A program made the translations under genes and the position numbers. The notes under the pieces are model-generated. The model saw only the letters and a program-made list of their open reading frames with translations. It had not been told where the DNA came from and did no database searches. From the NCBI GenBank assembly GCA_964590155.1, contig CAZPWC010000001.1, forward strand, positions 9,651 through 73,650: a stretch of 64,000 nt of DNA, given 5' to 3'. The stretch is from an uncultured archaeon (lineage in GTDB: Archaea > Iainarchaeota > Iainarchaeia > Iainarchaeales > JAAZKV01). This document shows positions 1 through 64,000 of the stretch, piece after piece (the first letter of the stretch is position 1; the number at the start of each line of letters is the position of its first letter).

Positions 1-480
1 TTTAATTATCCCGCGGGGCTGTGTTTCAACAACTCTATAAATAAAACCAGAACCAAAAACACTAACCCAAACATTATCGCCAACATTTAGTGGGCGACCT
101 AAAAAACTTTTTTTAAGAATTCTCTCATAACCCGAAGCAATAATTCTAACCTCTTCAGTAGGGGCAAGAGTAACTCTTTTTGCTTCCTGAGGATGGCACT
201 TTGACACTTTGACTTTTTCTCCAAGAGCAACTCCAGCATTATGCCTAATAAAAGAATCCATTCTAATAATTTTTTTGCCCTCATCATCCGCGCGAGCGGG
301 CCAAACAATAGCGGCAGTCTTTTTTGTGCCCTCAATTTCAACAATATCTCCAGAAGTAATACTCAACAAAAGTTTTGTTTCCTTGTCAAGAGTAACAATA
401 TTTCTCCCAACGTGAGTAGGATCAGGGTCCTGAACAAAAAGAACCGCTTCAGACCTCTTAGCTTCCGTGGCAGTAGACAT
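1..480 (-). CDS. CDC48/VCP-like AAA+ ATPase, N-terminal (double-psi barrel) domain only; gene continues past the window start
   Basis: Hand translation of the minus strand from ATG at 478-480 gives MSTATEAKRSEAVLFVQDPD...ARADDEGKKIIRMDSFIRHNAGVALGEKVKV..., a close match to the VAT/Cdc48 N-domain motif (ARPEDENKGIVRIDS..RNN.G..IGDKVKV). No stop before position 1. Confidence 0.75.
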   Translation of the reverse strand, partial: MSTATEAKRSEAVLFVQDPDPTHVGRNIVTLDKETKLLLSITSGDIVEIEGTKKTAAIVWPARADDEGKKIIRMDSFIRHNAGVALGEKVKVSKCHPQEAKRVTLAPTEEVRIIASGYERILKKSFLGRPLNVGDNVWVSVFGSGFIYRVVETQPRGIIK

Positions 481-605
481 AAACACAAGAAACTGAAAAA
501 GGATTAAAAGGTTAAGTGAGAAGGGAAAGAAACAGGCGCAAAATAGGATAATAAAAACAAAAGACTAAAAACACACAGCAGAAAGGACAGCCAACAAGAA
601 ACGAA

Positions 606-1400
606 TTAAATCTCAAAACTACCATTAGGCAGGAGAGAAAGAAACTTTTCTGTCCCAAACAAAAAGCCTTTTTCTTCAAAAATTTTCTTTAACTTCTTTG
701 AAGCTTCGTTTTTTTCTGTCCTTCCTTGCTTTAATTCAACAAAAAAAGAGCAATTCTTTTTAATCGCGAAGAGAGGCCCTGCCATTAAGGTTTTTTCTTT
801 ATCAAAAAAACCAATAGCACAACTCAAAGGAGTTTTTTTGAACCAATTCCTTTCCCCATAAATCATAAATGCCCCAGTGCCTAAATATTCCCCTGGACGC
901 GCTGTTTTAGAAACCTGCTCCGGTCTAACAGAATAAGCATCTGCTTGAGTTCTGTTTTGTTCCCAAGCTTTAGAATATGTAACAGCAAATTGAGCGGCTT
1001 CTTTCATTGTAGCATCAGGAACACTTTTTCCCTGCGATTGAATAAAACAATGCGGAGCGCCAAAAACTTCAGCGTGAAAATAAACATCAATATCTTTCAT
1101 TCTTTTCTTTACTAACGCATCATTGCCTTTAGCGTCCTTTCCACCGACAACAAGAAAATTGTCGCTAGAAAAAAACCACCTGTATTGTTCAAACCATTTT
1201 TTTGTACGCTCAACTTTGATGGTTTTCGGCTTAACGACACGCTCTAATTCATTCCTTTTATGTGCGGCTTGAAGAGCAATTTTTAACCCGCTAATTGTTC
1301 TCCTAGCTTCTTTTGATTTACTATAATAAGAAGTAGCATTTTCTTCAATTGATTTAGACAAATCAAACTCAATTTCAACAAAGCTTTTCTCAGAGCCCAT
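606..1400 (-). CDS. NFACT-R/DUF814 domain protein (Rqc2/FbpA-related RNA-binding family)
   Basis: FLVVGGKDAKGNDALVKKRMKDIDVYFHAEVFGAPHCFIQ resembles the DUF814 core. Confidence 0.5.
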   Translation of the reverse strand: MGSEKSFVEIEFDLSKSIEENATSYYSKSKEARRTISGLKIALQAAHKRNELERVVKPKTIKVERTKKWFEQYRWFFSSDNFLVVGGKDAKGNDALVKKRMKDIDVYFHAEVFGAPHCFIQSQGKSVPDATMKEAAQFAVTYSKAWEQNRTQADAYSVRPEQVSKTARPGEYLGTGAFMIYGERNWFKKTPLSCAIGFFDKEKTLMAGPLFAIKKNCSFFVELKQGRTEKNEASKKLKKIFEEKGFLFGTEKFLSLLPNGSFEI

Positions 1401-1468
1401 AGTATCACTAAATTACATAAAGAGACAGGAAACCTTTTTTAAGGAGTTCATGAATTGAATATATCCGC

Positions 1469-1918
1469 GTGGAACTAATGGAAGTAAGAGACGGAAAAAA
1501 TCGAAAAGGGATATCTTGCTACTGTTTTTTAGAACAAAAAAACGGAAAATATTTATTCGCTCAACGAAACCTTACATCCTACTGGAATCCAGGAAAATGG
1601 GATCTTCCTGGTGGAAAAATGAAGTTTGGAGAAACGCCCGAACAAACAGCAAAAAGAGAGGTAAAAGAAGAAACTAACCAAACAATAAAGGGAATAAAAC
1701 TTTTTGACACATTTAGTGTGCATGTAAAAAAACCGAATAAAAATTTACACACAATAAGAATAATTTTTTATGGAAAAGCCAAAGGAACAGCAAAAAAGAA
1801 CCATGAGAATGCACAACTAAAATTACTAACACTAAAAGAAGCCCAAAGACTTACCCTTGTCCCAAAAATGAAAAAAGAAATAAAGAAATTTAAAAGATTT
1901 GTAGAAAAAAGCAGGTAA
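1469..1918 (+). CDS. NUDIX hydrolase
   Basis: Nudix box GGKMKFGETPEQTAKREVKEETN (GX5EX7REUXEEXGU). Confidence 0.7.
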   Translation: MELMEVRDGKNRKGISCYCFLEQKNGKYLFAQRNLTSYWNPGKWDLPGGKMKFGETPEQTAKREVKEETNQTIKGIKLFDTFSVHVKKPNKNLHTIRIIFYGKAKGTAKKNHENAQLKLLTLKEAQRLTLVPKMKKEIKKFKRFVEKSR

Positions 1919-1965
1919 AATGAGAAATAGAAAAAATCCTCAAAAAAATAAGAGGAAAAATAAAA

Positions 1966-2529
1966 CTAATCCAAACCCGCTTCTTTTCTAAGAATCTCGA
2001 TAACAGAATTTGTTCTAGAACCGCGCTTAAATGTAGGTTCTGTAAGGTAAAAAACCTGACGATCTTTTACAACATCATAATAATTAGGAATCTTTTTCAC
2101 ATAATTATCTTGAACATTTTTGTGATAAGATTCAACATCTTTGTAAAACTGAAAACTCATTATGTTAAAATTTCCTGAACCCATAATAGAGTTAAGCGCA
2201 TAAACGTGAGGATCTTTTTTCACCACCTCAAGAAACTTTTCAGCCAAATCAGGTTTTGAAAAATCAATTTGCAAAAGCTCAACGCACTCTAATTTGTAAC
2301 CCAATTTCCAAAAAGCGATTTTAGGACCATACCCATTAAGGACCCCTTCTTTTTGTAAAAAATCAATAGAACCTTTAATTGTAGCCAAGTGGTACTTTGT
2401 TTTAATTTTAATACGCCGCAAATTAGGTTGAGTGCATGTTTTGTCGGCTAATGCCTTGAGAATATTCAATCTAATTTCATCGTTTGCTTGCATTTTTTGC
2501 GCCATTTTAACACCCCACAAGAATCCCAA
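1966..2529 (-). CDS. hypothetical protein
   Basis: Intact 187-aa ORF; no motif recognised. Confidence 0.3.
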   Translation of the reverse strand: MGFLWGVKMAQKMQANDEIRLNILKALADKTCTQPNLRRIKIKTKYHLATIKGSIDFLQKEGVLNGYGPKIAFWKLGYKLECVELLQIDFSKPDLAEKFLEVVKKDPHVYALNSIMGSGNFNIMSFQFYKDVESYHKNVQDNYVKKIPNYYDVVKDRQVFYLTEPTFKRGSRTNSVIEILRKEAGLD

Positions 2530-2854
2530 AAATCACGTCAATATAACGAAACCCTTCCAAACTAACACATAGTTACACCCACCAATATTTAAATGTATTT
2601 TTTGTTACATTAAACCCCGATTAATACTTAATAACAAAACAAACCCCAGTAGGTATAGTTTGTGCTTTAGGGAGGCGATTGTAGGAGAGGTTGATTAGTG
2701 AAATATTATAAAAAAGTAACTGGGGTTGCGGGATAGGCTCACCAGGCTTATTCTACTTTTAGAATTATCTCGCAATCTCTTTTACTAAAAATTAAAAAGC
2801 TAATTTTTTAAAAATAAATTTTAAGTTTAATTAGAAACATAAGTTTTTGCTTAA

Positions 2855-5098
2855 TTATTTCTTTTTTGCAACAACTTTTTTAGAAGATTCTTTTTTCGGC
2901 AAAGTTTTTTTTTCAACATTCTCCGAACCAAGGACATTTTTTTCTTTTTTTTCAGGAACTTCATCTGTTGTTCCCTCTTTTATTACACTCACAACCTTAT
3001 CTTGAGAAACTTGAGACACTTTTGTTTGAGAGGACCCTTCAAGAGGAGCCTTTTCGGATTCTTTTTTCTCTTCTTTCTTCTTACCCCAATCTTTTTTTGT
3101 TACACAAGTCATTGTTAAACACATTTTGTAAAAAATTCTACCATTACGCACTTTAATTATTGGAGCACCGCACTCAGGACATTTATCTTCAGTAGCAGTA
3201 ACGATTCCTTTTTGCGGTAAAGGATACGAATTAGTACAATCAGGGTATGACGAGCACCCAACAAAACGCTTACCTGACTTTCCTTTACGCGCAACAAGCT
3301 CTCCTTTCCCGCATTTTTCACACTTTGAAATAACTTGTGAGAAACGAAGTGCACTTCTTATGCCCGAACCAATATCATTTTTATTTTCTACTAAAACATC
3401 CATTAGTTCGCGAAGTTTTTTTCCAGAAGTAGAAACAACTTCCACTTTTTCTTTTTTTCCTGCAGCAATTTCATCCATCTCTCTTTCAACCTGCGCTGTC
3501 ATCTCAGGCTTTGTAACAATATTTGATTGTTTTTCCAAAGAGTCAATAACGGCAAAAGCAACTTTACTTGGTTCAATACTTTTATTGCCAATAATATAAT
3601 GACGGGCATATAATTTTTGGATAATTGCAGGACGAGTGGATTTTGTACCCAAATTGTGATCTTCCATTAATTTAATTAAAGAACCTTGAGAATAACGGCC
3701 AGGAGGTTGAGTTTCTTTATCAAGCATTTCTAAATTATCAATCTTAACAACATCCCCTTCTTTTAGCGGAGGCAAAATAACTTCACTCACTTTGCTATAA
3801 GGATACACCCCTTTCCAACCTGCAAACAAAATTATCTGACCGCGGGCAACATACATTTCATTATTTGCATCAAGTAAAGCGGAAGCATTCTCTGTTTTTG
3901 CATCCTCCGAAAGGGTGGCCAAAAAACGCCTACAAATCAACTCATAAATTTTCCACTCATCAAGAGCCAAAACTTCTTTTTGAACAGCGAGAACAGGATA
4001 AATTGGCGGATGGTCTTTTGCTTCTTTTCCCGCAGAAGGAACAATTTCTTTCTGGGCCAAAACTTTTTGCACATCACTAGAAATTGCTTTAACAGAAGCA
4101 AGTTTATTCAAAATTTCTTTCAAATTAAGAGAGGGAGGATAAACACTATTGTCCGTTCTAGGATATGAAGTAAAACCTTTTTGATAAAGTGTTTCAGCAA
4201 GACTCATTGCTTTCCCTGCAGAAAAACCAATAGCGGTAGCGGCACGCAAAAATTCAGTTGTGTTAAAAGGAACAGGTTTTTTTAGCACACGAACTTTTTT
4301 TTCAACTTTTTTTACAACAGCGCTTTTTGGTTGTTTGTTAAAAACAGCAAGAGCTTTTTCTTTTTCCCAAAATTTTTCTTCAGAATGAAGCGCAGCAAAT
4401 TTTTGTGAATCTTTATCACAATGAGCAATAATTTCCCAGTACTTTTTTTGCTGAAAAGCTAAGCGCTCCTTTTCGCGATCAACAATAAGAGCCAGCGTAG
4501 GGGTTTGAACACGACCCACACTTAAAAAGTCACGACCAATTTGCCCAGAAATTAGAGAAACAAATCTTGTAAGAACAGCACCCCAAATTAAATCAATTTC
4601 TCTTCTAGCATCAGCAGAATAAGCAAAATTGTAATCAAACTTTTCTAAATTATTAAATGACTTATCAATATCTTCTTTTGCAATCGCAGAAAAATAAGCC
4701 CTCTTTACACTAATCTTTGGATTTGTTTGCTTTGCATAATTAAGCGCTTCAAGACCAATTGATTCCCCTTCCCTATCAGCATCAGTTGCAATAATTATCT
4801 CATCCGCCAAGGGAGCTGAGTCACGCAAACATCGAATAATAACTTGTTCTGTTTCGGAATAAATTATTTCAGCAGTAATTAAGTCACGCACATCAAGCCC
4901 TATCCAATTTGAATATTTTTTTGGAAACTCAACATTACTAATGTGGCCACGCAAAGGAATTAGACGTACTTCTTCGCCAAGCCAATTAAACTCGAAAACT
5001 TTTGCCCCATCAACCATTTTTTGAGACATTTTCCCATCAGCAAGCAAGCGCGCAATATTTTCTCCAGCAATGGCTTTCTCGGAAATAATCAGTTTCAT
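2855..5098 (-). CDS. topA: DNA topoisomerase I (type IA) with C-terminal zinc ribbons and a Lys-rich tail
   Basis: TOPRIM IIIATDADREGESIG, GRVQTPTL, active-site GFTSYPRTDNS. Zn ribbons CEKCGKG...CSSYPDC and CPECGAP...C. Confidence 0.85.
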   Translation of the reverse strand: MKLIISEKAIAGENIARLLADGKMSQKMVDGAKVFEFNWLGEEVRLIPLRGHISNVEFPKKYSNWIGLDVRDLITAEIIYSETEQVIIRCLRDSAPLADEIIIATDADREGESIGLEALNYAKQTNPKISVKRAYFSAIAKEDIDKSFNNLEKFDYNFAYSADARREIDLIWGAVLTRFVSLISGQIGRDFLSVGRVQTPTLALIVDREKERLAFQQKKYWEIIAHCDKDSQKFAALHSEEKFWEKEKALAVFNKQPKSAVVKKVEKKVRVLKKPVPFNTTEFLRAATAIGFSAGKAMSLAETLYQKGFTSYPRTDNSVYPPSLNLKEILNKLASVKAISSDVQKVLAQKEIVPSAGKEAKDHPPIYPVLAVQKEVLALDEWKIYELICRRFLATLSEDAKTENASALLDANNEMYVARGQIILFAGWKGVYPYSKVSEVILPPLKEGDVVKIDNLEMLDKETQPPGRYSQGSLIKLMEDHNLGTKSTRPAIIQKLYARHYIIGNKSIEPSKVAFAVIDSLEKQSNIVTKPEMTAQVEREMDEIAAGKKEKVEVVSTSGKKLRELMDVLVENKNDIGSGIRSALRFSQVISKCEKCGKGELVARKGKSGKRFVGCSSYPDCTNSYPLPQKGIVTATEDKCPECGAPIIKVRNGRIFYKMCLTMTCVTKKDWGKKKEEKKESEKAPLEGSSQTKVSQVSQDKVVSVIKEGTTDEVPEKKEKNVLGSENVEKKTLPKKESSKKVVAKKK

Positions 5099-5232
5099 AC
5101 AAGCACTAAAGAACTAAAGGAAACAAAAAAGAATATAAAGGGAAACCAAAAAAACGACAAAAAGCGAAGTTGCCAAAAACTAAAAAAAGCAAAAAAATAA
5201 TAAAAAAGGTCAGCAACTAAGGCAAACAACCA

Positions 5233-5748
5233 TTAAATTTTGTTTTGCAGGGGCATACTTGGAAGAGTTTTTGTTTTCTTAATTTCCGAAAGAACAACCA
5301 TTGTTTTCAAATCAATTATTCCATCAACTAAACCTAATTGGTTAATTATCTTTTCAGCACTTTCCAAATTAGGGACAATAAGTTTTGCAATTAAATTATA
5401 TTCCCCAAGAACCTGATAAAGCTCAATAACAAAATCCATTGAAGAAAGTTTTTTCACAACATCCCTGTTTTTTGAAACATCAGTTCTTATTTGAACAAAA
5501 ATAGGGTTCTCATAACCAAGGGACTTATAATTCATTTCCAAAGAAACACAATCAATAATCCCGCGTTTTTTCAAAGATTCAAAGCGTTTTTTTATCGCAA
5601 CATCAGTTAGTTTTGTTTCGCGCGCAATAGCAGAAAAACTCGCTCTACCATCAGAAAGAAGGGCCTGGAGGATAATGTGATCAATTTTATCTAAAGATGC
5701 ACCCAAATAACTCAACCCCTGATTCGAAAAACAAACCCAACTATTCAA
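5233..5748 (-). CDS. Lrp/AsnC family transcriptional regulator
   Basis: HTH ILQALLSDGRASFSAIARETKLTDVAIKKRFESLKKRGII followed by a RAM-like C-terminal domain. Confidence 0.65.
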   Translation of the reverse strand: MNSWVCFSNQGLSYLGASLDKIDHIILQALLSDGRASFSAIARETKLTDVAIKKRFESLKKRGIIDCVSLEMNYKSLGYENPIFVQIRTDVSKNRDVVKKLSSMDFVIELYQVLGEYNLIAKLIVPNLESAEKIINQLGLVDGIIDLKTMVVLSEIKKTKTLPSMPLQNKI

Positions 5749-5842
5749 ATAATAAACAAATAAACACTTAAAAAGTTACTTTTCTAACAATAAATCAAAA
5801 AATCGGAAGAAAAACGTATTTATTCTAGGACAAAGATACGGA

Positions 5843-7432
5843 TTGCTTAGTATTTACCATTTCCTTATAATCCTTTTGAAGAAAAAACTAATTATGCAGA
5901 TAATAGAAGAGACAATTCAAAATATAGCTAAAGAAATAAGCGAAGCAAAAGCTAATCAGTGGACCATAACAAAAATAGTAAAAGAACTAAGCGGGATGAA
6001 TACCGTAAGCGAAAAAAAACTAAGAGAAAAAGCGCTTGAAATGCTTAAAGAACTTGACCAAGAAGCAGCAATTATTTATGAAAGATTCAGCAAAATGAGA
6101 GTGTATAATTCTAACGAAAAACTTGCCGCGTTTAATAGAGGCAATATAATAAAATCACTCACAAAAGAAACTTCTTTATCAAGAGGAGTCGCAGAAAAAA
6201 TCACACTCGAAGTAGAAAACCAAATAAAGGACTCAAAAATTGAATTTTTAACAGCAGGACTTATAAGAGAACTTGTAAATTCAAAATTAATTAGTTATGG
6301 GTATGAAGAAGTAAGACACAATTATGCAAGACTTGGCGAACCTGTTTTTGAAATAAAAAATAAAATAATGAAAGAACCTTACTTTAGCGAAGCTACGAGA
6401 GAATATAATCTCACTTTAGCCATTCCAAAAAAAGCTAAGGACCTTCACCACGAAGGAATAATATTTATTGAAGACACAACGGGGTACTCTAACAGAATAT
6501 ACTCATACTCTTTATTGGCTGAGAAAAAAGAAACACTCGAAAAAACAATATTAGGAAACCTAAAACAATTAATTGATGAAAAAAGGTTTTTTTACCTTGA
6601 GCCAAACATTTATGGAATAACACACGCATGCTCTTGTTTTGTTAAAAATGAATCACAGGCAAAAAAGGCAGGAGAACTTTTATCAGAAACTCTCAAAATT
6701 GCAGGAGATAACTTTACAACATCAATAGAGCTTTTCCAGCCAGAAAAAATCACTTCGATGAAAAGTGATAAAGTACTTTCTGCGAAAATAGGAGAACAAC
6801 TTATTGGAAAAAACAAATGTGTTGTTGGAATTGATTCAAAATACGGATTAAAACTTATTGAAACAAAAGAAAAACATTTCACTATTTTGAATAACTCAGA
6901 GGAAGAATACTTCCCACTAAATAATAACCTTTTTTCTCCAACACAAGGAATAGATCTATTTGTCAGCATAAACCTTGAAAAAATAGCACAAGACAATGAT
7001 AAGGATAAGTTCCTTCAACAATTAAGAGAAACAAGCGAACAAATCAAAGAACTGATAAAAGACAAAAAGCAGCGCCTTGCAGAAAAAGAATACTTGAAAA
7101 AATTTGTTCCTGAACTAAAAACAGGAATAGGACTAACAAATTTATTTAGTGTTGCAGAAACACTTAAAGAAGAAAAAGTAATTGAGTTTGCGAACAAAAC
7201 ATACAGAGAACTAAACAAAATATTTGATGAAGAACTATTATTCGGCTGCACCCAAAACGCGAGAGCAAAATTTGGTGAAACGTGCGGAAAAGAAATTCAA
7301 ACACAACATGTACTTGATTTTGAGGAATGCTTAAGCTCAAAAAAATGTTGTTTTACAGGAAGAGCAACAAACACTAAGGAACTAGAAGAACTATTAACAA
7401 GAAAAGTCAAACAAATAGAATATGTTGGATAA
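5843..7432 (+). CDS. ATP-cone domain protein; C-terminal domain of unknown function with a Cys cluster
   Basis: Two ATP-cone-like segments, e.g. KLAAFNRGNIIKSLTKETSLSRGVAEKITLEVENQIKD...LISYGYEEV. No recognisable RNR catalytic or glycyl-radical motif. C-terminal CTQNARAKFGETCGKE...CLSSKKCC. True start may be the Met at 5894. Confidence 0.4.
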   Translation: MLSIYHFLIILLKKKLIMQIIEETIQNIAKEISEAKANQWTITKIVKELSGMNTVSEKKLREKALEMLKELDQEAAIIYERFSKMRVYNSNEKLAAFNRGNIIKSLTKETSLSRGVAEKITLEVENQIKDSKIEFLTAGLIRELVNSKLISYGYEEVRHNYARLGEPVFEIKNKIMKEPYFSEATREYNLTLAIPKKAKDLHHEGIIFIEDTTGYSNRIYSYSLLAEKKETLEKTILGNLKQLIDEKRFFYLEPNIYGITHACSCFVKNESQAKKAGELLSETLKIAGDNFTTSIELFQPEKITSMKSDKVLSAKIGEQLIGKNKCVVGIDSKYGLKLIETKEKHFTILNNSEEEYFPLNNNLFSPTQGIDLFVSINLEKIAQDNDKDKFLQQLRETSEQIKELIKDKKQRLAEKEYLKKFVPELKTGIGLTNLFSVAETLKEEKVIEFANKTYRELNKIFDEELLFGCTQNARAKFGETCGKEIQTQHVLDFEECLSSKKCCFTGRATNTKELEELLTRKVKQIEYVG

Positions 7433-7435
7433 ATT

Positions 7436-9019
7436 TTAGCTTTTGGTTTTTATTATTTTTACCCAACCATGATTGGCATTTACTTCAACTAATTGATTAT
7501 CTTTAAGAACTTTTGTCGCAATTTTTGTTCCAATAATACAAGGAATACCTAGCTCTCTTGAAACAATTGCTGCATGAGAAGTTATCCCACCCTCATCAGT
7601 AACAATCGCTGCAGCCTTCTTCATAGCAGGAACATAATCAGGACGGGTCATAACAGCAACAAGAATGTCCCCTTTATTTATTTTACCCATCTCGGTCACA
7701 CTCCTAACTAACTTAACTTGCCCAATAGCTTTTCCTAAAGAAGCTGTTAATCCCCTAAAGTCATCAACCATGGAAAAATCTGTTTTTCCAAGAACTGCTT
7801 CACGAACTTTATCTGATTTAGCGGAATGAACCACTTCAAAACCACCTTTATCCCAATAAAAAACACTATTCTTTTTGCGGGCAGCTAATTCTTCAACATC
7901 AGGGCAATTTGAAAAAATATTACTTACCTCCCTACAATCCATATACTTTAAGTTCTCAATATCAACATTTGTTCTCTTGGCTAATTCAGCAAGAATTAAA
8001 CTAAAATAATGAGTAGTCCAAAAAGTTCCTTTCTTTCTTTCATCCTGCCAATAAGTAAAATCTTCCGAAATCTCAATCAATGCCAAAAGATCCTTGCTTA
8101 ATTTTAGTTTTTTTAACAATTGCTTTTTCTTTTTTTTGCTTTCAGCAGGAGTACTAACCACTTTTTTTATTTCGCGAGCTAAGTCAATTTTTAGCGACAA
8201 AGTGTTCTTAATTTCTTCAATGAAATGTTCTTCCAAAAGAACATTATCAGAAACATAATTATTTCTTGTCCAAAAATATTTCTTTTGATGAAGCTTAATC
8301 ATATTTCCAAGCTTTGTTTGTTCTAGTTCTTTCTTAACTTCAAAAGGAGATTTAGACAAAAATAATTCTTTATAGCCTAACTTATCTGCCTTTAGTGCAA
8401 GCTTTAGCAATTCTATCTCGGCTTCATTAATAAAAGATAAATGTATTGGAGCAGTAAGAACTGAAAAAACTTCAGTAAAACGCATCTTGTCCACGAGGTC
8501 AGATTTTTCAAAAACCTCTTTAATTTTGCCCGCAATTAACTCATCAGTGCCTAAGGCAAAACCATCAATCAGCGAACTAGAACTATTTTTATTTAGAACA
8601 ATTTCAGCAAAATTATTGTGAAGCGCAATCAAATCCTTGCCGCTTAACTTGGAAATATTAGTTCGACCTATCTTAACACAAGTTTTGTAAAACAAGTCCT
8701 GATCTTTTTTCCACTTTTTAATAAACTTTTTTCCCACATGCGAATCTTTTTTTAATTCTTTAATAACGGCGCTTGTAACTTTCTTGATGTCATCCATCAA
8801 AATATACCAATCAGCTTTGCCGTTATCATAAAAACAAAAATGAACTGTAAAATCGCCACCTTTTTTTCTTTCAACGTGCCGCGTTATCTCAGCTTCCCCA
8901 ATAAAATACATGAAGTAAGGGACCCCATCAAAACGCTGATGATACCATTGCTTGCCTTCCCATCGAGCTAAATTTTCTTCCAAGTGGCCCGAAATATATT
9001 GCATTTTTTCTTCAACCAT
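7436..9019 (-). CDS. PEP-utilising enzyme family protein (PEP synthase / pyruvate,water dikinase-related)
   Basis: C-terminal mobile domain GGITSHAAIVSRELGIPCIIGT. Start taken at the internal Met (MVEEKMQYISG) to avoid overlap with the next gene. Confidence 0.5.
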   Translation of the reverse strand: MVEEKMQYISGHLEENLARWEGKQWYHQRFDGVPYFMYFIGEAEITRHVERKKGGDFTVHFCFYDNGKADWYILMDDIKKVTSAVIKELKKDSHVGKKFIKKWKKDQDLFYKTCVKIGRTNISKLSGKDLIALHNNFAEIVLNKNSSSSLIDGFALGTDELIAGKIKEVFEKSDLVDKMRFTEVFSVLTAPIHLSFINEAEIELLKLALKADKLGYKELFLSKSPFEVKKELEQTKLGNMIKLHQKKYFWTRNNYVSDNVLLEEHFIEEIKNTLSLKIDLAREIKKVVSTPAESKKKKKQLLKKLKLSKDLLALIEISEDFTYWQDERKKGTFWTTHYFSLILAELAKRTNVDIENLKYMDCREVSNIFSNCPDVEELAARKKNSVFYWDKGGFEVVHSAKSDKVREAVLGKTDFSMVDDFRGLTASLGKAIGQVKLVRSVTEMGKINKGDILVAVMTRPDYVPAMKKAAAIVTDEGGITSHAAIVSRELGIPCIIGTKIATKVLKDNQLVEVNANHGWVKIIKTKS

Positions 9020-9074
9020 CTTATCCCGACACAAACAAAAAATATTACTTAAAAAGATACGAATTTTAAAAAAA

Positions 9075-9881
9075 CTATATTTTTCCGCCAGGGTGTTTTT
9101 CGTGAAGACGGGTAGCATTAATTTTTACTGGAACGGATTTATGAAAACTGGCTTTATGAACTTCAGGCGCTCTAATTAAATCATTCTTTAAAATAAAAGC
9201 ATAGGACTTCATTTGTTCAACAAAAGGAATTAAAATAATCAAAACCAATGCAAAAGAAACAATTATGCCTGGGAGGGCAAGTAAATCAAAAACAAATTCT
9301 ATTAGCAAAATAACAAATAAAAGAACTGAACTTATAGCAACAATTCCTAAACTAACAATAGGATTAGCAACCCAAAAAGAAATACTTTCATCAATAGAAG
9401 CGCCAATGGATTTTTCTTCAAGAACAATACTTTGTGGAACGTACATTACTAATGCTGAAATAATAATCATTGCTATGAGAACCAAAAACTGGGCATAAAA
9501 CAAACCCACCAGAGACAAAATGTAAAAGACAACTGAAAATAGAAGGTAAAACAAAAATATTTTCAAAGAAGCGTCCTTCATCAAAACGTTCCAATAGTCA
9601 TCAAGAGAAAGATGATGGATATCGCGCTGAATGGTGTAAACGCAAAGTGAGACAAAGAAAGAAAATGCATATAAAAAAACAAGCCCGACAAGTAACCCTA
9701 TAAGAGCCAATAAATTTGTGTCCAAAGATAAAAAAACAGTGCCAGAACTCAAAAAGAACTGGTCAAAAAAAACGAACAAAACAACAAAGATAAACAAAAC
9801 AGCAAAACTCAAAGCAACCCTAAAGTTCTCGCTGAACTCTTCAAAAGTTCTCTTTAAAACAATGCCAAACATAACCAACAC
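9075..9881 (-). CDS. integral membrane protein, unknown function
   Basis: Multiple hydrophobic helices. Confidence 0.3.
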   Translation of the reverse strand: MLVMFGIVLKRTFEEFSENFRVALSFAVLFIFVVLFVFFDQFFLSSGTVFLSLDTNLLALIGLLVGLVFLYAFSFFVSLCVYTIQRDIHHLSLDDYWNVLMKDASLKIFLFYLLFSVVFYILSLVGLFYAQFLVLIAMIIISALVMYVPQSIVLEEKSIGASIDESISFWVANPIVSLGIVAISSVLLFVILLIEFVFDLLALPGIIVSFALVLIILIPFVEQMKSYAFILKNDLIRAPEVHKASFHKSVPVKINATRLHEKHPGGKI

Positions 9882-10030
9882 CTACAAAAAAAGGTTAAAA
9901 AAGCAATCCTTTTATGGAAAAAAACACAAAAAAACAAAACAATAACAAAATAAACAGCAAAAAATGAAATAATAACAAAAATAATAAAAACAACACCCCA
10001 TTAAAAAACAACGAAAGCGCAGGCGAAAAG

Positions 10031-10678
10031 TTACTCTTCTTTTTTAGCTAAAAGGTTTTTCAAAAACAAAGGAAGCCAACCCGCAAGAGCACCCAAAATA
10101 AACGTTAAATAAATACTTTCTTTTAGCTCTGACCAATAACGAATAGTAATAAATTGATGAACTTTGTTCGAGCCAGAATTCTGCGCCTGCGTTATAAGCT
10201 CTTGATTTATTTTACTAACTGTTTCATTACACTGCGCATCAGTTACTTCCGAAAGGCAAAAATACAAACCAACAGAAACATTTTCGCTTGTGTTTAAGCG
10301 AGCGGCTTCCCCATAATACCAAGACAAATTAATATAATACCCGGCAAATAATGCCACTAAAAGTAGTGGCAAAAGCCAAATACTTGCAGCGAATTTTGAT
10401 TCAAAATAATCATTATACCATTTTATTCCATAATAAGCAAAAACAAAACCTGCAATAGGGGCAAACCAATACATCATTGAAAACCACTGATTTAGGGGCA
10501 AAATCAAATTAACAAAAGGAACATTTGATAACCCACTTAGTGCCTGCGAAGAAAAGCAAGTCCCCCCTGACAATATATCAGTACAAGCACCGCCAAAAAA
10601 CCACAATATTAAATAAGAAATAACAAACCAAGCGAAAACAAAAACAAAAAACTGTTTTCCTTCAAAAAAATCACTCAT
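10031..10678 (-). CDS. integral membrane protein, unknown function
   Basis: Hydrophobic, Trp/Tyr-rich segments. Confidence 0.3.
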   Translation of the reverse strand: MSDFFEGKQFFVFVFAWFVISYLILWFFGGACTDILSGGTCFSSQALSGLSNVPFVNLILPLNQWFSMMYWFAPIAGFVFAYYGIKWYNDYFESKFAASIWLLPLLLVALFAGYYINLSWYYGEAARLNTSENVSVGLYFCLSEVTDAQCNETVSKINQELITQAQNSGSNKVHQFITIRYWSELKESIYLTFILGALAGWLPLFLKNLLAKKEE

Positions 10679-10749
10679 AAAAAAAACCTTCTAGATTAAA
10701 ATAGATTAACAAGTTTAAGCTTTTAAGCCTTGCCGAAGAAGGGATTTAT

Positions 10750-11715
10750 ATGACTGAAATAGAGCTGCCGTGGGTTGAGAAATACAGGCCAAAAAACCTT
10801 GCAGAAGTAATCGGGCATGAAGAAGTAACTCGACGTCTAAAAGGATATGTTGAGAAAAAAAATATTCCAAACATGATGTTTTCAGGGCCTGCAGGAACAG
10901 GAAAAACAAGTTCATCAATAGCACTTGCAAAAGAATTTTTTCAAAACAGTTTTGAGCAAAACTTCTTAGAACTAAACGCGTCTGATGACCGTGGAATTGA
11001 TGTTGTAAGAAACACTATCAAAGATTTTGCAAGAACACTGGCATTTGACTCTGGATTTAAAATAATATTTTTGGATGAATGCGACGCACTAACACAAGAC
11101 GCACAACAAGCGCTAAGAAGAACAATGGAAAAATACACAAAAACGTGCAGATTTATTTTGTCATGCAATTATTCTTCAAAAATAATTGAGCCAATACAAT
11201 CAAGATGCGTTATATACAGATTCAGACCTTTAGGCGCAAAAGAAGTTGACAAACAAGTAGAATATATTTCAGAAAAAGAAAAAATAGAGGTTGATGAAAA
11301 AGCAAAAAACGCTATTAATTATATATGCCAGGGAGACTTGAGAAAAGCAATAAATATTTTACAAGCAGCGTCAACTCTTGACAAAAAATTAACCGAAGAA
11401 ATAGTTTACACAGTCTCTTCAAGAGCAAGACCTGAACAAGTACAAGAAATGATTTTATTTGCATTAAAAGGAAAATTTATTGAAGCAAGAAAAAAACTTG
11501 ACGAACTAATGTACGAACAAGGAATGAGCGGAGAAGATGTAATCGTACAAATGTATCGCGAAACAATGGCGCTTGATGAAAAAGAACTGGAACAAAAAGC
11601 AAAAATAGAACTCATAAACACAATAGGAGAATATGACTTTCGATTAACAGAAGGAGCTAATGAACGAATACAACTTGAAGCACTACTTGCACAATACATG
11701 AAATACAAAAAGTGA
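10750..11715 (+). CDS. rfcS: replication factor C small subunit
   Basis: Walker A FSGPAGTGKTSS, DEAD-like FLDECDAL, SRC motif region. Confidence 0.85.
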   Translation: MTEIELPWVEKYRPKNLAEVIGHEEVTRRLKGYVEKKNIPNMMFSGPAGTGKTSSSIALAKEFFQNSFEQNFLELNASDDRGIDVVRNTIKDFARTLAFDSGFKIIFLDECDALTQDAQQALRRTMEKYTKTCRFILSCNYSSKIIEPIQSRCVIYRFRPLGAKEVDKQVEYISEKEKIEVDEKAKNAINYICQGDLRKAINILQAASTLDKKLTEEIVYTVSSRARPEQVQEMILFALKGKFIEARKKLDELMYEQGMSGEDVIVQMYRETMALDEKELEQKAKIELINTIGEYDFRLTEGANERIQLEALLAQYMKYKK

Positions 11716-11721
11716 AAGAAC

Positions 11722-12021
11722 ATGGCAAGAGCTGTTAAACCAAATAGAGAAATGCTAATAGCACAACGTGTCGGAAAGCTCACTGGTGAAGAACTATTAA
11801 GAAGAATGCGAGTAAATAATGTTAGAAGAAAAAGAAAAGTACTTGCCGCGGTAAGATTGGCTATAAAAAACGGAGCTACAGGTGAAGCAGCAATGCAACA
11901 TCTCGTCCCAGTACTTAAAGCCGAATTTGGGGAAAGAGGAGCAGGCATATTTTTGAGCTTGTTTGGAACACTGTCGCAAGAAAAACTTCTTGAAGAAACA
12001 CAACGTGCATTTAGAAATTAG
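11722..12021 (+). CDS. hypothetical small basic protein
   Basis: Intact ORF immediately after rfcS. Confidence 0.3.
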   Translation: MARAVKPNREMLIAQRVGKLTGEELLRRMRVNNVRRKRKVLAAVRLAIKNGATGEAAMQHLVPVLKAEFGERGAGIFLSLFGTLSQEKLLEETQRAFRN

Positions 12022-12629
12022 TGATCCAAATGAAAATTATTTGCTTTGACTTAGAAGGAGTTCTTGTTCCTGAATTTTGGGAAGAATTTTCAAAAGCGAC
12101 AAATATCCCCCAACTAATGTTAACAACGCGTGATGAACCTAATTATGATAAACTAATGAAAATGAGAATAAAAGTGCTAAAAGAAAACAAATTTACTATA
12201 GAAAAAGTACATGAAATTGTTGCGAAAATGGAGCCCTTAGAAGGAGCACACAAATTTATGGATTGGGTAAAAAGCGTGGCACAACCATGCATACTTACAG
12301 GAAGCTACTATGACTATATCACTCCACTCGTTGGAAAAATAGGTTACCCATTTATGTTCGCCAATTCGCTCAAAATTGACGCACAAGGAAATATTTTGGA
12401 TTACAAATTAAGAGAAGAGGACGGCAAAGTCGAACAAATAAAAAGATTTAAAGAAGCAGGATTTGAGGTAATTGCTGTTGGAGATTCATTCAATGACTTA
12501 AAAATGTTAAAAGAAGCCGACATAGGAATATTATTTAAAGCATGTAAACCATTAAAGGAACAAGAAAAGGAATTAGCTTCTGCTGAAAATTATGACGAGC
12601 TAAAAAACATAATTGAGAAACATTTGTAA
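12021..12629 (+). CDS. HAD-superfamily hydrolase, phosphoserine-phosphatase-like
   Basis: Motif I FDLEGVL; motif IV GDSFNDLKMLKEADIGI. Confidence 0.6.
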   Translation: MIQMKIICFDLEGVLVPEFWEEFSKATNIPQLMLTTRDEPNYDKLMKMRIKVLKENKFTIEKVHEIVAKMEPLEGAHKFMDWVKSVAQPCILTGSYYDYITPLVGKIGYPFMFANSLKIDAQGNILDYKLREEDGKVEQIKRFKEAGFEVIAVGDSFNDLKMLKEADIGILFKACKPLKEQEKELASAENYDELKNIIEKHL

Positions 12630-12646
12630 AAATAGGGTGCGAAAAA

Positions 12647-13090
12647 ATGCCAAAATATAGAATCAGACCAGCAACTCCAATTTCTGAACGCCAAGTAATT
12701 ACACTAGTTAGAAGAACAGCAGAAGGAGTCGGGAGAGATGTTTTAAGGGAAAGAAAAACCCCGAAAAGCCCAATTGGAAGACCTGTTCCTGGAGAATTCC
12801 GCCAATTTGAGTTGCTTCGACGAAGAGTAACAGCAAGACTTACAAAAACTGCAATAATGAAAGCTCTTGGAGAAATGCACACAACAAAAAAACAAAAACA
12901 ACTTGTTTGGGATGCACAAAGAAGATTTGTTCAAGACACAAAAAACCCGAACGCGGGAATTAACTTTGAAAAAGCTGTTGTGAGAGCGCTGGGAGAAAAA
13001 AAGACAAGAGAATTATTTCACAAATTTGACCAATTGATGAAAGTTCCTCGAAAAACAATGGCTGACGAACTAATGCGACATTATAACTAG
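12647..13090 (+). CDS. hypothetical basic protein
   Basis: Intact ORF. Confidence 0.3.
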   Translation: MPKYRIRPATPISERQVITLVRRTAEGVGRDVLRERKTPKSPIGRPVPGEFRQFELLRRRVTARLTKTAIMKALGEMHTTKKQKQLVWDAQRRFVQDTKNPNAGINFEKAVVRALGEKKTRELFHKFDQLMKVPRKTMADELMRHYN

Positions 13091-13092
13091 TA

Positions 13093-13776
13093 ATGCGCAA
13101 AGTAGAATATGTAAGCCTTAATAACATAAAAGCAGATAATAACTATATGCCTACAAAAAGCAGAGGCCCTTTAGAAAGATTTCTAAAACGGGTAGAAAAA
13201 AAAGTGCCGCGTTATGTTCCTGAAGGAAATCAACCATGGAACAGAAACTTGGGCAGAAGACTAATTCATTACAGAAGAGTTCACTCATTTTTACTTGAAA
13301 AATTCAAAAAAATTGGACTTCGCGGAAAAAATGTGACCCATATGGGAGCTGGAAACGGAGTGTATTGTGATTTCTTACGAAACCATTACAAAGTTAACAC
13401 GACCGCAGTAGAGCTTGATTTGGACCACGTTACTCACCAAACAAAACGCGGAATCCACGCAAACTTCATGCAAAAAATGGCTGAAAATACAGAACTTCCT
13501 ACCGCCTCACAAGATATTGTATTATCAGATTTTTTTCTTTTTGCTCATTATGATAAAATAATTAACGAACCAAGAATAATTACAGAACTCGCAAGAATAA
13601 CAAAACCAAAAGGAATAGTTATTATTGAAAGAGCGACAGCGGAAGCATTTAAGTTAATGCGTCCACTGCTTGAAAAAGAATTTGAAGTAGAAAAATATGT
13701 TGATGAATCGGAAAGTGGAGAACCGGATCTAAAATATAACGGACTAATGATAGTGCTAAGAAGAAAGGGGCACTAA
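13093..13776 (+). CDS. SAM-dependent methyltransferase (class I)
   Basis: Motif I THMGAGNGVYCDF. Confidence 0.45.
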   Translation: MRKVEYVSLNNIKADNNYMPTKSRGPLERFLKRVEKKVPRYVPEGNQPWNRNLGRRLIHYRRVHSFLLEKFKKIGLRGKNVTHMGAGNGVYCDFLRNHYKVNTTAVELDLDHVTHQTKRGIHANFMQKMAENTELPTASQDIVLSDFFLFAHYDKIINEPRIITELARITKPKGIVIIERATAEAFKLMRPLLEKEFEVEKYVDESESGEPDLKYNGLMIVLRRKGH

Positions 13777-15005
13777 AACCACTGACTCAACCTTGTTTGT
13801 TGTTTGAAGTGTTTTAACAAAAATGATTTATTTTTGTATTGAGCAATAGGAACAGTTAACTTTTTTGATAAAAAATCAAGAGCTAAATCCATTGTTGAAA
13901 AATCCAAGGGTTTTTGTTTCAACGCAGCACGAACATTTTCTCTAATCTGCCAAACACCAAGAGGAACAGCATAATCTTTTCCAATTTCTCTAAAAATAAT
14001 TGCCGCGCCATTTAATTTATTTTGTGACAAATATTCTGCAATAGCCAAGCGAGAAGCAAAATAAGCCCCTTCAGTTTCTTCAGGATAACCCTTCAACCCG
14101 GAATTAAGTTCGTGATCAGAAAGAATATTGAACTTGGTTGCATCCTTATTCCATATTCCTCCAGGAAGCCAAACTTCAATTTGCTCAAAACTCCAAGGGT
14201 AAGGCATTAATAAAACCCAAAAATTATTATCCAAATAATTTGAATTAAATAATTTGAAAGAATCAATCACTTTCCCTTGAGAAACGTGCTCATTTATTAA
14301 ATACTTTGATAAATTTGAATCAACTGCTGTTATACTCCAGCGAGTAGGAACTAATTTTCTGTTCTTCTTAACACCAAGAGAACCTGAGGAAAGAATTTTT
14401 GCAAGAGAAGAAACTGGAATCCCGCAAGAATACAATTCAATTAACGCGGTATTTGATTTTGCGGAAACATCATTATGCAAATAATCAACTTTTTGAGGAA
14501 TCTTGGAATTTTCAAGTAAAGAAATTTTATCTAGCTCTGCTGAAGGACCCATTGGCGCAGAAAAAGAATCAAAAGACAAATCCGCGCGAGGCCTTTTCGC
14601 TAAATTAACTTCTAACTCCAAAACAGAAGAAGACATTGCTACTTCTTGAAAATCAACTAACTCATAATTAGGATTTGATGCTAACGAAACCGGCATTGTT
14701 TTGTAACTACGCAACAAAGATTCGCGAAAAGAAATTATTTTTTCCTGAGACAACCCATACCACTGCTCAGGCAAATCACTAATTTCCAAAACATCTTTTG
14801 GTAACGAAGAAAGAGGAGCAACCGCAACTTTTGGATAATTCTGCCACGAAACAAAAAAACCAGGAGGGGTAGCTCCAACAAATTGATTGCCCTGCATAAA
14901 AGCAACAATATTAGAACTCTTGGATTGTTTTTCCAAAATAGGGCAATGACTTAAGCCGCACAACAATTTTCCTTTACATTTAATACACAATTCAGGAGAA
15001 ATCAT
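13773..15005 (-). CDS. NreA-like archaeal DNA-repair-associated protein (Nre N/C domains), tentative
   Basis: N-terminal Zn-finger-like LCIKCKGKLLCGLSHCPIL as I recall for the Nre family. Not verified. Confidence 0.4.
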   Translation of the reverse strand: MISPELCIKCKGKLLCGLSHCPILEKQSKSSNIVAFMQGNQFVGATPPGFFVSWQNYPKVAVAPLSSLPKDVLEISDLPEQWYGLSQEKIISFRESLLRSYKTMPVSLASNPNYELVDFQEVAMSSSVLELEVNLAKRPRADLSFDSFSAPMGPSAELDKISLLENSKIPQKVDYLHNDVSAKSNTALIELYSCGIPVSSLAKILSSGSLGVKKNRKLVPTRWSITAVDSNLSKYLINEHVSQGKVIDSFKLFNSNYLDNNFWVLLMPYPWSFEQIEVWLPGGIWNKDATKFNILSDHELNSGLKGYPEETEGAYFASRLAIAEYLSQNKLNGAAIIFREIGKDYAVPLGVWQIRENVRAALKQKPLDFSTMDLALDFLSKKLTVPIAQYKNKSFLLKHFKQQTRLSQWF

Positions 15006-15200
15006 TCAACACACCCAATACAACAAACAAATAGCCAAATTACACCAACACAAAAACATAAAACCGACAATAATAATAACAACTAACACAAAAATAAATC
15101 TATTCAAAATAGAGTGTAGGCAAAAAAAGCCACTATTGTCAAGGGGAAACATTTAAATTAACGAACGAAATAAACTAAGTACAATTTTACCTATAGGAAG

Positions 15201-15734
15201 TTGATATTAATGGCTTTTAGCAGTCTTGTTGATGATGTAAAGAGAACGAACGCAAGAATGATATCGATGGGACAAAGCATTGATATCCAAAAGATGCCCC
15301 GCCCAAAAGCAGGAAGCGCATCAGCACAAAAACAAGCAATGTACACCCCTTCAGGGAGTGACCTTGAAAAAATGCTTTACCCAAGAAACTTTGCTCCGCG
15401 AGCATACACTGAAGAAAAAACAGTAAATAACACAGAAGTACTAAACAATAGCACAAAAGAAATGCTTGAAGAAATAGAAGAACAGGAACAAAAAAAGGAA
15501 GTGAAACCAAGAATGATAGGAGACGACGAAATAATTATATCAAGATCAAAACAACGCACTGATGACCGACACTGTAACATAATCAAAAACGTTGTAGTGG
15601 AATCGCAAAACGGAGTATACTCTCCAGCAACGTGGAAAAATTGCCGGTATATGAAAGAAGACGGCGGAAGAGTATTTTGCAGAGAATACCTCTCTTTGTG
15701 TGCAAAAGAAAAATGCGGAAGAGCAAGAAAATAA
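15201..15734 (+). CDS. hypothetical protein with Cys-rich C-terminus
   Basis: C-terminal HCNI...C..C..C..C cluster. Start uncertain. Confidence 0.25.
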   Translation: MILMAFSSLVDDVKRTNARMISMGQSIDIQKMPRPKAGSASAQKQAMYTPSGSDLEKMLYPRNFAPRAYTEEKTVNNTEVLNNSTKEMLEEIEEQEQKKEVKPRMIGDDEIIISRSKQRTDDRHCNIIKNVVVESQNGVYSPATWKNCRYMKEDGGRVFCREYLSLCAKEKCGRARK

Positions 15735-15911
15735 GTGTAAAAAATATTACACTTATTTTTGTATTATTTATAAATACCCTAATGAAGCTAATTTGTCATG
15801 GACGTAGTTATTTCAATCAAAGTTCTTACAACAACCACTACGACCACTCAATGAGCCCAAAAACCAATTTAAAAGGTTTTTGAGCAGAATTTTTATTAGG
15901 AAAGATAACAC

Positions 15912-17654
15912 ATGGGCAATGAAGAAAAAGAGCAAAATGACAAAATGTGGCACACAGCCGCACACGTATTTGCTTCAGCACTAACTGAATTATACCCTAA
16001 CGTAAAACTTGCAATTGGGCCTCCAATAGAACAAGGATTTCACTACGACTTTGATTTAGACGAACAAATAGATGAAGAAAAATTGGCGAAAATAGAAAAG
16101 AAAATGAAAGAAATATTAAAGAAAAAAGAAAAAATGGAACAAAACTTTTTAACAATAGGGGATGCGTTAGAAGCATTCAAAAATAACCCTTACAAAATAG
16201 AAATGATACAAGATCTAAAAAAAGAAGGGGAAAAAGAAATCTCTACTTTCACTACAGGAAAATTTTTTGACATGTGCAAAGGACCACACTTAGAAAGTAC
16301 AAAAGACATAGGTGCGATAAAACTACTAAAAATCAGCGCGGCTTACTGGAAAGGAAATGAAAAAAATAAATCACTGCAAAGAGTTTACGGAATTGCTTTT
16401 AAAACACAAAAAGAACTTGACGAATGGATTGAAATGCGAAAAAAAGCAGAGGAAAACTCTAATGTGAAGTTAGGAAAAGAACTTGACTTATACATGATAA
16501 GCGAAAACGTTGGAAAAGGATTGCCAATATGGTGCCCTAATGGAACAATGCTAAGAATGCAACTACAAGACTTTTTAACAAAAGAACAAATCAAACAAGG
16601 ATATTCTTTTATGATAACACCGCACATCGGAAAAAGTGAGCTATTTGCAAAATCAGGACACTTAAAAAATTATAAAGAAATGATGTACGCGCCGATAAAA
16701 ATTGATGAAGAAGAATATTACCTAAAACCAATGAACTGTCCGTTCCACATACAATATTATGCGAAAAACCAAAGAAGTTATCGTGATTTACCAATAAGGT
16801 TAAGCGAAATGGGAACTGTTTATCGATATGAAAAGAGCGGAGAACTTTCAGGACTATTAAGAGTAAGAGGATTTACACAAGACGACGCACATATTTTCTG
16901 CACACCAGAACAAGTAAAACAAGAATTTAACAGCGTGTTTGATTTATTAGTTAAAGTCTTATCAACACTAAAAATAAATAATTTTAGGGTTAGAGTCGGA
17001 ACAAGAGACCCTACGAGCGACAAATATGTTGGGACTCCAGAACAGTGGGAAAGAGCAACAAAAGAAATAATTGAAGTGCTAAAAGAAAGGAAATTAAACT
17101 TTGAAGTAAATCCCGGAGATGCTGCATTTTACGGACCAAAAGCAGACATTATTGTAAAAGATGCTCTTGGAAGAGAATGGCAAACAGGAACAATCCAACT
17201 CGATTATAATCTTCCTGAAAGATTTGAATTAGAATACATTGGGGTAGATGGACAAAAACACGAACCAGTAATGATACATCGAGCGCCATTTGGTTCATTT
17301 GAAAGATTTACTGGAATAATAATAGAACACTTTGGAGGAGCTTTCCCAACTTGGCTATCTCCAGAACAAGTAAAAATAATCCCAATTTCAGAAAAATTTA
17401 TTGAGTACGCAAAAAAAGTACAAGCACAATTAATGGGTGCTGAAGTTAGGGTAAAACTTGATGATAGAAACGAAACTTTAGGTTATAGAATAAGGGATGC
17501 GCAAAAAGAAAAAGTTCCTTACATTGTTGTTGTAGGCGCAAAAGAAGAAGAAACAGGAAAAGTTGCCATAAGACCAAGAGAAGGGGAACAACAAGTAGTG
17601 AGCATAGAAGAATTTATTGAAAAAATAACTAAAGAAATAAAGGAAAAAAGATAA
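15912..17654 (+). CDS. thrS: threonyl-tRNA synthetase with bacterial-type N2 editing domain and no TGS domain
   Basis: HxxxH (HTAAHV) and CxxxH (CKGPH) editing motifs; class II core with HRAPFGSFERF; anticodon-binding C-terminus. Confidence 0.85.
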   Translation: MGNEEKEQNDKMWHTAAHVFASALTELYPNVKLAIGPPIEQGFHYDFDLDEQIDEEKLAKIEKKMKEILKKKEKMEQNFLTIGDALEAFKNNPYKIEMIQDLKKEGEKEISTFTTGKFFDMCKGPHLESTKDIGAIKLLKISAAYWKGNEKNKSLQRVYGIAFKTQKELDEWIEMRKKAEENSNVKLGKELDLYMISENVGKGLPIWCPNGTMLRMQLQDFLTKEQIKQGYSFMITPHIGKSELFAKSGHLKNYKEMMYAPIKIDEEEYYLKPMNCPFHIQYYAKNQRSYRDLPIRLSEMGTVYRYEKSGELSGLLRVRGFTQDDAHIFCTPEQVKQEFNSVFDLLVKVLSTLKINNFRVRVGTRDPTSDKYVGTPEQWERATKEIIEVLKERKLNFEVNPGDAAFYGPKADIIVKDALGREWQTGTIQLDYNLPERFELEYIGVDGQKHEPVMIHRAPFGSFERFTGIIIEHFGGAFPTWLSPEQVKIIPISEKFIEYAKKVQAQLMGAEVRVKLDDRNETLGYRIRDAQKEKVPYIVVVGAKEEETGKVAIRPREGEQQVVSIEEFIEKITKEIKEKR

Positions 17655-17692
17655 ACCTAAATATATCTAACATTACTACTATAACGATTGAT

Positions 17693-18286
17693 ATGTTACG
17701 CCGACTAGAAACCTTGACAAACGCTGAACTCGCACAACTAAAAGTGCGTTTAGGTGGCAAACCTGTTTTAGTTATTGTTCACCCTTTTTATGACGGCCAA
17801 GGAAAAAGCTTTCAAGAATTCGTCGCAGGTTCAAAAGCACACAACAAGATAATTATTATCGGAGAAGAGCACCAACAAAGACAAGCAACAGAAACTGAAC
17901 TTGAAAAAGCATGCTCGCATAATAAAGCAACCCTCCTTACATACTCAACAAAAACAACGTGCGGAACACCAATAATGGGTTGGCAAAAGCTGTTAAGACG
18001 ACTCGAATTAATGGGGGTAAAACGAGTTGTTCTCGGCGGAAATCATATTAAAGAAGAAAGTGTTAACACCCCAATATTCTGGAAAAGCATACTTTTAGGA
18101 ATAGAAAAAAATAGAAAATTAAACAAAAAAGAGAGAGAAAAACTAAGTACACAAAGAATGCTTCTACGCGCAGCAAAAGCAAGAAAAGCAGAGCACGTGT
18201 TAAGATACTGCGCAGGCTTCACTGCATCAAAACTTGCTGCGAGTGGCAAATTTAAAGTAAAAATGACTCGACATTTTTCTCGATAA
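17693..18286 (+). CDS. hypothetical protein (197 aa), possible paralog of 40099..40683
   Basis: GKPVLVIVHPFY resembles GPVLFLVHPQTH in the other gene. Both follow a tRNA-enzyme gene. Confidence 0.35.
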   Translation: MLRRLETLTNAELAQLKVRLGGKPVLVIVHPFYDGQGKSFQEFVAGSKAHNKIIIIGEEHQQRQATETELEKACSHNKATLLTYSTKTTCGTPIMGWQKLLRRLELMGVKRVVLGGNHIKEESVNTPIFWKSILLGIEKNRKLNKKEREKLSTQRMLLRAAKARKAEHVLRYCAGFTASKLAASGKFKVKMTRHFSR

Positions 18287-18362
18287 AAAAACCCAAAAAG
18301 CAAACCCTTTTTTCACACAAGCAAACTTTAAATAATCAAAAAAACCTAATTCTAGCGATAGA

Positions 18363-21335
18363 ATGCCTACAGATTATTTAGCTGAACTAATGAAAGATGC
18401 CAAATTAAAAGATACTGGCAAAATAGAGGAAAAAGAAGTCCCTACAAAACCAGAAGATAAAGAAGAACAATTAGCGCACGAAGCTGGAAAAAAACAAATG
18501 GAAAGTTTTAATGAAACATTTGAAATCGAGCCATCTGATCAAAAAGCCGAAACAGAAAAAGAATTAGAACAAGGGAAAAAAATCCAACTAAAAAGTTATG
18601 GAAATGTAAAAATATTTCAAATCCCAGGAAAGCCACTTAACTATTACTATGTCCCAACAATAAGACCATCAGCTGTTGAAAGAAAAATAATCAATACAAT
18701 AAAAGAAGCGACAACAAGATTAGTTAGCATTGCTTCTTACAAAATAAGAAACCCTGAAGAAAGAAGAATAATATACAAACAAAAAATAATTGAAATAATA
18801 CAAAACAATCCCTCGCTTAACATCCCTGAAAGCAGAGTTAATTATTACGCTGATGCCGTTGTAAGAGAAATGGTTGGATATGGATTAATTGACGAACTAA
18901 TCAAAGATGATAATTTAGAAGAAATAATGATTATCGGTCCGCAAAAACCTGTGTATGTATTTCATAGAGAATTCGAAATGATGACAACAAATGTTGAATT
19001 TTTTTCAGAACAAGAAATAGAAGATTTAATTAACAGAATAGCAAGAGAGGTTGGAAGAAGAGTTGATGTATCATCCCCCTTACTTGACGCAAGATTAATT
19101 GACGGATCACGTGTAAATGCAACTATCCCCCCAGCAAGCATAAGTGGAGGAACACTAACAATAAGAAAATTCAGACAAGACCCTTACTCAATAATTGATT
19201 TAGTGAAAATGGGAACATTAAGCAGTGAAGCGGCAGCGTTCTTGTGGGTTTGCGCTGACGGACTTGGCACAAAACCAGCAAACATACTAATCTCAGGAGG
19301 AACAGGTTCAGGAAAAACTACCCTCCTAAATGTACTTGCTTCATTTATTCCTGACCGAGAAAGAGTAATAACAATAGAAGACACAGCAGAACTAAATCTC
19401 CCAATAAAACACTGGATAAGAATGGAAGCACGACCGCCAGGAATAGAAGGAACTGGAGAACTAAAAATTGACATTCTTACAAAAAATTCACTAAGAATGA
19501 GACCTGATAGAATAATTGTAGGAGAAATAAGACACGAAGAAGCATTTACATTATTTACTGCAATAAATACAGGGCATGATGGAGCAACAACAGAGGATAC
19601 TTTAATTCAAATGGACGACGGCAACATAATCGAAATTGGAAAACTCGCCGAAAAATATATGACCACCCCAACAAAAGAAAAAGAATACGAATTCAGTGAA
19701 ATAAATGAGCCCCTGCTTGTGCCAAGTTTTAATAAAAAAACACTCCAAATAGAACCAAAACAAATAACAAAGATATGGAGAAAAAAAGTAACAGAAATGT
19801 TGTTAAAAATTAAACTAAAATCCGGAAAAGAAATTACAATAACACAAGACCACCCTTTTTATGTCGCACATAACGGAATACAAGAAATAAACGCTGAACG
19901 ATTACAAAAAGGGGATTTTATTTGCACGCCTGAAAAAATCCCATTATTTGCAGAAAGAAAACTAATAGAACCACACCTTGTAGGTCTAATATATGGAGAC
20001 GGACATGTTGGCCAAGAAGTAATAGAATTTGTAAACGCCGAAAAACAACTCGTAAATTCATTCATTGAATCAGCAAAAAATGTCACTCAAAACAAAATAA
20101 CCCAGAAAAGTTATGACAGATATAACCGTGCATTATTTTACGATAAGAAATTTATACGCGCCATGACAAAAGAGTATAATATTCCTCAAGGAAACAAAAC
20201 AAAATCTTTTAAGTTGGGTGAAGAAATACTTTGTGCAGAACAAAGTGAACTAGCACAATTAGTTAAAGGATTATTTGATAGCGAATCCCACGTAAATTTA
20301 CATTCAAACTCAATACAATTTGTTACTTCTAATAAAGATTTAGCAAACAAATTGCCACTCATTTTACAACGCTATGGAATAAAATCAAGCAAATATATAC
20401 AACAAAAAGACGGAAAGGGAAATACAGGACCCTACTACAAAATATCTATTTACGGTTTGGAAAACCTCAAACAATACAAAACATATATTGGATATGAGCA
20501 CACTAAAAAACGAGAAACTCTTGACACCTTATTAAAAAAAGCAAAACTGAGTGTAAATGTTATCCCCGGCTTATCAAAAGTATTAATTAATGCGAGAGCC
20601 GAAAACAATTTAACCCAAAAGGAACTAAGCGCACTTTTAGGAAACTCAACACCAAGCGTCATAAGCGCATACGAAACGAATCAAAGAAATCCAACAAAAG
20701 AACAAATAAAAAAAATAGGCCAAACAATTAATGGAGAAACCGCAAAACAATTAAGCAGACTCGCTGAATCAAAAATATTATTTGAAGAAATAACAGAAAT
20801 TAAAGAAATTAAACACGAAGGATATGTTTACGATTTAACGGTTAAAGATAATCATACATACATCGCAAACGGAACAATAATATCTAATTGCATGGGAACA
20901 GTACACGCAAATAGTCCGCAAGAAACAATAATTAGAGTAACAAACCCGCCGATGAATGTTCCACAAATTATGTTAAGCGGACTTGATTTTATAATTGTTG
21001 AACACAGATATTACGACAGAAAAAAAGGAACAATTAGAAGAGTGAGTGAAATTGCGGAAGTATATGGTGCTTTAGAAGGAAAACCAAGAGTACAAACAGT
21101 ATTTGCAAGAGACCCAGTAAAAGACAAACTAGAAAAAACAATACTTGACAGCTCTTACTTAAAAACCTTACAAGATTTTACTGGATTATCAAGAGAACAA
21201 ATAGAAGCAGAAATACAAATAAGAAAACAATTCTTAGAAAAACTAATTGAGAAAAATATAAGAGGATTAACGCAAGTATCTGAAGAAACAAAAGAATTCC
21301 TTGGCAAACGAAAAATATTCGGTGAACAACAATGA
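18363..21335 (+). CDS. type II/IV secretion-system ATPase (KlbA/FlaI/VirB11 family) interrupted by an intein
   Basis: Walker A ISGGTGSGKTTLLN; split motif NTGHDG | intein | CMGTVHANS. Confidence 0.85.
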   Translation: MPTDYLAELMKDAKLKDTGKIEEKEVPTKPEDKEEQLAHEAGKKQMESFNETFEIEPSDQKAETEKELEQGKKIQLKSYGNVKIFQIPGKPLNYYYVPTIRPSAVERKIINTIKEATTRLVSIASYKIRNPEERRIIYKQKIIEIIQNNPSLNIPESRVNYYADAVVREMVGYGLIDELIKDDNLEEIMIIGPQKPVYVFHREFEMMTTNVEFFSEQEIEDLINRIAREVGRRVDVSSPLLDARLIDGSRVNATIPPASISGGTLTIRKFRQDPYSIIDLVKMGTLSSEAAAFLWVCADGLGTKPANILISGGTGSGKTTLLNVLASFIPDRERVITIEDTAELNLPIKHWIRMEARPPGIEGTGELKIDILTKNSLRMRPDRIIVGEIRHEEAFTLFTAINTGHDGATTEDTLIQMDDGNIIEIGKLAEKYMTTPTKEKEYEFSEINEPLLVPSFNKKTLQIEPKQITKIWRKKVTEMLLKIKLKSGKEITITQDHPFYVAHNGIQEINAERLQKGDFICTPEKIPLFAERKLIEPHLVGLIYGDGHVGQEVIEFVNAEKQLVNSFIESAKNVTQNKITQKSYDRYNRALFYDKKFIRAMTKEYNIPQGNKTKSFKLGEEILCAEQSELAQLVKGLFDSESHVNLHSNSIQFVTSNKDLANKLPLILQRYGIKSSKYIQQKDGKGNTGPYYKISIYGLENLKQYKTYIGYEHTKKRETLDTLLKKAKLSVNVIPGLSKVLINARAENNLTQKELSALLGNSTPSVISAYETNQRNPTKEQIKKIGQTINGETAKQLSRLAESKILFEEITEIKEIKHEGYVYDLTVKDNHTYIANGTIISNCMGTVHANSPQETIIRVTNPPMNVPQIMLSGLDFIIVEHRYYDRKKGTIRRVSEIAEVYGALEGKPRVQTVFARDPVKDKLEKTILDSSYLKTLQDFTGLSREQIEAEIQIRKQFLEKLIEKNIRGLTQVSEETKEFLGKRKIFGEQQ
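19584..20888 (+). mobile_element. Ala1-type intein (435 aa) with LAGLIDADG homing endonuclease and an XRE-like HTH
   Basis: Block A ATTEDTLIQMDDGNIIEIGKL; LAGLIDADG motifs LVGLIYGDGHV and LVKGLFDSESHV; HTH LTQKELSALLGNSTPSVISAYE; ends IISN with Cys+1. Confidence 0.8.
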
Positions 21336-22429
21336 ATGATACTTTTTCATTTGACGAACAAGAAGTAAACAAAATCGTTGACACAATGAAAAAAAAATAT
21401 AAAGAAGAAGGACTTGTAATTGATGAAGTAAATACTAGCTTAAAAGAACTAAGAGGACTTATTGCGGAAGACACTTACTCTAAAATAGATATTGATAATG
21501 CTTCAGATGTTCAAGAAATAAGATCATCGCTAGCAAAAGTATTTGCAAATCTTTATTTAAAAATAAAAGGAATAATTAAACCCGCGCAAAAGTTTTTCAA
21601 AAACTTTACTGTCAGCCAAGAACTTGGATATTACTTATATTCAGCAAATATGAGTTACTCAGCAAACCAATACACAGCAATAGCTGTTACTGCCGGACTT
21701 GTTGTAGGATTATTTACAGCAATAATTGGATTACTAATTGGAATAACAACAAAAAATATTATTTTTATCACAACCCTCCCAATTGTAATTGGACTTATTG
21801 GATGGCTAGTTGGAACAATAATACTACTAATGATTCCAAAACAAAAAGCGGTTGCACGCGGAAATGCTTGCTCTGTTGAATTGCCATTTGCTTTAAGACA
21901 CATGTCAACCGAACTAAGATCGGGAATTGGATTATACAAAACACTACAAGCAGTGGCTTCGTCTAATTATGGAGTACTAAGCGAAGAATTTGCAAGAACA
22001 ATAACAGAAATAGAAGAAGGGGTTGATACAGGGGCTGCGCTAAAACACATGGCGCTAAGAACACAAAGCAAACCACTCAAAACAGTTGTAAACCACATGC
22101 TTAGAGCGATGAGGATAGGAGGAAATCTTTCCGAATCAATGAGCAACATAGCCAAAGATGTTTCTGATGATTTGAAAAACAAAATACTCGCTTTTTCACA
22201 AAACATGAACTTTTTTGCAGTAATATTTATCTTTATAGGAATAATTATTCCAGTAGCAATAATAATTTTAGGAGCAATAAGAAATTCTTCAATTGCAAAA
22301 GTAGGACAGGACTTGTTCAAATCAGTTCCATTAACTTTAGATGTCTTAATAGTAATTTATTTTGTTATAATGCCTATATTATTTATAATAATGAATATAT
22401 TTGTTTACAATGCGCAACCAAAAATGTGA
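21332..22429 (+). CDS. TadC/FlaJ-like pilus assembly membrane protein (single T2SS-F-like domain)
   Basis: Start overlaps the ATPase stop (ATGA). N-terminal soluble region followed by TM helices. Confidence 0.55.
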   Translation: MNDTFSFDEQEVNKIVDTMKKKYKEEGLVIDEVNTSLKELRGLIAEDTYSKIDIDNASDVQEIRSSLAKVFANLYLKIKGIIKPAQKFFKNFTVSQELGYYLYSANMSYSANQYTAIAVTAGLVVGLFTAIIGLLIGITTKNIIFITTLPIVIGLIGWLVGTIILLMIPKQKAVARGNACSVELPFALRHMSTELRSGIGLYKTLQAVASSNYGVLSEEFARTITEIEEGVDTGAALKHMALRTQSKPLKTVVNHMLRAMRIGGNLSESMSNIAKDVSDDLKNKILAFSQNMNFFAVIFIFIGIIIPVAIIILGAIRNSSIAKVGQDLFKSVPLTLDVLIVIYFVIMPILFIIMNIFVYNAQPKM

Positions 22430-23356
22430 GTGAAAAAAATGGGTTTGAATGAAATAGCAGAAAGATATGAGTACTGGGTTGAATTCAGCAAACTCAAATA
22501 CAAAGCAGAACCATGGGTACTAATAGCAATAGGAAGCTCTGTTACAGTCGGAATACTTTCATTCATGCTAAGCGTTGTTATAATAAAAGAAATTACATTA
22601 CTCCCCTTAGCTTTCTTTTTAGCAACATTTGTTTTACTAATGGGCTACCCTTACATGAAAAAAGAGTCAATAATTGATTCAATAGAAGACAATTTTAGTG
22701 ACGCGTTAAAACAAATGGCTGATACATTAAAAGCAGGAGATACTTACGAAAGCGCATTAAGAGAAGTAGCTAATTCTGAATATGGAAGATTATCTGAAGA
22801 AGTTAGCATTGCTTTAAGGAGACTTGAAGAAGGAGCCAACATGGAGACCTCACTAACGGGTCTTGCTGAAAGAATTGACTCAAGACTAGTTAAAAGAACA
22901 ATAACAATAATAGTTGATTCGGTAAAAACAGGAGCAAGCTTGGCCGATGTGCTTGACGAAATATCTGAAGATGTAAGAGAAATACACAAATTAAAAGAAG
23001 ACAGAAAAGCAAATACACAAATGCAATTCTTATTCATGGTCGCGGCAGGAGGATTTATTGCACCAATGATATTTGGAGAAATAACCGCAGTACTATCAAT
23101 ATTCAATGCAATAACAACGCAAGCAACACAAGCAGTTACAACAGCATCAATACAAAAAACTGATCAAGTAATAGCTGTGCTAATTCAAGGATACTTAATA
23201 ATAGAAGTTGTCGGAAGCGGAGTAATGATGGCAGTAACAAGAGAAGGAAAACCAAACAAAGCAATAATTTACATACCTTTATTATTATTAACAGCCTTTG
23301 TCGTATACTATACAACAGCATTTGTTATCAGAGGATTTTTGGCGGGAAGCATATGA
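22430..23356 (+). CDS. TadB/FlaJ-like pilus assembly membrane protein (second T2SS-F-like gene)
   Basis: Same architecture as the preceding gene and adjacent to it. Confidence 0.55.
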   Translation: MKKMGLNEIAERYEYWVEFSKLKYKAEPWVLIAIGSSVTVGILSFMLSVVIIKEITLLPLAFFLATFVLLMGYPYMKKESIIDSIEDNFSDALKQMADTLKAGDTYESALREVANSEYGRLSEEVSIALRRLEEGANMETSLTGLAERIDSRLVKRTITIIVDSVKTGASLADVLDEISEDVREIHKLKEDRKANTQMQFLFMVAAGGFIAPMIFGEITAVLSIFNAITTQATQAVTTASIQKTDQVIAVLIQGYLIIEVVGSGVMMAVTREGKPNKAIIYIPLLLLTAFVVYYTTAFVIRGFLAGSI

Positions 23357-23502
23357 TGGAAGAAAAAGCACAAGTACATTTAGAGTACTTACTAATAGCT
23401 ATTGGAGCAGTTGTTGTAGTAACAGTAGTAGCTTTGTACATTAAAGAAACTGCAAACAGCGCAGCACAAGCAACAATTGATCAAGCAAACCAAAACCCTT
23501 AA
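23353..23502 (+). CDS. short Flp-like prepilin (49 aa), class III signal peptide
   Basis: Hand translation MMEEKAQVHLEYLLIAIGAVVVVTVVALYIK...; not in the ORF track because it is under 60 aa. Confidence 0.5.
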   Translation: MMEEKAQVHLEYLLIAIGAVVVVTVVALYIKETANSAAQATIDQANQNP

Positions 23503-23544
23503 TAATTACTAAAATTAATTAAAGATAAAGAAAACCACTAAAAA

Positions 23545-23550
23545 GGAGGT
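23545..23550 (+). promoter_or_regulatory. Shine-Dalgarno GGAGGT 6 nt upstream of the pilin ATG at 23557
   Basis: aaaaGGAGGTttgattATG. Confidence 0.5.
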
Positions 23551-23556
23551 TTGATT

Positions 23557-23856
23557 ATGGAACAAAAAGCTCAGGCACCAAAGGCGCAGGGAGCAATAGA
23601 ATACCTACTAATAATAGGAGCAGCAATACTAGTAGTAGCAGTAGTAGTAATAGCACTAAGCGGAATAATTGGCGCTGGAAGTGATACTACCGACACAGAA
23701 GCAATAAATAGCACTTATAATGCACTGCAATGTCAAAAAGACTGCGGATATTTAGATGACGAAAGCGAAACATGCTGTGATTCATATAAAGACTATTGCA
23801 CATTACAAGGTCCGGACAGTGCAAAAACCTGCCAAAAAATAATTCCCGCGGAATAA
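23557..23856 (+). CDS. prepilin, Cys-rich paralog 1 (QGAIEYLL family)
   Basis: MEQKAQAPKAQGAIEYLLIIGAAILVVAVVVIAL, then a C-terminal domain with 7 Cys. The ORF-track start at 23551 is TTG. Confidence 0.6.
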   Translation: MEQKAQAPKAQGAIEYLLIIGAAILVVAVVVIALSGIIGAGSDTTDTEAINSTYNALQCQKDCGYLDDESETCCDSYKDYCTLQGPDSAKTCQKIIPAE

Positions 23857-24022
23857 ATAAAATTTAAACAAAGAAGGAAAGGAGAAGTAAAATCCTTTCC
23901 AACTTTCTTTTTTTAGACAAACCAAACTACAACAAATACAAAGTAAATCTAACAATAAGCCAACCTTTATATATCACTTATTTTATAGTTAAGTCAACGA
24001 AACCCCAACGGAGGTAATGAAA

Positions 24023-24298
24023 ATGGAAAAAAACGGACAAGGAGCAATAGAATACCTACTAATCATAGGAGCAGCAATACTAGTAGTAGCCGTAGTAGTA
24101 ATAGCACTAACTGGAGTACTAGATGCTGGTAATGATCAAACAAGCGATACTGATGTAGAAACATCACTTATGGCGCTAGAATGCCAAAAAGACAGCACAT
24201 ATTCACCAATGACATCACCTACTCAAACATGTTGTACAGAATTCCCTACGGAATATACAGCTACAAGCGGGACATGTTTACCAATAACAACCGCATAA
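24023..24298 (+). CDS. prepilin, Cys-rich paralog 2
   Basis: MEKNGQGAIEYLLIIGAAILVVAVVVIAL is near-identical to paralog 1 at the N-terminus. SD GGAGGT at 24010-24015. An alternative ATG lies at 24017. Confidence 0.6.
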   Translation: MEKNGQGAIEYLLIIGAAILVVAVVVIALTGVLDAGNDQTSDTDVETSLMALECQKDSTYSPMTSPTQTCCTEFPTEYTATSGTCLPITTA

Positions 24299-24496
24299 AA
24301 TAATTTTAACTAAAATTGGAAAGGAAAACAAAATCCTTTCCACTTTTTCTTTTTATCTGAACTTTCTTAAGCGCCAAAAAATTGCGAAGCAAAGCCAATC
24401 ACAGAGTGGTTGGCTCCCATACGCTCGCCTGCCCTTTAGGGGTGGGCCGGGCAAGCAATGCGATAGCTTTAAATTTAGAAAAAAGTTTAGATAGTA

Positions 24497-24835
24497 GTGG
24501 TGGTTGTTATACAAAGAGGACAGGGAGCAATAGAATACTTACTTCTTTTAGCGGCAGCAATTGTTGTTGTAGCAATAGTTGTTTCATTTTTGGGTTCAAC
24601 AATAGGGCCTGTCCAAGATACGGGCGACAATGAAACATACTCATACTTATGCGAACCAAAACCACAAGGACTTGAATCAGGCACTGCACAATGCGCATGC
24701 TATAATGGAAATTCGAACAATTACTTTGATACCACCGCAGAAGCAAAAGAGTATTGTTGCGAAGGGCAAAATAGCGCTTATTTGAAAATGAAATGGAACC
24801 AATCACGAACAGTTGATGCTGAAAAGTGTTCATAA
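24497..24835 (+). CDS. prepilin, Cys-rich paralog 3 (GTG start or degenerate)
   Basis: RGQGAIEYLLLLAAAIVVVAIVV; no ATG and no clear SD. Confidence 0.45.
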   Translation: MVVVIQRGQGAIEYLLLLAAAIVVVAIVVSFLGSTIGPVQDTGDNETYSYLCEPKPQGLESGTAQCACYNGNSNNYFDTTAEAKEYCCEGQNSAYLKMKWNQSRTVDAEKCS

Positions 24836-24850
24836 TAGAAGGAATTTTTT

Positions 24851-25021
24851 ATGGAAGAACGAGCACAAGTAAGTTTTGAATATTTGCTAACAGCGGTTTT
24901 TGCAATAGGATTAGCTATAAGCGCCGCAATATTAATTGAAACACTAAGACAACTTGCTTTGGAAGCCCAAGCAGAACTATTAACAGTAAGAACAAGAGTA
25001 ATAGAAGGATTAATGCAATAA
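24851..25021 (+). CDS. short Flp-like prepilin (56 aa)
   Basis: MEERAQVSFEYLLTAVFAIGLAISAAILIE resembles the 23353 gene. Confidence 0.5.
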   Translation: MEERAQVSFEYLLTAVFAIGLAISAAILIETLRQLALEAQAELLTVRTRVIEGLMQ

Positions 25022-25120
25022 CACAAATTATTGAAAGGACAACAAAAAACAAATTAATTAAAAGAAAAAACACAAAAAGCAACTTTTTTAATAAGGAAAA
25101 ACAACAATTAGCTGATACTA

Positions 25121-26209
25121 ATGATATATTATTTGCCAATAATAGTTTCCGTAATCGGACTAAGCATAGCAACATACACTGATCTGAAAGAAAGGATAGT
25201 TACAAACAAACTTAATTTTGGGTTAGCTGGAATTGGACTAATTCTTTACGGGATAATTGCAGTAATGGAAAACAGCCCGATAATATTTCTAATGTCAATT
25301 TTGGGTTTAATGTACGGATTTGTTTTCGGGTGGATCTTATGGAAACTCGGAATATTTGCTGGAGGGGATGTAAAATTATTCATGGCTTTAGGCGCGCTAA
25401 ATCCGCTAACACCCGCACTAGTACAAACAGGGATACTAACAACATCAAACACCCCCCTATTTCCAATAACTTTGTTTATTTATTCATTGGTTTCTTTCCT
25501 CCCTTACGGATTTTTAGTAGTGCTGCAAAAACTAAGCAAAAATAAAGAATTCAGAAAAAAATTGTGGATAGAAACAAAAAAAAGAATAGCTGACGGAATA
25601 AACCTATCTGTTTTTTCAGGGGCGCTGTACACAATATTTACTACGACTCAAATCCCCACTCTAATAGTTCTGCCACTAATAATTATTTGGGGATTAAGAA
25701 AAGAAAGAAATGCTTTGACAGTCGGAGCAACTCTTGCAGCAATAATAATTTCTCCGCAAGAATTTGTAAAAAATATTTTTGCAACACTAATAATAGTTGT
25801 AATTATTTACGGAATAATAAAATTAATGCTGTCACTAAGACCGCTACTTGTAAGCGAGGTAAATGTAAGCAAATTAGAAGAAGGGATGATTCCTGCAAAA
25901 ACACTTGTATGGAAAGGAAAAAAAGTTGTTGAAATTGAACCGCTTTCCATCGCAAGCGCATTTATGGCGCTAAAAAAAAGAAAAACAACAGAACTATTAA
26001 AACCAAGAAAAGAGATAATTTCTGCAATGAAAGCACGAGGATTGATTAATGAAGAAATCAAAGAACTAAAAACACTCGCAAAAAAAGGATTAATAAGCAA
26101 AAAGATGCAAATAAAAGAATCAATGCCCTTTGTGCCAACAATGTTAATAGGATACATCATTTGTTTAATTGCAGGCGACGCAATATGGATAGTTATTTTT
26201 GGATTGTGA
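25121..26209 (+). CDS. prepilin/preflagellin peptidase (A24 family, FlaK/PibD/EppA-like)
   Basis: Catalytic Asp motifs TDLKERIVTN and FAGGDVKLFMALGA; polytopic membrane protein. Confidence 0.75.
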   Translation: MIYYLPIIVSVIGLSIATYTDLKERIVTNKLNFGLAGIGLILYGIIAVMENSPIIFLMSILGLMYGFVFGWILWKLGIFAGGDVKLFMALGALNPLTPALVQTGILTTSNTPLFPITLFIYSLVSFLPYGFLVVLQKLSKNKEFRKKLWIETKKRIADGINLSVFSGALYTIFTTTQIPTLIVLPLIIIWGLRKERNALTVGATLAAIIISPQEFVKNIFATLIIVVIIYGIIKLMLSLRPLLVSEVNVSKLEEGMIPAKTLVWKGKKVVEIEPLSIASAFMALKKRKTTELLKPRKEIISAMKARGLINEEIKELKTLAKKGLISKKMQIKESMPFVPTMLIGYIICLIAGDAIWIVIFGL

Positions 26210-26218
26210 AGTGATACA

Positions 26219-26662
26219 ATGAAAAGAGGACAAACTTCAATAGAGTTCATATTTTTGATACTAATAATAGTTATTTACTTAGTGACAATAGTTCGACCAG
26301 CATTTGATAGCGCGCAAAGCTCTTTTGAGGACATAGATAAAGTAACAAAAGCAAGCAACGAAACACAAAAAATAGTAAACTCAATAAACAGAATAAGCTC
26401 ACTAAGTGATGGGTCAAAAGAAACACTATTCATTACTTTGCCGGAAGGAGTGGAGATAAATTGTTATAACGAAGGAAAACTTGATTTTATGGTAGAAATA
26501 AATACTAATGGCATAAACCCCAACATAGAAAGCTGCGCAAAAGATGTGTGCCAAAAAGAATATCAAACGTCGCCACTCAACTGTGAAATTACACAAATAC
26601 TTGGCGCAGAAAAAATAATTGTAGAAAAAGATGGAACAACAATAACAATAAAAGTCGGGTGA
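26219..26662 (+). CDS. prepilin-like protein
   Basis: MKRGQTSIEFIFLILIIVIYLV class III signal. Confidence 0.55.
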   Translation: MKRGQTSIEFIFLILIIVIYLVTIVRPAFDSAQSSFEDIDKVTKASNETQKIVNSINRISSLSDGSKETLFITLPEGVEINCYNEGKLDFMVEINTNGINPNIESCAKDVCQKEYQTSPLNCEITQILGAEKIIVEKDGTTITIKVG

Positions 26663-26666
26663 TTAT

Positions 26667-27002
26667 TTGAGAGGACAAGTAGCATTTGAAACACTATTTG
26701 TGTTTGTAATAATACTAACCACAACAATCTTTCTAACAAGTCTTTTTTTGCAAACTAACGAAGCAACAATATCAGAAAGCTTAGCTAGAAATGCGGTAAC
26801 TGAACAAGCCGCTTTGCAGGGAAAAAAAATTGTTATAGAAAGTGTTTCTTTTGAAAAAACAACAAATATAATAATAACAATAAATGTAATGTGCGAAGAA
26901 ATCCAAGAAACGATATTTGACACCCAAAAAATAGAAGATCTAATTGAAGAAAAAACAAGCGCGCAAAATGCGGGAATAGTAATAAATAAAAAGCAACTCT
27001 AG
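26667..27002 (+). CDS. prepilin-like protein
   Basis: MRGQVAFETLFVFVIILTTTIFL. Confidence 0.5.
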   Translation: MRGQVAFETLFVFVIILTTTIFLTSLFLQTNEATISESLARNAVTEQAALQGKKIVIESVSFEKTTNIIITINVMCEEIQETIFDTQKIEDLIEEKTSAQNAGIVINKKQL

Positions 27003-27062
27003 GTTTCGACAAAAAGCGAAGAAAGAGACGTGTTTTTATTATCTCAATAAAAAAACACAAAT

Positions 27063-27395
27063 ATGGATGACAAAAAAATAACGCTTATTTGCGGAGCGAT
27101 AGTTCTTTTTGGAATAATTATTTCAGCAATGTTCTATGAACCTGAATTTCAAAACACTTCAATAAAAGAAATGCTAAACACAAAAGAATCAGCAAAAGGA
27201 ATTATTTTTGCCAGAGTTGATTATGTAATAAAAAATTATCCAACAACGCAAGCGATAATAAATGACGGAACGACAGCAACCATTTACTATCCAAAAGAAA
27301 CTAATCTGAAAAAGAATGATTTTGTATACGCTTATCTTGAAACAGAAGACAAAAACAAAAAAACTTTTTACGCCTACAAACTGGTGAAAGATTGA
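27063..27395 (+). CDS. single-pass membrane protein
   Basis: N-terminal TM ITLICGAIVLFGIIISAMF. Confidence 0.35.
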   Translation: MDDKKITLICGAIVLFGIIISAMFYEPEFQNTSIKEMLNTKESAKGIIFARVDYVIKNYPTTQAIINDGTTATIYYPKETNLKKNDFVYAYLETEDKNKKTFYAYKLVKD

Positions 27396-28549
27396 TTGCA
27401 GGCATAATTATAGGAACAATACTTGGAATAATCGCAGGACTAATGCCAGGACTACACACAAATAACATAGCTCTAATGCTTATACTTCTGCCAATCGCTG
27501 ATGAAGAGCTTGTTACAATTATCTTAACACTTGCAATAGTGCAAACTTTTGTCGAATTCATTCCAGCAACTTTTCTTGGCGCACCCACAGCAAACACCTT
27601 TGAGGGAGTGCTTCCCGCACACAAAATGTTTTTGGAAGGAAAAGCCCTTGAAGCAATAATGCTATCAATTTACGGGGGGATAATAGGAACTGTATTAAGT
27701 GTTTTTTTAGCGCCACTATTTTTTTTATTTATAGAAAAAAACTCAAAAGAAATAATTCTTGTAACCCCGTTAATATTAATATTCGCGATAATAATTATGG
27801 TAAATAGTGAAAATACCGCCAGAAAGAAAGTTATTGCATTACTAATTGTTATTGGAGCGGCAACACAAGGAATGTTTTTTAAGGATCAATTATTTCCACT
27901 AATAACAGGATATTTTGGATTAGCTACTTTGCTTTATTCTTTGAAAGAAAAAAACAAATATGTCAAGCAAGAAGAAAAGATAAATGTTAAATGTAATTAC
28001 TTACAAACAGGGATAGGCGCTTTTGGGGGAACGATAGTAGCTTTAATGCCTGGAATAGGAACTAATACCGCGGCGGGAATAATAAGAACATTTCAAAACA
28101 AAATTAACGGGAAAGATTATTTATCAATGATAGGAGCCATAAATATTTCAAATTTCTTTTTTGGATACGCTGCACTATTTGCATTAGGAAAAACAAGAAA
28201 CGGGGCAATGGTTGCAATGCAAAACAAAATTATGACAACCCAAGAACAGTTAATCTTTGGAATAATAATAATGATTATTGCTACAGGAATTGGAGCAATA
28301 TCAACAATAATCCTATCAAAAAAAGCAATTCACCTTTTCAATGAAAAAAGAACAATAACACTCACAAAAATAAGCATAATGATAATGATTCTTCTTGTAG
28401 GACTATTCAACGGAGCGACAGGAATAATTTGCCTTGTTTTCTCAACTTCCTTAGGATTAATAACAAACACACAAAAAGTGAAAAGAAGCCTTTGCATGTC
28501 AGCGCTAATCGTACCAACCCTGTTTTTCTATCTATTCATCCTGATTTAA
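27392..28549 (+). CDS. TctA-family (DUF112) membrane protein
   Basis: Repeated GLMPGLH and ALMPGIGTNTAAGII motifs. Confidence 0.45.
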   Translation: MIAGIIIGTILGIIAGLMPGLHTNNIALMLILLPIADEELVTIILTLAIVQTFVEFIPATFLGAPTANTFEGVLPAHKMFLEGKALEAIMLSIYGGIIGTVLSVFLAPLFFLFIEKNSKEIILVTPLILIFAIIIMVNSENTARKKVIALLIVIGAATQGMFFKDQLFPLITGYFGLATLLYSLKEKNKYVKQEEKINVKCNYLQTGIGAFGGTIVALMPGIGTNTAAGIIRTFQNKINGKDYLSMIGAINISNFFFGYAALFALGKTRNGAMVAMQNKIMTTQEQLIFGIIIMIIATGIGAISTIILSKKAIHLFNEKRTITLTKISIMIMILLVGLFNGATGIICLVFSTSLGLITNTQKVKRSLCMSALIVPTLFFYLFILI

Positions 28550-28566
28550 TTTATGTGGACAAACTT

Positions 28567-28929
28567 ATGTGGACAATAAAAAAGATTCTTTTAGAAGAAA
28601 TTTGCATATCGGCAAAAAGATACTACCCTAAAGAATTCCTCTGCTTTCTTGGCGGAAGCAAAAAAGAAAAAAAAGCTGATGAAATAGTTCTTTTGCCAAA
28701 TACAAGCGGAAATGATTATGCAAGCATATTTGATACTGCAATACCAATTGACGACACTATTGTTGGAAGTGTTCACTCACACCCTAACAGTTACGCTTTA
28801 CCAAGCACAGCAGATAAAAAGTTTTTCCAACGATATGAAATAAATGCAATAATTGACGGGAGCTATGCTCCCCAAAAAGTTCGCTTTTTTGATAACAAAG
28901 GAAATGAGGTAAAAGTCGTTATAGAGTAG
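28567..28929 (+). CDS. JAMM/MPN+ metalloprotease domain protein
   Basis: JAMM motif GSVHSHPNSYALPSTAD. ATG at 28567, inside ORF-track entry 28429..28929. Confidence 0.65.
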   Translation: MWTIKKILLEEICISAKRYYPKEFLCFLGGSKKEKKADEIVLLPNTSGNDYASIFDTAIPIDDTIVGSVHSHPNSYALPSTADKKFFQRYEINAIIDGSYAPQKVRFFDNKGNEVKVVIE

Positions 28930-28979
28930 ATTAAAATCTTTAAGGCAAAATTAAAAAGCAGAAAAACAATTAATTAAAC

Positions 28980-29384
28980 ATGAAAACGGCTTTTAAAAAA
29001 GGGCAAATAAGCATTGACCTCATTATGATAATACTCGTTATTGTTGTTGCGCTTGGCGGATTAACAATGATTACAGCCAGCCTTTCCACAACGCAAGAAA
29101 AAATAAACATACACCAAGAACTTGAAAGAAGTGCGCTAAAAATATCAAACGCAATAATATACGCAAAAACACTTGACGGAACCACTTTTGAAATAATAAT
29201 AAATCTTCCAAAAATAAGGTACAAAAAACTGAGTGGAAATCAACTTGTTAGCGTAACTGAAAATGAAGTAACAATAACAGAAACAATTAGTGGAGAAAAT
29301 ATTACAGTCGTTGAAAAAACAAATAAACCTGATTGGATGCAAGTAACTACAACACAAACACAAGTGGTGATACAAAATGCGTAA
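28980..29384 (+). CDS. prepilin-like protein
   Basis: MKTAFKKGQISIDLIMIILVIVVALGG. Confidence 0.5.
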   Translation: MKTAFKKGQISIDLIMIILVIVVALGGLTMITASLSTTQEKINIHQELERSALKISNAIIYAKTLDGTTFEIIINLPKIRYKKLSGNQLVSVTENEVTITETISGENITVVEKTNKPDWMQVTTTQTQVVIQNA

Positions 29385-29871
29385 AGGCCAGATATTTTCC
29401 ATAGATTTTCTTATAGCAATGATAATAGTAGTACTAATCATTGGAACATTTGTTTTAATTGTTGAAAAGAAGAATTTTGATGCACGAGAGAATTTTGAAG
29501 CAACAAAACTAGAACAAAAATTGGGAGCGGCTGTCTTTGCCCTCATCAACACTAATTATTCGTGCGAAGCGGAAGGATCTAAAATCATGTACAGCATCGA
29601 TAAGGAAAAAGTACTGGCTGAAAAAGACACGCTAAAAGAAAAACTTGGAATGATGGATTATAGCCTGCAAATAAAATTAATTGGCACAGGAGAAACAGAA
29701 ATATTAAATGAAGACGAAACAGGACGAAATATTTATGTTATTGATTTTGATATAATGGTTTGCGAAAACAGCAGTGGGATAGATCTTAATGATACTTTTT
29801 ATTGTTCTAACGGAACGTGTGAAAATGGAAATTTGAAGAAAGAAAAACTAATTATTGGGGCGAGGAAATGA
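29377..29871 (+). CDS. prepilin-like protein
   Basis: MRKGQIFSIDFLIAMIIVVLIIGTF; overlaps its neighbours by 4-8 nt. Confidence 0.5.
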   Translation: MRKGQIFSIDFLIAMIIVVLIIGTFVLIVEKKNFDARENFEATKLEQKLGAAVFALINTNYSCEAEGSKIMYSIDKEKVLAEKDTLKEKLGMMDYSLQIKLIGTGETEILNEDETGRNIYVIDFDIMVCENSSGIDLNDTFYCSNGTCENGNLKKEKLIIGARK

Positions 29872-30134
29872 AAAAAGGAGTAATTTTCACAATAGAGGCC
29901 ATAATTGCACTTACGGCAATAATTATTTTGATAGGGGCCCTTGCGAATACCCCTACAGAAAAACTTGAAGACCTCACTAAAACAAAAGTAATAATACAAG
30001 CAGGAACAGCACTAAATTTAGGGGAAAGTTATATACTGCCAGAAAAACAAAATTATTACTGCCTAACAACAATGGATTATGATCTTCAAACTAAAGAATA
30101 CATCCAAAGAAGTGCATGTGGTGGTTTTGAATGA
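29868..30134 (+). CDS. prepilin-like protein
   Basis: MKKGVIFTIEAIIALTAIIILIGALA. Confidence 0.5.
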   Translation: MKKGVIFTIEAIIALTAIIILIGALANTPTEKLEDLTKTKVIIQAGTALNLGESYILPEKQNYYCLTTMDYDLQTKEYIQRSACGGFE

Positions 30135-30550
30135 AAGGATTTATTGAAATAATTGTAATAGGGCTTATCGTAACTGGCGCGCTAATTTTGCTTGCAACAA
30201 ATTCTGCAATAGCTGAAGAAAATAATCCCGGGCAAGAAATAGCGGAAACAGCATTTTTCATAAATGCATTTGAAAAAACAATAACAAAATCAGCTACTGA
30301 TTGCATTTGGGAAACTACAGAAGCGCTAAATTTGTGCATTATGCAAAAATCAACAGAAATAATGCAAGAACTAAGTAATGAAAAAATAAACTGCACTGTA
30401 GAAATAACAACAATTGACCTCACTACAGCCCCAAAAAATGCTGAACTTAAATACGCTTGCGAAACAAATAATCTTGATGGAAAAAATACCCAAGTAAGTG
30501 TTTCAAAGCAAATAACGCTAAAAGATATTACTCCCATAGAAAGTCCCTAA
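30131..30550 (+). CDS. prepilin-like protein
   Basis: MKGFIEIIVIGLIVTGALILLA. Confidence 0.45.
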   Translation: MKGFIEIIVIGLIVTGALILLATNSAIAEENNPGQEIAETAFFINAFEKTITKSATDCIWETTEALNLCIMQKSTEIMQELSNEKINCTVEITTIDLTTAPKNAELKYACETNNLDGKNTQVSVSKQITLKDITPIESP

Positions 30551-30601
30551 CTTGAGGACGCAAAAGGATGTTTTTTAATAATTCGCAAAGAGGATTCATT
30601 T

Positions 30602-32398
30602 ATGATATCAAAAAAACGAATAGCGGTAATAGAGTACGAAAGCTGCAACCCACAAAAATGCGGGAACTACTTATGCGAAAAAGTGTGTCCCGTAAATAGA
30701 GCTGGGAAAAAGTGCATAATTCATGAAGAAGGACAAAAACCACTAATTTCGGAAGAACAATGCATTGGCTGCGTAATATGCGAAAATAAGTGCCCCTTTG
30801 AAGCAATAAACATAATTAACTTGTCAATAGATCTAAAGGACCCACTGCATTCATTTGGAAAAAATGCTTTTAGAATATACGGATTGCCAACCCCGAAGAA
30901 CAGTTCTGTCGTTGGACTTGTGGGGAGAAACGGAATAGGAAAAACAACAATAATAAAAATACTTTCAGGAAACATTGTGCCCAATTTTGGAGAAGAAAAA
31001 GCAAAAAAACCCGAAGGAAAAACAAATGATGTTTCAGAAAAAACAAGCGCAGAACAAAAAGTAATTAATTATTACAAAGGAAAACAAGAACAGGACTATT
31101 TCAAACAACTTTACGGAGAAGGGATTAAGCTTTCAATAAAACCACAAAACATTGAAGGGATAAACGTTTCTGGAAAAGTAAAGGACCTATTAAAAAAAGT
31201 TGATGAAAAAGGAAAACTTGAAGAAATTGCAAAAGAACTAAATATTGAAAACATACTTGAAAGAGACGCTACACAATTATCTGGAGGAGAATTCCAAAAA
31301 CTTGCTGTGGCCGCAGCAGGACTAAAAGAAGCTGATGTTTACTTTTTTGATGAACCAAGTTCTTTCCTTGACATAAAAGAAAGACTTAGAGTAGCTAAAT
31401 TTATAAAAAAACTTTCTGAAAAAGCAGCCGTGCTAGTTATAGAACACGACTTAATATTAATGGATTTTTTGAGTGATTATGTTCATTTAATGTATGGAAA
31501 ACCAAGAGTTTACGGGACAAGTTCGCAAATAAAAACAACAAGAGAAGGGATAAATGATTACTTGGAAGGATTTTCAAAAGATGAAAATTATAGATTTAGA
31601 GACTATGAAATTAATTTTTATTCTTCAATAAGAACGGAAAGTAAAGGAAAAAGAGACAAACTAGTGCAGTGGCCAGTTATGAGCAAAAAATTAGGGGACT
31701 TTGAAGTAGAAATACAAGAAAATAATATAGTAAAAAATGAAGTTGTTAGTATTGTCGGACCAAATGGAATAGGAAAAACAACTTTTATGAAAATACTTGC
31801 AGGCGAATTAAAACCTGACAACAATGAACTGCAACAAAAAGTGAAGATATCTTACAAACCCCAATACATATCATACACTGGAGAAAAAACTGCGCAAGAA
31901 CTATTTGAAGACACTTACAGTGAAGAAGTAAAACAGAATTTTATAAAACCGCTAGAACTGGAACAATTAATGGAGAAGAAAGTAAAAACTTTTTCAGGAG
32001 GAGAATTACAAAGATTATCAATAGCATTATGCTTGAGCAAAAAAGCTGACCTGTACTTGCTTGATGAACCATCAGCTTATCTTGATGTAGAGCAAAGACT
32101 TGCTGTAGGAAAAGTCATACGAAGCCATGTTGAAGTAAAAAACTGCTCAGCAATAGTAATTGATCATGATTTAACATTTGTTGATTATATAAGTGATAAA
32201 GTAATGGTGTTTGAAGGAGAACCCACAAAACGAGGAAAAAGTTATGGCCCTTTTGATGTTAACGACGGAATGAATAAATTATTGAAGTACTTAGATATTA
32301 CTGTGCGCAGAGACAAAGACACAAAGCGACCAAGAATAAACAAACACGACTCAGTACTTGACAGAGAGCAAAAAAAAGAAAACAAGTATTATGAATAA
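30602..32398 (+). CDS. abcE1: ABCE1 / RNase L inhibitor ribosome-recycling ATPase
   Basis: N-terminal 4Fe-4S CIGCVICENKCP; two ABC cassettes GRNGIGKTT and GPNGIGKTT; signatures LSGGEFQ and FSGGELQ. Confidence 0.9.
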   Translation: MISKKRIAVIEYESCNPQKCGNYLCEKVCPVNRAGKKCIIHEEGQKPLISEEQCIGCVICENKCPFEAINIINLSIDLKDPLHSFGKNAFRIYGLPTPKNSSVVGLVGRNGIGKTTIIKILSGNIVPNFGEEKAKKPEGKTNDVSEKTSAEQKVINYYKGKQEQDYFKQLYGEGIKLSIKPQNIEGINVSGKVKDLLKKVDEKGKLEEIAKELNIENILERDATQLSGGEFQKLAVAAAGLKEADVYFFDEPSSFLDIKERLRVAKFIKKLSEKAAVLVIEHDLILMDFLSDYVHLMYGKPRVYGTSSQIKTTREGINDYLEGFSKDENYRFRDYEINFYSSIRTESKGKRDKLVQWPVMSKKLGDFEVEIQENNIVKNEVVSIVGPNGIGKTTFMKILAGELKPDNNELQQKVKISYKPQYISYTGEKTAQELFEDTYSEEVKQNFIKPLELEQLMEKKVKTFSGGELQRLSIALCLSKKADLYLLDEPSAYLDVEQRLAVGKVIRSHVEVKNCSAIVIDHDLTFVDYISDKVMVFEGEPTKRGKSYGPFDVNDGMNKLLKYLDITVRRDKDTKRPRINKHDSVLDREQKKENKYYE

Positions 32399-32425
32399 AT
32401 AAAAAATTGTAAAAAGGCGAGAAAA

Positions 32426-33460
32426 ATGAAGATATTAAAGATTGATAAAAGATTGAATGAGATTGCGCTCATTCCTGAGAATATTGATGATTTGTGGCAC
32501 TTAGAAAAGATAATCGAAAAAGGCGACATAGTCCACGGAAAAACTGATAGAAAAATAAAGCCAAAAACTGAAGGAGAAAAAGCGCAAAGGATAACTCTAT
32601 TTATTGAACTTGAAGTTGAAGAAGCCCACTTTCAAGAATTCAGCGCCAACTTAAGAATAAGCGGAATCATACTTTCAGGAAAACCTGAAGAATTTATTGA
32701 ACTAAAAAGCCACCAAAGTATTGACATAAGCGCCGGAGAAAGAATAAAAATAAAGAAAAATGAGATAAAACAATGGCAAATTGATAGAATTAAAAAGGCA
32801 GAAAAAGAAAGCTCTGCGGCGGGACTACTTGTTGTTTTGTTAGATGACGAACAAGCTGACTTGGCTTTTGTCAACCAATTTTCTGTAATAAAAAAAGCAA
32901 CAATAAAAGCAAATAGAAGAGGAAAACGTTACACTGAAGAAAAAAGTGATTATTTTGATAACATACTAGATAAAACAACACAATTGGCACCCAAAAAAAT
33001 ATTGATTGCAGGACCGGGATTTACAAAAGAAAACTTCAAGAAGTTTTATGAAGAAAAAAAACAAAAAGGAATGCCAACAGCGCTAATTGAAACAACAAGC
33101 GAAATAAACGAAACAGGATTTAAAGAGCTAATTTCACAAGGAAAATTATCTTCACTTGAAAAAGAACTACAAATAACGCAAGAAAGCAAACTCATAGAAA
33201 GCTTTTTAGCTGCGCTATCAAAAGGAAAAGCGGATTATGGAAAAGATAAGATAGTAGAAGAAATAAACTCGGGGGCTGTTGATAAAATACTCATAAGCGA
33301 AACAACACTAATGCAGGAAAGAAAAGAAACAGAAAAAATAATGGACCTTGCAGAAAAAACTGGTTGCGAGACACACGTTATCTCTTCAAAAAACCCACAA
33401 GAAAAAGTAATTCACAACTTCGGCGGGATAGTGGCAATGCTGCGATACAAAGTTGAATAG
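32426..33460 (+). CDS. pelA: Pelota/Dom34 mRNA surveillance factor
   Basis: MKILKIDKRLNEIALIPENIDDLWHLEKII; eRF1-like C-terminus GGIVAMLRY. Adjacent to ABCE1. Confidence 0.85.
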   Translation: MKILKIDKRLNEIALIPENIDDLWHLEKIIEKGDIVHGKTDRKIKPKTEGEKAQRITLFIELEVEEAHFQEFSANLRISGIILSGKPEEFIELKSHQSIDISAGERIKIKKNEIKQWQIDRIKKAEKESSAAGLLVVLLDDEQADLAFVNQFSVIKKATIKANRRGKRYTEEKSDYFDNILDKTTQLAPKKILIAGPGFTKENFKKFYEEKKQKGMPTALIETTSEINETGFKELISQGKLSSLEKELQITQESKLIESFLAALSKGKADYGKDKIVEEINSGAVDKILISETTLMQERKETEKIMDLAEKTGCETHVISSKNPQEKVIHNFGGIVAMLRYKVE

Positions 33461-33473
33461 AAAAATAATAATT

Positions 33474-33539
33474 TTGAGGATTGTTAATACTCTTAAGAAT
33501 GGTTAATACTTTTGAGAGTTGTTAATACTTTTAAAAATT
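33474..33539. repeat. ~19-nt tandem repeat x3.3 (core GTTAATACT) between convergent genes
   Basis: ttgaggattgttaatactc / ttaagaatggttaatactt / ttgagagttgttaatactt / ttaaaaatt. Confidence 0.6.
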
Positions 33540-33897
33540 ATTCAGCCCTTAACTCAAACCATTCCACTTTCTTTTTTTCAATTAATTCACGAACCTTTTT
33601 TTGAGCTTCATTTAAATGACTCTTATTTGTCTTAAACTCCACAAAAACAATTTTTTCATCCTCAAAAGAAATTCCGTCAATTGGTTTTCCAATAAAACGA
33701 AAATTTTGTGAATTATAAGGAAACTTTTTTGAAAAAGGAATCCATTGTTCTGTGAGCTGACCATATTTAACACTCTGAGAAGCTTTTGAAAAACGCAAAT
33801 CCTCAAAAGCTTTTTCCAAAGAAAACATCTTTTTTGCAATTAAAAAGATAATAATAATTAGAAGAATAATCACAATTGATAAAACTAATTCAAGCAT
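33538..33897 (-). CDS. membrane-anchored PD-(D/E)xK nuclease-fold protein (tentative)
   Basis: N-terminal TM; GKPIDGISFEDEKIVFVEFK resembles a PD..D/ExK core. Confidence 0.35.
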   Translation of the reverse strand: MLELVLSIVIILLIIIIFLIAKKMFSLEKAFEDLRFSKASQSVKYGQLTEQWIPFSKKFPYNSQNFRFIGKPIDGISFEDEKIVFVEFKTNKSHLNEAQKKVRELIEKKKVEWFELRAE

Positions 33898-33951
33898 AAA
33901 CCACTAATCAAAAACAAGTACTTAAACCTTACATAAGCGAAGTGCCAACAG

Positions 33952-35535
33952 CTAAATCTTTTTTGAAACAAAAGGCTCATCTGTTTTGTAACCAAAATTC
34001 TTTCTATAATACTCACGCACACCAAGACCAGAAATAACTGCAATTTTATTTGCATCAAACCTCTCTTTTGCTATCCTTTCAGCTTCCTGCATCAATTCTT
34101 TTCCAAACCCTCTATGCTGGGTGCTAAGAGAATCTTTTCCGCCAAGAGAAAGAGCTTTACCATAAACATGCAACTCGCGAATTAGAGCAGTACGTGAAGA
34201 AATGTTTTTTAGGAAAGGATTTGCAGGGTTACGCAAACGAACAAAACCAAATAAAGAATCTTCTGATTCAAGAGAAATAAATGCTTCTTCCCCTTTAGAA
34301 GCTTCATAAAATTCACTATGCATTTTTGCTTTAGAAAAGTCAATTTCTTTTGAACGAGATTGCAAACCCGCTTCTCTACACCTAATACAATTACACTTCA
34401 AACCGTGTTTTTCCATACTTGCTTGAACTGTTTGGCGAAGATTTGTTTTAGTTATTCCTGCAGAAATAATATCCCCAGGAATATCTCTATTAACGCGCAT
34501 AATTCGAACCCACTTAGGCACAACTGATTTTACTTCCAAAAGAACTTTCACTGCCTGCTTTTCTGTTATTGGAACAAAATTACCTTTTTTCCAATCATCA
34601 TAAAGAGGAGAATTTTTCATCACAAGACAAGGGTAAAACTTGACCATGTCCGGCTTAAAGGAAGAATCAGAAAAAATCTTCTTAAAATTTTTTATATCTT
34701 TTCTTGGATTGCTTCCAGGCAAACCCGGCATTAAGTGGTATAAGACCTTCAAAGCAGAATCCTTTAGTTTTTCAGTCGAGCGAGCAACATCCAAAACAGA
34801 GTGACCGCGCTTGATTATTTTATAAATTTCATCATCAGGATTTTGAACACCCAACTCAACTCGTGTCCCGCCTAAATAAAGCATTCTTCGAACTGCCTCT
34901 TTTGAACACAAATCTGGACGCGTCTCAAAAGTAATTCCAACAATTCGTCTCTTTGATACTTCAGCAACTTTTTTTGACTTACTAAATGAAGAAGAATTTT
35001 TTTCATTAACAGCATCAATTGCCAATTTAACTATGCGCTCCTGCTCACTTTCTTTTAATGCAGTAAAAGAACTTCCCTGGAAAATTAACTCAATCTTCTC
35101 AGCTTTATGACCAGTAAGATCAAGTTGAGCGATTCTATTTGAAACAATTTTGAAAGGATCATAATTCAATCTTTGAGCACGCAAAGTTGAAGGCTCAAAA
35201 CCAGTGTATGATTTTGGGGCAATCTTTCCTTCAAAAGAGGAAGGACAATAAGTACATTCCCCAGGACAAGGAAAAGGGGGCAGCATGACCGCAACAACTT
35301 GAACACCCGAAAGACTTCTTGTCGGCTTAATTGACAATAACTCAACCATCTTTTTTGAGGGCTTTTTTGTGCAAGACAAAACAAAAGGGTGCGAAGGCAT
35401 CTCTGCGAGGCGAAAGTGCTTGCTCCAAAAAAAAGAACGCTCATCAAGATCCTTATGAGAAACTATTTTTTTGGAACGAATCTCTAAAAGAATTCTTTTT
35501 GCAAACTTAGTGTATAATGGTTCGATCGAAGACAT
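33952..35535 (-). CDS. elp3: Elp3-family radical-SAM/GNAT tRNA uridine(34) acetyltransferase
   Basis: Cys cluster CPGECTYCP; C-terminal GNAT QHRGFGKELMQEAERIAKE. Confidence 0.8.
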   Translation of the reverse strand: MSSIEPLYTKFAKRILLEIRSKKIVSHKDLDERSFFWSKHFRLAEMPSHPFVLSCTKKPSKKMVELLSIKPTRSLSGVQVVAVMLPPFPCPGECTYCPSSFEGKIAPKSYTGFEPSTLRAQRLNYDPFKIVSNRIAQLDLTGHKAEKIELIFQGSSFTALKESEQERIVKLAIDAVNEKNSSSFSKSKKVAEVSKRRIVGITFETRPDLCSKEAVRRMLYLGGTRVELGVQNPDDEIYKIIKRGHSVLDVARSTEKLKDSALKVLYHLMPGLPGSNPRKDIKNFKKIFSDSSFKPDMVKFYPCLVMKNSPLYDDWKKGNFVPITEKQAVKVLLEVKSVVPKWVRIMRVNRDIPGDIISAGITKTNLRQTVQASMEKHGLKCNCIRCREAGLQSRSKEIDFSKAKMHSEFYEASKGEEAFISLESEDSLFGFVRLRNPANPFLKNISSRTALIRELHVYGKALSLGGKDSLSTQHRGFGKELMQEAERIAKERFDANKIAVISGLGVREYYRKNFGYKTDEPFVSKKI

Positions 35536-35544
35536 AAGAATTAA

Positions 35545-36327
35545 TTAAAAGAAAAAGCTGAAAAACCCGCTTATCAGATAATTTGGAATCAAAGAAAAAG
35601 AATAAAAAGGCAAACCAAAAAACACTGATTCTAATTTTCCTTTAATACTAGGCAGGGCATTAACTTTCAAAGAAGCTGTTTTTGATTCACCCGAACTTCC
35701 AAAAACAATAGTTGAATTAAATACTTTTTCGCCCTGAACGCGAGGAATAATACTAAAGTAAAAAGTCTTTGTTGAACGCTTAGGCACAATTACAGAAACA
35801 TCTTTAAATTCAGAAACAAACTCATTCGTTTTCCAATACCAAGGCAGTTGAGGAACAATGCTAAAAGATTCATTTGAATAAGAATTATTCACCAAAGTAA
35901 CTTTGTAAGAAGACTCTTTACCAACTTCTGAAGAAGAGGAATAATTATCAAAAGAAGCATCCATTAACCCTTTTTGCACAGAAAAATAAACTGAAACGTT
36001 CTCATCTAACAAAGGACCTGAAAGCTGTAATGACAAGGGATAATCTGTTAGTGAAACTGTTTTAGGAACCTTAATAAAAACTTTAAATGATTCTTGCTCG
36101 TTCTTTAAAGAAATTTCAAAACTTGCTGGAAGTTCTGATAAAATATTCAAAGAATCAAATTTATCAAAATCTTTTGTAATAATTAACTCAAGAGTTGAAC
36201 CTGGACTAACTGCCCCCACAAAATCATTATCCACAAGCTCTTTGTTAATTGGGTCAACCAGACGAACGGAAAACGCGGTCTGAAGCAAAAGCAAAACTAA
36301 CAACAAAGACAACGCTTTTTTAAACAT
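35545..36327 (-). CDS. secreted/surface protein, unknown
   Basis: Signal peptide MFKKALSLLLVLLLLQTAFS. Confidence 0.3.
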   Translation of the reverse strand: MFKKALSLLLVLLLLQTAFSVRLVDPINKELVDNDFVGAVSPGSTLELIITKDFDKFDSLNILSELPASFEISLKNEQESFKVFIKVPKTVSLTDYPLSLQLSGPLLDENVSVYFSVQKGLMDASFDNYSSSSEVGKESSYKVTLVNNSYSNESFSIVPQLPWYWKTNEFVSEFKDVSVIVPKRSTKTFYFSIIPRVQGEKVFNSTIVFGSSGESKTASLKVNALPSIKGKLESVFFGLPFYSFSLIPNYLISGFFSFFF

Positions 36328-36398
36328 ACTAATTCAAACTAAATAGGTAGCAGAACAAATAAAAAGGTTGTTTTAAGCAAGAAAATAAATGTAAAGGA

Positions 36399-37025
36399 AT
36401 GAATTTTATGGACAAAAAAACCACAAAAACAAGGCAAAGTGAGGAACAAACAAGGTTTAACATGACAAAAACACACCACAAAGAAACTTTCTTAAAAGCA
36501 AAAAAAGACGGAAAAGTGGACAAAGATTTTATTCCCTTCTGTGAATATATACTAAAAACAAAAAACTACTTTACCAGTAGCTGTTGCGCAGGAAGAATCT
36601 CACTAGTTGGACTAAATGAAAACGAAGAAAAAAAAGAAAGCGCATTTCATAGAAAATGGCACAGAAAGGTAACTTATAACGAAATAAAAGAAGGAGTGCA
36701 ATCATACAACGGGCACATCTTGTGGTTTAAGCAAGAACCTCTAATATTACACTTAGGAACAAACACATTAGAAAACGCAAAAAAAATATTAGAAGTGTGC
36801 GAAAAGGCAGGAGTTAAAAGAGCAGGAATAAAAGTTGCAAAAAAAGGAAAACTAATTTTGGAAATACTAGGTACCCACAACATCAATGCGCCAATAAAAG
36901 AAAACAAATTTTGTGTAGAAGAAAAATACTTAAAATACTTGGTAAAAAAAGCTAATGAAAAGTTTGAGAAAAACCAAGAAATGCTAAAAAAACTTGAAAA
37001 ACAAGTAAAAAAAGAATTGAAATAA
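36399..37025 (+). CDS. taw3: tRNA wybutosine-synthesising protein 3 (TYW3/Taw3) homolog
   Basis: SSCCAGRISLVG matches the TYW3 (S/T)xSSC(S/A)GR motif. Confidence 0.6.
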   Translation: MNFMDKKTTKTRQSEEQTRFNMTKTHHKETFLKAKKDGKVDKDFIPFCEYILKTKNYFTSSCCAGRISLVGLNENEEKKESAFHRKWHRKVTYNEIKEGVQSYNGHILWFKQEPLILHLGTNTLENAKKILEVCEKAGVKRAGIKVAKKGKLILEILGTHNINAPIKENKFCVEEKYLKYLVKKANEKFEKNQEMLKKLEKQVKKELK

Positions 37026-37152
37026 TTTTTAGAAAAACTAATTTAGAAATTCTTTTTTAGAAAATGAATTCACAAAATGGACTTGAAAAATAAATTTGAA
37101 AAATTAACTTAGAAAATTAATTCATAAAAATGAATTTGAAAAAGCATTCCTT

Positions 37153-38685
37153 TTAGCCTTCAGAAGAAACCATTTCCAAAACTTTCTTAGGATTATAATA
37201 ATAGGTTTGGATAACTTCCAAAACATCTAATGGTTTTGAAACGTTCTTTTCAATCATCCACTCAATAATCATCCTCCGCGTATCAATTTCTTTTTTGATT
37301 TCATTTTTTGTTAAACCTGACTGCGCTGCTAAAGAATCCATTAAATGACTCGGCACATCAGTTCTGCGAACGCAACCTTTTGCTTCATCAAAGTCATAAA
37401 TATTTCCGAGTAAAACTTTGTTCTCCATCCTAGAAACTTCAGCAATTTCCACAATTGTTCTCTTAAGACCGCTGTTTTTTGTGAACTTTCTTTGCATAAC
37501 AACAATTAAATCAACTAAAGGAAGCATTGATTGAGGAACAGAAAAAGGGCGCTCCTGCAATTTAATAATTGCTTCGCGGGAATTATTAGCATGAACTGTT
37601 CCCAAACAACCAGCATGACCATTATCCATTGCAGTAAAAAGAGTTGTTGCTTCTTCACCACGAACTTCCCCAACAATTAATCGATCAGGACGCATACGCA
37701 AAGAGTTCTTCAACAACTGATTCATTGTTACCTCTTCATCAATAGAGTGCTTCGCTTCAAGAGCAACCCAATTATCCCGACCAAGCAAAGACAATTCCAA
37801 AGTATCCTCAATACTTATAACACGCTCGTGCAAGCGCATAAAATTCGCCAATATATTTAGCATAGTTGTTTTACCTGAAGCTGTGCCCCCAACAACCAAA
37901 ATATTTTTTGGAAAAGCACCAAAACCATCAACAACAACCCACAAAAAAGCCGCTACTTCAGAAGAACAGGTTCCGCCAGAAACCAAATCAAGAACTGTCA
38001 AAGGAGTGGGAGAAAATTTTCGAATAGTAATTGAAACCCCTTTTGGAGAGATCTCAGAAAACGTAGCATTAACACGCGAACCATCAGGCAAATGCGCATC
38101 AAGCAAAGGAAATTTTTCATCAAAAGACTTTCCAGAACTAACAGCAATCTTTCTTAGCAAAGCATCAATTGATTTTTCATCAAGAGACAAATTAACTTTA
38201 CACATCCCAAACTTTTTATGAAAAACAAAAATGCTGTCAGGAGCATTAACCATTAGTTCTTCTAATTCATCATCAAAAGAAAAAAAGTAAAGTTGTTTCA
38301 AACCAATCGCATTATGCAAAACAATCTCGGCAAACAATCCTTTATTTGAAACAAAAGAAACTTTTGAAACAAGATCAATCATTGATTCAAGAAGAGAAAG
38401 AAAAATTGTTTTAGAAGGCAAAACATCAACTAAACCATTAATTTCAACAACAGAAACGATTTGGTCACGAAAAGAATCAGAAAAATCTTTTGGCAAAGAA
38501 AAAGAATTAAGTTCGGAAAAAGGACTCTTACGCTGAATTATTTGCTGAAGCGATTTAGCAAATTTTGATTCTTTTTCCGAAAGAGGAAACTCTCGCAAAA
38601 CATAAAAGTTATTTGAAACACCCTCAAAAATCTCGGCAAAATCTGATTCAGCAAGCTTTTTTAGCCGCATATCTGTGAAGTCCAT
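37153..38685 (-). CDS. second type II/IV secretion-system ATPase (FlaI/TadA-like), no intein
   Basis: VVGGTASGKTTMLNILANF and contiguous AMDNGHAGCLGTVHANNS. Confidence 0.8.
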   Translation of the reverse strand: MDFTDMRLKKLAESDFAEIFEGVSNNFYVLREFPLSEKESKFAKSLQQIIQRKSPFSELNSFSLPKDFSDSFRDQIVSVVEINGLVDVLPSKTIFLSLLESMIDLVSKVSFVSNKGLFAEIVLHNAIGLKQLYFFSFDDELEELMVNAPDSIFVFHKKFGMCKVNLSLDEKSIDALLRKIAVSSGKSFDEKFPLLDAHLPDGSRVNATFSEISPKGVSITIRKFSPTPLTVLDLVSGGTCSSEVAAFLWVVVDGFGAFPKNILVVGGTASGKTTMLNILANFMRLHERVISIEDTLELSLLGRDNWVALEAKHSIDEEVTMNQLLKNSLRMRPDRLIVGEVRGEEATTLFTAMDNGHAGCLGTVHANNSREAIIKLQERPFSVPQSMLPLVDLIVVMQRKFTKNSGLKRTIVEIAEVSRMENKVLLGNIYDFDEAKGCVRRTDVPSHLMDSLAAQSGLTKNEIKKEIDTRRMIIEWMIEKNVSKPLDVLEVIQTYYYNPKKVLEMVSSEG

Positions 38686-38734
38686 GAGAACCTTTATATA
38701 AAAAGTAATATAATAAGCTTATGAGGGCGAAGAT

Positions 38735-40093
38735 ATGGACAAGTTATACTCGAAAGTACTTAGGAAAGTCACCCCTTCAAAAAAAGAGCTAAAAAAAGAA
38801 GAAAAAATGTTTTTGGAAATCGAAAAAAAGATAATGAAGATTGAGGGAAAACACTCGCACGTTGAATGGTGCGGAAGCTCTGCAAGAAACACTCACTTAC
38901 ACGGAGATCGAGACTTAGACCTATTTGTTATGTTTGAAAAAGAACTTGATGAAAAAGAACTAGAAATTGAAGGACTAAGAATCGGAAAAGCGGTGTTTCG
39001 CGGACAAAAATGGGAAAAAGCTTATTCACAACACCCCTACATTCGAGGAAACTATAAAGGATTTGAAGTAGAAATAGTTCCAAGCTACAAAGTAAGCAGC
39101 GGAGGAGAAATAAAAAGCGCTGTTGACAGAACCCCTTTTCACAACAAGTACTTGCTTAGAAAACTAAGCGAAAAACAAAAACAAGAAGTACGACTACTAA
39201 AACAATTTATGAAAGGAATTAACTGTTATGGTGCTGATTTGAAAAGTTGTGCTTTGCCAGGATATGGAATGGAATTACTAATCTTGCATTACGGAAACTT
39301 TGACCAGACAATACAAGCAATAGCTGAATGGACACCGGGAAAAATATTATTATTTGAAAATGCTGAGGAAAAGGATGCGGAACAATTCAATGGAGCTCCA
39401 CTCATAATAATTGATCCGGTTGATAATAACAGAAATGTCGCATCCGCGCTCTCACTTGAACAATTTGAAAGAATGATTTACGCGACAAAAAGATTCATTG
39501 AAGCACCGGAAGAAAAATTCTTTTTCAGACAAAAAACAAAACCCTTGCCAAAAAAAGAACTAAAAGATGAGCTGAAAAAAAGAGAACTTATTGCTGTGCT
39601 TTCAACTTTTCCAAAAAGTATCTTAGCTGACATCATGTGGGGACAATTAAGAAGGTTTTTGAAAAAAACTGAAAATCGCCTAAAAGAAAAAGATTTTGTT
39701 GTCGAAAGAGCTGACTTGTGGAGCGATGAAAAACAAGTTGCTTTTGTTTTTACTTTAAAAGAAAAAGAACTCCAAAAAGTAAAAACTATTTACGGGCCAC
39801 TAGCGAGCGACGAAGAAAATGCGAAAAGGTTTTTAGAGAAAAAAAGAAAACTAATTTCAGGACCTAGAGTGGAAGAAGGCAAACTTGTACTTGAAGTTGA
39901 AAGAGAAGAAACAATGGCAATTGAAGTGGTAAAAAACCTTATGAAAGAAAGCGCAAAAACAGAAAAAAAAGGAACAAACAGCGTTGCAAGAAAATCCAAA
40001 GTACTTAATGAAGAAGGAATTATAAAAAACTATAAAGGAGAATTTGCAAGCTACTTAACAAGGTACTTGAAAGGAAAAGAAATATTTGAGTGA
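38735..40093 (+). CDS. cca: archaeal class I CCA-adding enzyme
   Basis: EWCGSSARNTHLHGDRDLDLFVMF nucleotidyltransferase motif. Confidence 0.85.
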   Translation: MDKLYSKVLRKVTPSKKELKKEEKMFLEIEKKIMKIEGKHSHVEWCGSSARNTHLHGDRDLDLFVMFEKELDEKELEIEGLRIGKAVFRGQKWEKAYSQHPYIRGNYKGFEVEIVPSYKVSSGGEIKSAVDRTPFHNKYLLRKLSEKQKQEVRLLKQFMKGINCYGADLKSCALPGYGMELLILHYGNFDQTIQAIAEWTPGKILLFENAEEKDAEQFNGAPLIIIDPVDNNRNVASALSLEQFERMIYATKRFIEAPEEKFFFRQKTKPLPKKELKDELKKRELIAVLSTFPKSILADIMWGQLRRFLKKTENRLKEKDFVVERADLWSDEKQVAFVFTLKEKELQKVKTIYGPLASDEENAKRFLEKKRKLISGPRVEEGKLVLEVEREETMAIEVVKNLMKESAKTEKKGTNSVARKSKVLNEEGIIKNYKGEFASYLTRYLKGKEIFE

Positions 40094-40098
40094 AAAAA

Positions 40099-40683
40099 AT
40101 GACCGAAGGCGAATATTGCGGACCAGTTCTGTTTCTAGTACACCCCCAAACACACATTTCAGGAATAGAACAAATATCAAAACAAAATCAGGTACGCGTG
40201 ATAAAAGCACTTATAATGGCTGGAAAAAAAGGAATCCCGGTAATATATGCGCCAGTATATGACCAAGAAAAGAAAAACACTATTTTTGAATTACTAAAAG
40301 AAGTGCCAAAAAAACCAACCCTGATTAGGATTCCTCAAGAAAGCATTTTTGAATGGAGCCCTGCAGAAATCCGCGCAGCACTAAAAAGAAAAAGAATAGT
40401 TCCAACAGAAATAACCCTGATGGGACAAATACGCAACATTTGCGTAACAGAAGCAGCGATTGCCGCAAGAAGCGCATTTCCAAAAATAAGAATTGCAATA
40501 CTAGAAGGAAGAAGTACATTGTTTCTCCCTGCAGGAAAAAGTGAAGTTTCTAAAAGAGTAAATATTAGTCTCCGCAAATGGTATAGAGAAAGAATAGGAA
40601 AACACGGAATTGACAGAACGAAAAAGTTTAGATTAAGTTCAATAAAACCAACTACAAACAGATCACAAAGACGGCTAAAATAA
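40099..40683 (+). CDS. hypothetical protein, possible paralog of 17693..18286
   Basis: Begins at the cca stop. GPVLFLVHPQTH motif. The ORF-track start at 40090 is GTG. Confidence 0.3.
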   Translation: MTEGEYCGPVLFLVHPQTHISGIEQISKQNQVRVIKALIMAGKKGIPVIYAPVYDQEKKNTIFELLKEVPKKPTLIRIPQESIFEWSPAEIRAALKRKRIVPTEITLMGQIRNICVTEAAIAARSAFPKIRIAILEGRSTLFLPAGKSEVSKRVNISLRKWYRERIGKHGIDRTKKFRLSSIKPTTNRSQRRLK

Positions 40684-41021
40684 CTGCAAAAAATAAAAAA
40701 ACGACAAGCCCTAAATTCATACTTCGCTTCAAGTAAAAAAGATTAATAAAGAACAGAAGCGTCTTTTGTAAGGTGATAATATGCCCTTACCTCACAGAAA
40801 ACCTCCCACTCAAAGAAAAAAGGTTCCGCAAAGCCCTGGGAAAATTGCGAGAGTAAGAACAGGAATAATGATACGCGGAAAAGGATTTCCAAAAGGCGGA
40901 ACCGAACAAATAGTTTCTTTTTTTAGACCAACAACTCAAAAACCAGCAACGACAGGCAAAGCCCAAAAACCCCTAAAAAGAAGATCTGGAATTTAAGTTA
41001 ATGAAATGAAGCAAACAAAAA

Positions 41022-41714
41022 TCAAACTTTTTCTGGCAGATAACCTAAAAAATTTTTTGCTTTTGAAATATCAACCATTTCTAGTTCATCTGAAATATTA
41101 AATGTTTCAAACCAAAAATTTCCTTTTAATTCAATCGCTTTTATTACCCCTTGAATAGTGTTAGCCATACTTACTCGCGTACCATGCGGGCCTTCTTTAT
41201 CACCAATTCTTGGAAACCTTAAACTAATTACTTGTATTTGTTTTGTTAAACCATAAAACGCCAAAATGTTTTCCCCAATAACTTTGCTTTGAGAATACAT
41301 TACTGCCGCAGGAACGCAAGACAAATCGTCCGCTTTAAGATACATTGGAACTATTTGCTGATCCTCTTTCAAAGGAAGTTTTACTGGAATTCCGCGCTCA
41401 ACACCATAATACCCAGTAGAGCTAATAAAAATTAAACGATTAATTTTGTTTTCAATTGCCGCCTTTACAACATTCATTGTCCCAACACAGTTAATTTGAA
41501 AATAATCGTCAAATGATTTTGATTCAATTGGCTTTGGGATTGCTGCAGCATGAACAACAATTTCACAGCCCTTCATTGACTCTTTTAGCTGCGAATAATC
41601 TAAAACGTCTTTTTCCTCGGCAATATCATAACCAACAACGGAATGCTTTTTTTTAAGAGCTACAACCAAGGGCACTCCTAAATAACCCAAACTTCCTGTA
41701 ACAAAAACTTTCAT
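41022..41714 (-). CDS. NAD(P)-dependent epimerase/dehydratase-like short Rossmann protein
   Basis: MKVFVTGSLGYLGVPLVVAL. Confidence 0.55.
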   Translation of the reverse strand: MKVFVTGSLGYLGVPLVVALKKKHSVVGYDIAEEKDVLDYSQLKESMKGCEIVVHAAAIPKPIESKSFDDYFQINCVGTMNVVKAAIENKINRLIFISSTGYYGVERGIPVKLPLKEDQQIVPMYLKADDLSCVPAAVMYSQSKVIGENILAFYGLTKQIQVISLRFPRIGDKEGPHGTRVSMANTIQGVIKAIELKGNFWFETFNISDELEMVDISKAKNFLGYLPEKV

Positions 41715-41739
41715 AACTTCACCACTTAACTAAACTAAA

Positions 41740-41823
41740 CGGGCCCGGAGGGAATCGAACCCCCATCTCGAGATAGCTTCTTATTTCCGAAGTCTCGCCG
41801 CTTATCCATTGGCAGACGGGCCC
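41740..41823 (-). tRNA. tRNA-Arg(TCG) with 12-nt intron at 37/38
   Basis: Minus-strand fold: acceptor GGGCCCG/CGGGCCC; D-arm with GG in loop; anticodon stem CGAGA/TCTCG; loop CTTCGG|intron|A; T-arm GGGGG-TTCGATT-CCCTC. Intron 41775..41786. Confidence 0.6.
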
Positions 41824-41942
41824 ATCAAAGCTTTTGATTTTCAAAAGCCCAAAGAACCTTTCGGTCTTGATAAAACAAGGCTTTTAAAGGTTCCCGATTA
41901 GAAAATAATCTATTGAAATAGTATAAAAGACTTGGTGAGAAT

Positions 41943-42098
41943 ATGAAAACATGTACAACATGCAACAAAGTGGTTACTTCAAACAAAACAGAGTTTAAAT
42001 GCCCTGAATGTGGAAAAACAAGCGTTGTTAGATGCGATCACTGCAAACAAACAGCAAAAACATACAAATGTGCTGAATGCGGATTTGTCGGCCCATAA
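41943..42098 (+). CDS. zinc-ribbon protein (51 aa, four CxxC)
   Basis: Hand translation MKTCTTCNKV...CPECGKT...CDHCKQ...CAECGFVGP; not in the ORF track. Confidence 0.5.
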   Translation: MKTCTTCNKVVTSNKTEFKCPECGKTSVVRCDHCKQTAKTYKCAECGFVGP

Positions 42099-42119
42099 AA
42101 CTAATTCTTGGTGAAAAAA

Positions 42120-42389
42120 ATGGGAAAAGTTCTAGTAGTATTCAAAGTATTTTCTGACCCTGAAAACACAGATAAAGTGTCAGAAGCACTAAAAACATTA
42201 AAAGAAGGGGAATGCAAAGAAGTACGAAGAGAACCAATAGGGTTTGGAATTGAGTTACTACGAGTAGGATATGTTATCCCAGACAAAGTTGACGGAGCAA
42301 TGGATGCTTTAGAAAATGCTGTTAAAAAAATTGAAGGGGTTAACGAAGCAGAAGTAGAAGCAATGACACTAATAGACAAAATGATTTAG
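42120..42389 (+). CDS. ef1b: translation elongation factor aEF-1beta
   Basis: MGKVLVVFKVFSDP...EPIGFGIELLRVGYVIPDKVDGAMDALENAV. ORF-track start 42108; ATG at 42120 preferred. Confidence 0.8.
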   Translation: MGKVLVVFKVFSDPENTDKVSEALKTLKEGECKEVRREPIGFGIELLRVGYVIPDKVDGAMDALENAVKKIEGVNEAEVEAMTLIDKMI

Positions 42390-42480
42390 AAAAATGACTA
42401 ATTATTTAACAAAAACAACTTGTTTGGCTGGCATTAAACCAAGCACTATTTTTTATTATTAATCCAACACAACTTACTCT

Positions 42481-44529
42481 ATGATAACTTCACTTGAGCT
42501 AAAAAATTGGAGAACACACTCTGACACCAAACTGGACTTTGGAAAAGGAACAAATGTTATAGTTGGAGTAATGGGCTCTGGAAAAAGCTCAATTGTTAAC
42601 GCAATATCTTATTCTTTATTTGGCACTTTTCCAGGATTAAAAAACAAGAGCGTTTCACTAAAAGAAATAATAATGAACAAACCAAATCAAATGAGCACCG
42701 CAGAAGCCGCGATAGAAATTGAACAAAATGAAACAAAACACCGCGTAGAAAGAATAGTAAAAATGGACGGGACAAACGAAGCGAAGCTATATACTAATGG
42801 AAAATTTGTTGCAGGACCAAAACAAAAAGATGTAAACGAAAAAGTGGAAAAAATACTTGAAATGGATTATGAACTATTTAGCAGAGCTGTTTATTCGGAA
42901 CAAAACGAAATGGATTTCTTTCTAAAATTAACTCCGGGAGAAAGAAAAAGAAAATTTGATGAGCTTTTGCAACTGGAAAAATATGAAGAAGCGAGGAAAA
43001 ATTCTGTTTCTCTACAAAATGAACTAATGAAAGAAAGCAAACAAAGAGAAAAAACTTTAGAACAGCAAAAAGAAATGCTAAAAAACCATGAAGAAGAAAA
43101 ATTAACAAAACAAATAAAAGAAATTGAAGAAGAAATAAAAGAAACACTAATAAAAGCGGAGCAGGCGAAAAAAGAAAATAGAGAACTAGAAAAGAAATAT
43201 AAAGAACTGGCGGAAAAAGAAGAGAAAGCAAGAACTTTAGAGGACAAGATAACTAAAACAAAATCAAAAATAGAAATGCTACAAGAAGAACTTAAAAAAA
43301 CTGAAAAATTAGATGCAAAAGACATTATGGAAACAATAGAAAAATTAAAGAAAGAAATTAAAACACAAAAAGAAAATGAAAAAGAAATTGAAACAAAAGC
43401 AAAAGAAGTTGACACAAAAATAAAAACTATTAGCGAAGAGGTAAAAGTGCTAAGTTACAAAATTAAAAAATATGAAGAAGAAATAAAAGAAATATCCTCA
43501 TTAAAGGGAAAATGCCCCACATGCAGACAGGAAATGGACGAGACACACAAAGAAAAAATAGTTGAGGAAACACACGGGCAAATGCAAAAATCACTTGCAG
43601 AGAAAAAAGAACACGAAACAAACAAATCCAAATTGTTGGACAAATTTTCTTCTCTTGAGAAAACTCTAAGAGATATAAGAAAAAACATTGAGGAAAAGCA
43701 AAAAGAAATTTACATCACCGAAGAAAAAGAGAAAAAATCAAAAGACCTTGAAGAAAAACGAAAAATGCTTGGAGAACTAAACGAAGTGCTCCCTTTAATG
43801 GAAAAACAATCAAAAGAAAACGGTTTTGACAAAAAAGAGCTTAATAAAATAAGAGAACTATTTTTTGAAAAAAAGAAAGAAACAGAACTATTTGAAGCCA
43901 AAGCTAAAGCAAAAACAGAGCTAAAAAAAAGCTATGAAACTATTTTAGCAAAAGTTGAGCAAATAAAAAAAACAATACAAGAAACAGAAAAAGAAACTAT
44001 AAAATATTCTGAATCTTCAAGAAAAATGAGTGTATTTGCAAGCTGCCTAATTGCAACACAAGGGGAATTACGAGAAGAAATGCTTCAAACAATAAACAAA
44101 GCAATGACAAACATTTGGCAAGCAATATACCCTTACGCTGACTTTGTTGATGCAAAACTTTGTGTAACAGAAGAAGGATATGATTTACAAGTACTTACAA
44201 GAACAAACCAATGGACGCGCGTAGAAGGAATACTTTCAGGCGGAGAAAGAAGCGCTGCAGCCCTATGCATAAGAATGGCTTTCGCACTAGTACTAACAAA
44301 AAACCTATCAATGCTAATACTTGACGAACCAACACACAACTTAGATGCTAACGCGGTTCAAAAACTAAGTTCAATGCTTAGAGAAGAAATGCCAAAATTA
44401 GTTGAACAAATATTTGTTATAACACATGATAAAGAACTTGAAAGCGCGGCATCAAGCAACCTTTATTTATTACAAAGAAACAAGAATAATGATGAAGCGA
44501 CAAAAATAGAAACAATGCCAATAATGTAA
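42481..44529 (+). CDS. rad50: Rad50/SbcC-family ATPase with coiled coil and zinc hook
   Basis: Walker A GVMGSGKSS; central CPTC zinc hook within Lys/Glu-rich coiled coil; signature LSGGERSAAALCIRMAFA; Walker B LILDEPTHNLD. Confidence 0.7.
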   Translation: MITSLELKNWRTHSDTKLDFGKGTNVIVGVMGSGKSSIVNAISYSLFGTFPGLKNKSVSLKEIIMNKPNQMSTAEAAIEIEQNETKHRVERIVKMDGTNEAKLYTNGKFVAGPKQKDVNEKVEKILEMDYELFSRAVYSEQNEMDFFLKLTPGERKRKFDELLQLEKYEEARKNSVSLQNELMKESKQREKTLEQQKEMLKNHEEEKLTKQIKEIEEEIKETLIKAEQAKKENRELEKKYKELAEKEEKARTLEDKITKTKSKIEMLQEELKKTEKLDAKDIMETIEKLKKEIKTQKENEKEIETKAKEVDTKIKTISEEVKVLSYKIKKYEEEIKEISSLKGKCPTCRQEMDETHKEKIVEETHGQMQKSLAEKKEHETNKSKLLDKFSSLEKTLRDIRKNIEEKQKEIYITEEKEKKSKDLEEKRKMLGELNEVLPLMEKQSKENGFDKKELNKIRELFFEKKKETELFEAKAKAKTELKKSYETILAKVEQIKKTIQETEKETIKYSESSRKMSVFASCLIATQGELREEMLQTINKAMTNIWQAIYPYADFVDAKLCVTEEGYDLQVLTRTNQWTRVEGILSGGERSAAALCIRMAFALVLTKNLSMLILDEPTHNLDANAVQKLSSMLREEMPKLVEQIFVITHDKELESAASSNLYLLQRNKNNDEATKIETMPIM

Positions 44530-44531
44530 AA

Positions 44532-45257
44532 CTAAAAACCAAGAATATTCCTTACTCGGTTTATTTCTTCACGAATTTCTTCCACTGAAGAAAAAGGCAT
44601 ATCTTCTTCAATAACAAAAGGAACACTCAAGTCCTGCAATGGCTCAATTGATTTTAGAAAAGCTCTGCTTACCTTCAAACAAGGACTATGATCTTTGTGG
44701 TACCTATTATTGCTAAAATGAACTGCTTTTATTCGATGTTTCCATTTTTTTACAATTCTTTCGGTTTCTTCAGCACCCCAATCGTAAGCATGAGAAGCGT
44801 CAAGACACAAACCCCAATCAGTTTTTTCTTCCAACATTTTTTCAAATCCATCCCTTGGACGATTTTTGCCTTTCTTTGGATTCAAGTTTTCGGTAACAAA
44901 AGACATTTTAGGCAAATTAGTAGGAAGCACACTATTTGGGTGAAACACAATATGTTGTGCATTCATTTTTTTGTAGTCCAACGCAATCAAATTAATAATT
45001 GAATTAAAATTTTCTTTCGGCATTAAGTCAAGTGAAAGTCTAAACGGAGAATGAATGCTGACATACTTGTAACTTCTTAATGTGCCCAAATCTTTTTCAC
45101 TAGGTTTTCTTTCTTCATAATGCTTCCCATAAGTATACTCAACCCCATCAATGTCAAGCGAAGAAATAATTTCAAAAATATCTTTTTTCCCGATTAAACG
45201 CCAAAGATTTCCAGTGGCAAAACAAAGAGCCCGCATAGTTAACACTTGAAGAAACAA
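44532..45257 (-). CDS. xylose-isomerase-like TIM-barrel protein (sugar-phosphate isomerase/epimerase or AP-endonuclease-2-like fold)
   Basis: Overall resemblance only. Confidence 0.4.
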   Translation of the reverse strand: MFLQVLTMRALCFATGNLWRLIGKKDIFEIISSLDIDGVEYTYGKHYEERKPSEKDLGTLRSYKYVSIHSPFRLSLDLMPKENFNSIINLIALDYKKMNAQHIVFHPNSVLPTNLPKMSFVTENLNPKKGKNRPRDGFEKMLEEKTDWGLCLDASHAYDWGAEETERIVKKWKHRIKAVHFSNNRYHKDHSPCLKVSRAFLKSIEPLQDLSVPFVIEEDMPFSSVEEIREEINRVRNILGF

Positions 45258-45277
45258 ACAAAAAAAGAATTAATAAC

Positions 45278-45481
45278 TTATTTAGCAGCGTCTTTTTCTT
45301 TTCTTTTAGCTAATCTAACAATATAACCAGCAACAATATTTCTAATGGTTTTTGAGAAACCGAGTTCCATTGTTGAAAGTTCTTTCTTGTTTTTTTCAAA
45401 ATTGTTTCCAAACTTTTCAGGAAACTCTCTTAACAAAACTTCGCCCTTGTATTTCAAAACTTTTGAAACTGATTTACCCAT
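45278..45481 (-). CDS. rps17e: 30S ribosomal protein S17e
   Basis: MGKSVSKVLKYKGEVLLREFPEKFGNNFEKNKKELSTMELGFSKTIRNIVAGYIVRL. Start trimmed to MGK within ORF 45278..45502. Confidence 0.65.
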   Translation of the reverse strand: MGKSVSKVLKYKGEVLLREFPEKFGNNFEKNKKELSTMELGFSKTIRNIVAGYIVRLAKRKEKDAAK

Positions 45482-45510
45482 TAACATCACCAAAAAAACC
45501 AAAAAACTAA

Positions 45511-45717
45511 TTAATACAATTCAACTCTCTTAAAATTTCCGTTAGGATACTTTCTCAAAACAGATAAAGGCAAAACCTTTGCTTCTAACTCTTTTTCAGC
45601 AACATCAAGCATTGAAAGTTCCTTTAACCTTTTAACCAAAGGAGGAGCCCCTAAAGATAATTGAAGCGCTCTTGCTGAAAGAACCCTAGTCAATTCAAAA
45701 CGAGTTAACCTAAACAT
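45511..45717 (-). CDS. rpoK: DNA-directed RNA polymerase subunit K (Rpo6)
   Basis: LTRFELTRVLSARALQLSLGAPPLV. Confidence 0.75.
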   Translation of the reverse strand: MFRLTRFELTRVLSARALQLSLGAPPLVKRLKELSMLDVAEKELEAKVLPLSVLRKYPNGNFKRVELY

Positions 45718-45886
45718 AAAAACACCTTTTAACTAAACTCACCGCGACTAAGTAATTAACCGAAGACAAGGTTTAAAAAAGTAGCTAAAATGACTAAAAA
45801 CAAGCTGCAAAGGAAAAGCTATCCAAACAAAACAAAATCCCCTAAGAGGGGTCAAGATTCACAAAATCGCCAAAATTAAACCTTCT

Positions 45887-47443
45887 TTAGTAAGAGGCCT
45901 TTTTATTGGAAAAAGCCTTTACTTGGGGTTGGGGCAAAGACATTTCTTGAGAAAAACGCTTAGCTAGGGACAATGGGGAAAAACCCTTAATTAAAGCAGA
46001 ACGCTTATCAGCATGCAAAACACGATAACCCTTCTCTCGAGAAAATTCCCTAAACTTAAACAAAGTAGCTTCTTGAATACTAACAATTGTTTTAGCCAAA
46101 GAGGGAGAATAAAACCTTGAATTAAGATTAACTAATTGGAATGGGATTTCAGCAACCAAAAGGCTAAATGCCTTAAAAGAATAATCCGCAAATAAAAAGC
46201 CAAAATCACTTGAACCAAACAAACTCTGCTGGGGCTCAAGGAGAATCTCTGAGAGTTGAGAAATCTTTTCCGAAACCTTATCAATCTCGGAACTAAAAAA
46301 ACTTTCATTATGCAAACAAAACCATTCAGGTTTATGACTTTTCCCCAAAATGACGGAACTTTCTTCTAAAAGTTTTTTTGCATCAAGCAAAGGAACAAAA
46401 GCAGAAATTCCTTTACTAAAAGGACCAATAGGCTTTGACGTTAAAAAGAATTTGTTCTTTTTTTCAAGACGCAACTCTTTATTGGCATTAATTAAATCAA
46501 ATTCTTCTGAAAAAGAAGGGGAAGAGGACTCGTAAAAGAAATCATCCTCTTGAAAAATTACTTCAATTAAAGAAGAGGGCAATAAATTTTTGTCCTCCAA
46601 AGTGAAAGGTTTACAACACTGACAATTCTTTGTTTCATGACCCACATTAAAAAACCTTTTTGAAAAAAGCTGAACCCAAACAGGAGAAAAATCAATTGAA
46701 GAAACCTTATCAAAAACAAAAGGAATTCTTTGATGAAAACTAGTTACTTTTTCGTTAGGTTCCCAAGAAACAAAACCAGCATTACGAAAAAACAAATTTT
46801 GCAGAAAAATTTCTTCCTGCTCATTTTTTTCCCTCGGCACTAAATCCATAGGAACTGACAAAACAGAAGAAAGAGCAGCACGCTCAACTAAAAACAATGC
46901 CTGCTCTTTATCAAGACGCATCGCTTCAAAAAAAGACATTTCTTGAAAAACAGAAAAAGCCACATCTTTTTTGAAAGAATCAACCTTCACAATGGAACCA
47001 TTAAAATAAGCAAAAGAGTCAAAATAACTCCAATTCTTTTCAAGCAAAAACTGCCTCTCTGGCTCAATCACTAAAGGCAATTTTCCTAAACAGCCCGCCA
47101 AAGCATTAGCGATTGTTTTCAAGGACGAAACTGAAGAAGCCTGAACACAAACAAAACTCTGTTTTGTAGTTATTTGAAACCTTTTTATTTTCAAATCCAA
47201 AAGCAAATCCTTTACCTTTTCAGAATCAATTGTTTTTGGCAAAGCAAGGAAAGGAAAAAATTTAAAACGCTGAACAAACTTATTACTTTTATTTGAAAAC
47301 TCTGTGAAAATCTCTTTCTTTTCTTCATTAAAAGAAACCCTTGTTAAAAACAATAAATCTTTTGACGAAATATCTTTTGACGAAATATCTTTTGACGAGT
47401 TAAACTCGTTAACCGAAGCGAATGCTTCATTATGTTGGGACAT
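45887..47443 (-). CDS. hypothetical protein with N-terminal SKDIS tandem repeats
   Basis: SKDISSKDISSKD is encoded by a 15-nt tandem repeat; Cys cluster KNCQCCKPF; immediately downstream of herA. Confidence 0.3.
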   Translation of the reverse strand: MSQHNEAFASVNEFNSSKDISSKDISSKDLLFLTRVSFNEEKKEIFTEFSNKSNKFVQRFKFFPFLALPKTIDSEKVKDLLLDLKIKRFQITTKQSFVCVQASSVSSLKTIANALAGCLGKLPLVIEPERQFLLEKNWSYFDSFAYFNGSIVKVDSFKKDVAFSVFQEMSFFEAMRLDKEQALFLVERAALSSVLSVPMDLVPREKNEQEEIFLQNLFFRNAGFVSWEPNEKVTSFHQRIPFVFDKVSSIDFSPVWVQLFSKRFFNVGHETKNCQCCKPFTLEDKNLLPSSLIEVIFQEDDFFYESSSPSFSEEFDLINANKELRLEKKNKFFLTSKPIGPFSKGISAFVPLLDAKKLLEESSVILGKSHKPEWFCLHNESFFSSEIDKVSEKISQLSEILLEPQQSLFGSSDFGFLFADYSFKAFSLLVAEIPFQLVNLNSRFYSPSLAKTIVSIQEATLFKFREFSREKGYRVLHADKRSALIKGFSPLSLAKRFSQEMSLPQPQVKAFSNKKASY

Positions 47444-47538
47444 AAAACAAGAGGAAATTCCTTCTTTTAAAGCCGTTTCGGAAGTGCCGTGCCAGCGGTT
47501 ATATGAAATTTATATTGCACAATCGGGACTAACTAGTT

Positions 47539-49074
47539 TTAAAGAAAAGAATCAGCTTCTTCACTTTTTTTGTCAACATCAGTGGCAAATCTTTTTGCAG
47601 CTTCTTCTAAAGTAATTTCGTGTTTTGAGGGTTGGGATTTTCTTAAACGAACTTTGAAAAAAGTAGGGGCGCCAACTGCTTCACCAACAATTAATGCCTC
47701 TCCAACGCGCAAAGAAGAAATCATATTAATACTACCAACATCAAGACCCTCACTACTTTGCTTAATGTGATCAAGGTCATAAGGATTAGTAATACGCAAA
47801 ATTAAATTAGTATTACAATTAGCAAGTGTAGTTGTGTCAAGTCTTTTTGGTCTTTGAGAAATAATAACTAATGCTGCGCCAAACTTTCTACCCTCACGCG
47901 CGATAGTTCTAAGAGTTGGTTTTGCAATAGCAAAATCCTTGCTCGTTGATTCAGGAATAAAATTGTGGGCCTCTTCAATAAACAAAGCAAAAGGAGGAAC
48001 TTTTTTGTGCCTTCTTTCATAAAACAATCTGCTGGCAAAATAAGCAACCATTACTTGTTTCTTTTTTTCGCCAATAACACTATTCAAATCAATAACTGTT
48101 AACTGCCCCTGCTTTGCTAAATCTTCTACAGAAGGAGAATCAATTTTCGAAAACAAATGAAGCTCTTCTAATTCTGACAAGATGCCTAACAAGGTTTCCG
48201 CGGTTTTTGAGTTAGAAGAAGAAGCTAACTCTGATTTAATATCATTCAAATCAAAAGGACCAACCCCTGATTTCATTTCACTATTTAATTTAGTAATAAC
48301 ATTTGCAAGCTCACGCTTTTGCGGAGCTGAAAGCTCTGGAAGAAGCTGTGCTAGTAAACCGGAAGTTAATTTTGAGCAAGCAATCCTAATTTTTGTCGCA
48401 TCAATAATTCTTGTTTTTGAAGAAAAATCAACAAAAGGAGCTTTTGCTGGCTCACCAAAACAAGTATACTCCCCATGCGTATCAAAAACAACAACCGCTA
48501 TTTGCCCTTCATCATTTTCACGTGACAAAAGTTCTTCCATTAAAACAGAAACAGCATAAGATTTTCCCGCACCAGACATTGCCAAAATAGCTAAATGTTT
48601 TTGCAAAAGTTTTGATAAATTAATTTTCATCTCAACATCGTGAAAATTTATTCGCCCTAAATTCAATCCTTTTTCTTGAAGACCCAAAAACTTTTTTACA
48701 TTATCATCCGTTGCTTTGAAAACTTTTGTCCCAGGGGAAGGAGGAAAAGTAGAACGCGCAATTGGCATACCCTCAACAAAAATACCTAATGGTTTTCCTT
48801 TGCCTAATAAAAATTCCCAATCACTCGCAGGAAAATTCTTTTGCAAATCATCCCCAATCGCTTTAACTGAATCGGGCCTTTCAAAATAACGATTTGTCTT
48901 AACAACATCCTCAACCAAACAAACCATTGTGCCCTCAGAATAATCTAATTCTACAAACATTCCTTTATGCACCTTGCCCTCATTAACAACAAAAGAAACT
49001 GTTGAAGGGGAAGGGCCATCAATTGAGGAAACAATTGTCCCTAAAGATTCACGAACCATACTAATCAATAACAA
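47539..49074 (-). CDS. herA: HerA-family (FtsK/HerA, DUF87) hexameric ATPase/helicase
   Basis: N-terminal HAS-barrel region; Walker A AILAMSGAGKSY; DUF87-like core. Confidence 0.75.
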   Translation of the reverse strand: MLLISMVRESLGTIVSSIDGPSPSTVSFVVNEGKVHKGMFVELDYSEGTMVCLVEDVVKTNRYFERPDSVKAIGDDLQKNFPASDWEFLLGKGKPLGIFVEGMPIARSTFPPSPGTKVFKATDDNVKKFLGLQEKGLNLGRINFHDVEMKINLSKLLQKHLAILAMSGAGKSYAVSVLMEELLSRENDEGQIAVVVFDTHGEYTCFGEPAKAPFVDFSSKTRIIDATKIRIACSKLTSGLLAQLLPELSAPQKRELANVITKLNSEMKSGVGPFDLNDIKSELASSSNSKTAETLLGILSELEELHLFSKIDSPSVEDLAKQGQLTVIDLNSVIGEKKKQVMVAYFASRLFYERRHKKVPPFALFIEEAHNFIPESTSKDFAIAKPTLRTIAREGRKFGAALVIISQRPKRLDTTTLANCNTNLILRITNPYDLDHIKQSSEGLDVGSINMISSLRVGEALIVGEAVGAPTFFKVRLRKSQPSKHEITLEEAAKRFATDVDKKSEEADSFL

Positions 49075-49120
49075 AAAAGTGGTAAGTTGCTTTTAAATAA
49101 TTACTTAGTGCCATGCCGAG

Positions 49121-49852
49121 CTATAAAAACAAAGAAAGCAAAAAAGCGAGCGGAAAAAGGACAAATTGGTGAGCTAAGTAAAAAAGCAGGGACTTTTTTC
49201 CAATATTTGAAATAAAGGAAAGACTTTTTGGAACAGCTAATTTTGATAAAAAAACTTGTTTTTTGAGCGCCAAGTTCCCAAAAAATAACCCTATTAAAAA
49301 AATACCAAACCACGGAACTACAGAAACAAAATCTAAAGCAGATAAAGGAGTTCCAAAACCGAGCCAGAAAAATGGGCCAGCATTAATTTTTGACAAATTA
49401 ATAAATAATGGCAAGAAAGTTATGAACAATCCTGCCAACAAAGAGATCTTTGGAAATTTAACAAAAATGTTCCCAACAATCCAAGAAAAAAGAATTAAAT
49501 GGATAACTCCAAAATAAATAAATTGATTTGGAAATGACAAAAAAGTAAAAATAGTTATTCCTAACGAAGCTGCAAGCAAAATGATTAAGTGCTTTAGTAA
49601 TTTTTGGAAGGACTTATTTTTTTGAACAAAAAGAAAAAAAGAAACCCCTGAAATAAAAATGAAGGAAAACAAAATTGATTTCTGAAACAACCCAAAAAAA
49701 CCAGAATACAAGCTTACTGAAATTATGCCAAAATAATTCAAATCCCACAAAAAATGAAACAAAAACATCATGCAAAGAGCTAAGCCGCGAAAGGCATCAA
49801 TTAACTGGATACGTGGCGCCTTAAAATCACTAAAAAGATTTTTAAAAAACAT
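49121..49852 (-). CDS. DUF1624-like polytopic membrane protein
   Basis: RIQLIDAFRGLALCMMFLFHF start motif. Confidence 0.35.
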   Translation of the reverse strand: MFFKNLFSDFKAPRIQLIDAFRGLALCMMFLFHFLWDLNYFGIISVSLYSGFFGLFQKSILFSFIFISGVSFFLFVQKNKSFQKLLKHLIILLAASLGITIFTFLSFPNQFIYFGVIHLILFSWIVGNIFVKFPKISLLAGLFITFLPLFINLSKINAGPFFWLGFGTPLSALDFVSVVPWFGIFLIGLFFGNLALKKQVFLSKLAVPKSLSFISNIGKKSLLFYLAHQFVLFPLAFLLSLFL

Positions 49853-50002
49853 AAAATTTATTATTTTGGAAAAAACATTCTTCTAATAAGGGCTTCTCTT
49901 CGCCTCTTACTCAGAGCTTTAGCACCAGCTTTTTTTAAAGCACGGCCCCGAATCACAGCTTGTCTTGATTTAGCCCAAATTGCTTCACTACTTTTTCTGA
50001 CA

Positions 50003-50716
50003 TCAACCATTTGTTCTTTTGAATTTGGCATTCAACACACCTAACACTTTGTATATATCATTAAGAGTATTTATTTCAAACTCTGGCTTAACTTTGGCCA
50101 AATCATAACTCTTTTTTGGGCGATTAAGCCAACAAGCATGCATCCCTACATTTTGCGCACCAGCAACATCACTCCTCAAAGAATCCCCGACCATTAATGC
50201 TTCATATGGAGAAACACCAAAGTTTTTCAATACAACTTCGAATATTGTTTTTTCGGGTTTTATAGATCCAACATCACAACTCAAGCACAAAAAGTCAAAG
50301 TACTTCACAATCGGAATTTTTTCTTTTACTTTATCAAAAGCAATATTTTCTGTATTGGAAAGCAACGCTAATTTGTATCCTTGGTTTCTTAACTTTGTTA
50401 GATTTTCTTCAATATCGGGAAAAAAATAAATTTTGTCCAAACGATTAACATAAATTTCATACAATTCTTGCTCTAATAACAAATTATCAACTTGATCAAA
50501 CGCCGCAAAAAAAGTTTTTCTTAATTCTTCAAAAGAATTAATCCTTTTTTTCTGGATAGTTGATTCATACTTTGGAATAAGTTCCGCAAGAGACATGTGC
50601 TGCTTTTTTGTAATATAAACCAAATGAGGCCAATCAATAGAGGTGGGAACTAAAGTATTCCACAAATCAAAAACAATTAATTTAATCACCCAACCACCCA
50701 AACATGAAAAACTCAA
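50003..50716 (-). CDS. HAD-superfamily hydrolase
   Basis: Motif I IKLIVFDLWNTL; motif IV MVGDSLRSDVAGA. Confidence 0.6.
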   Translation of the reverse strand: MSFSCLGGWVIKLIVFDLWNTLVPTSIDWPHLVYITKKQHMSLAELIPKYESTIQKKRINSFEELRKTFFAAFDQVDNLLLEQELYEIYVNRLDKIYFFPDIEENLTKLRNQGYKLALLSNTENIAFDKVKEKIPIVKYFDFLCLSCDVGSIKPEKTIFEVVLKNFGVSPYEALMVGDSLRSDVAGAQNVGMHACWLNRPKKSYDLAKVKPEFEINTLNDIYKVLGVLNAKFKRTNG

Positions 50717-50732
50717 AAAATAATTTAATTAC

Positions 50733-51812
50733 CTACCCAAAAGGCCGATTGTTTCTTCGCATCTGCGCTTTTGGACCCAATTTATCAAGTAATTTATCAA
50801 AAACAACGTTTATATCTTCTTCGTTAAGACGAGCACGCAAATCAGCTTCAATCAAAATACTAGGGTAAGAATATTCTCTGTGAAGAGAAGAAAGAGAAAA
50901 AACAATTGAAGCGATTTCATCCGCTTTGGAAGAAAGTTCGGATTTGTTCTTGCAAATAAACTCAACGCGCAAAGGCTTATCAAACTGTGAAGCCTTCAAG
51001 TAAAAAACACTAATGGATTCAGACCATTCTTTAGGATAATCTTTCAAAATAGCGTGGTTGTCAATTTTTTCGGTGTAAGAAAAAGCAAAAGTGCGCTCTC
51101 CTGGAAGTAAAAAATAATCCAATAAAGAAGCATCAAAAAAACCCGCAAGATCATTACCCAACGCAACAGGGTTTTTTGGTAAAATCTTTTCGCGCAAAAG
51201 TTCAACAAATCTTTTTCCGCGCGAATCCTCAACACAAGAAATAATTGTGCAATTATTTTCTTCCGCGGTTTTGTAAAACTTCTGAAACAAGTGAATAATT
51301 CCTTGATAATCAGAACTAAGCTCTGAATTATCGCGAGGTTTGTCCTTGTATTGAGGAACTATTGACCCATCAACAAAAGCGTACTTGGGCTTGGACTTTT
51401 TTATAATATCAATTGACAAAGAAACCTCTTTTTTTAAGCGCTCAAAAGAAACACTCTGTAATTCTTCATCACTCTCAAGACCCTGCCGCAACATAATTGG
51501 CTCTGGAAAAGAAAAAGCCGAAGGAAAATAATCCGCTTTTTTAAGAAAACCCCCATCTAGAGAAAAAACTACACCCGCAACACGAACAAAAGCCAAATCA
51601 ATAAAAGAAAGCTTTTTTGACACAAACCCTGAATCAACACCTGAAACAACACAAGAAAGGGACTGCTTTTTTACTGAAACAACAATATTTTCCAAACCAT
51701 TAGGAGAAATAACTCCCTTTAATGGAAGAATTTTTTGGGAAATGCTAGAAAGAGAAGCATTGTTGGCAAAAATTGCTTTCGAAGCAACGTCAATAAAATC
51801 ATCTATCTGCAT
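50733..51812 (-). CDS. NurA-like nuclease (tentative)
   Basis: YAFVDGSIV and YPSILIEADLRARL resemble the NurA DGS and C-terminal motifs. Same strand as herA. Confidence 0.35.
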   Translation of the reverse strand: MQIDDFIDVASKAIFANNASLSSISQKILPLKGVISPNGLENIVVSVKKQSLSCVVSGVDSGFVSKKLSFIDLAFVRVAGVVFSLDGGFLKKADYFPSAFSFPEPIMLRQGLESDEELQSVSFERLKKEVSLSIDIIKKSKPKYAFVDGSIVPQYKDKPRDNSELSSDYQGIIHLFQKFYKTAEENNCTIISCVEDSRGKRFVELLREKILPKNPVALGNDLAGFFDASLLDYFLLPGERTFAFSYTEKIDNHAILKDYPKEWSESISVFYLKASQFDKPLRVEFICKNKSELSSKADEIASIVFSLSSLHREYSYPSILIEADLRARLNEEDINVVFDKLLDKLGPKAQMRRNNRPFG

Positions 51813-51986
51813 AAGAAAGAAAGCAAATATTCAATATAAAAGGGTTATTAGGGATTCATGCCGAGAAAGAAAACAAAACAAACCCAAAAAAGTTAGCGGA
51901 AAAAGGATTGTCCGAAAAAAGACAAAGAAAAACAACATATTTATAAACAAAACAAACATTTATAGATTAGAAAAAAGGGTGTTGAC

Positions 51987-52403
51987 ATGAAATTAAGATT
52001 TGAAGTTAGAAGCATAAAGCAAAAATGGAAACCTCCATTCACAAAAGACATAACTGATGAAATATTTGACGTAGAAGAGGGAGAAAGCTTTGACAAAATA
52101 CAGGGAAATGGGAACAGTGACGCGGTATTTGTTTTAATGAAAAATGCTGGAGACAAAGTAGTGCTGAAATACTCAAGATTATTTACTTTAAAAGTGCCAC
52201 AACCAGGCGATAAAATAGTAACACTAAAAACTGACGATCCCCTATCAATGACGTATATGTGGGGAGAAGACGGAATAACAAAAAGAATAACCTACAAAGG
52301 AATCGCTCCTGCCGCAGTACAAAAAAGCGATGCAACACAAGACGAAACTGAAAAAGAAGAAGCACTTGAACAAGAAATAAATGAACAAGAACAAATACAG
52401 TAA
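51987..52403 (+). CDS. hypothetical acidic protein
   Basis: Intact ORF. Confidence 0.25.
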   Translation: MKLRFEVRSIKQKWKPPFTKDITDEIFDVEEGESFDKIQGNGNSDAVFVLMKNAGDKVVLKYSRLFTLKVPQPGDKIVTLKTDDPLSMTYMWGEDGITKRITYKGIAPAAVQKSDATQDETEKEEALEQEINEQEQIQ

Positions 52404-52500
52404 AACAAACTGTAAAAAAACAAAGAAATTTCTTTGAAAAATACTAATCAGCAAAGAAAGTTAAATATCACAAACAACCGAGCTATTTAAAAAAACTCAG

Positions 52501-52516
52501 ATGAATAAAAATTCAT
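52501..52516. promoter_or_regulatory. perfect palindrome ATGAATaaaaATTCAT abutting the ArsR-family gene start, candidate operator
   Basis: Inverted repeat with 6-nt arms read directly from the sequence. Confidence 0.3.
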
Positions 52517-52816
52517 ATGAAAAACCATTTTCCGCACAAATGCTTCAATGTTTTAGGAAACGAAGTTAGGTGCAACATACTTGAACTGCTTAGAAAAAAA
52601 CCTTTAACAGTGCAAGAACTGTGCGGACAACTAAACAAAGAACAAAGCACAATAAGCCATGCGCTGCAACAGCTAAGAGAATGCAAATTTGTTTCCTGCA
52701 CCAAAAAAGGAAAAGAAAGAGAATATTACTTATCATCAGAAATATTTACACACGCAAGTGCAAAACCATTATTTGAATTAATAGAAGAACACGCAAGAAA
52801 AAATTGCGGACAATAA
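52517..52816 (+). CDS. ArsR/SmtB-family HTH transcriptional regulator
   Basis: NEVRCNILELLRKKPLTVQELCGQLNKEQSTISHALQQLRECKFV. Confidence 0.65.
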   Translation: MKNHFPHKCFNVLGNEVRCNILELLRKKPLTVQELCGQLNKEQSTISHALQQLRECKFVSCTKKGKEREYYLSSEIFTHASAKPLFELIEEHARKNCGQ

Positions 52817-52822
52817 AAAAAG

Positions 52823-53188
52823 ATGATAACTATGCCCCTACCAAAACGAAAACAAGATTCCGGATTGCTTCAAAGACTTCGATGGAAACAAGAAGATTGG
52901 GCAGAGAGAACAGCCCCCCTTGCAGCAAAAAGAGACATAGCAGGAAGAATAAAATACCTAAGACTTTTGAAAAGAGAACAACTATACTGGGGAAGATTAT
53001 ATAGAACATTTATTACAAAAGTGGACAAAGCCCACGGGATGGATAAAACAACTTACGCAAACGCAGCAAGAGAATGTGAAAAGCAATTTGATGAATTAAG
53101 AGAACTAATTGAAGGAAAAGAAGGAGTAAAGAAAGGCTTGACAAAAGCCCTAAGCAAAGATCTGCGCAAACCAAAAAAAACTGAATAA
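52823..53188 (+). CDS. hypothetical protein
   Basis: Intact ORF. Confidence 0.25.
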   Translation: MITMPLPKRKQDSGLLQRLRWKQEDWAERTAPLAAKRDIAGRIKYLRLLKREQLYWGRLYRTFITKVDKAHGMDKTTYANAARECEKQFDELRELIEGKEGVKKGLTKALSKDLRKPKKTE

Positions 53189-53308
53189 TTAAACACTAAC
53201 AAATAAGCACTCAAAAAAGCAATTTATAAAAAATACCAAAAAATAAGCAACCAAAGGCCTGTTAACTCCCAAGACAAGTTTAAAACCACTTACAGTAATT
53301 AATAGAAT

Positions 53309-53650
53309 ATGGAACTAACACAATACATTATAGTTAATGCAGGACTTGGCATGAACAAAGGAAAAATAGCGGCCCAAGCAGCACACGCATCTGTGAGCGT
53401 ACTTGACAAAGTAGATAATGAACTTATTGAAGAATGGAAAGAAAGCGGAATGAAAAAAATTGTTCTAAAAGTAAAAGACGAAAAAGAACTATTAGAACTA
53501 TTTATGAGAACAAAAATAGAGTTCCCCTGCGCACTCATAACTGATGCGGGAAAAACACAAATAGCCCCAGGAAGCAAAACCTGCTTTGCCTGCGGACCAT
53601 GCGAAGAAAACAAAGCACAAAAGTACTTTGCGAAACTAAAGCTACTTTAA
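53309..53650 (+). CDS. pth2: peptidyl-tRNA hydrolase, PTH2 family
   Basis: YIIVNAGLGMNKGKIAAQAAHASV. Confidence 0.8.
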   Translation: MELTQYIIVNAGLGMNKGKIAAQAAHASVSVLDKVDNELIEEWKESGMKKIVLKVKDEKELLELFMRTKIEFPCALITDAGKTQIAPGSKTCFACGPCEENKAQKYFAKLKLL

Positions 53651-53670
53651 ATATTATCAAGTGTGATTAG

Positions 53671-53988
53671 ATGCCAAGACCGACGATAAGAATACTACAA
53701 GAACAAAGAGTAAGAAATCAGGGGGAACAACACAAAATATTAAGTCAACTGGAAATAGCAAGCGCAATGAGAAAACTAAAAAGAGAACGCAAGCTAATGA
53801 GAGTGCTTAGAAGAACAATGATTATTGACGAGGAAATACTTGGAAAAATACTTGCAGCAAAGAGTGTAACATTAAAGCCAGGTACAGCGGAATGGCAAAA
53901 GGCACATGAAGAAATGATCGGAGCATTCATGGAAGCTGAAAGACTTGACAGAGATGTTGAAATAGAAAGAAAGAAAAGAAAAAGGTGA
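53671..53988 (+). CDS. hypothetical basic protein
   Basis: Intact ORF. Confidence 0.3.
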   Translation: MPRPTIRILQEQRVRNQGEQHKILSQLEIASAMRKLKRERKLMRVLRRTMIIDEEILGKILAAKSVTLKPGTAEWQKAHEEMIGAFMEAERLDRDVEIERKKRKR

Positions 53989-53992
53989 AAAA

Positions 53993-54757
53993 ATGGTTGA
54001 AGGATTTTTAAAACACGTAAATATACTAATCAATGAAAGTGATTTGATAATAGAAATACTTGACGCAAGAAGGCCTGATGAGACAAGAAATAAAGACCTT
54101 GAACGAATACTTATCGGGCGAAGAAAAAAACTATTGCTTGTGATAAACAAATCCGACCTGGTAGAAAAAGAAGCGCTGGAAAAGAAAAAAAATGAAATTG
54201 AACGGCAAACAAAATCCAAAGTTATTTTTGTCTCCGCGCTGAAAAAAGATGGAATAAATATGATAAGAAGACAAGTTGCCGCCGCAAAACAAAAAGACAA
54301 AAAATTAACAATCGGAATTATTGGTTACCCTAACGTTGGAAAAAGCACTCTGATAAATACATTAGCTGGAAAAGGAAGAGGACGCGTAGCAACATCAAGA
54401 AAAGCGGGACTAACTAGAGGAATAACCAGAGTCAAAATAACTGACGGAGTGTATCTAATTGATAGTCCGGGAATAATTCCAAGAATGGAAGACGAATTTG
54501 ATTTATTTTTGGTGGAATCGAAAAACCCAAACCAGTTAAAAAACGTGGAAAGAGTTGCACTAAAATTAATACAATACTTAGGAAAAGAATTCATTGCCAA
54601 AAACTTCGGAATAGAAAACTTTGAAGAGCTTGATGAAGAAGAACTACTAGACGAAATCGGCCGCAAAAAAAACCTCTTAGTAAAAGGAGGAAACCCTGAT
54701 ATGGGAAAAGCGGCAAGATTCTTACTCGAAAAATACCAAAAACACGAGTTGAAATGA
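53993..54757 (+). CDS. circularly permuted GTPase (YlqF/RbgA/Nug1-like ribosome-biogenesis GTPase)
   Basis: G4 LVINKSDL precedes G1 GYPNVGKSTLINTL; DSPG G3. Confidence 0.7.
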   Translation: MVEGFLKHVNILINESDLIIEILDARRPDETRNKDLERILIGRRKKLLLVINKSDLVEKEALEKKKNEIERQTKSKVIFVSALKKDGINMIRRQVAAAKQKDKKLTIGIIGYPNVGKSTLINTLAGKGRGRVATSRKAGLTRGITRVKITDGVYLIDSPGIIPRMEDEFDLFLVESKNPNQLKNVERVALKLIQYLGKEFIAKNFGIENFEELDEEELLDEIGRKKNLLVKGGNPDMGKAARFLLEKYQKHELK

Positions 54758-54758
54758 A

Positions 54759-55472
54759 ATGGCGAAACAATTTCGAAACGGAATAAAACGATTTGAATTT
54801 GTTGGAAAAGGCGCTTTTACAAGACCAAAACTAATTCTTGCAAACCCCCAAAGAAAAAAACAAAGTCCTTTAACCGGAAAAGTTGTAAAACAACTGTATG
54901 GGAAAGTAACAAAAGAAGAACTTTCACGAATCAAAAATCTTATTGCAACCTATCAAGAAATGCTTCAAACTGCAGGAGTGGCAGTTATTGAAACCCACGT
55001 TAGAGGCGGATTGAAATCAAAAGGAAAATTTGGTGTTGCACTAATTCAAGAATATGTCCCAGAAAAGCAAGTGCTAAAAAATGTTATTTCTAATTGCTCA
55101 ACCAAAGAAGCGGTAAATTTATTCAGAGAGGTTATGGACATAATAGAACGAGTAAATGAATACAACAAACACGGACCAGGACAAATTGGTTTAGATGTTA
55201 CAATAAAAAATTTTGCTTTAGTAGAAAACAAAATTACCTTAATTGACACATACCCTCCTTTTGTAAGAAACGTTACAACAAGAATCGAACCCGAAGATTA
55301 CACGGGGCGAAAAAGACATTGGTACCAACGAGTTTTTGGAAATATATTTAAAAGTCGCCGAAGCAGAATAGGAAAAATGAGGATCGAAAAAAAGTTCAAT
55401 CATGATAAACAAATACAAATTGCCAAAGAACAATTTCTTTTAGCAAGACAAGACCTTAAAGGACTTATATAA
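54759..55472 (+). CDS. hypothetical protein
   Basis: Intact ORF; kinase-like resemblance too weak to call. Confidence 0.25.
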   Translation: MAKQFRNGIKRFEFVGKGAFTRPKLILANPQRKKQSPLTGKVVKQLYGKVTKEELSRIKNLIATYQEMLQTAGVAVIETHVRGGLKSKGKFGVALIQEYVPEKQVLKNVISNCSTKEAVNLFREVMDIIERVNEYNKHGPGQIGLDVTIKNFALVENKITLIDTYPPFVRNVTTRIEPEDYTGRKRHWYQRVFGNIFKSRRSRIGKMRIEKKFNHDKQIQIAKEQFLLARQDLKGLI

Positions 55473-55682
55473 CTTAAAGTTCTCTAAACAATTCAATTAG
55501 CTCTTTTAGAATTACTTTCTTTTTTAGGGATTTTTCTTTTGGCAGTCTTGAGCGCAGCTCTGAAATAATGTCATCATTTGTTAGTTTCATAAGTAGCTAT
55601 GGCAAAAGAGAGCTTTTAAATGAAAGCAAAAAAAGAAAGATTTTTAACTAATACAAAATAACAAAAAAGCTGGCAAATTTTT

Positions 55683-56066
55683 TCAGGAAAAAAATTCGAG
55701 AGAGACACCAACTTTCATGGCTTCTTCCAAAGAAAGCATATAATTCTTTTCAGTTATGTGAAAATGCTCAGGTTTGACAAAAAACCAACCCTTATGAGGA
55801 ACTTTCCAACCAACAAAAAACTCTGCACCAGCGGTTTTTGCCCAATTAATTTCATCAGACATGTTAGACAACGGAATGGCTAGATAATTTCCTTTCCAAG
55901 CCTTGCACTCAATCGCAAAAATCTTTCCACTCTTTAATGCAACAACATCAGGACAAGGCAAGGGATTTACCCCACTACCAGCAACACGCAAAACAGCAAA
56001 ACCCTTATCGGCAAAAACTTTAATGAGTTCACGCTCAGCATTCGCACCCTTATTGTAATGAGCCAA
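55683..56066 (-). CDS. hjc: Holliday junction resolvase Hjc
   Basis: KGANAERELIKVFADKGFAVLRVAGSG...PDVVAL...IECKA. Confidence 0.75.
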   Translation of the reverse strand: MAHYNKGANAERELIKVFADKGFAVLRVAGSGVNPLPCPDVVALKSGKIFAIECKAWKGNYLAIPLSNMSDEINWAKTAGAEFFVGWKVPHKGWFFVKPEHFHITEKNYMLSLEEAMKVGVSLEFFS

Positions 56067-56159
56067 ACAAACAACCCCTACTTATGCTTAAAACCCATTA
56101 AATCAGCTATCTTAGCGTCTTTTTGCGCAGGAAGGCCACTAACGCGGGCTTTTCCCGCA

Positions 56160-56528
56160 ATGAACAAACCTCGCGCTTTAGGCAACATAGCAAGGTTTAT
56201 ATGCTTTTTAGTTAATAAAGATTCTTATTATAGAGCAGGTTTGTTTGTGTCAAACACAAATATTTGCATTAAAGTTTCAACAGGAAAAAAAGCGTTCGCC
56301 ATAAAATGGAGCGAAGAAGATAATGTTTTATTCGTTGAAACAATTGGTTTGCCAAAAAAAGGCGAAGCCAATAAAGAAATATTAAAAAAATTGACAAAAG
56401 TTTTTTGGACTGAAACTTATTTAGTTTCTGGATTAACTTCGAGAAAGAAAGTATTGGAAATCAAGTTACCAAAAGAACAAGTACTCAAGATACTTGAAAA
56501 ATGCAAGAACAAAAAACTGCTTCTATAA
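56160..56528 (+). CDS. DUF167/UPF0235 (YggU-like) protein
   Basis: GEANKEILKKLTKVF...VSGLTSRKKVLEIK. Start moved to the ATG at 56160 to avoid overlap with hjc. Confidence 0.45.
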   Translation: MNKPRALGNIARFICFLVNKDSYYRAGLFVSNTNICIKVSTGKKAFAIKWSEEDNVLFVETIGLPKKGEANKEILKKLTKVFWTETYLVSGLTSRKKVLEIKLPKEQVLKILEKCKNKKLLL

Positions 56529-56568
56529 GTGAATAAAAAAATAGCTAAAAAAAATAGGAAGTGAAATT

Positions 56569-58044
56569 ATGGCTAAAACATATATGAGCACAATAAAATA
56601 TGAAGTGCTTGCAAACTATGAAGTACAAGGAGTTGTAGATAAACCAGATATTGTAGGAGCAATCTTCGGACAAAGCGAAGGATTGTTAGGACAAGATATG
56701 GATCTTAAAGAATTACAGCAAAACGGAAAAATAGGAAGAATAGAAATAACAGTAAACAAAGGAAAAGGAACTACTGCAGGACAAATAACCATTCCAAGTT
56801 CTCTTGACCAAGTAAAAACAAGTATACTTGCCGCAACAATGGAAACCGTAGAAAAAGTAGGGCCATTTGAAGCAAAAGTGCGAGTAATAAAAGTAAGTGA
56901 TACTAGAAAAGAAAAAAGAGAAGTAATCACTGAAAGAGCAAAAGAGCTTTTAAAAAATATGCAAAAATTCGAGGGAGTAGAAACTGACGAAATGGCTCAA
57001 GGAGTAAAAGAAGACCTACGAACAGAAGATGTTGTTGAATACAACGGACTTACTGCAGGGCCTGAAGTTGCTACAAGCGAAGAAATAATTGTAGTAGAAG
57101 GAAGAGCGGATGTTTTGAAGTTACTAAGTTATGGAATAAAAAACGCCATAGCAATGAACGGAGCAAACATTACTCCAGAACTAATAGAACTATGCAACCA
57201 AAAAACGGTTACAATACTTGTTGATGGAGATCGCGGCGGAGAACTAAACACAACCAAATTAATTTCTCTGACAAAAGTTGACTACATCGCAAAAGCACCT
57301 GATGGAAAAGAAGTTGAAGAGCTAACACAAAAAGAAATATTGCTAGCTTTGAAAAGAAAACAAGAATACAAAGCGGGGGCAAAATTTGAGCAACCAACAA
57401 CCCAAAAACCATTCGGGGGCCCGTATAATACATACAGACCAAATAATGGTTTCCAACCAAGAGGAAACGGATATCCTCAACAATTTGAAAGAGGATTTAG
57501 TCCAAGACCTCAAAGATTTGGAAGACCCAATTTTAGAGAAAATAATGAGTTCCGAGGAAATAACGATTTCCGGGGAAATAATAACTTTAGGGGAAACAAT
57601 GATTTCCGACCAAGTTATAGACCAAATAACGGATTTGGACAATCAAGTTACGGACAACCAAGACCTGGTTACAATAATTTCAGACAACCGTTTGAAAAAC
57701 CGCAATTTGCTCCAAGAATAGATTCTCAAGGAACAACTGCAGTTATTCAAGCACAAGAATTGCCAAAAGAATTTAACAAACTAAAAAAAGATTTTGAAAA
57801 ATTAAAAGGCAAATCAAAAGCAAGATTGTTTGATGCAAAGAAGAAAAAAATCAAGGATGTTGAAGTAAAAGACCTCCTTGGAGCTGTCGAAGCAAGCAAG
57901 AAAAAAATCAAAACAATTATTTTCGACGGAATTGTAACAAGCAGATTGGTTGAAACAGCAGAAAAAAATGGGGTAGAAAACCTTATCGGAGTAAAAAAAG
58001 GAAATATTCAACCAACTGAAAAACTAAAAGTATACACAATGTAA
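56569..58044 (+). CDS. dnaG: archaeal DnaG primase (TOPRIM) with a ~110-aa N/R/G/F-rich low-complexity insertion
   Basis: N-terminus IVGAIFGQSEGLLGQDMDLKELQQNGKIGRIEI; TOPRIM IVVEGRADV and VDGDRGGE. Confidence 0.8.
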   Translation: MAKTYMSTIKYEVLANYEVQGVVDKPDIVGAIFGQSEGLLGQDMDLKELQQNGKIGRIEITVNKGKGTTAGQITIPSSLDQVKTSILAATMETVEKVGPFEAKVRVIKVSDTRKEKREVITERAKELLKNMQKFEGVETDEMAQGVKEDLRTEDVVEYNGLTAGPEVATSEEIIVVEGRADVLKLLSYGIKNAIAMNGANITPELIELCNQKTVTILVDGDRGGELNTTKLISLTKVDYIAKAPDGKEVEELTQKEILLALKRKQEYKAGAKFEQPTTQKPFGGPYNTYRPNNGFQPRGNGYPQQFERGFSPRPQRFGRPNFRENNEFRGNNDFRGNNNFRGNNDFRPSYRPNNGFGQSSYGQPRPGYNNFRQPFEKPQFAPRIDSQGTTAVIQAQELPKEFNKLKKDFEKLKGKSKARLFDAKKKKIKDVEVKDLLGAVEASKKKIKTIIFDGIVTSRLVETAEKNGVENLIGVKKGNIQPTEKLKVYTM

Positions 58045-58095
58045 AAAAAGTTAAATGAATAGGGCAAAAACCCTATTCATACTAATTTTTCAAAA

Positions 58096-58671
58096 TTATC
58101 TTCTCTTCTTTGCAAAAGATCTTCTAGGAAATTCTGCCTCTTCAATAGGAACAACAATTGAACCATTATTGAACAAGAACAACGCAAACAAGAACACTAG
58201 TGCCCAAGAAAAAAACTGAACTATAGGCCCTAAAACAGCGGTCCACATTTGGCGTTGCGTTAGATTATATACTCCGCCAGGAATCTGCGCACCAGTAATC
58301 TGATACAAAGAATCCTTGCATTCTTGAACTTTTAATTCAGAAAGCATAAAATCTATGCCTGCATTGCCGCTTATATCCTTAGAGTAATTCAACCCAGAAG
58401 TAACGCAATCATCAAAATCACGAACTGTTTGCCAAGAATCGAACATTACCGCACCAGACTTAACCAGCATTAGAACAGCAATAACTATCAAAAAGGCACC
58501 AACCATTCTTGGTAATTCTGCACGTTCATTTCCAACCTTAAATAAAAGCATCCTACTCAAAGACACCACCTTTAGTAGAACGAGGAAAAACTCATATATA
58601 AACCTTCTCAGCGCACAAGCTTTACACTTAAAGCAATGGAAAAGCAGAACTAAAAATACAAATCTTAACAT
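58096..58671 (-). CDS. membrane-anchored protein, unknown
   Basis: TM helices near both ends; start uncertain. Confidence 0.3.
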   Translation of the reverse strand: MLRFVFLVLLFHCFKCKACALRRFIYEFFLVLLKVVSLSRMLLFKVGNERAELPRMVGAFLIVIAVLMLVKSGAVMFDSWQTVRDFDDCVTSGLNYSKDISGNAGIDFMLSELKVQECKDSLYQITGAQIPGGVYNLTQRQMWTAVLGPIVQFFSWALVFLFALFLFNNGSIVVPIEEAEFPRRSFAKKRR

Positions 58672-58878
58672 ACAAAGAACTCAAAATTTCAAAAAGTCAA
58701 GGTTTAAAAAAACACCACACCACTTTTTGTTTTAGTAAAGAAAAAAGTCGAGCACTAAAGGTGCGAGCAAATGGGTGCCGTGCATCCATTATCCTGCCGG
58801 TTTTGGAACAACAAAGTCGAGCAACAGCGAGCAAATCAATTGCAAAGCAATTGGTTCTCATGCCAGCTTTGAGAAGCT

Positions 58879-58950
58879 GGGCCGGTGGTCTAGCGGCTAT
58901 GACATCACCCTTACAAGGTGAGAGTCGGCGGTTCGAATCCGCCTCGGCCC
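58879..58950 (+). tRNA. tRNA-Val(TAC), 72 nt, no intron
   Basis: Full cloverleaf by hand: acceptor GGGCCGG/TCGGCCC; anticodon stem TCACC/GGTGG; loop CTTACAA; T-arm GGCGG-TTCGAAT-CCGCC; discriminator A. Confidence 0.85.
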
Positions 58951-59040
58951 ACTTATAATTATTTAATAAATTATTCAATATGGCAAATTGTTCAATAAAT
59001 ATTTATCCAAAAAGGAAATACAAAAATAAATTTTGTGGAT

Positions 59041-60159
59041 CTATTTTAGTAAGAAAACAAGCAAAAAGCTTCCAATTGCGGCAAAAATTAAACCTATTTG
59101 AGGAATCGGAAAAACTATAACTGTTAACATGCAAATTATAATTCCTGTGTGAATAACTGTTTCTCGGTAAATAATATATTCCATTGCATTCTTACCCGCA
59201 TTAGAATAAGTTGTGGCATCAACCGATATTTCAGCAGAAGGCCTTACAAGACCGTAAAGTGAATCAACAACATAAGCAACAAGGGGCAAAGCAACAAGCA
59301 ATCTAACTACCCACAAAATTCCTGCAACAAAAAAAGATCCTTTAATAAAATTCTTTCTTTTTTTATCAAAAAAAGAACCAAACATTATTGTAGCAGCAAG
59401 AGAAACTATAAGCAACAAGGTTGTTATGAAACCAAGTTCCACGTAATTCCCAAAAATAGAAAACAAAATAAGGGGCCAAAAAACTCCGAGTGCTCTGGCA
59501 TAAAAACCATAACCCAATTAACCTATTGAATGATTTAGATTCCTATTCGCGAATATTTTTTTTAAAGAAAAATCCACAGAATCTTTTTTGTCTTCAGTTA
59601 ACAACAGCGGAATTATCGAAGCAAGAATAATTAATATAACAAAAACCAATAAATAACTAAAATTCAAATAAACAATAACTAACGCACCAATAATAGGAGC
59701 AACTGCAGAGGCAACAGAACTTATAATGTTCGCAAAAGCAACTTCTTTTCCTCTTTCCCCATCACGACTATTTTCAGCAAAATCCGCATGAAAAGCAAAC
59801 CAAAACAACGCACTATACACCCCTAAGAAAAAAGAAATTAAAACTAGGGGAATAGAAGATGATTCTAAAAGATAAAGCGAAACAAAAAATAAAATCAAAA
59901 AAGGCTGACTTGCAATAATTACGTGCTTAAACCCCCACTTTGAAGACAAATAAGCGGCAGGAATAATAAAAATAATGTGAAAAAAACTAAACAAACCAAA
60001 AAATACAAAAACATCAATAAGAGAATAACCCAAACTCAGGAAAAATAAGGGAATAAAAACTGAAATTAACCCGAAAGAAAAAGCCCTCAACCCCAAATTA
60101 ACATAAAGCTCATCAACCTCTTTATTTTGCAACAAACTAAAATGTTTTTGGAAATCCAT
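59041..60159 (-). pseudogene. MFS-type transporter split by one in-frame TAA (59518-59520)
   Basis: ORFs 59518..60159 and 59041..59517 are in the same frame and together give ~12 TM helices. The downstream piece starts on TTG directly after the stop. Confidence 0.45.
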
Positions 60160-60245
60160 TAAAGAGAAATCACTTAACAGAATATAAGGCTAATTGCCCC
60201 GCTTTTCTTAATTAATCTTAAATACATAAAGAACCTAAATCTTGA

Positions 60246-61952
60246 ATGAAAAACTTATTTATCTTGCTTGTAATGCTTTTGATTTTGACAAATGTTTATG
60301 CAAATGAGTTTTACCCAACAACAATCTTAGAGTTACAAACAATAGTAACTATGGGAGGAGATGGAACAATAGAGGATTTAAAAGGAAATGAAGAGGTAAA
60401 ATTTCAAACATTAACTTTTCAGGAAAGCCCCTACCAAACAATAACAAACTTAGATGAAAAACTAACAATAAATGGAGAAATAATAAGACCGACCCACACT
60501 TTTGATGAATATGGAAACAAATATGCTAATTTTACAATACGAGAAAACGGAAACTTTGTCTATGAAATAACCGCGCAAATTGACACAAAATCTTTAATAT
60601 TTAAAATAGAAGATTACAATATCGGTGAACCAAAAGAAAGCACCCAACTATATACAAAAAAGAGCGAAAAAATTGAGAGTGAGTCACAAGAAATACTAAC
60701 TCTTGCAAAAAATAAATTGTACAAAAAAGGATATATCGAAACAGTAAATGATGCGGTTTTTTGGGTAAATGATTACGTTGAGTATGCAAAGGGGGAAGAA
60801 TTCAACAAATATTACTTACTACAAAGATCCGCAATACAAACACTAATGGACAAAAAAGGGGTTTGTGATGAATTTGCTAACCTTGCCGCAGGAATATTAC
60901 GCGCAAAAAAAGTACCAACACGAATAAACATTGGAATAACTTTTGATGGACAAGAATGGGGAAACCACGCATGGATAGGAACTTATCACGAAAAAGCGGG
61001 ATGGATAGCAAGCGACCCAACATTTAGAGAATCAGGATTTGTTGACGCTACTCACATAAAGATAGGTAGCTTTGCTGATGTAACTGAATCACTCGCAAAA
61101 GCAATTTATCCATCAACAACAAAAGTAACTTTCAAAGCACAAACACTCCCCCAAGTAGATGTAATAGGAAAAAAGTACTTTGCAAACGTAACTTTGAGTG
61201 CACAACCTTTTGATTTGAAAGCAAACCAGTGGAATGAATTGGACTTAAAAGTAAAAAACACTTCAAGCGGAACACTAACAGTTCCAATATCAATAAAACA
61301 AAATTATAAAGACATATTGATTCAAGAAAGTACAAAAGCCGTTATATTACTCCCCGGACAGGAAGAAGCAATACAATTTAGGGTTTATCCAAATATTACT
61401 TTAAAATCGGGAGAAATGGCAAAAGGAAATATAACTTTTAATTCCCTAACAAAACCATACGAAGTTGAAATGACGATAAACCCTTCAAGCGCAAAAGATA
61501 ACGGAATTGTAAGAGTAAAAGATATTACACCAATAGCAACAATAGATCAAATAAACATTGCGACAAAAATAGCAAATTATAAATCAGAAAAAGTGATAAT
61601 TGATTTTAATGCTAGTGATACAAACAATAATATTGTATGGCAAGAAGAACTAGAAGCATTTTCTGAAAAAACTTTCTGGAAAACGCTCCCCCTAAATGAC
61701 GCAGGGTATTTGATACAAATAACAACCCCAACGGAAACTTACAAGCAAAACATTTACCTTGAAAAACAAAGTTTAGTTGTGGTGAAAGAACCGGAAAGAA
61801 AAGATACAATAATACAAAAAGTTGAAGTTCCTGTGGAAAAAAATATATTTGATTCAATGCAAAACAACCCAGAAATACTAATACTTGCTTTACTGATGGG
61901 TTTAGTCACAACCCTTTTAGGATTATTTTTAGTCAAAAAACAATACGTATAG
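60246..61952 (+). CDS. secreted transglutaminase-like cysteine protease domain protein with C-terminal TM anchor
   Basis: Signal peptide; catalytic triad context GVCDEFANLAAGILRA...NHAWIGTY...SDPT; C-terminal hydrophobic helix. Confidence 0.7.
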   Translation: MKNLFILLVMLLILTNVYANEFYPTTILELQTIVTMGGDGTIEDLKGNEEVKFQTLTFQESPYQTITNLDEKLTINGEIIRPTHTFDEYGNKYANFTIRENGNFVYEITAQIDTKSLIFKIEDYNIGEPKESTQLYTKKSEKIESESQEILTLAKNKLYKKGYIETVNDAVFWVNDYVEYAKGEEFNKYYLLQRSAIQTLMDKKGVCDEFANLAAGILRAKKVPTRINIGITFDGQEWGNHAWIGTYHEKAGWIASDPTFRESGFVDATHIKIGSFADVTESLAKAIYPSTTKVTFKAQTLPQVDVIGKKYFANVTLSAQPFDLKANQWNELDLKVKNTSSGTLTVPISIKQNYKDILIQESTKAVILLPGQEEAIQFRVYPNITLKSGEMAKGNITFNSLTKPYEVEMTINPSSAKDNGIVRVKDITPIATIDQINIATKIANYKSEKVIIDFNASDTNNNIVWQEELEAFSEKTFWKTLPLNDAGYLIQITTPTETYKQNIYLEKQSLVVVKEPERKDTIIQKVEVPVEKNIFDSMQNNPEILILALLMGLVTTLLGLFLVKKQYV

Positions 61953-62104
61953 TTTTTAAACAATCCACAAGAAAACTTCTCTAATAAAAAATACTAGGGT
62001 TATCGCCAAGTGATAATCTCACATATCGGCTTTTAGAAGCTGCAAAAAATACAAAGTCAAGTGTACTGCGAAGCAGTACGCTCTCATGCCGACTTTGAGA
62101 AGCC

Positions 62105-62260
62105 GCGATCGTTGTCTAGTGGTTATGATTCGTCCTTGCCAGAGCCTTTGAAAAAGGCTCGCGAAACACTCGCTTAGTGCGAGTGAAAGCCTGCTTTGAG
62201 CAGGCAACGCGAGAAAACTGCAACTAGGACGGGGCCCGGGTTCAATTCCCGGCGGTCGCA
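62105..62260 (+). tRNA. tRNA-Gly(GCC) with 84-nt intron at 37/38
   Basis: Acceptor GCGATCG/CGGTCGC; anticodon stem CGTCC...GGACG; loop TTGCCA|intron 62142..62225|A; T-arm CCGGG-TTCAATT-CCCGG. BHB-like TTGC/GCAA helix with 3-nt bulges at both junctions. Confidence 0.8.
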
Positions 62261-62276
62261 CTAAAGAAAACAAAAG

Positions 62277-62516
62277 ATGGAGATGATGAAAATGGGTTTA
62301 TTCGGGCAAATAGTTGGCGGATTTTTAGTAGGAACAGTAATCACATCAATAATAGTTGTGATAATTGCAACAATCTTTTTCACAGCGACACTATTTATTG
62401 TGAGTATGTCAAGCAATTTAGTTTTTGGTTCCTTACCTGACCCGAACTGGGCTGTTTTAGCAGCGGCAATACTATCAGTAGGGTCAATAATGACAGGGTC
62501 TTTTGGAAAAAGATAG
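62277..62516 (+). CDS. small two-TM membrane protein
   Basis: Hydrophobic 79-aa ORF. Confidence 0.3.
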   Translation: MEMMKMGLFGQIVGGFLVGTVITSIIVVIIATIFFTATLFIVSMSSNLVFGSLPDPNWAVLAAAILSVGSIMTGSFGKR

Positions 62517-62555
62517 AAACTACTTCTTACAAAAAAAAGCTTTTTAGAAAAGGAA

Positions 62556-63479
62556 TTATTTCCTTTTCTTTTTTATTTTTCCTTTACTTTTGCTTTTTGC
62601 CAAAACCTTTTTCTTAATTTTTTTACTAAAAACTCTTCTAGCCAAGATATTTTTAATTCGAGAAGAAGATTCGCGTTCACGCAAAAGCTGAGAAAATATT
62701 TCAGTGATAGCTGAATAATAGCAAATAGCAATAGGAGCGAGAGCAAACAAGTAAGCTCCGCGAAGAGATAATTCGTAAGAAATACGATTAATGAAAAAAT
62801 AAGATAAGACAAAATTAGCTATTATTGCTAAAACAATACTAATTAAAAAAAACATTATAACTATCAAACCCAAAGCAAACATCAACGCAATCAAAATCGA
62901 ATCAAACTTGTTGTGAGTCAAATACCATGATTCTTTTGGAGCTTCAAAAATAGAAACGTTTTTGCTGTAAAAAATAGGCACCGTAAACATCAGTCGAGTA
63001 AAGTTGTAAATCAATAATAAAATATAAGCAAATAAAAATATCACCAGAGAATAATATATTAGTGTTGAAGGAACTGTCAAATAATAAAAGAAAAGAAGCG
63101 GAATTCCTAAAACAAGTAAAAGTTGAGTAAACCTAAAATATTTGTCCTTCAGATTCCACACAAACAAATACCAAAGCTCTACAAAAACTAACGGAAAAGT
63201 AAGCAAGAACTTCTTTAGTGTGACTTTTGGGGCGCCAAGCTTTTTTTGAAACAAAAAAACTGTTGTTAACGCAACAAAGCCAAAAATAACTGCAACGTAA
63301 ATAAACTCATAAAGAACTAAAACTAATGGTTGAAGCGACAAACCAAAAAGACCTTTCTCCATAGCCCAAGGAACAATAACTAAAATGGGAAAAGCAATCC
63401 AAAACAAAAGCAAAAACCACAAATGGTTCTTCAAAGAGAGACACTTATAAGACGCCTCAATAACCCTGTTAAAATTCAT
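62556..63479 (-). CDS. polytopic membrane protein, unknown
   Basis: Multiple TM helices; Lys-rich C-terminal tail. Confidence 0.3.
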   Translation of the reverse strand: MNFNRVIEASYKCLSLKNHLWFLLLFWIAFPILVIVPWAMEKGLFGLSLQPLVLVLYEFIYVAVIFGFVALTTVFLFQKKLGAPKVTLKKFLLTFPLVFVELWYLFVWNLKDKYFRFTQLLLVLGIPLLFFYYLTVPSTLIYYSLVIFLFAYILLLIYNFTRLMFTVPIFYSKNVSIFEAPKESWYLTHNKFDSILIALMFALGLIVIMFFLISIVLAIIANFVLSYFFINRISYELSLRGAYLFALAPIAICYYSAITEIFSQLLRERESSSRIKNILARRVFSKKIKKKVLAKSKSKGKIKKKRK

Positions 63480-63561
63480 ATTAAAAAATACACTTTTCTT
63501 GCTTTTAAATGTTGCTGAAAAGTTCTAAAAAGAAAAAAGCCGGGCAAAATACATCCAATGA

Positions 63562-64000
63562 CTAAAATAAAACTTTGTCAATCAATGGTTTTATCTGTTC
63601 AAAAACCGCATCAATTGGTTTATTTGCATCAACAATAACAATATTTTCTTTAGGCAAATCCTTAGGCAGAGCTAAAAAACGTTCGCGCAACTTTGTAATA
63701 AAGTCGAGTTCCCTAAAATTATCTGATTGCTTTCTTTTCTCTGACTTTTCTGAATTAATTCTGCGAAAAGCTTCTTCTGGAGAAACATCAAGAATTACAG
63801 ATAACTTTGGAGCAAGAAAATCTTTGTGCGCAGAAAAAACCCTTTCAAAAGGGGTTCCCTGAACTGTTTGATAAGCAATACTTGAATACTTATACCGATC
63901 ACAAATAATCACAAAACCTTTTTCCAAACAAGGACTTATTATATTCTTTATGTGCCAAGCGCGATCATCAACAAACGCTTGAAAAATTTCTTCTTTCAAG
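63562..64000 (-). CDS. tmk: thymidylate kinase, C-terminal part (gene continues past the window end)
   Basis: CDRYKYSSIAYQ resembles the DRY..S..AYQ motif and lid region; no start within the window. Confidence 0.6.
   Translation of the reverse strand, partial: LKEEIFQAFVDDRAWHIKNIISPCLEKGFVIICDRYKYSSIAYQTVQGTPFERVFSAHKDFLAPKLSVILDVSPEEAFRRINSEKSEKRKQSDNFRELDFITKLRERFLALPKDLPKENIVIVDANKPIDAVFEQIKPLIDKVLF

What the first reader, a model, noticed from the sequence alone, without database searches (positions are those of the whole stretch)
19584..20888. Ala1 (KlbA-type) intein with LAGLIDADG homing endonuclease and extra HTH inside the pilus ATPase
The secretion ATPase at 18363..21335 has its conserved NTGHDG / (C)MGTVHANS motif split by 435 codons. 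The insert starts with Ala (ATTEDTLIQMDDGN, intein block A with Ala instead of Cys/Ser) and ends IISN followed by Cys+1. It carries two LAGLIDADG motifs (LVGLIYGDGHV, LVKGLFDSESHV) and an XRE-like HTH. Ala1 inteins that splice by direct attack of the +1 nucleophile are established for KlbA-family ATPases (M. jannaschii KlbA), but that one is a mini-intein. This one is full length with an endonuclease and an additional DNA-binding module, sitting in the motor of the pilus locus.
Basis: partly seen in the sequence, partly recalled or inferred. Interest (0 to 1): 0.7.

Follow-up and report, generated by a model that had tools for sequence, protein, structure and literature searches.

The report
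Full-length KlbA-type intein in pilus ATPase
The pilus-motor ATPase gene of this DPANN archaeon is interrupted by a self-splicing protein element (an intein) of the rare Ala-first "class 2" type that still carries its homing nuclease and a DNA-binding helper domain. The description is correct, but the same element sits at the same site in at least twenty other archaeal genomes, so it is an ordinary new member of a known family.

Summary
ORF 18363..21335 (990 aa) is a T2SSE/CpaF/FlaI-type ATPase. Its NTGHDG|CMGTVHANS motif is split by a 435-codon in-frame insert (19584..20888).

- **Domains.** The insert matches Pfam Intein_splicing (7e-26), LAGLIDADG_3 (1.8e-14) and HTH_3 (6e-10).
- **Excision.** Removing it gives a 555-aa protein that is 69-78% identical, end to end, to more than 100 intein-free homologues. 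One of these lies in a fully syntenic pilus locus.
- **Identity.** It is the same intein allele as the M. jannaschii KlbA (MJ0781) class 2 intein: same insertion site, Ala1, block B T..H, block F Asp/Tyr, penultimate Ser, terminal Asn, Cys+1.
- **Fold.** The predicted fold (pLDDT 87.7) superposes on the TliVMA intein (TM 0.79). That published architecture is HINT + homing endonuclease + HTH-like accessory domain.
- **Distribution.** The full-length form is not rare. I verified 21 other species-level genomes with a 433-438 aa version at this site (Iainarchaeum, Micrarchaeota, a Thermococcus MAG, Methanothermococcus sp. Ax23). All 18 copies scanned, the window's included, carry HTH_3.
- **Mini-inteins.** These nest inside full-length clades, and Mja KlbA differs only by lacking the nuclease + HTH module. 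They therefore look like deletion derivatives.

Verdict: a real feature, correctly interpreted, and a new member of a known kind. Interest is low to moderate.

The parts
18363..21335 (+). Precursor gene: T2SSE/CpaF/FlaI-type secretion (pilus assembly) ATPase with an in-frame intein, 990 aa plus stop
   Evidence: Single ORF. Pfam T2SSE 3.5e-38. 49%/41% identical to M. jannaschii MJ0781 across both junctions.
18363..19583 (+). N-extein (aa 1-407), ends ...FTAINTGHDG
   Evidence: Aligns contiguously with the C-extein to intein-free homologues of about 555 aa at 69-78% identity.
19584..20888 (+). Intein, 435 aa, from Ala1 to Asn435
   Evidence: Pfam Intein_splicing 7e-26. Best PDB sequence hit is the Mja KlbA intein 2jmz at 1.1e-26. 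AF2 model pLDDT 87.7, and Foldseek TM 0.79 to the TliVMA intein 7qss.
19584..19943 (+). HINT N-terminal lobe (intein aa 1-120) with block A (Ala1, 19584..19625) and block B (ITITQDHPFYV, 19833..19865; Thr87 = B:7, His90 = B:10)
   Evidence: Thr87, Asp89 and His90 are invariant in 22 full-length orthologues and in the mini-inteins. Aligns to Mja KlbA residues 12-132.
19965..20558 (+). LAGLIDADG (double-motif) homing endonuclease domain, intein aa 128-325. Motif 1 is at 19977..20009 (acidic residue Asp139) and motif 2 at 20259..20294 (acidic residue Glu234).
   Evidence: Pfam LAGLIDADG_3 1.8e-14. Two alpha-beta-beta-alpha-beta-beta-alpha halves in the model. Foldseek matches I-DmoI and I-Tsp061I. 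Asp139 is kept in 21/22 and an acidic residue at 234 in 21/22 orthologues; Lys278 is invariant.
20559..20768 (+). Accessory domain (intein aa 326-395): XRE/Cro-C1-type helix-turn-helix. The Pfam HTH_3 match is aa 336-383 = 20589..20732.
   Evidence: HTH_3 6e-10, above the gathering cut-off. Five helices in the model. Weak PDB sequence hits to MBF1/EDF1, C.Esp1396I-like, HigA and Xre proteins. HTH_3 is present in all 18 full-length copies scanned, the window's included. Its position matches the ACD of TliVMA and PI-TkoII.
20769..20888 (+). HINT C-terminal lobe (intein aa 396-435): block F (GYVYDLTVKDNHTYIA, 20820..20867; Asp417 = F:4, His424 = F:13, Tyr426 = F:15) and block G (NGTIISN, 20868..20888; Ser434 = G:6, Asn435 = G:7)
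   Evidence: Asp417, Tyr426, Ser434 and Asn435 are invariant in 22 orthologues. Aligns to Mja KlbA residues 135-166.
20889..21335 (+). C-extein. The first codon (20889..20891) encodes Cys+1, followed by MGTVHANS...
   Evidence: Cys+1 is conserved in every copy of this allele examined. It is contiguous with the N-extein in intein-free homologues.
21332..23356 (+). Two T2SSF (TadB/TadC/FlaJ-like) membrane platform genes downstream (21332..22429 and 22430..23356)
   Evidence: Pfam T2SSF 4.3e-22 and 3.8e-16.
23353..27002 (+). Small pilin-like genes with class III signal peptides (23353..23502, 23551..23856, 24017..24298, 24497..24835, 24851..25021, 26219..26662, 26667..27002) and an A24 prepilin peptidase (25121..26209)
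   Evidence: QGAIEYLL-type N-termini are visible in the translations. Pfam Peptidase_A24/Arc_PepC and Class_IIIsignal. The same gene order occurs in the intein-free relative L081.

Best explanation
This is a full-length class 2 (KlbA-type, Ala1) intein. It is the same allele as the M. jannaschii MJ0781 KlbA intein, inserted between Gly407 and Cys843 of the type IV pilus assembly ATPase of a Diapherotrites/Iainarchaeum-like DPANN archaeon.

**Splicing (inferred by homology to Mja KlbA).** The 990-aa precursor folds. Because residue 1 is Ala, no N-S acyl shift can occur. [quoted passage not shown] Asn435 then cyclises and releases the intein, without a penultimate His because G:6 is Ser. A final S-N shift restores the NTGHDG-CMGTVHANS motif and yields an active 555-aa ATPase.

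**Homing (inferred from anatomy and conservation).** The released 435-aa intein is a monomeric double-motif LAGLIDADG homing endonuclease whose XRE-type HTH accessory domain adds DNA contacts. It would cut the uninterrupted allele at or near the NTGHDG|C codons, and recombinational repair would then copy the intein gene into that allele.

**Shown here:** the insert, its domains, its orthology to Mja KlbA, the residues conserved across orthologues, and the existence of empty syntenic alleles.

**Inferred:** splicing competence, the direct-attack chemistry, nuclease activity and the target site.
For: - **Exact junctions and intact frame:**
- **Domain profile hits:**
- **Closest solved relative is the Mja KlbA intein:** 1.1e-26 by sequence. 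The alignment to MJ0781 is colinear through both splice junctions; the only large difference is that Mja lacks residues 525-804 of the window's protein.
- **Class 2 signature as defined in PMC4031507:** orthologue of Mja KlbA, Ala1, Ser G:6 and Cys+1, all present here. Across 22 full-length copies (the window's and 21 others), T87, H90, D417, Y426, S434 and N435 are invariant and A1 is kept in 20/22.
- **Excision restores the host protein:** the spliced extein matches more than 100 intein-free homologues at 69-78% identity and 100% coverage.
- **Empty syntenic allele:** L081 has the same gene order and a site 52/60 nt identical.
- **Fold:** AF2 pLDDT 87.7 and pTM 0.84. TM 0.79 to TliVMA, then PI-PfuI, PI-TkoII and PhoVMA; I-DmoI matches the nuclease core.
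- **Nuclease and HTH look maintained by selection:** their mean pairwise identities are 0.48 and 0.43, against 0.49 for the N-terminal HINT lobe. The catalytic acids are kept in 21/22 copies. HTH_3 is found in all 18 copies scanned.
- **Patchy distribution, as a homing cycle predicts:** close relatives have no intein, a mini-intein or the full-length form. Mini-inteins nest within full-length clades.
Against: - No experiment supports this; splicing and cleavage are inferred.
- The second LAGLIDADG motif ends in Ser rather than Gly (DSESHV). This is shared with the orthologues (Ser, Ala or Gly at that position) but is untested for activity.
- The nearest intein is only 57% identical and the intein's GC content equals the host's (0.32 versus 0.34). 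Nothing therefore shows recent mobility in this genome.
- One orthologue (L004) has an in-frame stop, so some copies of this allele are decaying.
- The paralogous ATPase in the same window has an unoccupied, similar site (45/60 nt). This is compatible with site specificity or with an inactive nuclease.
Confidence: 0.88

Rival explanations
1. The intein still splices, but its endonuclease is inactive. The element would then be fixed and inherited vertically, and the nuclease and HTH domains would be relics on their way to deletion.
For: Mini-inteins have arisen repeatedly from this allele. One full-length copy has an internal stop. The HINT-only tree groups roughly by host lineage: Micrarchaeota, Iainarchaeum, Methanococci/Thermococcus. 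No near-identical intein was found elsewhere; the best is 57%. PhoVMA is a published case of an intact-looking but inactive endonuclease intein.
Against: The catalytic Asp139 and Glu/Asp234 and Lys278 are conserved in 21-22 of 22 copies. The nuclease and HTH domains are as conserved as the N-terminal splicing lobe, which is not what neutral decay would give. HTH_3 is still detectable in all 18 copies scanned.
Confidence: 0.25
2. The insert is a dead, non-splicing intein and the ATPase gene is effectively a pseudogene. Pilus assembly would then rely on the paralogous ATPase at 37153..38685.
For: A second T2SSE ATPase is encoded in the window. Splicing was not tested.
Against: The 990-codon frame is intact. 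All splicing residues are intact and identical to those shown to be important in Mja KlbA. The exteins are 78% identical to intein-free orthologues, with no sign of decay. The paralogue is only 45% identical and is not in the pilus operon.
Confidence: 0.03
3. The intein has been co-opted as a post-translational switch. One version: because every splicing step depends on the Cys+1 thiol, maturation of the pilus motor is redox-gated. Another: the excised intein's XRE-type HTH moonlights as a transcription factor.
For: Conditional (redox or stress-dependent) splicing is documented for other inteins, for example the titles and abstracts of PMC6195587 and PMC11409957 listed. The HTH is a bona fide Cro/C1-type domain.
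Against: Close relatives with the same syntenic locus do without the intein, so no essential regulatory role is implied. HTH accessory domains are a generic feature of endonuclease-inteins in unrelated hosts such as MCM and SRP54. No operator-like repeats were sought or found.
Confidence: 0.06

Closest known systems
Methanocaldococcus jannaschii KlbA (MJ0781) intein, the prototype class 2 / Ala1 intein (PDB 2JMZ, 2JNQ)
   Same: The host protein family and the exact insertion site are the same (NTGHDG | A... SN | C.GT.HANS). So are Ala1, block B T-x-x-H, block F Asp and Tyr, Ser at G:6, Asn at G:7 and Cys+1. The splicing lobes are 42-49% identical.
   Different: Mja KlbA is a 168-aa mini-intein. 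The window's copy has about 280 extra residues (LAGLIDADG nuclease + HTH) between the two HINT lobes. Mini-inteins nest inside full-length clades, so Mja KlbA looks like a deletion derivative of this type.
Full-length orthologues of the same allele in public genomes, for example archaeon GW2011_AR10 (CP010424.1), Methanothermococcus sp. Ax23 (NZ_CP157522.1), Thermococcus sp. JdFR-02, and Iainarchaeum and Micrarchaeota MAGs
   Same: Same site, length 433-438 aa, the same three Pfam domains and the same catalytic residues.
   Different: Only 38-57% identical to the window's copy. None of these copies appears to have been characterised; I found no paper describing them.
TliVMA intein (PDB 7QSS), with PI-TkoII (2CW7), PI-PfuI (1DQ3) and PhoVMA (7QST): HINT + HEN + accessory domain architecture
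   Same: Three-domain layout with the accessory domain between the nuclease and the C-terminal HINT lobe. Whole-chain TM is 0.79 to 7QSS. The TliVMA and PI-TkoII accessory domains are described as HTH-like and as modulating DNA cleavage (PMC8966425).
   Different: Those are class 1 inteins (Cys1/Ser1, penultimate His) in other host genes (VMA, Pol, RNR). Sequence identity is only 15-20%.
I-DmoI / I-Tsp061I monomeric double-motif LAGLIDADG homing endonucleases
   Same: The fold of the nuclease core (TMt 0.6-0.7). There is one acidic residue per motif, Asp in motif 1 and Glu in motif 2, as in I-DmoI. The I-DmoI comparison rests on my own knowledge of D21/E117.
   Different: Those enzymes are free-standing and intron-encoded, with no HINT or HTH domain.
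Class 3 inteins (MP-Be DnaB type)
   Same: They also lack an N-terminal nucleophile.
   Different: Class 3 inteins are defined by the Trp-Cys-Thr triplet with Cys at F:4 and usually Thr/Ser+1 (PMC2807308). Here F:4 is Asp417 and +1 is Cys, so this is not class 3.

Membership tests
Intein (HINT splicing domain) | An in-frame insert whose removal restores a contiguous, conserved host protein | tested here: met
   The spliced 555-aa extein matches more than 100 intein-free homologues at 69-78% identity and 100% coverage. P0019 and P0026 read NTGHDGCLGTVHANS. A syntenic empty allele exists in L081.
Intein (HINT splicing domain) | Splicing blocks A, B, F and G, with a C-terminal Asn and a +1 nucleophile | tested here: met
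   Pfam Intein_splicing 7e-26. T87/H90 (block B), D417/H424/Y426 (block F), S434-N435 (block G) and Cys+1.
Intein (HINT splicing domain) | Autocatalytic protein splicing | not testable with these tools
   Needs expression and detection of the ligated exteins and the free intein.
Class 2 (KlbA-type, Ala1) inteins | Orthologue of the Mja KlbA intein: same host protein and same insertion site | tested here: met
   BLASTP to MJ0781 is colinear through both junctions. Best PDB hit is 2jmz at 1.1e-26. Multiple alignment with Methanocaldococcus copies.
Class 2 (KlbA-type, Ala1) inteins | Non-nucleophilic Ala at position 1 | tested here: met
   Codon 19584..19586 encodes Ala, and the junction is fixed by the intein-free homologues. 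Ala is present in 20/22 full-length copies.
Class 2 (KlbA-type, Ala1) inteins | Ser instead of His at G:6, together with Asn at G:7 and Cys+1 (PMC4031507) | tested here: met
   ...IISN|C. S434 and N435 are invariant in 22 copies.
Class 2 (KlbA-type, Ala1) inteins | No class 3 WCT triplet (Cys at F:4) | tested here: met
   F:4 is Asp417, invariant. The class 3 definition comes from PMC2807308.
Class 2 (KlbA-type, Ala1) inteins | Direct attack of Cys+1 on the N-terminal scissile amide, with no linear thioester | not testable with these tools
   This is a biochemical property shown for Mja KlbA. Here it is inferred by orthology.
LAGLIDADG homing endonuclease (monomeric, double-motif) | Two LAGLIDADG helices, each ending in a catalytic acidic residue, within two alpha-beta-beta-alpha-beta-beta-alpha halves | tested here: met
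   LVGLIYGDG (Asp139) and LVKGLFDSES (Glu234). Pfam LAGLIDADG_3 1.8e-14. Secondary structure of the model. Foldseek hits to I-DmoI. Conservation across orthologues.
LAGLIDADG homing endonuclease (monomeric, double-motif) | Site-specific double-strand cleavage of the intein-less allele | not testable with these tools
   A candidate target exists: the L081 empty allele, 52/60 nt identical to the reconstituted site.
HTH_3 (Cro/C1/XRE-type helix-turn-helix), acting as the intein accessory domain (ACD) | Profile match above the Pfam gathering score, and a helical bundle lying between the nuclease and the C-terminal HINT lobe | tested here: met
   39.4 bits against a cut-off of 23. Helices at residues 331-394 of the model. 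Position as in the TliVMA and PI-TkoII ACDs. Present in all 18 copies of this allele scanned, the window's included, and in 23/32 more distant inteins.
Archaeal type IV pilus (Tad/Flp-like) assembly locus | ATPase, T2SSF platform proteins, pilins with class III signal peptides, and an A24 prepilin peptidase, all clustered | tested here: met
   The same order occurs in the relative L081. Whether the filament is an adhesive pilus was not tested.

The most novel reading that the evidence does not exclude
The class 2 'Ala1' splicing chemistry may be much broader and more tolerant than the literature I could read describes ('all class 2 inteins have Ala1'; five orthologues). This allele is spread across DPANN archaea, Methanococcales and a Thermococcus MAG, mostly as a full-length mobile element. 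Natural copies have Met, Val, Ser or Arg at position 1, or His at G:6. If the nuclease is active, this copy and its relatives would be a natural series for finding what makes direct amide attack by Cys+1 possible. They would also provide a new family of HTH-assisted meganucleases. A bolder version is that total dependence on the Cys+1 thiol makes pilus-motor maturation redox-gated in these episymbiotic archaea.
Probability: 0.15. Interest if true: 0.5.

Novelty: new member of a known kind. Interest (0 to 1): 0.22.

Why it matters
The find changes little conceptually. It is one more copy of the KlbA intein allele, with the standard HINT + endonuclease + accessory-domain build.

Its modest value is threefold.

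- **Origin of the textbook example.** Together with its orthologues, it indicates that the textbook class 2 mini-intein (Mja KlbA) is a deletion derivative of a full-length HTH-assisted homing intein, and that class 2 inteins are common in DPANN archaea.
- **Material for mechanism work.** The family offers mesophilic class 2 inteins and natural position-1 variants (Met, Val, Ser, Arg). These could help explain how Cys+1 attacks an amide directly, a question PMC4031507 says "remains to be fully determined".
- **Annotation.** The 990-aa product should be recorded as a 555-aa pilus ATPase plus an intein, not as a novel large ATPase.

Tried and rejected
- **Primary KlbA papers not available.** I tried to read Southworth 2000 (PMC314217), Johnson 2007 (PMC2206692) and Saleh 2011 (PMC3231794) to check whether endonuclease-containing KlbA inteins were already catalogued. 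None is held, and the one supplement look-up was empty.
- **Pyrococcus KlbA inteins unverified.** I recall, from memory only, that InBase listed roughly 520-aa Pyrococcus KlbA inteins with a DOD endonuclease. I could not verify this. Text searches for 'Pho/Pfu/Pab KlbA' found nothing. Neither the genome scan nor a protein search seeded with the Thermococcus copy returned Pyrococcus. I therefore do not rely on it.
- **Long extein hits are not inteins.** P0081, P0085 and P0124 (863-970 aa) are tandem ATPase fusions without inteins, so I discarded them.
- **Shifted junction rejected.** I considered a junction that would make Thr2 or Thr3 the first residue, giving a class 1 intein. It would leave an extra Ala in a motif that is NTGHDGC in all intein-free homologues.
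- **Class 3 rejected.** F:4 is Asp, not Cys.
- **Foreign composition rejected.** Intein GC is 0.32 against 0.34 for the exteins.
- **Not attempted.** dN/dS, because the closest copy is 57% identical and synonymous sites would be saturated.
Full report
**1. The observation**

The window has one uninterrupted ORF at 18363..21335 (+) encoding 990 aa. Residues 408-842 (nt 19584..20888, 435 codons) begin ATTEDTLIQMDDGN immediately after NTGHDG and end IISN immediately before CMGTVHANS.

Pfam places T2SSE on the flanks (3.5e-38). On the insert it places three domains:
- Intein_splicing, 7e-26 (91 bits against a 35.8 cut-off);
- LAGLIDADG_3, 1.8e-14 (intein residues 223-303);
- HTH_3, 6e-10 (residues 336-383; 39 bits against a cut-off of 23).

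Chance is not a reasonable explanation. GC content is 0.32 for the insert and 0.34 for the exteins, against a window average of 0.34.

**2. Is it an insertion in a conserved protein?**

I joined the two flanks conceptually (555 aa) and searched the protein collection. More than 100 archaeal homologues of about 550-570 aa match at 69-78% identity over 100% of the query. Sources name them CpaF family, FlaI or TadA, mostly from Candidatus Diapherotrites / Iainarchaeum. The best two, P0019 and P0026, read ...FTAINTGHDGCLGTVHANSPQETI... with no gap.

- The junction is therefore Gly407|Ala408 and Asn842|Cys843. It cannot be slid, because no boundary residue is repeated across it.
- The gene for P0019 lies in a locus (L081) with the same gene order as the window: RFC, Nre, ThrRS, ATPase, two T2SSF, pilins, A24 peptidase, TctA. 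There the ATPase is 557 aa with no intein.
- The two extein genes are 79% identical in DNA. The 60 nt around the insertion point are 52/60 identical.

**3. Which intein?**

The best solved relative by sequence is MJ0781, the M. jannaschii KlbA intein (2jmz/2jnq, 1.1e-26). It matches both the N-lobe (residues 5-118) and the C-lobe (398-429).

A direct BLASTP of the 990-aa precursor against the M. jannaschii protein (P0293) runs colinearly through both splice junctions:
- NTGHDGATTEDTLIQMDDGN against NTGHDGALAYDEPIYLSDGN;
- GTIISNCMGTVHANS against GFAVSNCSGTLHANS.

Identity is 49% and 41% in the two pieces. The only large difference is that the window has about 280 additional residues (525-804 of the precursor) where Mja has a short linker.

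Reviews define class 2 inteins as orthologues of Mja KlbA with Ala1, Ser at G:6 and Cys+1. They splice by direct attack of Cys+1 on the N-terminal amide (PMC4031507; PMC2807308). The window's intein has every sequence feature:
- Ala1;
- block B Thr87 and His90;
- block F Asp417 (F:4, the residue proposed to activate Cys+1 in Mja), His424 and Tyr426 (F:15, important in Mja);
- Ser434, Asn435 and Cys+1.

It is not class 3, because F:4 is Asp and not the Cys of the WCT triplet.

**4. The middle of the intein**

An AlphaFold2 model built on 12 homologues is confident (mean pLDDT 87.7, pTM 0.84, no segment below 50). Along the chain it shows:
- a beta-rich HINT N-lobe;
- two alpha-beta-beta-alpha-beta-beta-alpha halves;
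- a five-helix bundle (residues 331-394);
- the closing HINT beta-hairpins.

Foldseek against the PDB gives these matches:

| Structure | PDB | E-value | TM |
|---|---|---|---|
| TliVMA intein, whole chain (best match) | 7qss | 4.6e-29 | 0.79 |
| PI-PfuI | 1dq3 | 1.2e-26 | 0.73 |
| PI-TkoII | 2cw7 | 2.6e-22 | 0.69 |
| PhoVMA intein | 7qst | 9.4e-21 | 0.63 |
| PI-SceI (best entry, 1ef0) | 1ef0 | 8.1e-12 | 0.49 |

I-DmoI and I-Tsp061I match the nuclease core.

Beyer et al. 2022 (PMC8966425) describe exactly this build. It is HINT + homing endonuclease + an 'accessory domain' between the nuclease and the C-terminal HINT part. They report that the accessory domains of TliVMA and PI-TkoII resemble helix-turn-helix DNA-binding proteins and modulate cleavage.

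Here the domain is recognisable by sequence as Cro/C1/XRE type. Weak PDB sequence hits go to MBF1/EDF1, a C-protein, HigA and Xre proteins.

The nuclease has one acidic residue at the end of each LAGLIDADG helix: Asp139 in LVGLIYGDG and Glu234 in LVKGLFDSES.

**5. How common is this form?**

- **Exhaustive HMMER search** with the intein against 1.84 billion representatives. It found five 50%-identity clusters aligned over the full 435 residues: P0002 and P0139-P0142, at 38-55% identity.
- **Scan of one genome per GTDB species.** L001-L024 are the matches at 38-57% identity. For 21 of them I verified a 433-438 aa insert at the identical site, NTGH[DER]G | ... SN | C.GT.HANS. L013, L017 and L024 are cut by contig ends.
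- **Hosts of the verified copies.** Iainarchaeum and Micrarchaeota MAGs, the complete genome of archaeon GW2011_AR10, a Thermococcus MAG, and the complete genome of Methanothermococcus sp. Ax23.
- **Domain content.** All 18 full-length copies I scanned, the window's included, carry Intein_splicing + LAGLIDADG_3 + HTH_3.
- **Conservation across the 22 full-length copies** (the window's plus 21):
  - the splicing residues are invariant;
  - Asp139 is kept in 21, an acidic residue at 234 in 21, and Lys278 in all;
  - mean pairwise identity is 0.48 for the nuclease and 0.43 for the HTH, against 0.49 for the N-lobe and 0.57 for the C-lobe.

  The nuclease module is therefore evolving under constraint comparable to the splicing domain, which argues for function.
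- **More distant inteins.** Of 32 more distant intein-containing proteins from the same search (16 in MCM, 11 in T2SSE ATPases, 5 in SRP54-type GTPases), 23 carry HTH_3. The nuclease + HTH cassette is thus generic among archaeal inteins.

**6. Relationship to the mini-inteins**

Mini-inteins of 166-265 aa occupy the same site in Methanocaldococcus and Methanothermococcus and in some Iainarchaeum genomes.

- In a neighbour-joining tree of the HINT lobes only, the Methanococcales mini-inteins group with the full-length Methanothermococcus Ax23 copy.
- The Iainarchaeum mini-inteins fall among full-length Iainarchaeum copies.
- Some mini-inteins keep a remnant of the last accessory-domain helix, for example ...QIQILVESDLRFEKI in P0006 against ...QLSRLAESKILFEEI here.

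This pattern suggests that the nuclease + HTH module was lost independently at least twice. Mja KlbA differs from the full-length form only by lacking that module, so it looks like a deletion derivative of the type found in this window. Close relatives have no intein, a mini-intein or the full-length form. That is the pattern expected from the homing cycle of invasion, fixation, decay and loss. One full-length copy (L004) already has an in-frame stop.

**7. Context**

Downstream of the ATPase are:
- two T2SSF platform genes;
- several small genes with class III signal-peptide N-termini (QGAIEYLL...);
- an A24 prepilin peptidase with archaeal C-terminal domains;
- two more pilin-like genes.

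'Pilus locus' is a fair description. A second T2SSE ATPase at 37153..38685 (-) is 45% identical to the spliced extein. Its equivalent site (DNGHAG|CLGTVHAN, 45/60 nt identical) is unoccupied.

**8. Mechanism, with status of each step**

Shown by sequence:
- the insert and its domains;
- its orthology to Mja KlbA;
- the conserved residues;
- the existence of empty alleles.

Inferred from the biochemistry of Mja KlbA:
- the precursor cannot form a linear thioester at Ala1;
- Cys+1 attacks the Gly407-Ala408 amide directly to give the branched intermediate;
- Asn435 cyclises without a penultimate His;
- an S-to-N shift yields the 555-aa ATPase with its NTGHDG-C motif restored.

Inferred from anatomy and conservation:
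- the free intein is a monomeric LAGLIDADG endonuclease that cuts the uninterrupted allele around the insertion point;
- the HTH accessory domain supplies extra DNA contacts;
- repair copies the intein into the cut allele.

I put about 0.99 on 'intein', about 0.85-0.9 on class 2 chemistry, and about 0.6-0.7 on a currently active nuclease.

**9. Comparison, novelty and score**

This is a member of the KlbA/class 2 intein family by every sequence-level criterion I could test. It has the known HINT + nuclease + accessory-domain architecture.

I found no paper describing the full-length form of the class 2 allele. The primary KlbA papers were not available to me. From memory, InBase listed long Pyrococcus KlbA inteins with endonuclease motifs, but I could not verify that.

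Whatever the literature says, the same element is present and machine-annotated in many public genomes, so this copy is a new member of a known kind. A specialist would not be surprised. The main points of interest are that class 2 inteins are widespread in DPANN archaea, that the textbook mini-intein looks like a derived form, and that position 1 varies naturally (see the items noticed in passing). I score interest at 0.22.

Noticed in passing
L006, L045 (=P0006), P0143 (Met1); L008 (Ser1); P0151 (Val1); L028 (Arg1); P0141 (ends HN): In other copies of this same intein allele, position 1 is not always Ala. Met, Val, Arg and even Ser occur directly after NTGHDG, and one copy has His instead of Ser at G:6. 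The reviews I read state that all class 2 inteins have Ala1 and Ser G:6. This natural variation suggests the direct-attack mechanism tolerates bulky or charged residues at position 1, or that some of these copies no longer splice.
   Followed up: partly
window 37153..38685 (-); site about 37579..37638: A second, intein-free T2SSE ATPase paralogue is present (510 aa, 45% identical to the spliced extein). Its homologous site, DNGHAG|CLGTVHAN, is 45/60 nt identical to the reconstituted homing site and is unoccupied.
   Followed up: partly
window 17693..18286 (+): A 197-aa ORF with no Pfam match sits between ThrRS and the ATPase. In the otherwise syntenic relative L081 the two genes are separated by only about 135 nt, so this ORF is an insertion in the window, or a loss in the relative, of unknown nature.
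   Followed up: no
L004:219-1523: A full-length orthologue of the intein (55% identical) carries an in-frame stop codon at intein residue 396, just before block F. It is either a decaying copy or an assembly error.
   Followed up: no
L008 (JAFCBY010000013.1): A contig labelled Candidatus Falkowbacteria (a CPR bacterium) carries an archaeal-type pilus ATPase with this intein. This is probably a binning error rather than a bacterial occurrence.
   Followed up: no
P0144-P0194: The LAGLIDADG + HTH_3 cassette recurs in inteins of unrelated archaeal host genes: 16 MCM, 5 SRP54-type GTPases and other T2SSE sites. Some of these proteins carry several inteins (up to 8 matched stretches). The cassette looks like a module shared among intein families.
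   Followed up: partly
window 42481..49074: A Rad50-like gene (42481..44529, with zinc hook) and a HerA-like helicase (47539..49074, DUF87) lie close together. This probably reflects the archaeal Mre11-Rad50-HerA-NurA repair cluster and is unrelated to the finding.
   Followed up: no

Follow-up and report, generated by a model that had tools for sequence, protein, structure and literature searches.

The region at 18363-30550 of the stretch of DNA analysed here (the window, 64,000 nucleotides) is very probably a complete, vertically inherited Epd-like/Tad-like archaeal type IV pilus cluster (Makarova clade 1, "System 1") of the Iainarchaeota (Diapherotrites), and its filament plausibly functions in adhesion to surfaces or other cells, or in cell-cell contact. 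The host is a DPANN archaeon with a small genome. The locus lies entirely on the + strand and comprises 11 pilin-like genes besides an ATPase with an intein, two T2SSF genes and an A24 peptidase; Pfam thereby recovered all four core TFF components in the cluster. Every gene listed in the original prediction was recovered in place on the + strand, and its description of a Tad-like type IV pilus locus was correct in substance, given the four core components, the ATPase closest to CpaF and the Flp-like Glu-Tyr of the short pilins.

Assembly ATPase, platform and prepilin peptidase

The assembly machinery is encoded by the following features (a slash marks a splice or cleavage junction here and below).

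18363..21335, + strand: pilus assembly ATPase precursor, TadA/CpaF/EpdL-like, 990 aa (555 aa once spliced)
19584..20888, + strand: intein, 435 aa, Ala1 ... Asn/Cys+1, with LAGLIDADG endonuclease and HTH_3
21332..22429, + strand: platform protein 1, 365 aa, one T2SSF domain (Pfam T2SSF 4.3e-22)
22430..23356, + strand: platform protein 2, 308 aa, one T2SSF domain (Pfam T2SSF 3.8e-16)
25121..26209, + strand: long-form prepilin peptidase, 362 aa, EppA-like architecture (Pfam Peptidase_A24, Arc_PepC, Arc_PepC_II)

The intein-bearing ATPase of the original prediction was confirmed by Pfam matches to T2SSE (3.5e-38), Intein_splicing, LAGLIDADG_3 and HTH_3 within the single ORF 18363-21335, in which the Walker A motif reads GGTGSGKTT. 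The best PDB match of the spliced ATPase was the Caulobacter Tad ATPase CpaF (1.6e-75, 257.7 bits), with a modest lead over afGspE (230.9 bits); FlaI was the weakest of the top three solved relatives (212.7 bits). Scores with NCBIfam models were 220 for the TadA family (equivalog cut-off 373) and 273.6 for FlaI, the highest (cut-off 550). A second, afGspE-like ATPase with 45% identity to the cluster ATPase is also encoded in the window.

The intein interrupts the ATPase His-box (NTGHDG/CMGTVHANS). It has a homolog in the KlbA intein 2JMZ of M. jannaschii MJ0781 (E 6e-27), and the alignment crosses the identical junction NTGHDG/A. Judged from its sequence, it is a KlbA-type (Ala1) intein at a site identical to that of MJ0781. 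Its distribution among relatives is sporadic, as expected of a mobile intein. Because the intein lies within the conserved His-box the unspliced ATPase should be inactive, and the intein would have to splice out of the precursor before any other step; the spliced hexameric ATPase would then power a membrane platform of two half-size T2SSF proteins.

Two separate single-domain TadB/TadC-like genes had been predicted, and the HMM search proposed as a check matched T2SSF once in each. Platform 1, found in 52/53 relatives, aligned best to the N-terminal half of UpsF (positions 36-253 of 484 in the NCBIfam model) and also weakly to FlaJ positions 263-430. Platform 2 is the counterpart of the FlaJ/UpsF C-terminal half (NCBIfam FlaJ positions 193-462 of 465), and a stop codon parts the two genes in 57/57 relatives.

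The Peptidase_A24 match in Pfam verified the predicted A24 prepilin peptidase. Its catalytic Asp21 and GGD83 were invariant in 17 homologs, its profile matched FlaK 3S0X across the N-terminal core only, and the NCBIfam EppA model was colinear with it over 7-330 of 334 positions, scoring 40 bits against an equivalog cut-off of 450. Prepilins would enter the membrane via their hydrophobic N-terminal helix and be processed by this EppA-like aspartyl peptidase, encoded mid-locus, which would cut after Gly/Ala at -1 to leave Gln+1 and Glu+5.

Pilin-like genes

Pilins were detected with a home-made class III rule that asked for K/R followed by G/A/S, with an acidic residue between +3 and +7 and a hydrophobic segment free of charges. 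The rule selected 11 of 357 window ORFs (at least 40 aa, both strands), all 11 of them inside 23353-30550. The prediction of at least 11 prepilin genes held, with the last two atypical.

23353..23502, + strand: short pilin S1, 49 aa, EKA/QVHLEYLL (class III rule; weak Class_IIIsignal)
23557..23856, + strand: Cys-rich pilin Q1, 99 aa, PKA/QGAIEYLL, 6 Cys (class III rule)
23876..23914, + strand: terminator-like 8-bp hairpin GGAAAGGA/TCCTTTCC (the two arms) then T-run, 3' of Q1
24023..24298, + strand: Cys-rich pilin Q2, 91 aa, KNG/QGAIEYLL, 4 Cys (Class_IIIsignal 27.4 bits, above cut-off)
24318..24354, + strand: second copy of the terminator-like hairpin and T-run, 3' of Q2
24497..24835, + strand: Cys-rich pilin Q3, 112 aa, QRG/QGAIEYLL, 6 Cys (Class_IIIsignal 29.2 bits)
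24851..25021, + strand: short pilin S2, 56 aa, ERA/QVSFEYLL (class III rule)
26219..26662, + strand: minor pilin, 147 aa, KRG/QTSIEF, 4 conserved Cys (Class_IIIsignal 26.2 bits)
26667..27002, + strand: minor pilin, 111 aa, RG/QVAFETL (class III rule; no Pfam match)
28980..29384, + strand: minor pilin, 134 aa, KKG/QISIDL (class III rule, orthologs)
29377..29871, + strand: minor pilin, 164 aa, RKG/QIFSIDF (class III rule, orthologs)
29868..30134, + strand: atypical minor pilin, 88 aa, KKG/VIFTIEA (class III rule, orthologs)
30131..30550, + strand: atypical terminal pilin, 139 aa, MKG/FIEII (class III rule, orthologs)

Nine of the 11 pilin-like ORFs combine Gln+1 with an acidic residue (Glu/Asp) at either +5 or +6, five have Tyr+6 (EY, the Flp-type motif), and the signal peptides often end in Ala instead of Gly. 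Pfam Class_IIIsignal reached its cut-off for 24017-24298, 24497-24835 and 26219-26662, with 23551-23856 just under it and 23353-23502 weak; a significant match to this model was absent in six of the 11 pilins (one: 9.4 bits, E = 1.4), and Flp_Fap and TadE matched no locus pilin even at E <= 10.

The mature form of S1 is ~43 aa without a globular domain, and S1 orthologs occur in 45/64 loci. Of all the pilins encoded here, S2 is conserved best (70/73 loci, median 54% identity); no Pfam match was obtained for it. Q2 is a tandem duplicate of Q1 (106-nt repeat, 86% identity to Q1) and has its own TATA box (TTTATATA, 23966-23973). GGAGGT occurs just 7 times in the window, and two of these sites lie at 23545-23550, 6 nt upstream of Q1, and at 24010-24015; Q1 and Q2 probably start from the ATGs at positions 23557 and 24023. 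The Shine-Dalgarno sites predicted before the QGAIEYLL pilins therefore held for Q1 and Q2 and not for Q3, where inspection of the upstream sequence revealed none. As Q3 instead has a TATA-like TTTAAATTT ~25 nt upstream, its transcript is possibly leaderless. The shaft would be made of the very short pilins (mature ~43-50 aa) and/or the Cys-rich QGAIEYLL pilins, which are presumed to be strongly expressed.

Orthologs of the 147-aa minor pilin were found in 66/68 loci, and G4, Q5, E9 and F10 were invariant across 32 of them. Its AF2 model (pLDDT 81.8) has a long N-terminal helix (3-60) and a beta domain, and a Foldseek search of the model against the PDB gave no significant match. A conserved four-gene pilin block opens with 28980..29384, and its second member (29377..29871) has orthologs of 348-356 aa in loci L020 and L022. 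The last two genes of the block (29868-30134 and 30131-30550) are without Gln+1 and were accepted as pilins mainly because ortholog N-termini are conserved. The motif KG/[FLMI]xF[ST]xE is conserved in orthologs of the 88-aa pilin, and the acidic residue near +5 is missing in most terminal-pilin orthologs. In the closest relative (L086) a Laminin_G_3 lectin-like module sits at the C-terminus of the terminal-pilin ortholog, and the terminal pilin is on this ground a candidate tip adhesin. In the proposed model a priming or tip complex is built from the six larger pilins, above all from those of the last four-gene block, and its terminal member may bear a lectin-like adhesin module in relatives. 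The filament most likely serves in attachment to surfaces or other cells.

Embedded genes and conservation of the locus

The cluster had been described as contiguous; its genes are all present, but the six pilin genes after the peptidase are not unbroken: the second and third are separated by three non-pilin genes (27063-28929), whose products are a small membrane protein, a membrane protein of the TctA family and a JAB protease.

27063..27395, + strand: orf110, small protein, one N-terminal TM helix, no prepilin motif
27392..28549, + strand: TctA-family membrane protein, 385 aa (Pfam TctA 5.9e-34)
28564..28929, + strand: JAB/JAMM metalloprotease, 121 aa, HSHPNSYALPSTAD motif (Pfam Prok-JAB 3.4e-09)

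Start/stop overlaps of 4-8 nt were found as predicted, at 21332/21335 (ATPase stop and platform 1 start, 4 nt), 23353/23356 (platform 2 stop and S1 start), 27392/27395 (orf110 stop and TctA start, 4 nt), 29377/29384, 29868/29871 and 30131/30134. The TctA gene is present in 50/56 Iainarchaeota loci and the JAB gene in 43/48, and TctA homologs in Woesearchaeota, Aenigmarchaeota and Syntropharchaeales had no neighbouring pilus genes. The TctA-family protein is probably a bystander and orf110 probably lies outside the pilus machinery; most likely orf110-TctA-JAB are bystanders retained through phylum-wide synteny.

Across 80 public Iainarchaeota loci the genes keep one order, housekeeping flanks included: ThrRS, the ATPase, both platform genes, a first set of pilins, the peptidase, further pilins, orf110-TctA-JAB, the block of four pilins, ABCE1 and Pelota. 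Iainarchaeum/Diapherotrites is the source of the peptidase homologs and of the 80 loci, with the complete genome AR10 (CP010424) among them, and the order is retained down to ~30% peptidase identity. In 23 complete Iainarchaeota loci the median number of pilin-like genes was 8 (range 7-10; 11 here), and 175 of the 196 had Gln+1. Q-pilin copy number differs between loci.

Class assignment and alternative readings

In the literature System 1, a relative of bacterial Tad already reported in DPANN, is marked by a platform split over two genes, numerous pilins, signal peptides with Gln+1/Glu+5, short pilins that have no globular domain, and an EppA-like peptidase of the long form. We assigned the locus to this Epd-like class because each split platform gene has one T2SSF, Gln+1/Glu+5 occur as in M. 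maripaludis EppA substrates, the 49- and 56-aa pilins are headless, the long peptidase is colinear with EppA and the ATPase is closest to CpaF. Membership in clade 1 is suggested by gene traits and is not proven over clade 2, some loci of which likewise have two tadC-like genes. With these hallmarks, "Tad-like" was right and "unusual" wrong: two single-T2SSF platform genes are the defining trait of the Epd-like/Tad clade (Denise 2019, PMC6668835), so the split TadB/TadC pair does not stand out, and neither do the number and diversity of pilins beside the 10 EppA-type pilin genes of M. maripaludis (PMC3875500) and the 7-10 across Iainarchaeota. Being common to the whole phylum and fitting a described class, the cluster is a good example and not a surprise.

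We would entertain, though with clear reservation, that one machine builds two fibres, a thin Flp/Epd-like one of the 49- and 56-aa pilins and another of the Cys-rich QGAIEYLL pilins, each of which would be under a promoter and terminator of its own. The two pilin classes are clearly distinct with an N-terminal motif common to both, Q1/Q2 have their own SD, TATA box and terminator-like hairpins while S1 is translationally coupled to a platform gene, Q copy number is variable among loci, and two pilus types have been proposed in the System 1 literature; however, major and minor pilins mixed in a single fibre account for the same data.

It is improbable that the locus encodes mainly a DNA-uptake/exchange pilus, or a short pseudopilus feeding nucleotides or substrates to a metabolically reduced DPANN cell, instead of an adhesin. 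Such roles of type IV filaments exist in other organisms, and the small-genome DPANN host and the conserved transporter-family gene (TctA) within the locus would fit them, but TctA homologs elsewhere are unlinked to pilus genes, and Pfam revealed no ComEC-like channel, DNA-binding pilin, class III-signal substrate-binding protein or nuclease in the cluster. Those Epd and Tad relatives that have been characterised serve as adhesion pili, and the lectin-type module on the relative's terminal pilin points to glycan binding. An archaellum (motility) locus, intact or degenerate, is contradicted already by gene content and we regard it as scarcely credible. FlaI gave the top profile score for the ATPase and peptidase homologs are annotated FlaK by JGI, yet that score is half of the equivalog cut-off and FlaI trails among the solved relatives; the two-gene platform is unlike FlaJ, the pilins are much too short for archaellins, and no archaellin, FlaF/G, FlaH or FlaX/CDE genes were found by Pfam in the cluster and the other scanned window ORFs.

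Comparison with known systems

The intein shares with the M. jannaschii KlbA (MJ0781) class 2 intein (PDB 2JMZ/2JNQ) its insertion site (NTGHDG/A...), Ala1, C-terminal Ser-Asn and Cys+1, and both splicing halves align; the M. jannaschii KlbA is a mini-intein of ~170 aa, whereas the 435-aa intein has an inserted LAGLIDADG homing endonuclease and HTH_3.

Like the Epd pilus of M. maripaludis (Makarova 2016; Denise 2019; Sivabalasarma & Albers 2026 preprint), the Epd-like/Tad-like locus described here combines an ATPase, a platform encoded by two half-size genes and a dedicated prepilin peptidase of the long form, whose gene lies amid those of the pilins. Both systems also have ~10 pilin genes in which short signal peptides go with Gln+1 and Glu+5, major-pilin-type subunits that are very short and lack a globular head, and a pilin bearing a module of the sugar-binding type (for the present locus, in a close relative). 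The present locus differs in that all genes are in a single 12-kb locus and not at least four loci, five pilins have Tyr+6 (absent from M. maripaludis pilins), signal peptides often end in Ala and not Gly, a Cys-rich pilin family is present, the peptidase is far under the EppA equivalog cut-off, and the host is a DPANN archaeon and not a methanogen.

With bacterial Tad/Flp pili (type IVc; Caulobacter crescentus Cpa, Aggregatibacter Tad) the locus shares an ATPase nearest CpaF among solved structures, a platform split in TadB/TadC fashion, ~50-aa pilins with Glu-Tyr at +5/+6, larger TadE/F-like minor pilins and a compact operon with its own peptidase. Pfam scans of the cluster, of the remaining window ORFs from 150 aa upwards and of two shorter ORFs revealed no secretin (RcpA), TadD, TadG or TadZ. 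Unlike in Tad/Flp, no pilin matches the Flp_Fap and TadE models, the peptidase has Arc_PepC and the long archaeal form in place of the short TadV/CpaA one, and the pilins have Gln+1 and short archaeal-type signal peptides.

The cluster 2 pilus loci described in Nanohaloarchaeota, Woesearchaeota, Nanoarchaeota and other DPANN (Hamm et al. 2024, PMC11291902) likewise have DPANN hosts and a CpaF-like ATPase; their platform is annotated as TadC-like, and they have been proposed to act in cell-cell interaction. Those loci have coiled-coil sigma-1-like proteins and other neighbours that the Iainarchaeota locus is without, whereas the Iainarchaeota locus has a much larger pilin set.

Gene content of the pilus locus

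Window positions 18363-30550 hold 20 closely spaced genes, all on the + strand, and the original prediction of a pilus cluster with an ATPase, two platform genes, an A24 peptidase and 11 pilin-like genes was borne out by Pfam, which matched T2SSE, T2SSF and Peptidase_A24 domains there. The claim of at least 11 prepilin genes also stood, as a class III signal peptide rule applied to the 357 window ORFs of at least 40 aa on both strands returned 11 pilin-like ORFs, all of them in the cluster and none elsewhere. It is essentially certain that this is a type IV pilus locus. The core genes, and the non-pilin genes embedded among the pilins, are as follows.

18363-21335 (+), cluster ATPase, 990 aa, interrupted by an intein
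21332-22429 (+), platform 1, one T2SSF domain
22430-23356 (+), platform 2, one T2SSF domain
25121-26209 (+), A24 prepilin peptidase, 362 aa
27063-27395 (+), orf110, single TM helix, translationally coupled to the TctA gene
27392-28549 (+), TctA-family membrane protein
28564-28929 (+), JAB/JAMM protease with a JAMM motif

ATPase, platform and peptidase

The cluster ATPase was matched by T2SSE (3.5e-38) as well as Intein_splicing, LAGLIDADG_3 and HTH_3 in Pfam, and by the structures of CpaF, afGspE (2OAP) and FlaI in the PDB, as is found for T2SSE/VirB11-family ATPases of the TFF superfamily. Among solved structures the spliced protein is closest to the Tad ATPase CpaF, and a second window ATPase, with which it shares 45% identity, has the reverse preference. 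The NCBIfam TadA-family model TIGR03819 scored 220 bits on the cluster ATPase against a cut-off of 373.

Table. Bit scores of the two window ATPases against solved structures
Protein; CpaF; afGspE; FlaI
Cluster ATPase, spliced; 257.7; 230.9; 212.7
Second ATPase, 37153-38685 (-); 160; 233; 164.6

The second T2SSE ATPase (510 aa) has no intein and no adjoining platform, pilin or peptidase gene; it could be an extra motor for the cluster platform or the relic of another system. The idea that orf197 (17693-18286) and the 197-aa ORF at 40090-40683 are paralogs, each paired with one of the ATPases, was rejected, as they have no significant similarity.

Each of the two adjoining platform genes encodes one T2SSF domain (Pfam). 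When compared with NCBIfam models, platform 2 aligned to the C-terminal halves of FlaJ and UpsF. For platform 1 the best alignment was to UpsF, in its N-terminal half (positions 36-253 of 484), but because platform 1 also matched FlaJ 263-430, if weakly, its half-assignment is less clean than that of platform 2. PDB sequence searches with both platform proteins returned no match. A public ENA call (P0252, 683 aa) joins the two genes, which are in frame with only a TGA between them (22427-22429), by reading that codon as Trp. We rejected a single gene with TGA read-through. TGA terminates 13 of the 45 window genes, and a stop codon separates the platform genes in 57 of 57 relatives; since all three stops (TGA, TAA or TAG) and varying frames are found among these relatives, the fusion is regarded as a gene-calling artefact.

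The peptidase contains Peptidase_A24 (2e-13) followed by the archaeal C-terminal domains Arc_PepC and Arc_PepC_II (Pfam), with extra TM segments. Its two catalytic aspartates, D21 and that of GGD83, are invariant in 17 homologs, and a profile built from it aligns to FlaK (3S0X) over the catalytic core. It aligns colinearly to NCBIfam EppA at model positions 7-330 of 334, but with 40 bits where the cut-off is 450, and all NCBIfam scores for the cluster proteins were likewise far below equivalog cut-offs.

By analogy with Tad, Epd and other T4P systems, a hexamer of the spliced ATPase would power a platform that both T2SSF proteins form together, and the in-locus peptidase, judged by its homologs, would cut prepilins after Gly or Ala at -1. 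The ATPase, both platform genes and the first short pilin gene (S1) are joined by 4-nt overlaps or direct abutment and are probably translationally coupled.

The ATPase intein

A 435-aa intein (nt 19584-20888) lies after NTGHDG in the conserved His-box of the cluster ATPase, with junctions (slash) NTGHDG/ATTED... and ...IISN/CMGT, which provide the Ala1, the C-terminal Asn and the Cys+1 of class 2 inteins. A homolog is the KlbA mini-intein of M. jannaschii (MJ0781), and because the alignment to that intein (2JMZ) crosses the identical junction NTGHDG/A, the window intein belongs to the class 2, KlbA type and shares its extein site with MJ0781. It retains its LAGLIDADG endonuclease and HTH domain and is predicted to splice. 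As the intein splits a catalytic motif, we infer that pilus assembly should depend on splicing. The HTH_3 domain (1.2e-09, residues about 743-790 of the precursor) is of XRE type, an uncommon accessory DNA-binding domain in inteins.

An intein at the NTGHDG site was found in about 11 of ~60 relatives, as Ala1, Ser1 or Cys1 alleles, a sporadic distribution as expected of a mobile intein. Other Iainarchaeota alleles (ATPase genes of loci L056, L057, L081, L046, L080 and L082) differ at the NTGHDG/ site: some start with Cys and are only 26-28% identical to the window intein, one starts with Ser and one call with Arg. The ATPase of L082 contains an insertion of ~500 aa at a different position.

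Pilins

The 11 ORFs read as prepilins of the TFF type, with N-termini which are conserved in orthologs, and 9 of the 11 have Gln+1 with Glu or Asp at +5 or +6. Pfam Class_IIIsignal reached its cut-off for three cluster genes and was weaker for two more. The predicted prepilins, with the cleavage site marked by a slash, are the following.

S1 (+), short pilin, 49 aa, EKA/QVHLEYLL, no globular domain
S2 (+), short pilin, 56 aa, ERA/QVSFEYLL, no globular domain
Q1, Q2 and Q3 (+), Cys-rich pilins, QGAIEYLL, 91-112 aa
26219-26662 (+), pilin 147, 147 aa, after the peptidase
26667-27002 (+), pilin 111, 111 aa, after the peptidase
28980-30550 (+), final overlapping four-gene block, pilins of 134, 164, 88 and 139 aa, the last at 30131-30550

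The short pilins had been described as Flp-like, a likeness that extends to length and the EY motif only, and neither Flp_Fap nor TadE (Pfam) matched any of the pilins even at E <= 10. Either S1 or S2 may be the major subunit; S2 is the most conserved pilin of the locus. A predicted model of pilin 147, from a 3-sequence alignment, has a helix at residues 3-60 and a beta domain (pLDDT 81.8), and a Foldseek search with this model against the PDB returned nothing significant. A homolog search with pilin 147, within the reach of the word index, gave only 3 proteins.

The six signal peptide genes placed after the peptidase by the original prediction are all present but do not form one run, as the three non-pilin genes orf110, TctA and JAB, which the prediction did not list, lie between the second and third of them. 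The last two of the six are atypical, yet their N-terminal motifs are conserved in orthologs. Both the order and the N-terminal motifs of the terminal four-gene block were conserved among the orthologs compared, and the last pilin usually has no acidic residue near +5. In L086, the locus of the closest relative, the last-pilin ortholog (6067-7098) is 343 aa long, 48% identical over the pilin part, and ends in a C-terminal Laminin_G_3 lectin-like module; the last pilin of L028 has 355 aa. The orthologs of the 164-aa pilin, second of the block, have 348-356 aa in L020 and L022 and are thus about doubled. On account of the long orthologs in these four loci, adhesin-type modules seem to have been gained or lost on minor pilins between relatives, a pattern for the terminal block that would fit a tip or priming complex of minor pilins whose adhesin can be exchanged.

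Expression signals of the Cys-rich pilins

Strong GGAGGT sites had been reported before all the QGAIEYLL pilins; this held for Q1 and Q2, which have two of the seven GGAGGT sites in the window, and failed for Q3. The two sites point to a start of Q1 at 23557 and of Q2 at 24023. A perfect TTTATATA TATA box lies upstream of Q2 (23966-23973), and identical 8-bp hairpins (GGAAAGGA/TCCTTTCC) with T-runs follow both Q1 (23876-23914) and Q2 (24318-24354) on the + strand. Q3 has no SD site, yet TTTAAATTT is found ~25 nt before its GTG start, and its transcript is for this reason possibly leaderless. Q1 and Q2 share a 5' repeat of 106 nt (86% identical) and the tandem duplication of Q pilins appears recent.

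Both genes look to be built as strong independent units, which would suit abundant structural subunits. The locus might give one or two fibre types, and the shaft pilin could belong to either class, the short pilins or the Cys-rich pilins.

In the AT-rich spacer between the Q2 terminator and Q3 there is a GC-rich segment (~24385-24470, +) with a multi-hairpin fold (MFE -39.4 kcal/mol, z = -3.2), in a window of ~34% GC. It occurs only in the window organism and L086; the L086 copy has conserved flanks and a first hairpin of different sequence that still pairs. An Rfam search with the segment gave no credible match. The segment could represent a small RNA, or an element that regulates the pilin genes.

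Conservation of the locus and its neighbours

Homologs of the peptidase were named Candidatus Iainarchaeum or Diapherotrites, and scanning a single genome for each species gave 80 loci, nearly all labelled Iainarchaeum or "archaeon" and including that of the complete GW2011_AR10 (CP010424). Gene order, which was tested by tblastn of all window proteins against the 80 loci, was kept down to ~30% peptidase identity. It runs ThrRS, ATPase, platform 1, platform 2, short pilin, one to three QGA[IL]EYLL pilins, short pilin and peptidase, then pilin 147, pilin 111, orf110, TctA, JAB, four pilins, ABCE1 and Pelota.

Table. Synteny of locus genes (loci carrying the gene / loci whose sequence spans its place)
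ATPase; 50/51
Platform 1; 52/53
Platform 2; 55/56
Pilin S2; 70/73
Pilin 147; 66/68
TctA; 50/56
JAB; 43/48

In the 23 loci spanning the whole region the class III rule returned 7-10 pilin-like genes per locus (median 8), with Gln+1 in 175 of 196 such genes. The 11 pilins of the window are thus at the high end of what is normal for the phylum, and part of the excess comes from the tandem duplication of Q pilins.

The flanks carry housekeeping genes of archaeal type (ThrRS, ABCE1, Pelota, Nre, RFC, Elp3, CCA-adding enzyme). The orf110-TctA-JAB triad sits mid-locus throughout the phylum and was considered as a set of pilus components. This was rejected as unproven, because ThrRS, ABCE1 and Pelota are unrelated to the pilus and equally syntenic, so that synteny of the triad is no proof of a pilus role. 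In Woesearchaeota, Aenigmarchaeota and Syntropharchaeales no pilus genes lie near the TctA homologs, and no TctB or TctC partner was found near the triad (27063-28929). The three genes are treated here as probable bystanders.

Elsewhere in the window, 30 kb away from the cluster, a 568-aa transglutaminase-like protein is encoded at 60246-61952 (+); transglutaminase-family surface peptidases have been linked to clade 1 pili (Makarova 2016). A tRNA at 41740-41823 (-) was detected by Rfam (42.8 bits, 84 nt) and missed by ARAGORN, and may be intron-containing or otherwise atypical. A DNA-repair neighbourhood at 42481-51812 encodes a Rad50-like protein (42481-44529), a HerA-like DUF87 ATPase (47539-49074) and NurA (50733-51812), and between these repair genes lies a 518-aa ORF (45887-47443) with no Pfam match.

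Given its conservation throughout the phylum, the locus probably plays a central part in the attachment of these small cells to surfaces or partners. No description of an Iainarchaeota pilus or pilus locus was found in the literature searched. For the cluster 2 lineages of DPANN, type IV pilus loci have been published (Hamm et al. 2024, PMC11291902).

Comparison with Epd-like, Tad and archaellum systems

Two half-size platform genes, with one T2SSF each, and short major pilins mark a monophyletic clade of Epd-like and Tad systems (Denise 2019), and the archaeal member, System 1, is described from methanogens, Thermococcales and DPANN as having two platform genes together with "a high variety of pilins" (Sivabalasarma & Albers, 2026 preprint). 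The split platform and the number and diversity of pilins, which the original prediction took to be unusual, are hence defining features of a known class. The long "9-TM" EppA peptidase (arCOG02300) has been reported with clade 1 only (Makarova 2016), and M. maripaludis has 10 EppA-type pilin genes with signal peptides of 5-13 aa, Gln+1 and Glu+5 (PMC3875500). The cluster has the split single-T2SSF platform genes (FlaJ-like gene fission), the Gln+1/Glu+5 signature of EppA substrates in 9 of 11 pilins and, in S1 and S2, short major-type pilins without a C-terminal globular domain. The split platform is not exclusive to clade 1, as a pair of tadC-like genes is found in some clade 2 loci too. Taken together these features make it likely that the cluster is an Epd-like, System 1 locus.

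An archaellum would be at odds with the split platform and with the FlaI model score (273.6 against a cut-off of 550), and no archaellin or Fla accessory domain (FlaF/G/H) was found by Pfam in the cluster or the scanned window ORFs. Bacterial Tad systems likewise have a split platform and pilins of ~50 aa. The Pfam searches gave neither an Flp_Fap pilin nor TadE/TadF pseudopilins, and no secretin RcpA, TadD, TadG or TadZ in the cluster or most other window ORFs of at least 150 aa. The latter four are not expected in a monoderm archaeon. Given these absences and the archaeal long-form peptidase, the cluster appears to lie outside the bacterial Tad family proper.

A bolder reading is that the locus is the extant archaeal system nearest the ancestor that passed to Bacteria as Tad, maybe with a swappable lectin-type tip adhesin, specific for host or surface, on its last minor pilin. 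It draws on the compact single operon, the CpaF-like ATPase, the split platform and the ~50-aa pilins in which archaeal Gln+1 and the Flp Glu-Tyr are combined, and we consider it improbable; if true, the origin of Tad and cell attachment in cluster 1 DPANN would both gain a tractable model in this locus. The locus offers comparative material in the EY-motif pilins, the variable adhesin module on the terminal pilin and the predicted splicing-dependent activation of the motor ATPase. Mildly interesting are the single-locus organisation, the modular terminal pilin and the combination of Glu-Tyr with Gln+1, which sets the window pilins apart from the Epd pilins of M. maripaludis, where Glu-Tyr is absent. 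The Iainarchaeota locus is a well-preserved further example of an already described pilus class and not a new kind of system; as an Epd-like pilus it would be a clean, complete, single-locus archaeal example, sister of the bacterial Tad pili.

What the first reader, a model, noticed from the sequence alone, without database searches (positions are those of the whole stretch)
23557..24835. Three tandem pilin paralogs with conserved N-terminus and divergent Cys-rich C-terminal domains
Paralogs 1 and 2 are near-identical over (K)GQGAIEYLLIIGAAILVVAVVVIAL, then diverge completely into short domains with 5-7 Cys each (CQKDCGYLDD..CCDSYKDYC..C and CQKDSTY..CCTEF..C). The third copy has a GTG start and no SD, so it may be decaying. 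Extracellular Cys-rich tips suggest disulfide-stabilised or metal-binding adhesive modules that vary between copies, as in antigenic variation or receptor diversification.
Basis: seen in the sequence. Interest (0 to 1): 0.55.

Follow-up and report, generated by a model that had tools for sequence, protein, structure and literature searches.

The report
Archaeal pilin genes with disulfide-rich heads
The three genes are real pilus-subunit (type IV pilin) genes in the pilus-assembly locus of a small DPANN archaeon, each with a tiny, probably disulfide-bonded head; this is an ordinary kind of gene cluster whose head domains nobody has described.

Summary
Three tandem + strand genes (23557-23856, 24023-24298, 24497-24835) share a class III signal peptide and hydrophobic helix (…QGAIEYLL…), followed by short Cys-rich C-termini with 6, 4 and 6 Cys, not 5-7.

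They lie in a complete archaeal type IV pilus locus of the Epd-like "system 1" kind: ATPase, two platform proteins, seven class III proteins and an EppA-like prepilin peptidase. The locus is syntenic in more than 12 Iainarchaeota (DPANN) genomes.

The three genes fall into two families.
- **Type 1 (genes 1 and 2):** a very conserved stem with fast-evolving heads built on discrete Cys frameworks. They occupy a slot whose copy number varies and that holds headless versions in some relatives.
- **Type 2 (gene 3):** a conserved single-copy orthologue, up to 70% identical over its full length, always in the same position. It has a conserved TATA box about 26 nt upstream, so the mRNA is probably leaderless. 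It is not decaying.

Cys counts are even in 91 of 92 family members, and Cys are gained or lost in pairs. That favours disulfides over metal binding. Nothing supports antigenic variation. Receptor or host-adhesion diversification is plausible but untested. The heads match no Pfam, NCBIfam or PDB entry.

Verdict: real, ordinary in kind, modest interest.

The parts
18363..21335 (+). Pilus assembly ATPase (T2SSE family) interrupted by an intein with LAGLIDADG and HTH domains
   Evidence: Pfam T2SSE 3.5e-38, Intein_splicing 3.5e-25, LAGLIDADG_3, HTH_3. The same arrangement occurs in L009; L003 has an intein-less 321-aa version.
21332..22429 (+). Platform protein 1 (TadB/TadC-like, T2SSF domain)
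   Evidence: Pfam T2SSF 4.3e-22. 60% identical to the L003 orthologue.
22430..23356 (+). Platform protein 2 (T2SSF domain)
   Evidence: Pfam T2SSF 3.8e-16. Two platform genes are the mark of clade 1 / system 1 loci (PMC4858521; bioRxiv 10.64898/2026.04.22.720090).
23353..23502 (+). Short class III pilin 'A' (48-49 aa, headless): MEEKA|QVHLEYLL…
   Evidence: Weak PF04021 hit. Conserved at this position in L003, L007, L009, L011-L013, L015 and L019.
23557..23856 (+). Type 1 Cys-head pilin 1 (99 aa). Leader MEQKAQAPKA, mature QGAIEYLL…, 6 Cys in the framework C-3-C-9-CC-6-C-10-C. AGGAGG lies 5 nt upstream (23546-23551).
   Evidence: AF2 model pLDDT 77.2.
23876..23914 (+). Hairpin GGAAAGGA…TCCTTTCC followed by a T-run: likely terminator of pilin 1
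   Evidence: Read from the sequence. Repeated after pilin 2 (D4 and I6).
24023..24298 (+). Type 1 Cys-head pilin 2 (91 aa from ATG 24023; the ORF opens at 24017). Leader MEKNG, 4 Cys in the framework C-15-CC-13-C.
   Evidence: (P0006, 91 aa).
24317..24355 (+). Hairpin plus T-run: likely terminator of pilin 2
   Evidence: stem of 9 pairs, then CTTTTTCTTT, I8.
24370..24465 (.). GC-rich structured intergenic element (two hairpins inside an outer stem) just upstream of the pilin 3 promoter. Possible regulatory region with TGCGA(A/T)AGC repeats.
   Evidence: unique in the window; no Rfam hit; partly conserved only in L008, with a different hairpin 1. The fold z-score is only -1.8.
24460..24475 (+). 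Promoter-like GCGATAGC + TTTAAATT (BRE/TATA) about 26 nt upstream of the GTG of pilin 3
   Evidence: The same string occurs in L007 and L008, and TTTAAAT in L003, L005 and L009 at the same place. The role as a promoter is inferred.
24497..24835 (+). Type 2 Cys-head pilin 3 (112 aa from GTG 24497, or 111 aa from GTG 24500). Mature QGAIEYLLLLAAAIVVVAIVVSF…, 6 Cys in the framework C-13-C-1-C-18-CC-22-C.
   Evidence: AF2 model pLDDT 77.5, all-helical head.
24851..25021 (+). Short class III pilin 'E' (56 aa): MEERA|QVSFEYLLTAVFAI…, helical tail
   Evidence: 61-72% identical to the L003 and L005 orthologues, the best-conserved pilin of the locus. Present in all syntenic loci.
25121..26209 (+). Prepilin (class III signal) peptidase, A24 family with archaeal C-terminal domains (EppA-like). 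Carries the two catalytic Asp motifs YTD(21)L and AGGD(83).
   Evidence: Pfam Peptidase_A24 2e-13, Arc_PepC 1.9e-10, Arc_PepC_II 5e-8. Full-length but low-scoring alignment to the NCBIfam EppA model. Asp motifs read from the translation.
26219..26662 (+). Class III pilin-like protein (147 aa, 4 Cys): MKRG|QTSIEFIF…
   Evidence: PF04021 7.2e-6. Conserved in the syntenic loci.
26667..27002 (+). Class III pilin-like protein (111 aa): (M)RG|QVAFETLF…
   Evidence: Motif and synteny. No Pfam hit.

Best explanation
The three ORFs are archaeal type IV pilins, that is, class III signal-peptide proteins. They belong to an Epd/Tad-like ('clade 1 / system 1') pilus locus of an Iainarchaeota (DPANN) archaeon.

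Proposed mechanism:
1. Each precursor inserts into the membrane.
2. The locus-encoded EppA-like A24 peptidase removes the 5-10 residue leader after Gly/Ala(-1). This exposes Gln(+1) of QGAIEY, with Glu+5 and Tyr+6 as in Flp pilins.
3. The ATPase and the two platform proteins polymerise the hydrophobic N-terminal helices into the filament core.
4. The 35-60 residue C-terminal heads end up on the filament surface. Each head is locked by 2 or 3 disulfides.

Genes 1 and 2 (type 1) occupy a variable slot. In relatives this slot holds 1-2 copies, either headless (57-65 aa, Flp/EpdE-like) or with heads built on at least five different Cys frameworks. I infer that these are the major, or alternative major, surface-defining subunits and that the heads set adhesion specificity.

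Gene 3 (type 2) is a conserved single-copy subunit with its own promoter. With the two short pilins and the two larger pilin-like proteins it most likely acts as a minor pilin, in initiation or at the tip.

Shown here: family membership by motif and profile, locus composition, synteny, the conservation pattern, and the Cys parity and pairing pattern.

Inferred: cleavage, assembly, disulfide formation, the major/minor assignment and the adhesive role.
For: - **Signal and locus.** PF04021 hits on all three genes. The leader ends in G/A and is followed by +1 Q and +5 E, exactly the features reported for EppA substrates in M. maripaludis (PMC3875500). The flanking genes are a T2SSE ATPase, two T2SSF proteins and an A24 peptidase with Arc_PepC domains. 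Two platform genes plus EppA define clade 1 / system 1, which is reported in methanogens, Thermococcales and DPANN.
- **Real genes.** Identical or related products are called in public assemblies. There are 183 hits for gene 1 and 38 for gene 3, several of them named 'class III signal peptide-containing protein' from Ca. Iainarchaeum or Diapherotrites MAGs.
- **Synteny.** The order shortA - type 1 (x1-2) - type 2 (x1) - shortE - peptidase - ~147-150-aa pilin-like protein (- ~104-111-aa one where detected) recurs wholly or in part in L003, L005, L007-L013, L018 and L019.
- **Conservation pattern.** In type 1, the N-terminal 28 aa are 83% identical on average and the rest 24%. In type 2 the figures are 83% and 34%. 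Gene 3 has 70% and 67% full-length orthologues and four invariant Cys.
- **Disulfides.** Cys counts are 4, 6 or 8 in 91 of 92 proteins. In type 2 an optional Cys pair is present or absent together. Gene 2 lacks exactly two of gene 1's Cys.
- **Fold.** AF2 gives a long N-terminal helix plus a small head at pLDDT about 77 for both families.
- **Separate expression units.** Genes 1 and 2 each have a Shine-Dalgarno (SD) sequence (GGAGG) upstream and a hairpin plus T-run after them. Gene 3 has a conserved TATA box.
Against: - There is no expression, proteomic or imaging evidence.
- The major/minor assignment is a guess. A headless type 1 pilin could be encoded outside the 64 kb window, as the M. 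maripaludis major pilin is encoded away from its locus.
- Gene 1's PF04021 score (22.8) is just under the cut-off (23.7).
- The peptidase scores far below the curated EppA threshold (40 against 450 bits), so it is EppA-like by architecture only.
- The AF2 models have only medium confidence (pTM 0.40-0.51), and I could not inspect the coordinates for S-S geometry.
- Many of these organisms live in anoxic groundwater or sediment, where extracellular disulfides are less obviously favoured.
- At the divergence of the available relatives (ThrRS 75%, peptidase 50%), the heads (20-34% identity) are not dramatically faster-evolving than the other pilin-like proteins of the locus (32-39%).
Confidence: 0.8

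Rival explanations
1. Programmed antigenic or phase variation. The tandem copies would serve as a recombination reservoir, with gene conversion between the conserved 5' ends shuffling heads in and out of an expression site, as in Neisseria pilE/pilS.
For: The paralogues share conserved 5' blocks and similar 3' hairpins flanking divergent heads. In L005 the two type 1 copies have 99% identical N-terminal DNA.
Against: Every copy is a complete gene with its own start, leader and SD or TATA box; there are no silent cassettes. N-terminal DNA identity between genes 1 and 2 (0.90) equals or is below that to the L008 orthologue from another genome (0.89-0.93), so purifying selection plus A-ending codon bias is sufficient. 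Contigs from two other samples are 100% and 99.9% identical across the array. No inverted repeats or recombinase genes lie in the array.
Confidence: 0.04
2. Gene 3 (GTG start, no SD) is a decaying pseudogene copy of the other two.
For: It has a GTG start and no GGAGG upstream, and the 198-nt upstream spacer is unusual.
Against: The reading frame is intact. Orthologues are 70% and 67% identical over the full length, four Cys are invariant across 38 proteins, and the position in the synteny is fixed. A conserved TATA box about 26 nt upstream points to a leaderless mRNA. A leader of 7-8 aa matches the family mode.
Confidence: 0.02
3. The Cys-rich heads bind metals (Zn, Fe or Cu) or carry redox-active thiols, rather than forming structural disulfides.
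For: The Cys density is high (4-6 in about 40-60 residues), with CC and CxC pairs. The hosts often live in anoxic habitats.
Against: Even Cys parity in 91/92 proteins and pairwise gain and loss are the signature of disulfides. There are no CxxC…CxxC knuckles, no CxxCH motif and no conserved His partners. The location is extracellular.
Confidence: 0.07
4. They are not filament subunits. Instead they would be class III-signal surface proteins or exported disulfide-rich peptides (pseudopilin- or bindosome-like, or toxin- or defensin-like effectors) that merely use the peptidase and secretion machinery.
For: Archaeal class III signals are also used by non-pilin substrates, such as the Sulfolobus sugar-binding proteins (PMC4858521). 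The same type 1 N-module is fused to 250-420-aa domains in other genomes. The type 2 head also occurs behind a non-class III membrane anchor (P0161, P0163). The discrete Cys frameworks with variable loops resemble those of secreted mini-proteins.
Against: The stem is strongly conserved and Flp-like (E5, Y6), which is typical of polymerising subunits. Headless type 1 versions of 57-65 aa can hardly be anything but filament subunits. The genes are tightly embedded between the platform and peptidase genes.
Confidence: 0.1

Closest known systems
Epd pili of Methanococcus maripaludis (EppA-processed pilins EpdA-E; clade 1 / 'system 1' archaeal type IV filament loci)
   Same: The pilins have short leaders ending in Gly, +1 Gln, +5 Glu and a PF04021/DUF361-type N-terminus. 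There is a dedicated long A24 peptidase with archaeal C-terminal domains, two platform-protein genes and one ATPase. The locus holds many class III proteins, including very small ones.
   Different: Here the candidate major-type pilins sit inside the locus and carry small Cys-rich heads. The M. maripaludis major pilin EpdE is headless, Cys-free as far as I know (my own knowledge) and encoded elsewhere. These pilins have Tyr at +6, which M. maripaludis pilins lack (PMC3875500). The peptidase is only remotely similar to the EppA model. The host is a DPANN archaeon.
Bacterial Flp/Tad pilins
   Same: The stem is very short and hydrophobic with a G|xxxxEY arrangement (Glu5-Tyr6). The platform is TadB/TadC-like and made of two proteins. 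Headless relatives are 57-65 aa. One relative (P0015) is annotated by JGI as 'Flp pilus assembly pilin Flp'.
   Different: There is no match to the Pfam Flp_Fap model even at E<=10. The three window genes add disulfide-rich heads that Flp pilins lack. The machinery is archaeal.
Bacterial type IVa pilins with a C-terminal disulfide-bonded D-region, and modular pilins such as S. sanguinis PilB
   Same: A conserved polymerisation helix carries a variable, disulfide-stabilised, surface-exposed C-terminal part. The same stem is grafted onto different modules, from headless to 420-aa heads, in related genomes (PMC8179133 for the modular-pilin concept).
   Different: There is no alpha-beta roll head. 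The heads are only 35-60 residues with 2-3 disulfides, and neither predicted fold matches anything in the PDB.
Cys-rich pilins of Thermoproteales subclade 4E type IV pili
   Same: These are archaeal pilin-like proteins with multiple conserved cysteines, proposed to form stabilising disulfides (PMC4858521; bioRxiv 10.64898/2026.04.22.720090).
   Different: They belong to a different T4P clade, a different pilin family (PilA-type) and a hyperthermophilic host. No sequence relationship was detected here.

Membership tests
Archaeal class III signal-peptide pilins (Pfam PF04021 / DUF361 / UPF0333; EppA-type substrates) | Profile match to PF04021 at or above the gathering score | tested here: met
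   Gene 2 scores 27.3-27.4 bits and gene 3 scores 29.2 bits against a cut-off of 23.7. Gene 1 scores 22.8 bits, marginally below.
Archaeal class III signal-peptide pilins (Pfam PF04021 / DUF361 / UPF0333; EppA-type substrates) | Short charged leader ending in Gly/Ala, then +1 Gln and +5 Glu, followed by a hydrophobic helix of about 20 residues | tested here: met
   The three cleavage contexts are MEQKAQAPKA|QGAIEYLLIIGAAILVVAVVVIAL, MEKNG|QGAIEY… and (M)VVVIQRG|QGAIEYLLLLAAAIVVVAIVV. The criteria come from PMC3875500.
Archaeal class III signal-peptide pilins (Pfam PF04021 / DUF361 / UPF0333; EppA-type substrates) | Cleavage by a prepilin peptidase and incorporation into a filament | not testable with these tools
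   Needs biochemistry or imaging. Only the adjacent A24 peptidase gene, with both Asp motifs, is shown.
Clade 1 / system 1 (Epd-like) archaeal type IV filament locus | One secretion ATPase plus two platform (TadC-like, T2SSF) genes | tested here: met
   T2SSE at 18363-21335; T2SSF at 21332-22429 and 22430-23356.
Clade 1 / system 1 (Epd-like) archaeal type IV filament locus | Dedicated long (9-TM) prepilin peptidase EppA (arCOG02300) | tested here: inconclusive
   The protein is 362 aa, with Peptidase_A24, Arc_PepC and Arc_PepC_II domains. It aligns over 7-330 of the 334 positions of the NCBIfam EppA model, but at only 40 bits against a cut-off of 450. TM topology and arCOG membership were not tested.
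Clade 1 / system 1 (Epd-like) archaeal type IV filament locus | Several (about 5 or more) pilin-like class III proteins in the locus | tested here: met
   Seven class III ORFs lie between 23353 and 27002.
Bacterial Flp/Fap pilins (Pfam PF04964) | Flp motif with adjacent Glu5-Tyr6 after the cleavage site | tested here: met
   Q1-G-A-I-E5-Y6 in all three genes.
Bacterial Flp/Fap pilins (Pfam PF04964) | Profile match to Flp_Fap, and a small headless mature protein | tested here: not met
   No PF04964 hit at E<=10. The mature proteins are 86-104 aa and have heads. They work like Flp pilins but are not members of the family.
Antigenically variable pilin systems (pilE/pilS type) | Silent, promoterless partial cassettes plus an expression locus, with sequence mosaicism between copies or strains | tested here: not met
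   All copies are complete genes. There is no excess DNA identity between the paralogues, and no variation in two independent contigs.

The most novel reading that the evidence does not exclude
Iainarchaeota pili are a modular display system. One nearly invariant Flp-like stem (QGAIEYLLIIGAAILVVA…) carries interchangeable heads, ranging from none, through at least five families of 35-60-residue disulfide-knotted mini-proteins, to 250-420-aa lectin-like domains. On this reading the fast-evolving mini-heads, such as those of genes 1 and 2, are the host- or substrate-recognition determinants that set the partner specificity of these DPANN cells. They would be new disulfide-rich folds with no relative in the PDB.
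Probability: 0.25. Interest if true: 0.55.

Novelty: new member of a known kind. Interest (0 to 1): 0.3.

Why it matters
DPANN archaea are thought to depend on physical contact with other cells, and pili are the prime candidates for making that contact. Their pilins, however, are almost all annotated only as 'hypothetical' or 'class III signal peptide' proteins.

This locus gives a clean, syntenic example with two kinds of slot. The core subunits are fixed: type 2, the two short pilins and the two larger pilin-like proteins. One slot is variable and holds headless or disulfide-rich type 1 pilins.

If the small heads prove to be adhesins, they would be compact new disulfide-rich domains and useful markers of host range. 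If not, the result is simply a better annotation of an ordinary archaeal pilus operon.

Tried and rejected
- **RNA searches.** Rfam at gathering thresholds on the whole window, and at E<=1 on 23300-25200, found nothing in the array. ARAGORN found nothing there either.
- **Structure comparison.** Foldseek of both AF2 models against the PDB gave 0 hits for type 2 and no hit better than E=4 for type 1. PDB sequence searches with both family profiles gave only insignificant N-helix similarity to archaellins.
- **Family scans.** Pfam at E<=10 on the isolated heads and NCBIfam on all the pilins returned no family. The only hit was a spurious sub-threshold Rv0361 match.
- **Type 2 head alone.** A search of 1.84 billion representatives gave 8 hits. 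The credible ones all sit behind a hydrophobic N-helix. P0162, P0164 and P0165 are low-complexity or repeat artefacts.
- **Gene conversion.** I considered it as the cause of the near-identical 5' ends and rejected it, because orthologues in other genomes are equally similar at DNA level.
- **Antisense ORF.** The 108-aa ORF at 24507-24833 on the minus strand was set aside: it has no support, whereas the + frame has conserved homologues.
- **Bacterial-type scan.** The sigma-70 and terminator scan is uninformative for promoters in an archaeon, with 7 found against 5.9 expected.
- **Literature.** Searches for DPANN or Iainarchaeota Cys-rich pilins found no description.
- **Model coordinates.** These were not available to me, so predicted S-S distances could not be measured.
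Full report
**1. What is in the sequence**

The + strand between 23353 and 27002 carries seven small ORFs. Each begins with a short charged leader, then Gln and a hydrophobic stretch (…(K/R/N)(A/G)|Q-x-x-(I/L/F)-E-(Y/F/T)-L…).

The three ORFs of the finding are 23557-23856 (99 aa), 24017/24023-24298 (93/91 aa) and 24497-24835 (112 aa, GTG start). Genes 1 and 2 are identical over QGAIEYLLIIGAAILVVAVVVIAL. At DNA level the N-terminal block recurs three times: 106 nt at 86% and 64% identity to the reference copy. Pfam's Class III signal peptide model hits all three, at 22.8, 27.3 and 29.2 bits against a cut-off of 23.7.

The mature parts contain 6, 4 and 6 Cys, not 5-7. A scan of the whole 64 kb window finds this motif nowhere else.

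**2. Context**

The neighbours form a complete archaeal type IV filament locus:
- a T2SSE ATPase (18363-21335, interrupted by a LAGLIDADG/HTH intein);
- two T2SSF platform proteins (21332-22429, 22430-23356);
- after the pilins, an A24 prepilin peptidase with the archaeal Arc_PepC domains (25121-26209).

The peptidase has both catalytic Asp motifs, YTDL and AGGD (translation). It aligns end to end with the NCBIfam EppA model, but far below its threshold.

ThrRS, ABCE1 and a Pelota/eRF1-like gene nearby, together with the names of related MAGs (Ca. Iainarchaeum, Ca. Forterrea, Diapherotrites), place the window in a roughly 34% GC Iainarchaeota (DPANN) archaeon.

Two platform genes plus an EppA-type peptidase and many class III proteins are the definition of Makarova et al.'s clade 1. 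This is 'system 1' of a 2026 preprint, which reports it in methanogens, Thermococcales and some DPANN. The leader features match those described for EppA substrates in Methanococcus maripaludis: 5-13 aa ending in Gly, +1 Gln, +5 Glu (PMC3875500). Unlike the Methanococcus pilins, these also have Tyr at +6, the bacterial Flp motif. They do not match the Pfam Flp model.

**3. Two families, not three equivalent paralogues**

Homologue searches returned 183 relatives of gene 1 and 38 of gene 3.

*Type 2 (gene 3).* Its relatives share a distinct stem (QGAIEYLLLLAAAIVVVA-V-SF--TIGPVQDTG) and a conserved head. The first Cys lies at mature position 44 in 37 of 38 proteins. Four Cys are invariant and a CxCY motif is conserved. 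The closest orthologues are 70% and 67% identical over the full length.

In every syntenic locus recovered, one such gene sits immediately before a 56-58-aa pilin (MEERAQVSFEYLLTAVFAI…) and the peptidase. A GCGATAGC-TTTAAATT element lies about 26 nt upstream of the GTG. It is identical in L007 and L008, and TTTAAAT occupies the same place in L003, L005 and L009. That is the geometry of an archaeal BRE/TATA promoter driving a leaderless mRNA, which explains the absence of an SD. The 7-8-aa leader is the family norm. Gene 3 is therefore a conserved, functional-looking gene and is not decaying.

*Type 1 (genes 1 and 2).* The stem QGAIEYLLIIGAAILVVA-V-IA is 83% identical on average across 54 proteins, while the rest is 24% identical.

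The slot between short pilin A and the type 2 gene holds one or two type 1 genes. They are headless (57-65 aa) in L003, L008, L009, L011, L016 and L018. They are Cys-headed (85-107 aa) in the window and in L003, L005, L007, L010, L012, L013, L015, L018 and L019. Elsewhere in these genomes the same stem is fused to 250-420-aa domains (L021-L027, L030).

The heads fall into discrete Cys frameworks:
- Gene 1 is C-3-C-9-CC-6-C-10-C, shared with P0010, P0029, P0033, P0038 and P0120. Only 6-11 of about 38-41 non-Cys positions are identical.
- Gene 2 is C-15-CC-13-C, shared with P0069.
- Genes 1 and 2 still align through the head (16/44 identical), and gene 2 lacks exactly Cys2 and Cys5 of gene 1. 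They have not diverged completely.

**4. Disulfides or metal**

Of 92 family members, 91 have an even number of Cys in the mature part (4, 6 or 8).

In type 2, the optional Cys come and go together. The second C of the CC pair and the C-terminal C are both present in 19 proteins. Twelve lack the optional Cys altogether. The remaining 7 pair the C-terminal C with a different extra Cys.

Pairwise gain and loss plus the parity rule is what disulfide-bonded domains show. There are no CxxC or CxxCH motifs and no conserved His partners. I therefore favour 2-3 structural disulfides per head. This is inference, because the AF2 coordinates could not be inspected.

**5. Structure and database comparison**

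AlphaFold2 with the family alignments gives medium-confidence models:
- Type 2: pLDDT 77.5, a long N-terminal helix followed by four short helices.
- Type 1: pLDDT 77.2, two helices followed by a short helix and a beta-hairpin.

Neither model has a significant Foldseek match in the PDB. The family profiles find no solved relative by sequence. The isolated heads match no Pfam family.

A head-only search of 1.84 billion representative proteins found only a handful of type 2 heads, always behind a hydrophobic N-terminal helix. Two of them have an ordinary, non-class III anchor. The held literature contains no description of Cys-rich pilins in DPANN or Iainarchaeota. Cys-rich pilins are, however, noted for an unrelated Thermoproteales system.

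**6.

*Antigenic variation.* Every copy is a complete gene. No silent cassettes, recombinase genes or local inverted repeats are present. The N-terminal DNA identity between genes 1 and 2 (0.90) is matched by their identity to the orthologue in another genome (0.89-0.93 to L008). Purifying selection and A-ending codon bias are therefore enough to explain it. Contigs from two other samples are 100% and 99.9% identical to the window over the array.

*Hypervariability.* This is real for the loops of type 1 heads. However, at the divergence of the available relatives (ThrRS 75%, peptidase 50-52%), the heads (about 20-34% identity) are only somewhat more diverged than the other pilin-like proteins (32-39%).

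*Receptor diversification.* This remains a reasonable but untested idea.

**7. Most likely mechanism**

The precursors are cleaved after Gly/Ala(-1) by the locus peptidase. Their Flp-like helices are polymerised by the ATPase and the two platform proteins, and the disulfide-locked heads decorate the filament surface.

Three things lead me to assign type 1 pilins as major, or alternative major, subunits that define the surface:
- their headless relatives resemble the roughly 60-aa major pilins of Epd/Tad systems;
- their stem is the most conserved;
- genes 1 and 2 each have their own GGAGG and hairpin/T-run terminator.

Type 2, the short pilins A and E, and the 147- and 111-aa proteins would then be minor pilins. 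This assignment is the weakest step, because a headless major pilin could be encoded outside the window.

**8. Verdict**

The feature is real. It is a new, and better resolved, member of a known kind: an Epd/Tad-like archaeal type IV pilus locus with multiple pilins. The Cys-rich mini-heads are undescribed and have no structural relatives, which gives modest interest. The 'decaying copy' and 'antigenic variation' readings are not supported. Disulfide stabilisation is supported indirectly.

Noticed in passing
window 18363-21335: The pilus ATPase gene is split by an intein carrying LAGLIDADG homing-endonuclease and HTH domains, making a 990-aa product. The L009 orthologue (993 aa) has the same arrangement, while L003 has an intein-less 321-aa ATPase.
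   Followed up: partly
window 24370-24465 (and L008 ~325-410): A GC-rich (~55-60% in a 34% GC genome) 95-nt intergenic element with two hairpins inside an outer stem, lying between the pilin 2 terminator and the pilin 3 promoter. It is shared only with L008, where hairpin 1 has a different but still self-complementary sequence and the outer stem shows a compensatory change. It contains TGCGA(A/T)AGC repeats. It has no Rfam match and the fold z-score is only -1.8. It may be a regulator-binding region or a small RNA.
   Followed up: partly
window 23557-23586; P0002, P0026, P0028, P0035, P0150, P0156, P0157; L003 8001-8051: Some pilins of both families have extended leaders that repeat the cleavage motif. 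Gene 1 has MEQKAQ-APKAQGAIEYLL. Others have …AQGAIE-PF-K(10-12 aa)AQGAIEYLL. This suggests a duplicated or decoy peptidase site or a two-step processing signal.
   Followed up: no
L021-L027, L030 (Iainarchaeota/Nanoarchaeota MAG contigs): The same type 1 stem (QGAIEYLLIIGAAILVVAIVIIA) is fused to large 250-420-aa C-terminal domains. Several of these share a '…SGAYVRLNNHYYLKSDP…' start, and three stand in tandem in L022. This points to modular pilins with big heads outside the core locus.
   Followed up: no
L009 5598-5930: A tandem extra copy of the type 2 pilin with an internal duplication (VISFLVIISFLVI) and Glu5 replaced by Lys (QGAIKYLL). This copy, unlike window gene 3, does look degenerate.
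   Followed up: no
P0161, P0163: The type 2 Cys head (…Y-x-C…DCACY-N-NYF…YCC…L--KFGC) also occurs behind an ordinary hydrophobic N-terminal anchor that lacks the class III motif. The head is therefore an independent module.
   Followed up: no
window 41740-41823 (- strand): Rfam reports a tRNA here (42.8 bits) that ARAGORN did not report. It may be an intron-containing or otherwise atypical archaeal tRNA.
   Followed up: no
window 27063-29871 and L003, L005, L008, L009: The pilus locus is always followed by the same genes: a ~110-aa membrane protein, a TctA-family transporter, a JAB-domain protein and three small unknowns before ABCE1. L005 and L008 add a Laminin_G_3 protein at this point. Whether any of these belong to the pilus system is unknown.
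   Followed up: no
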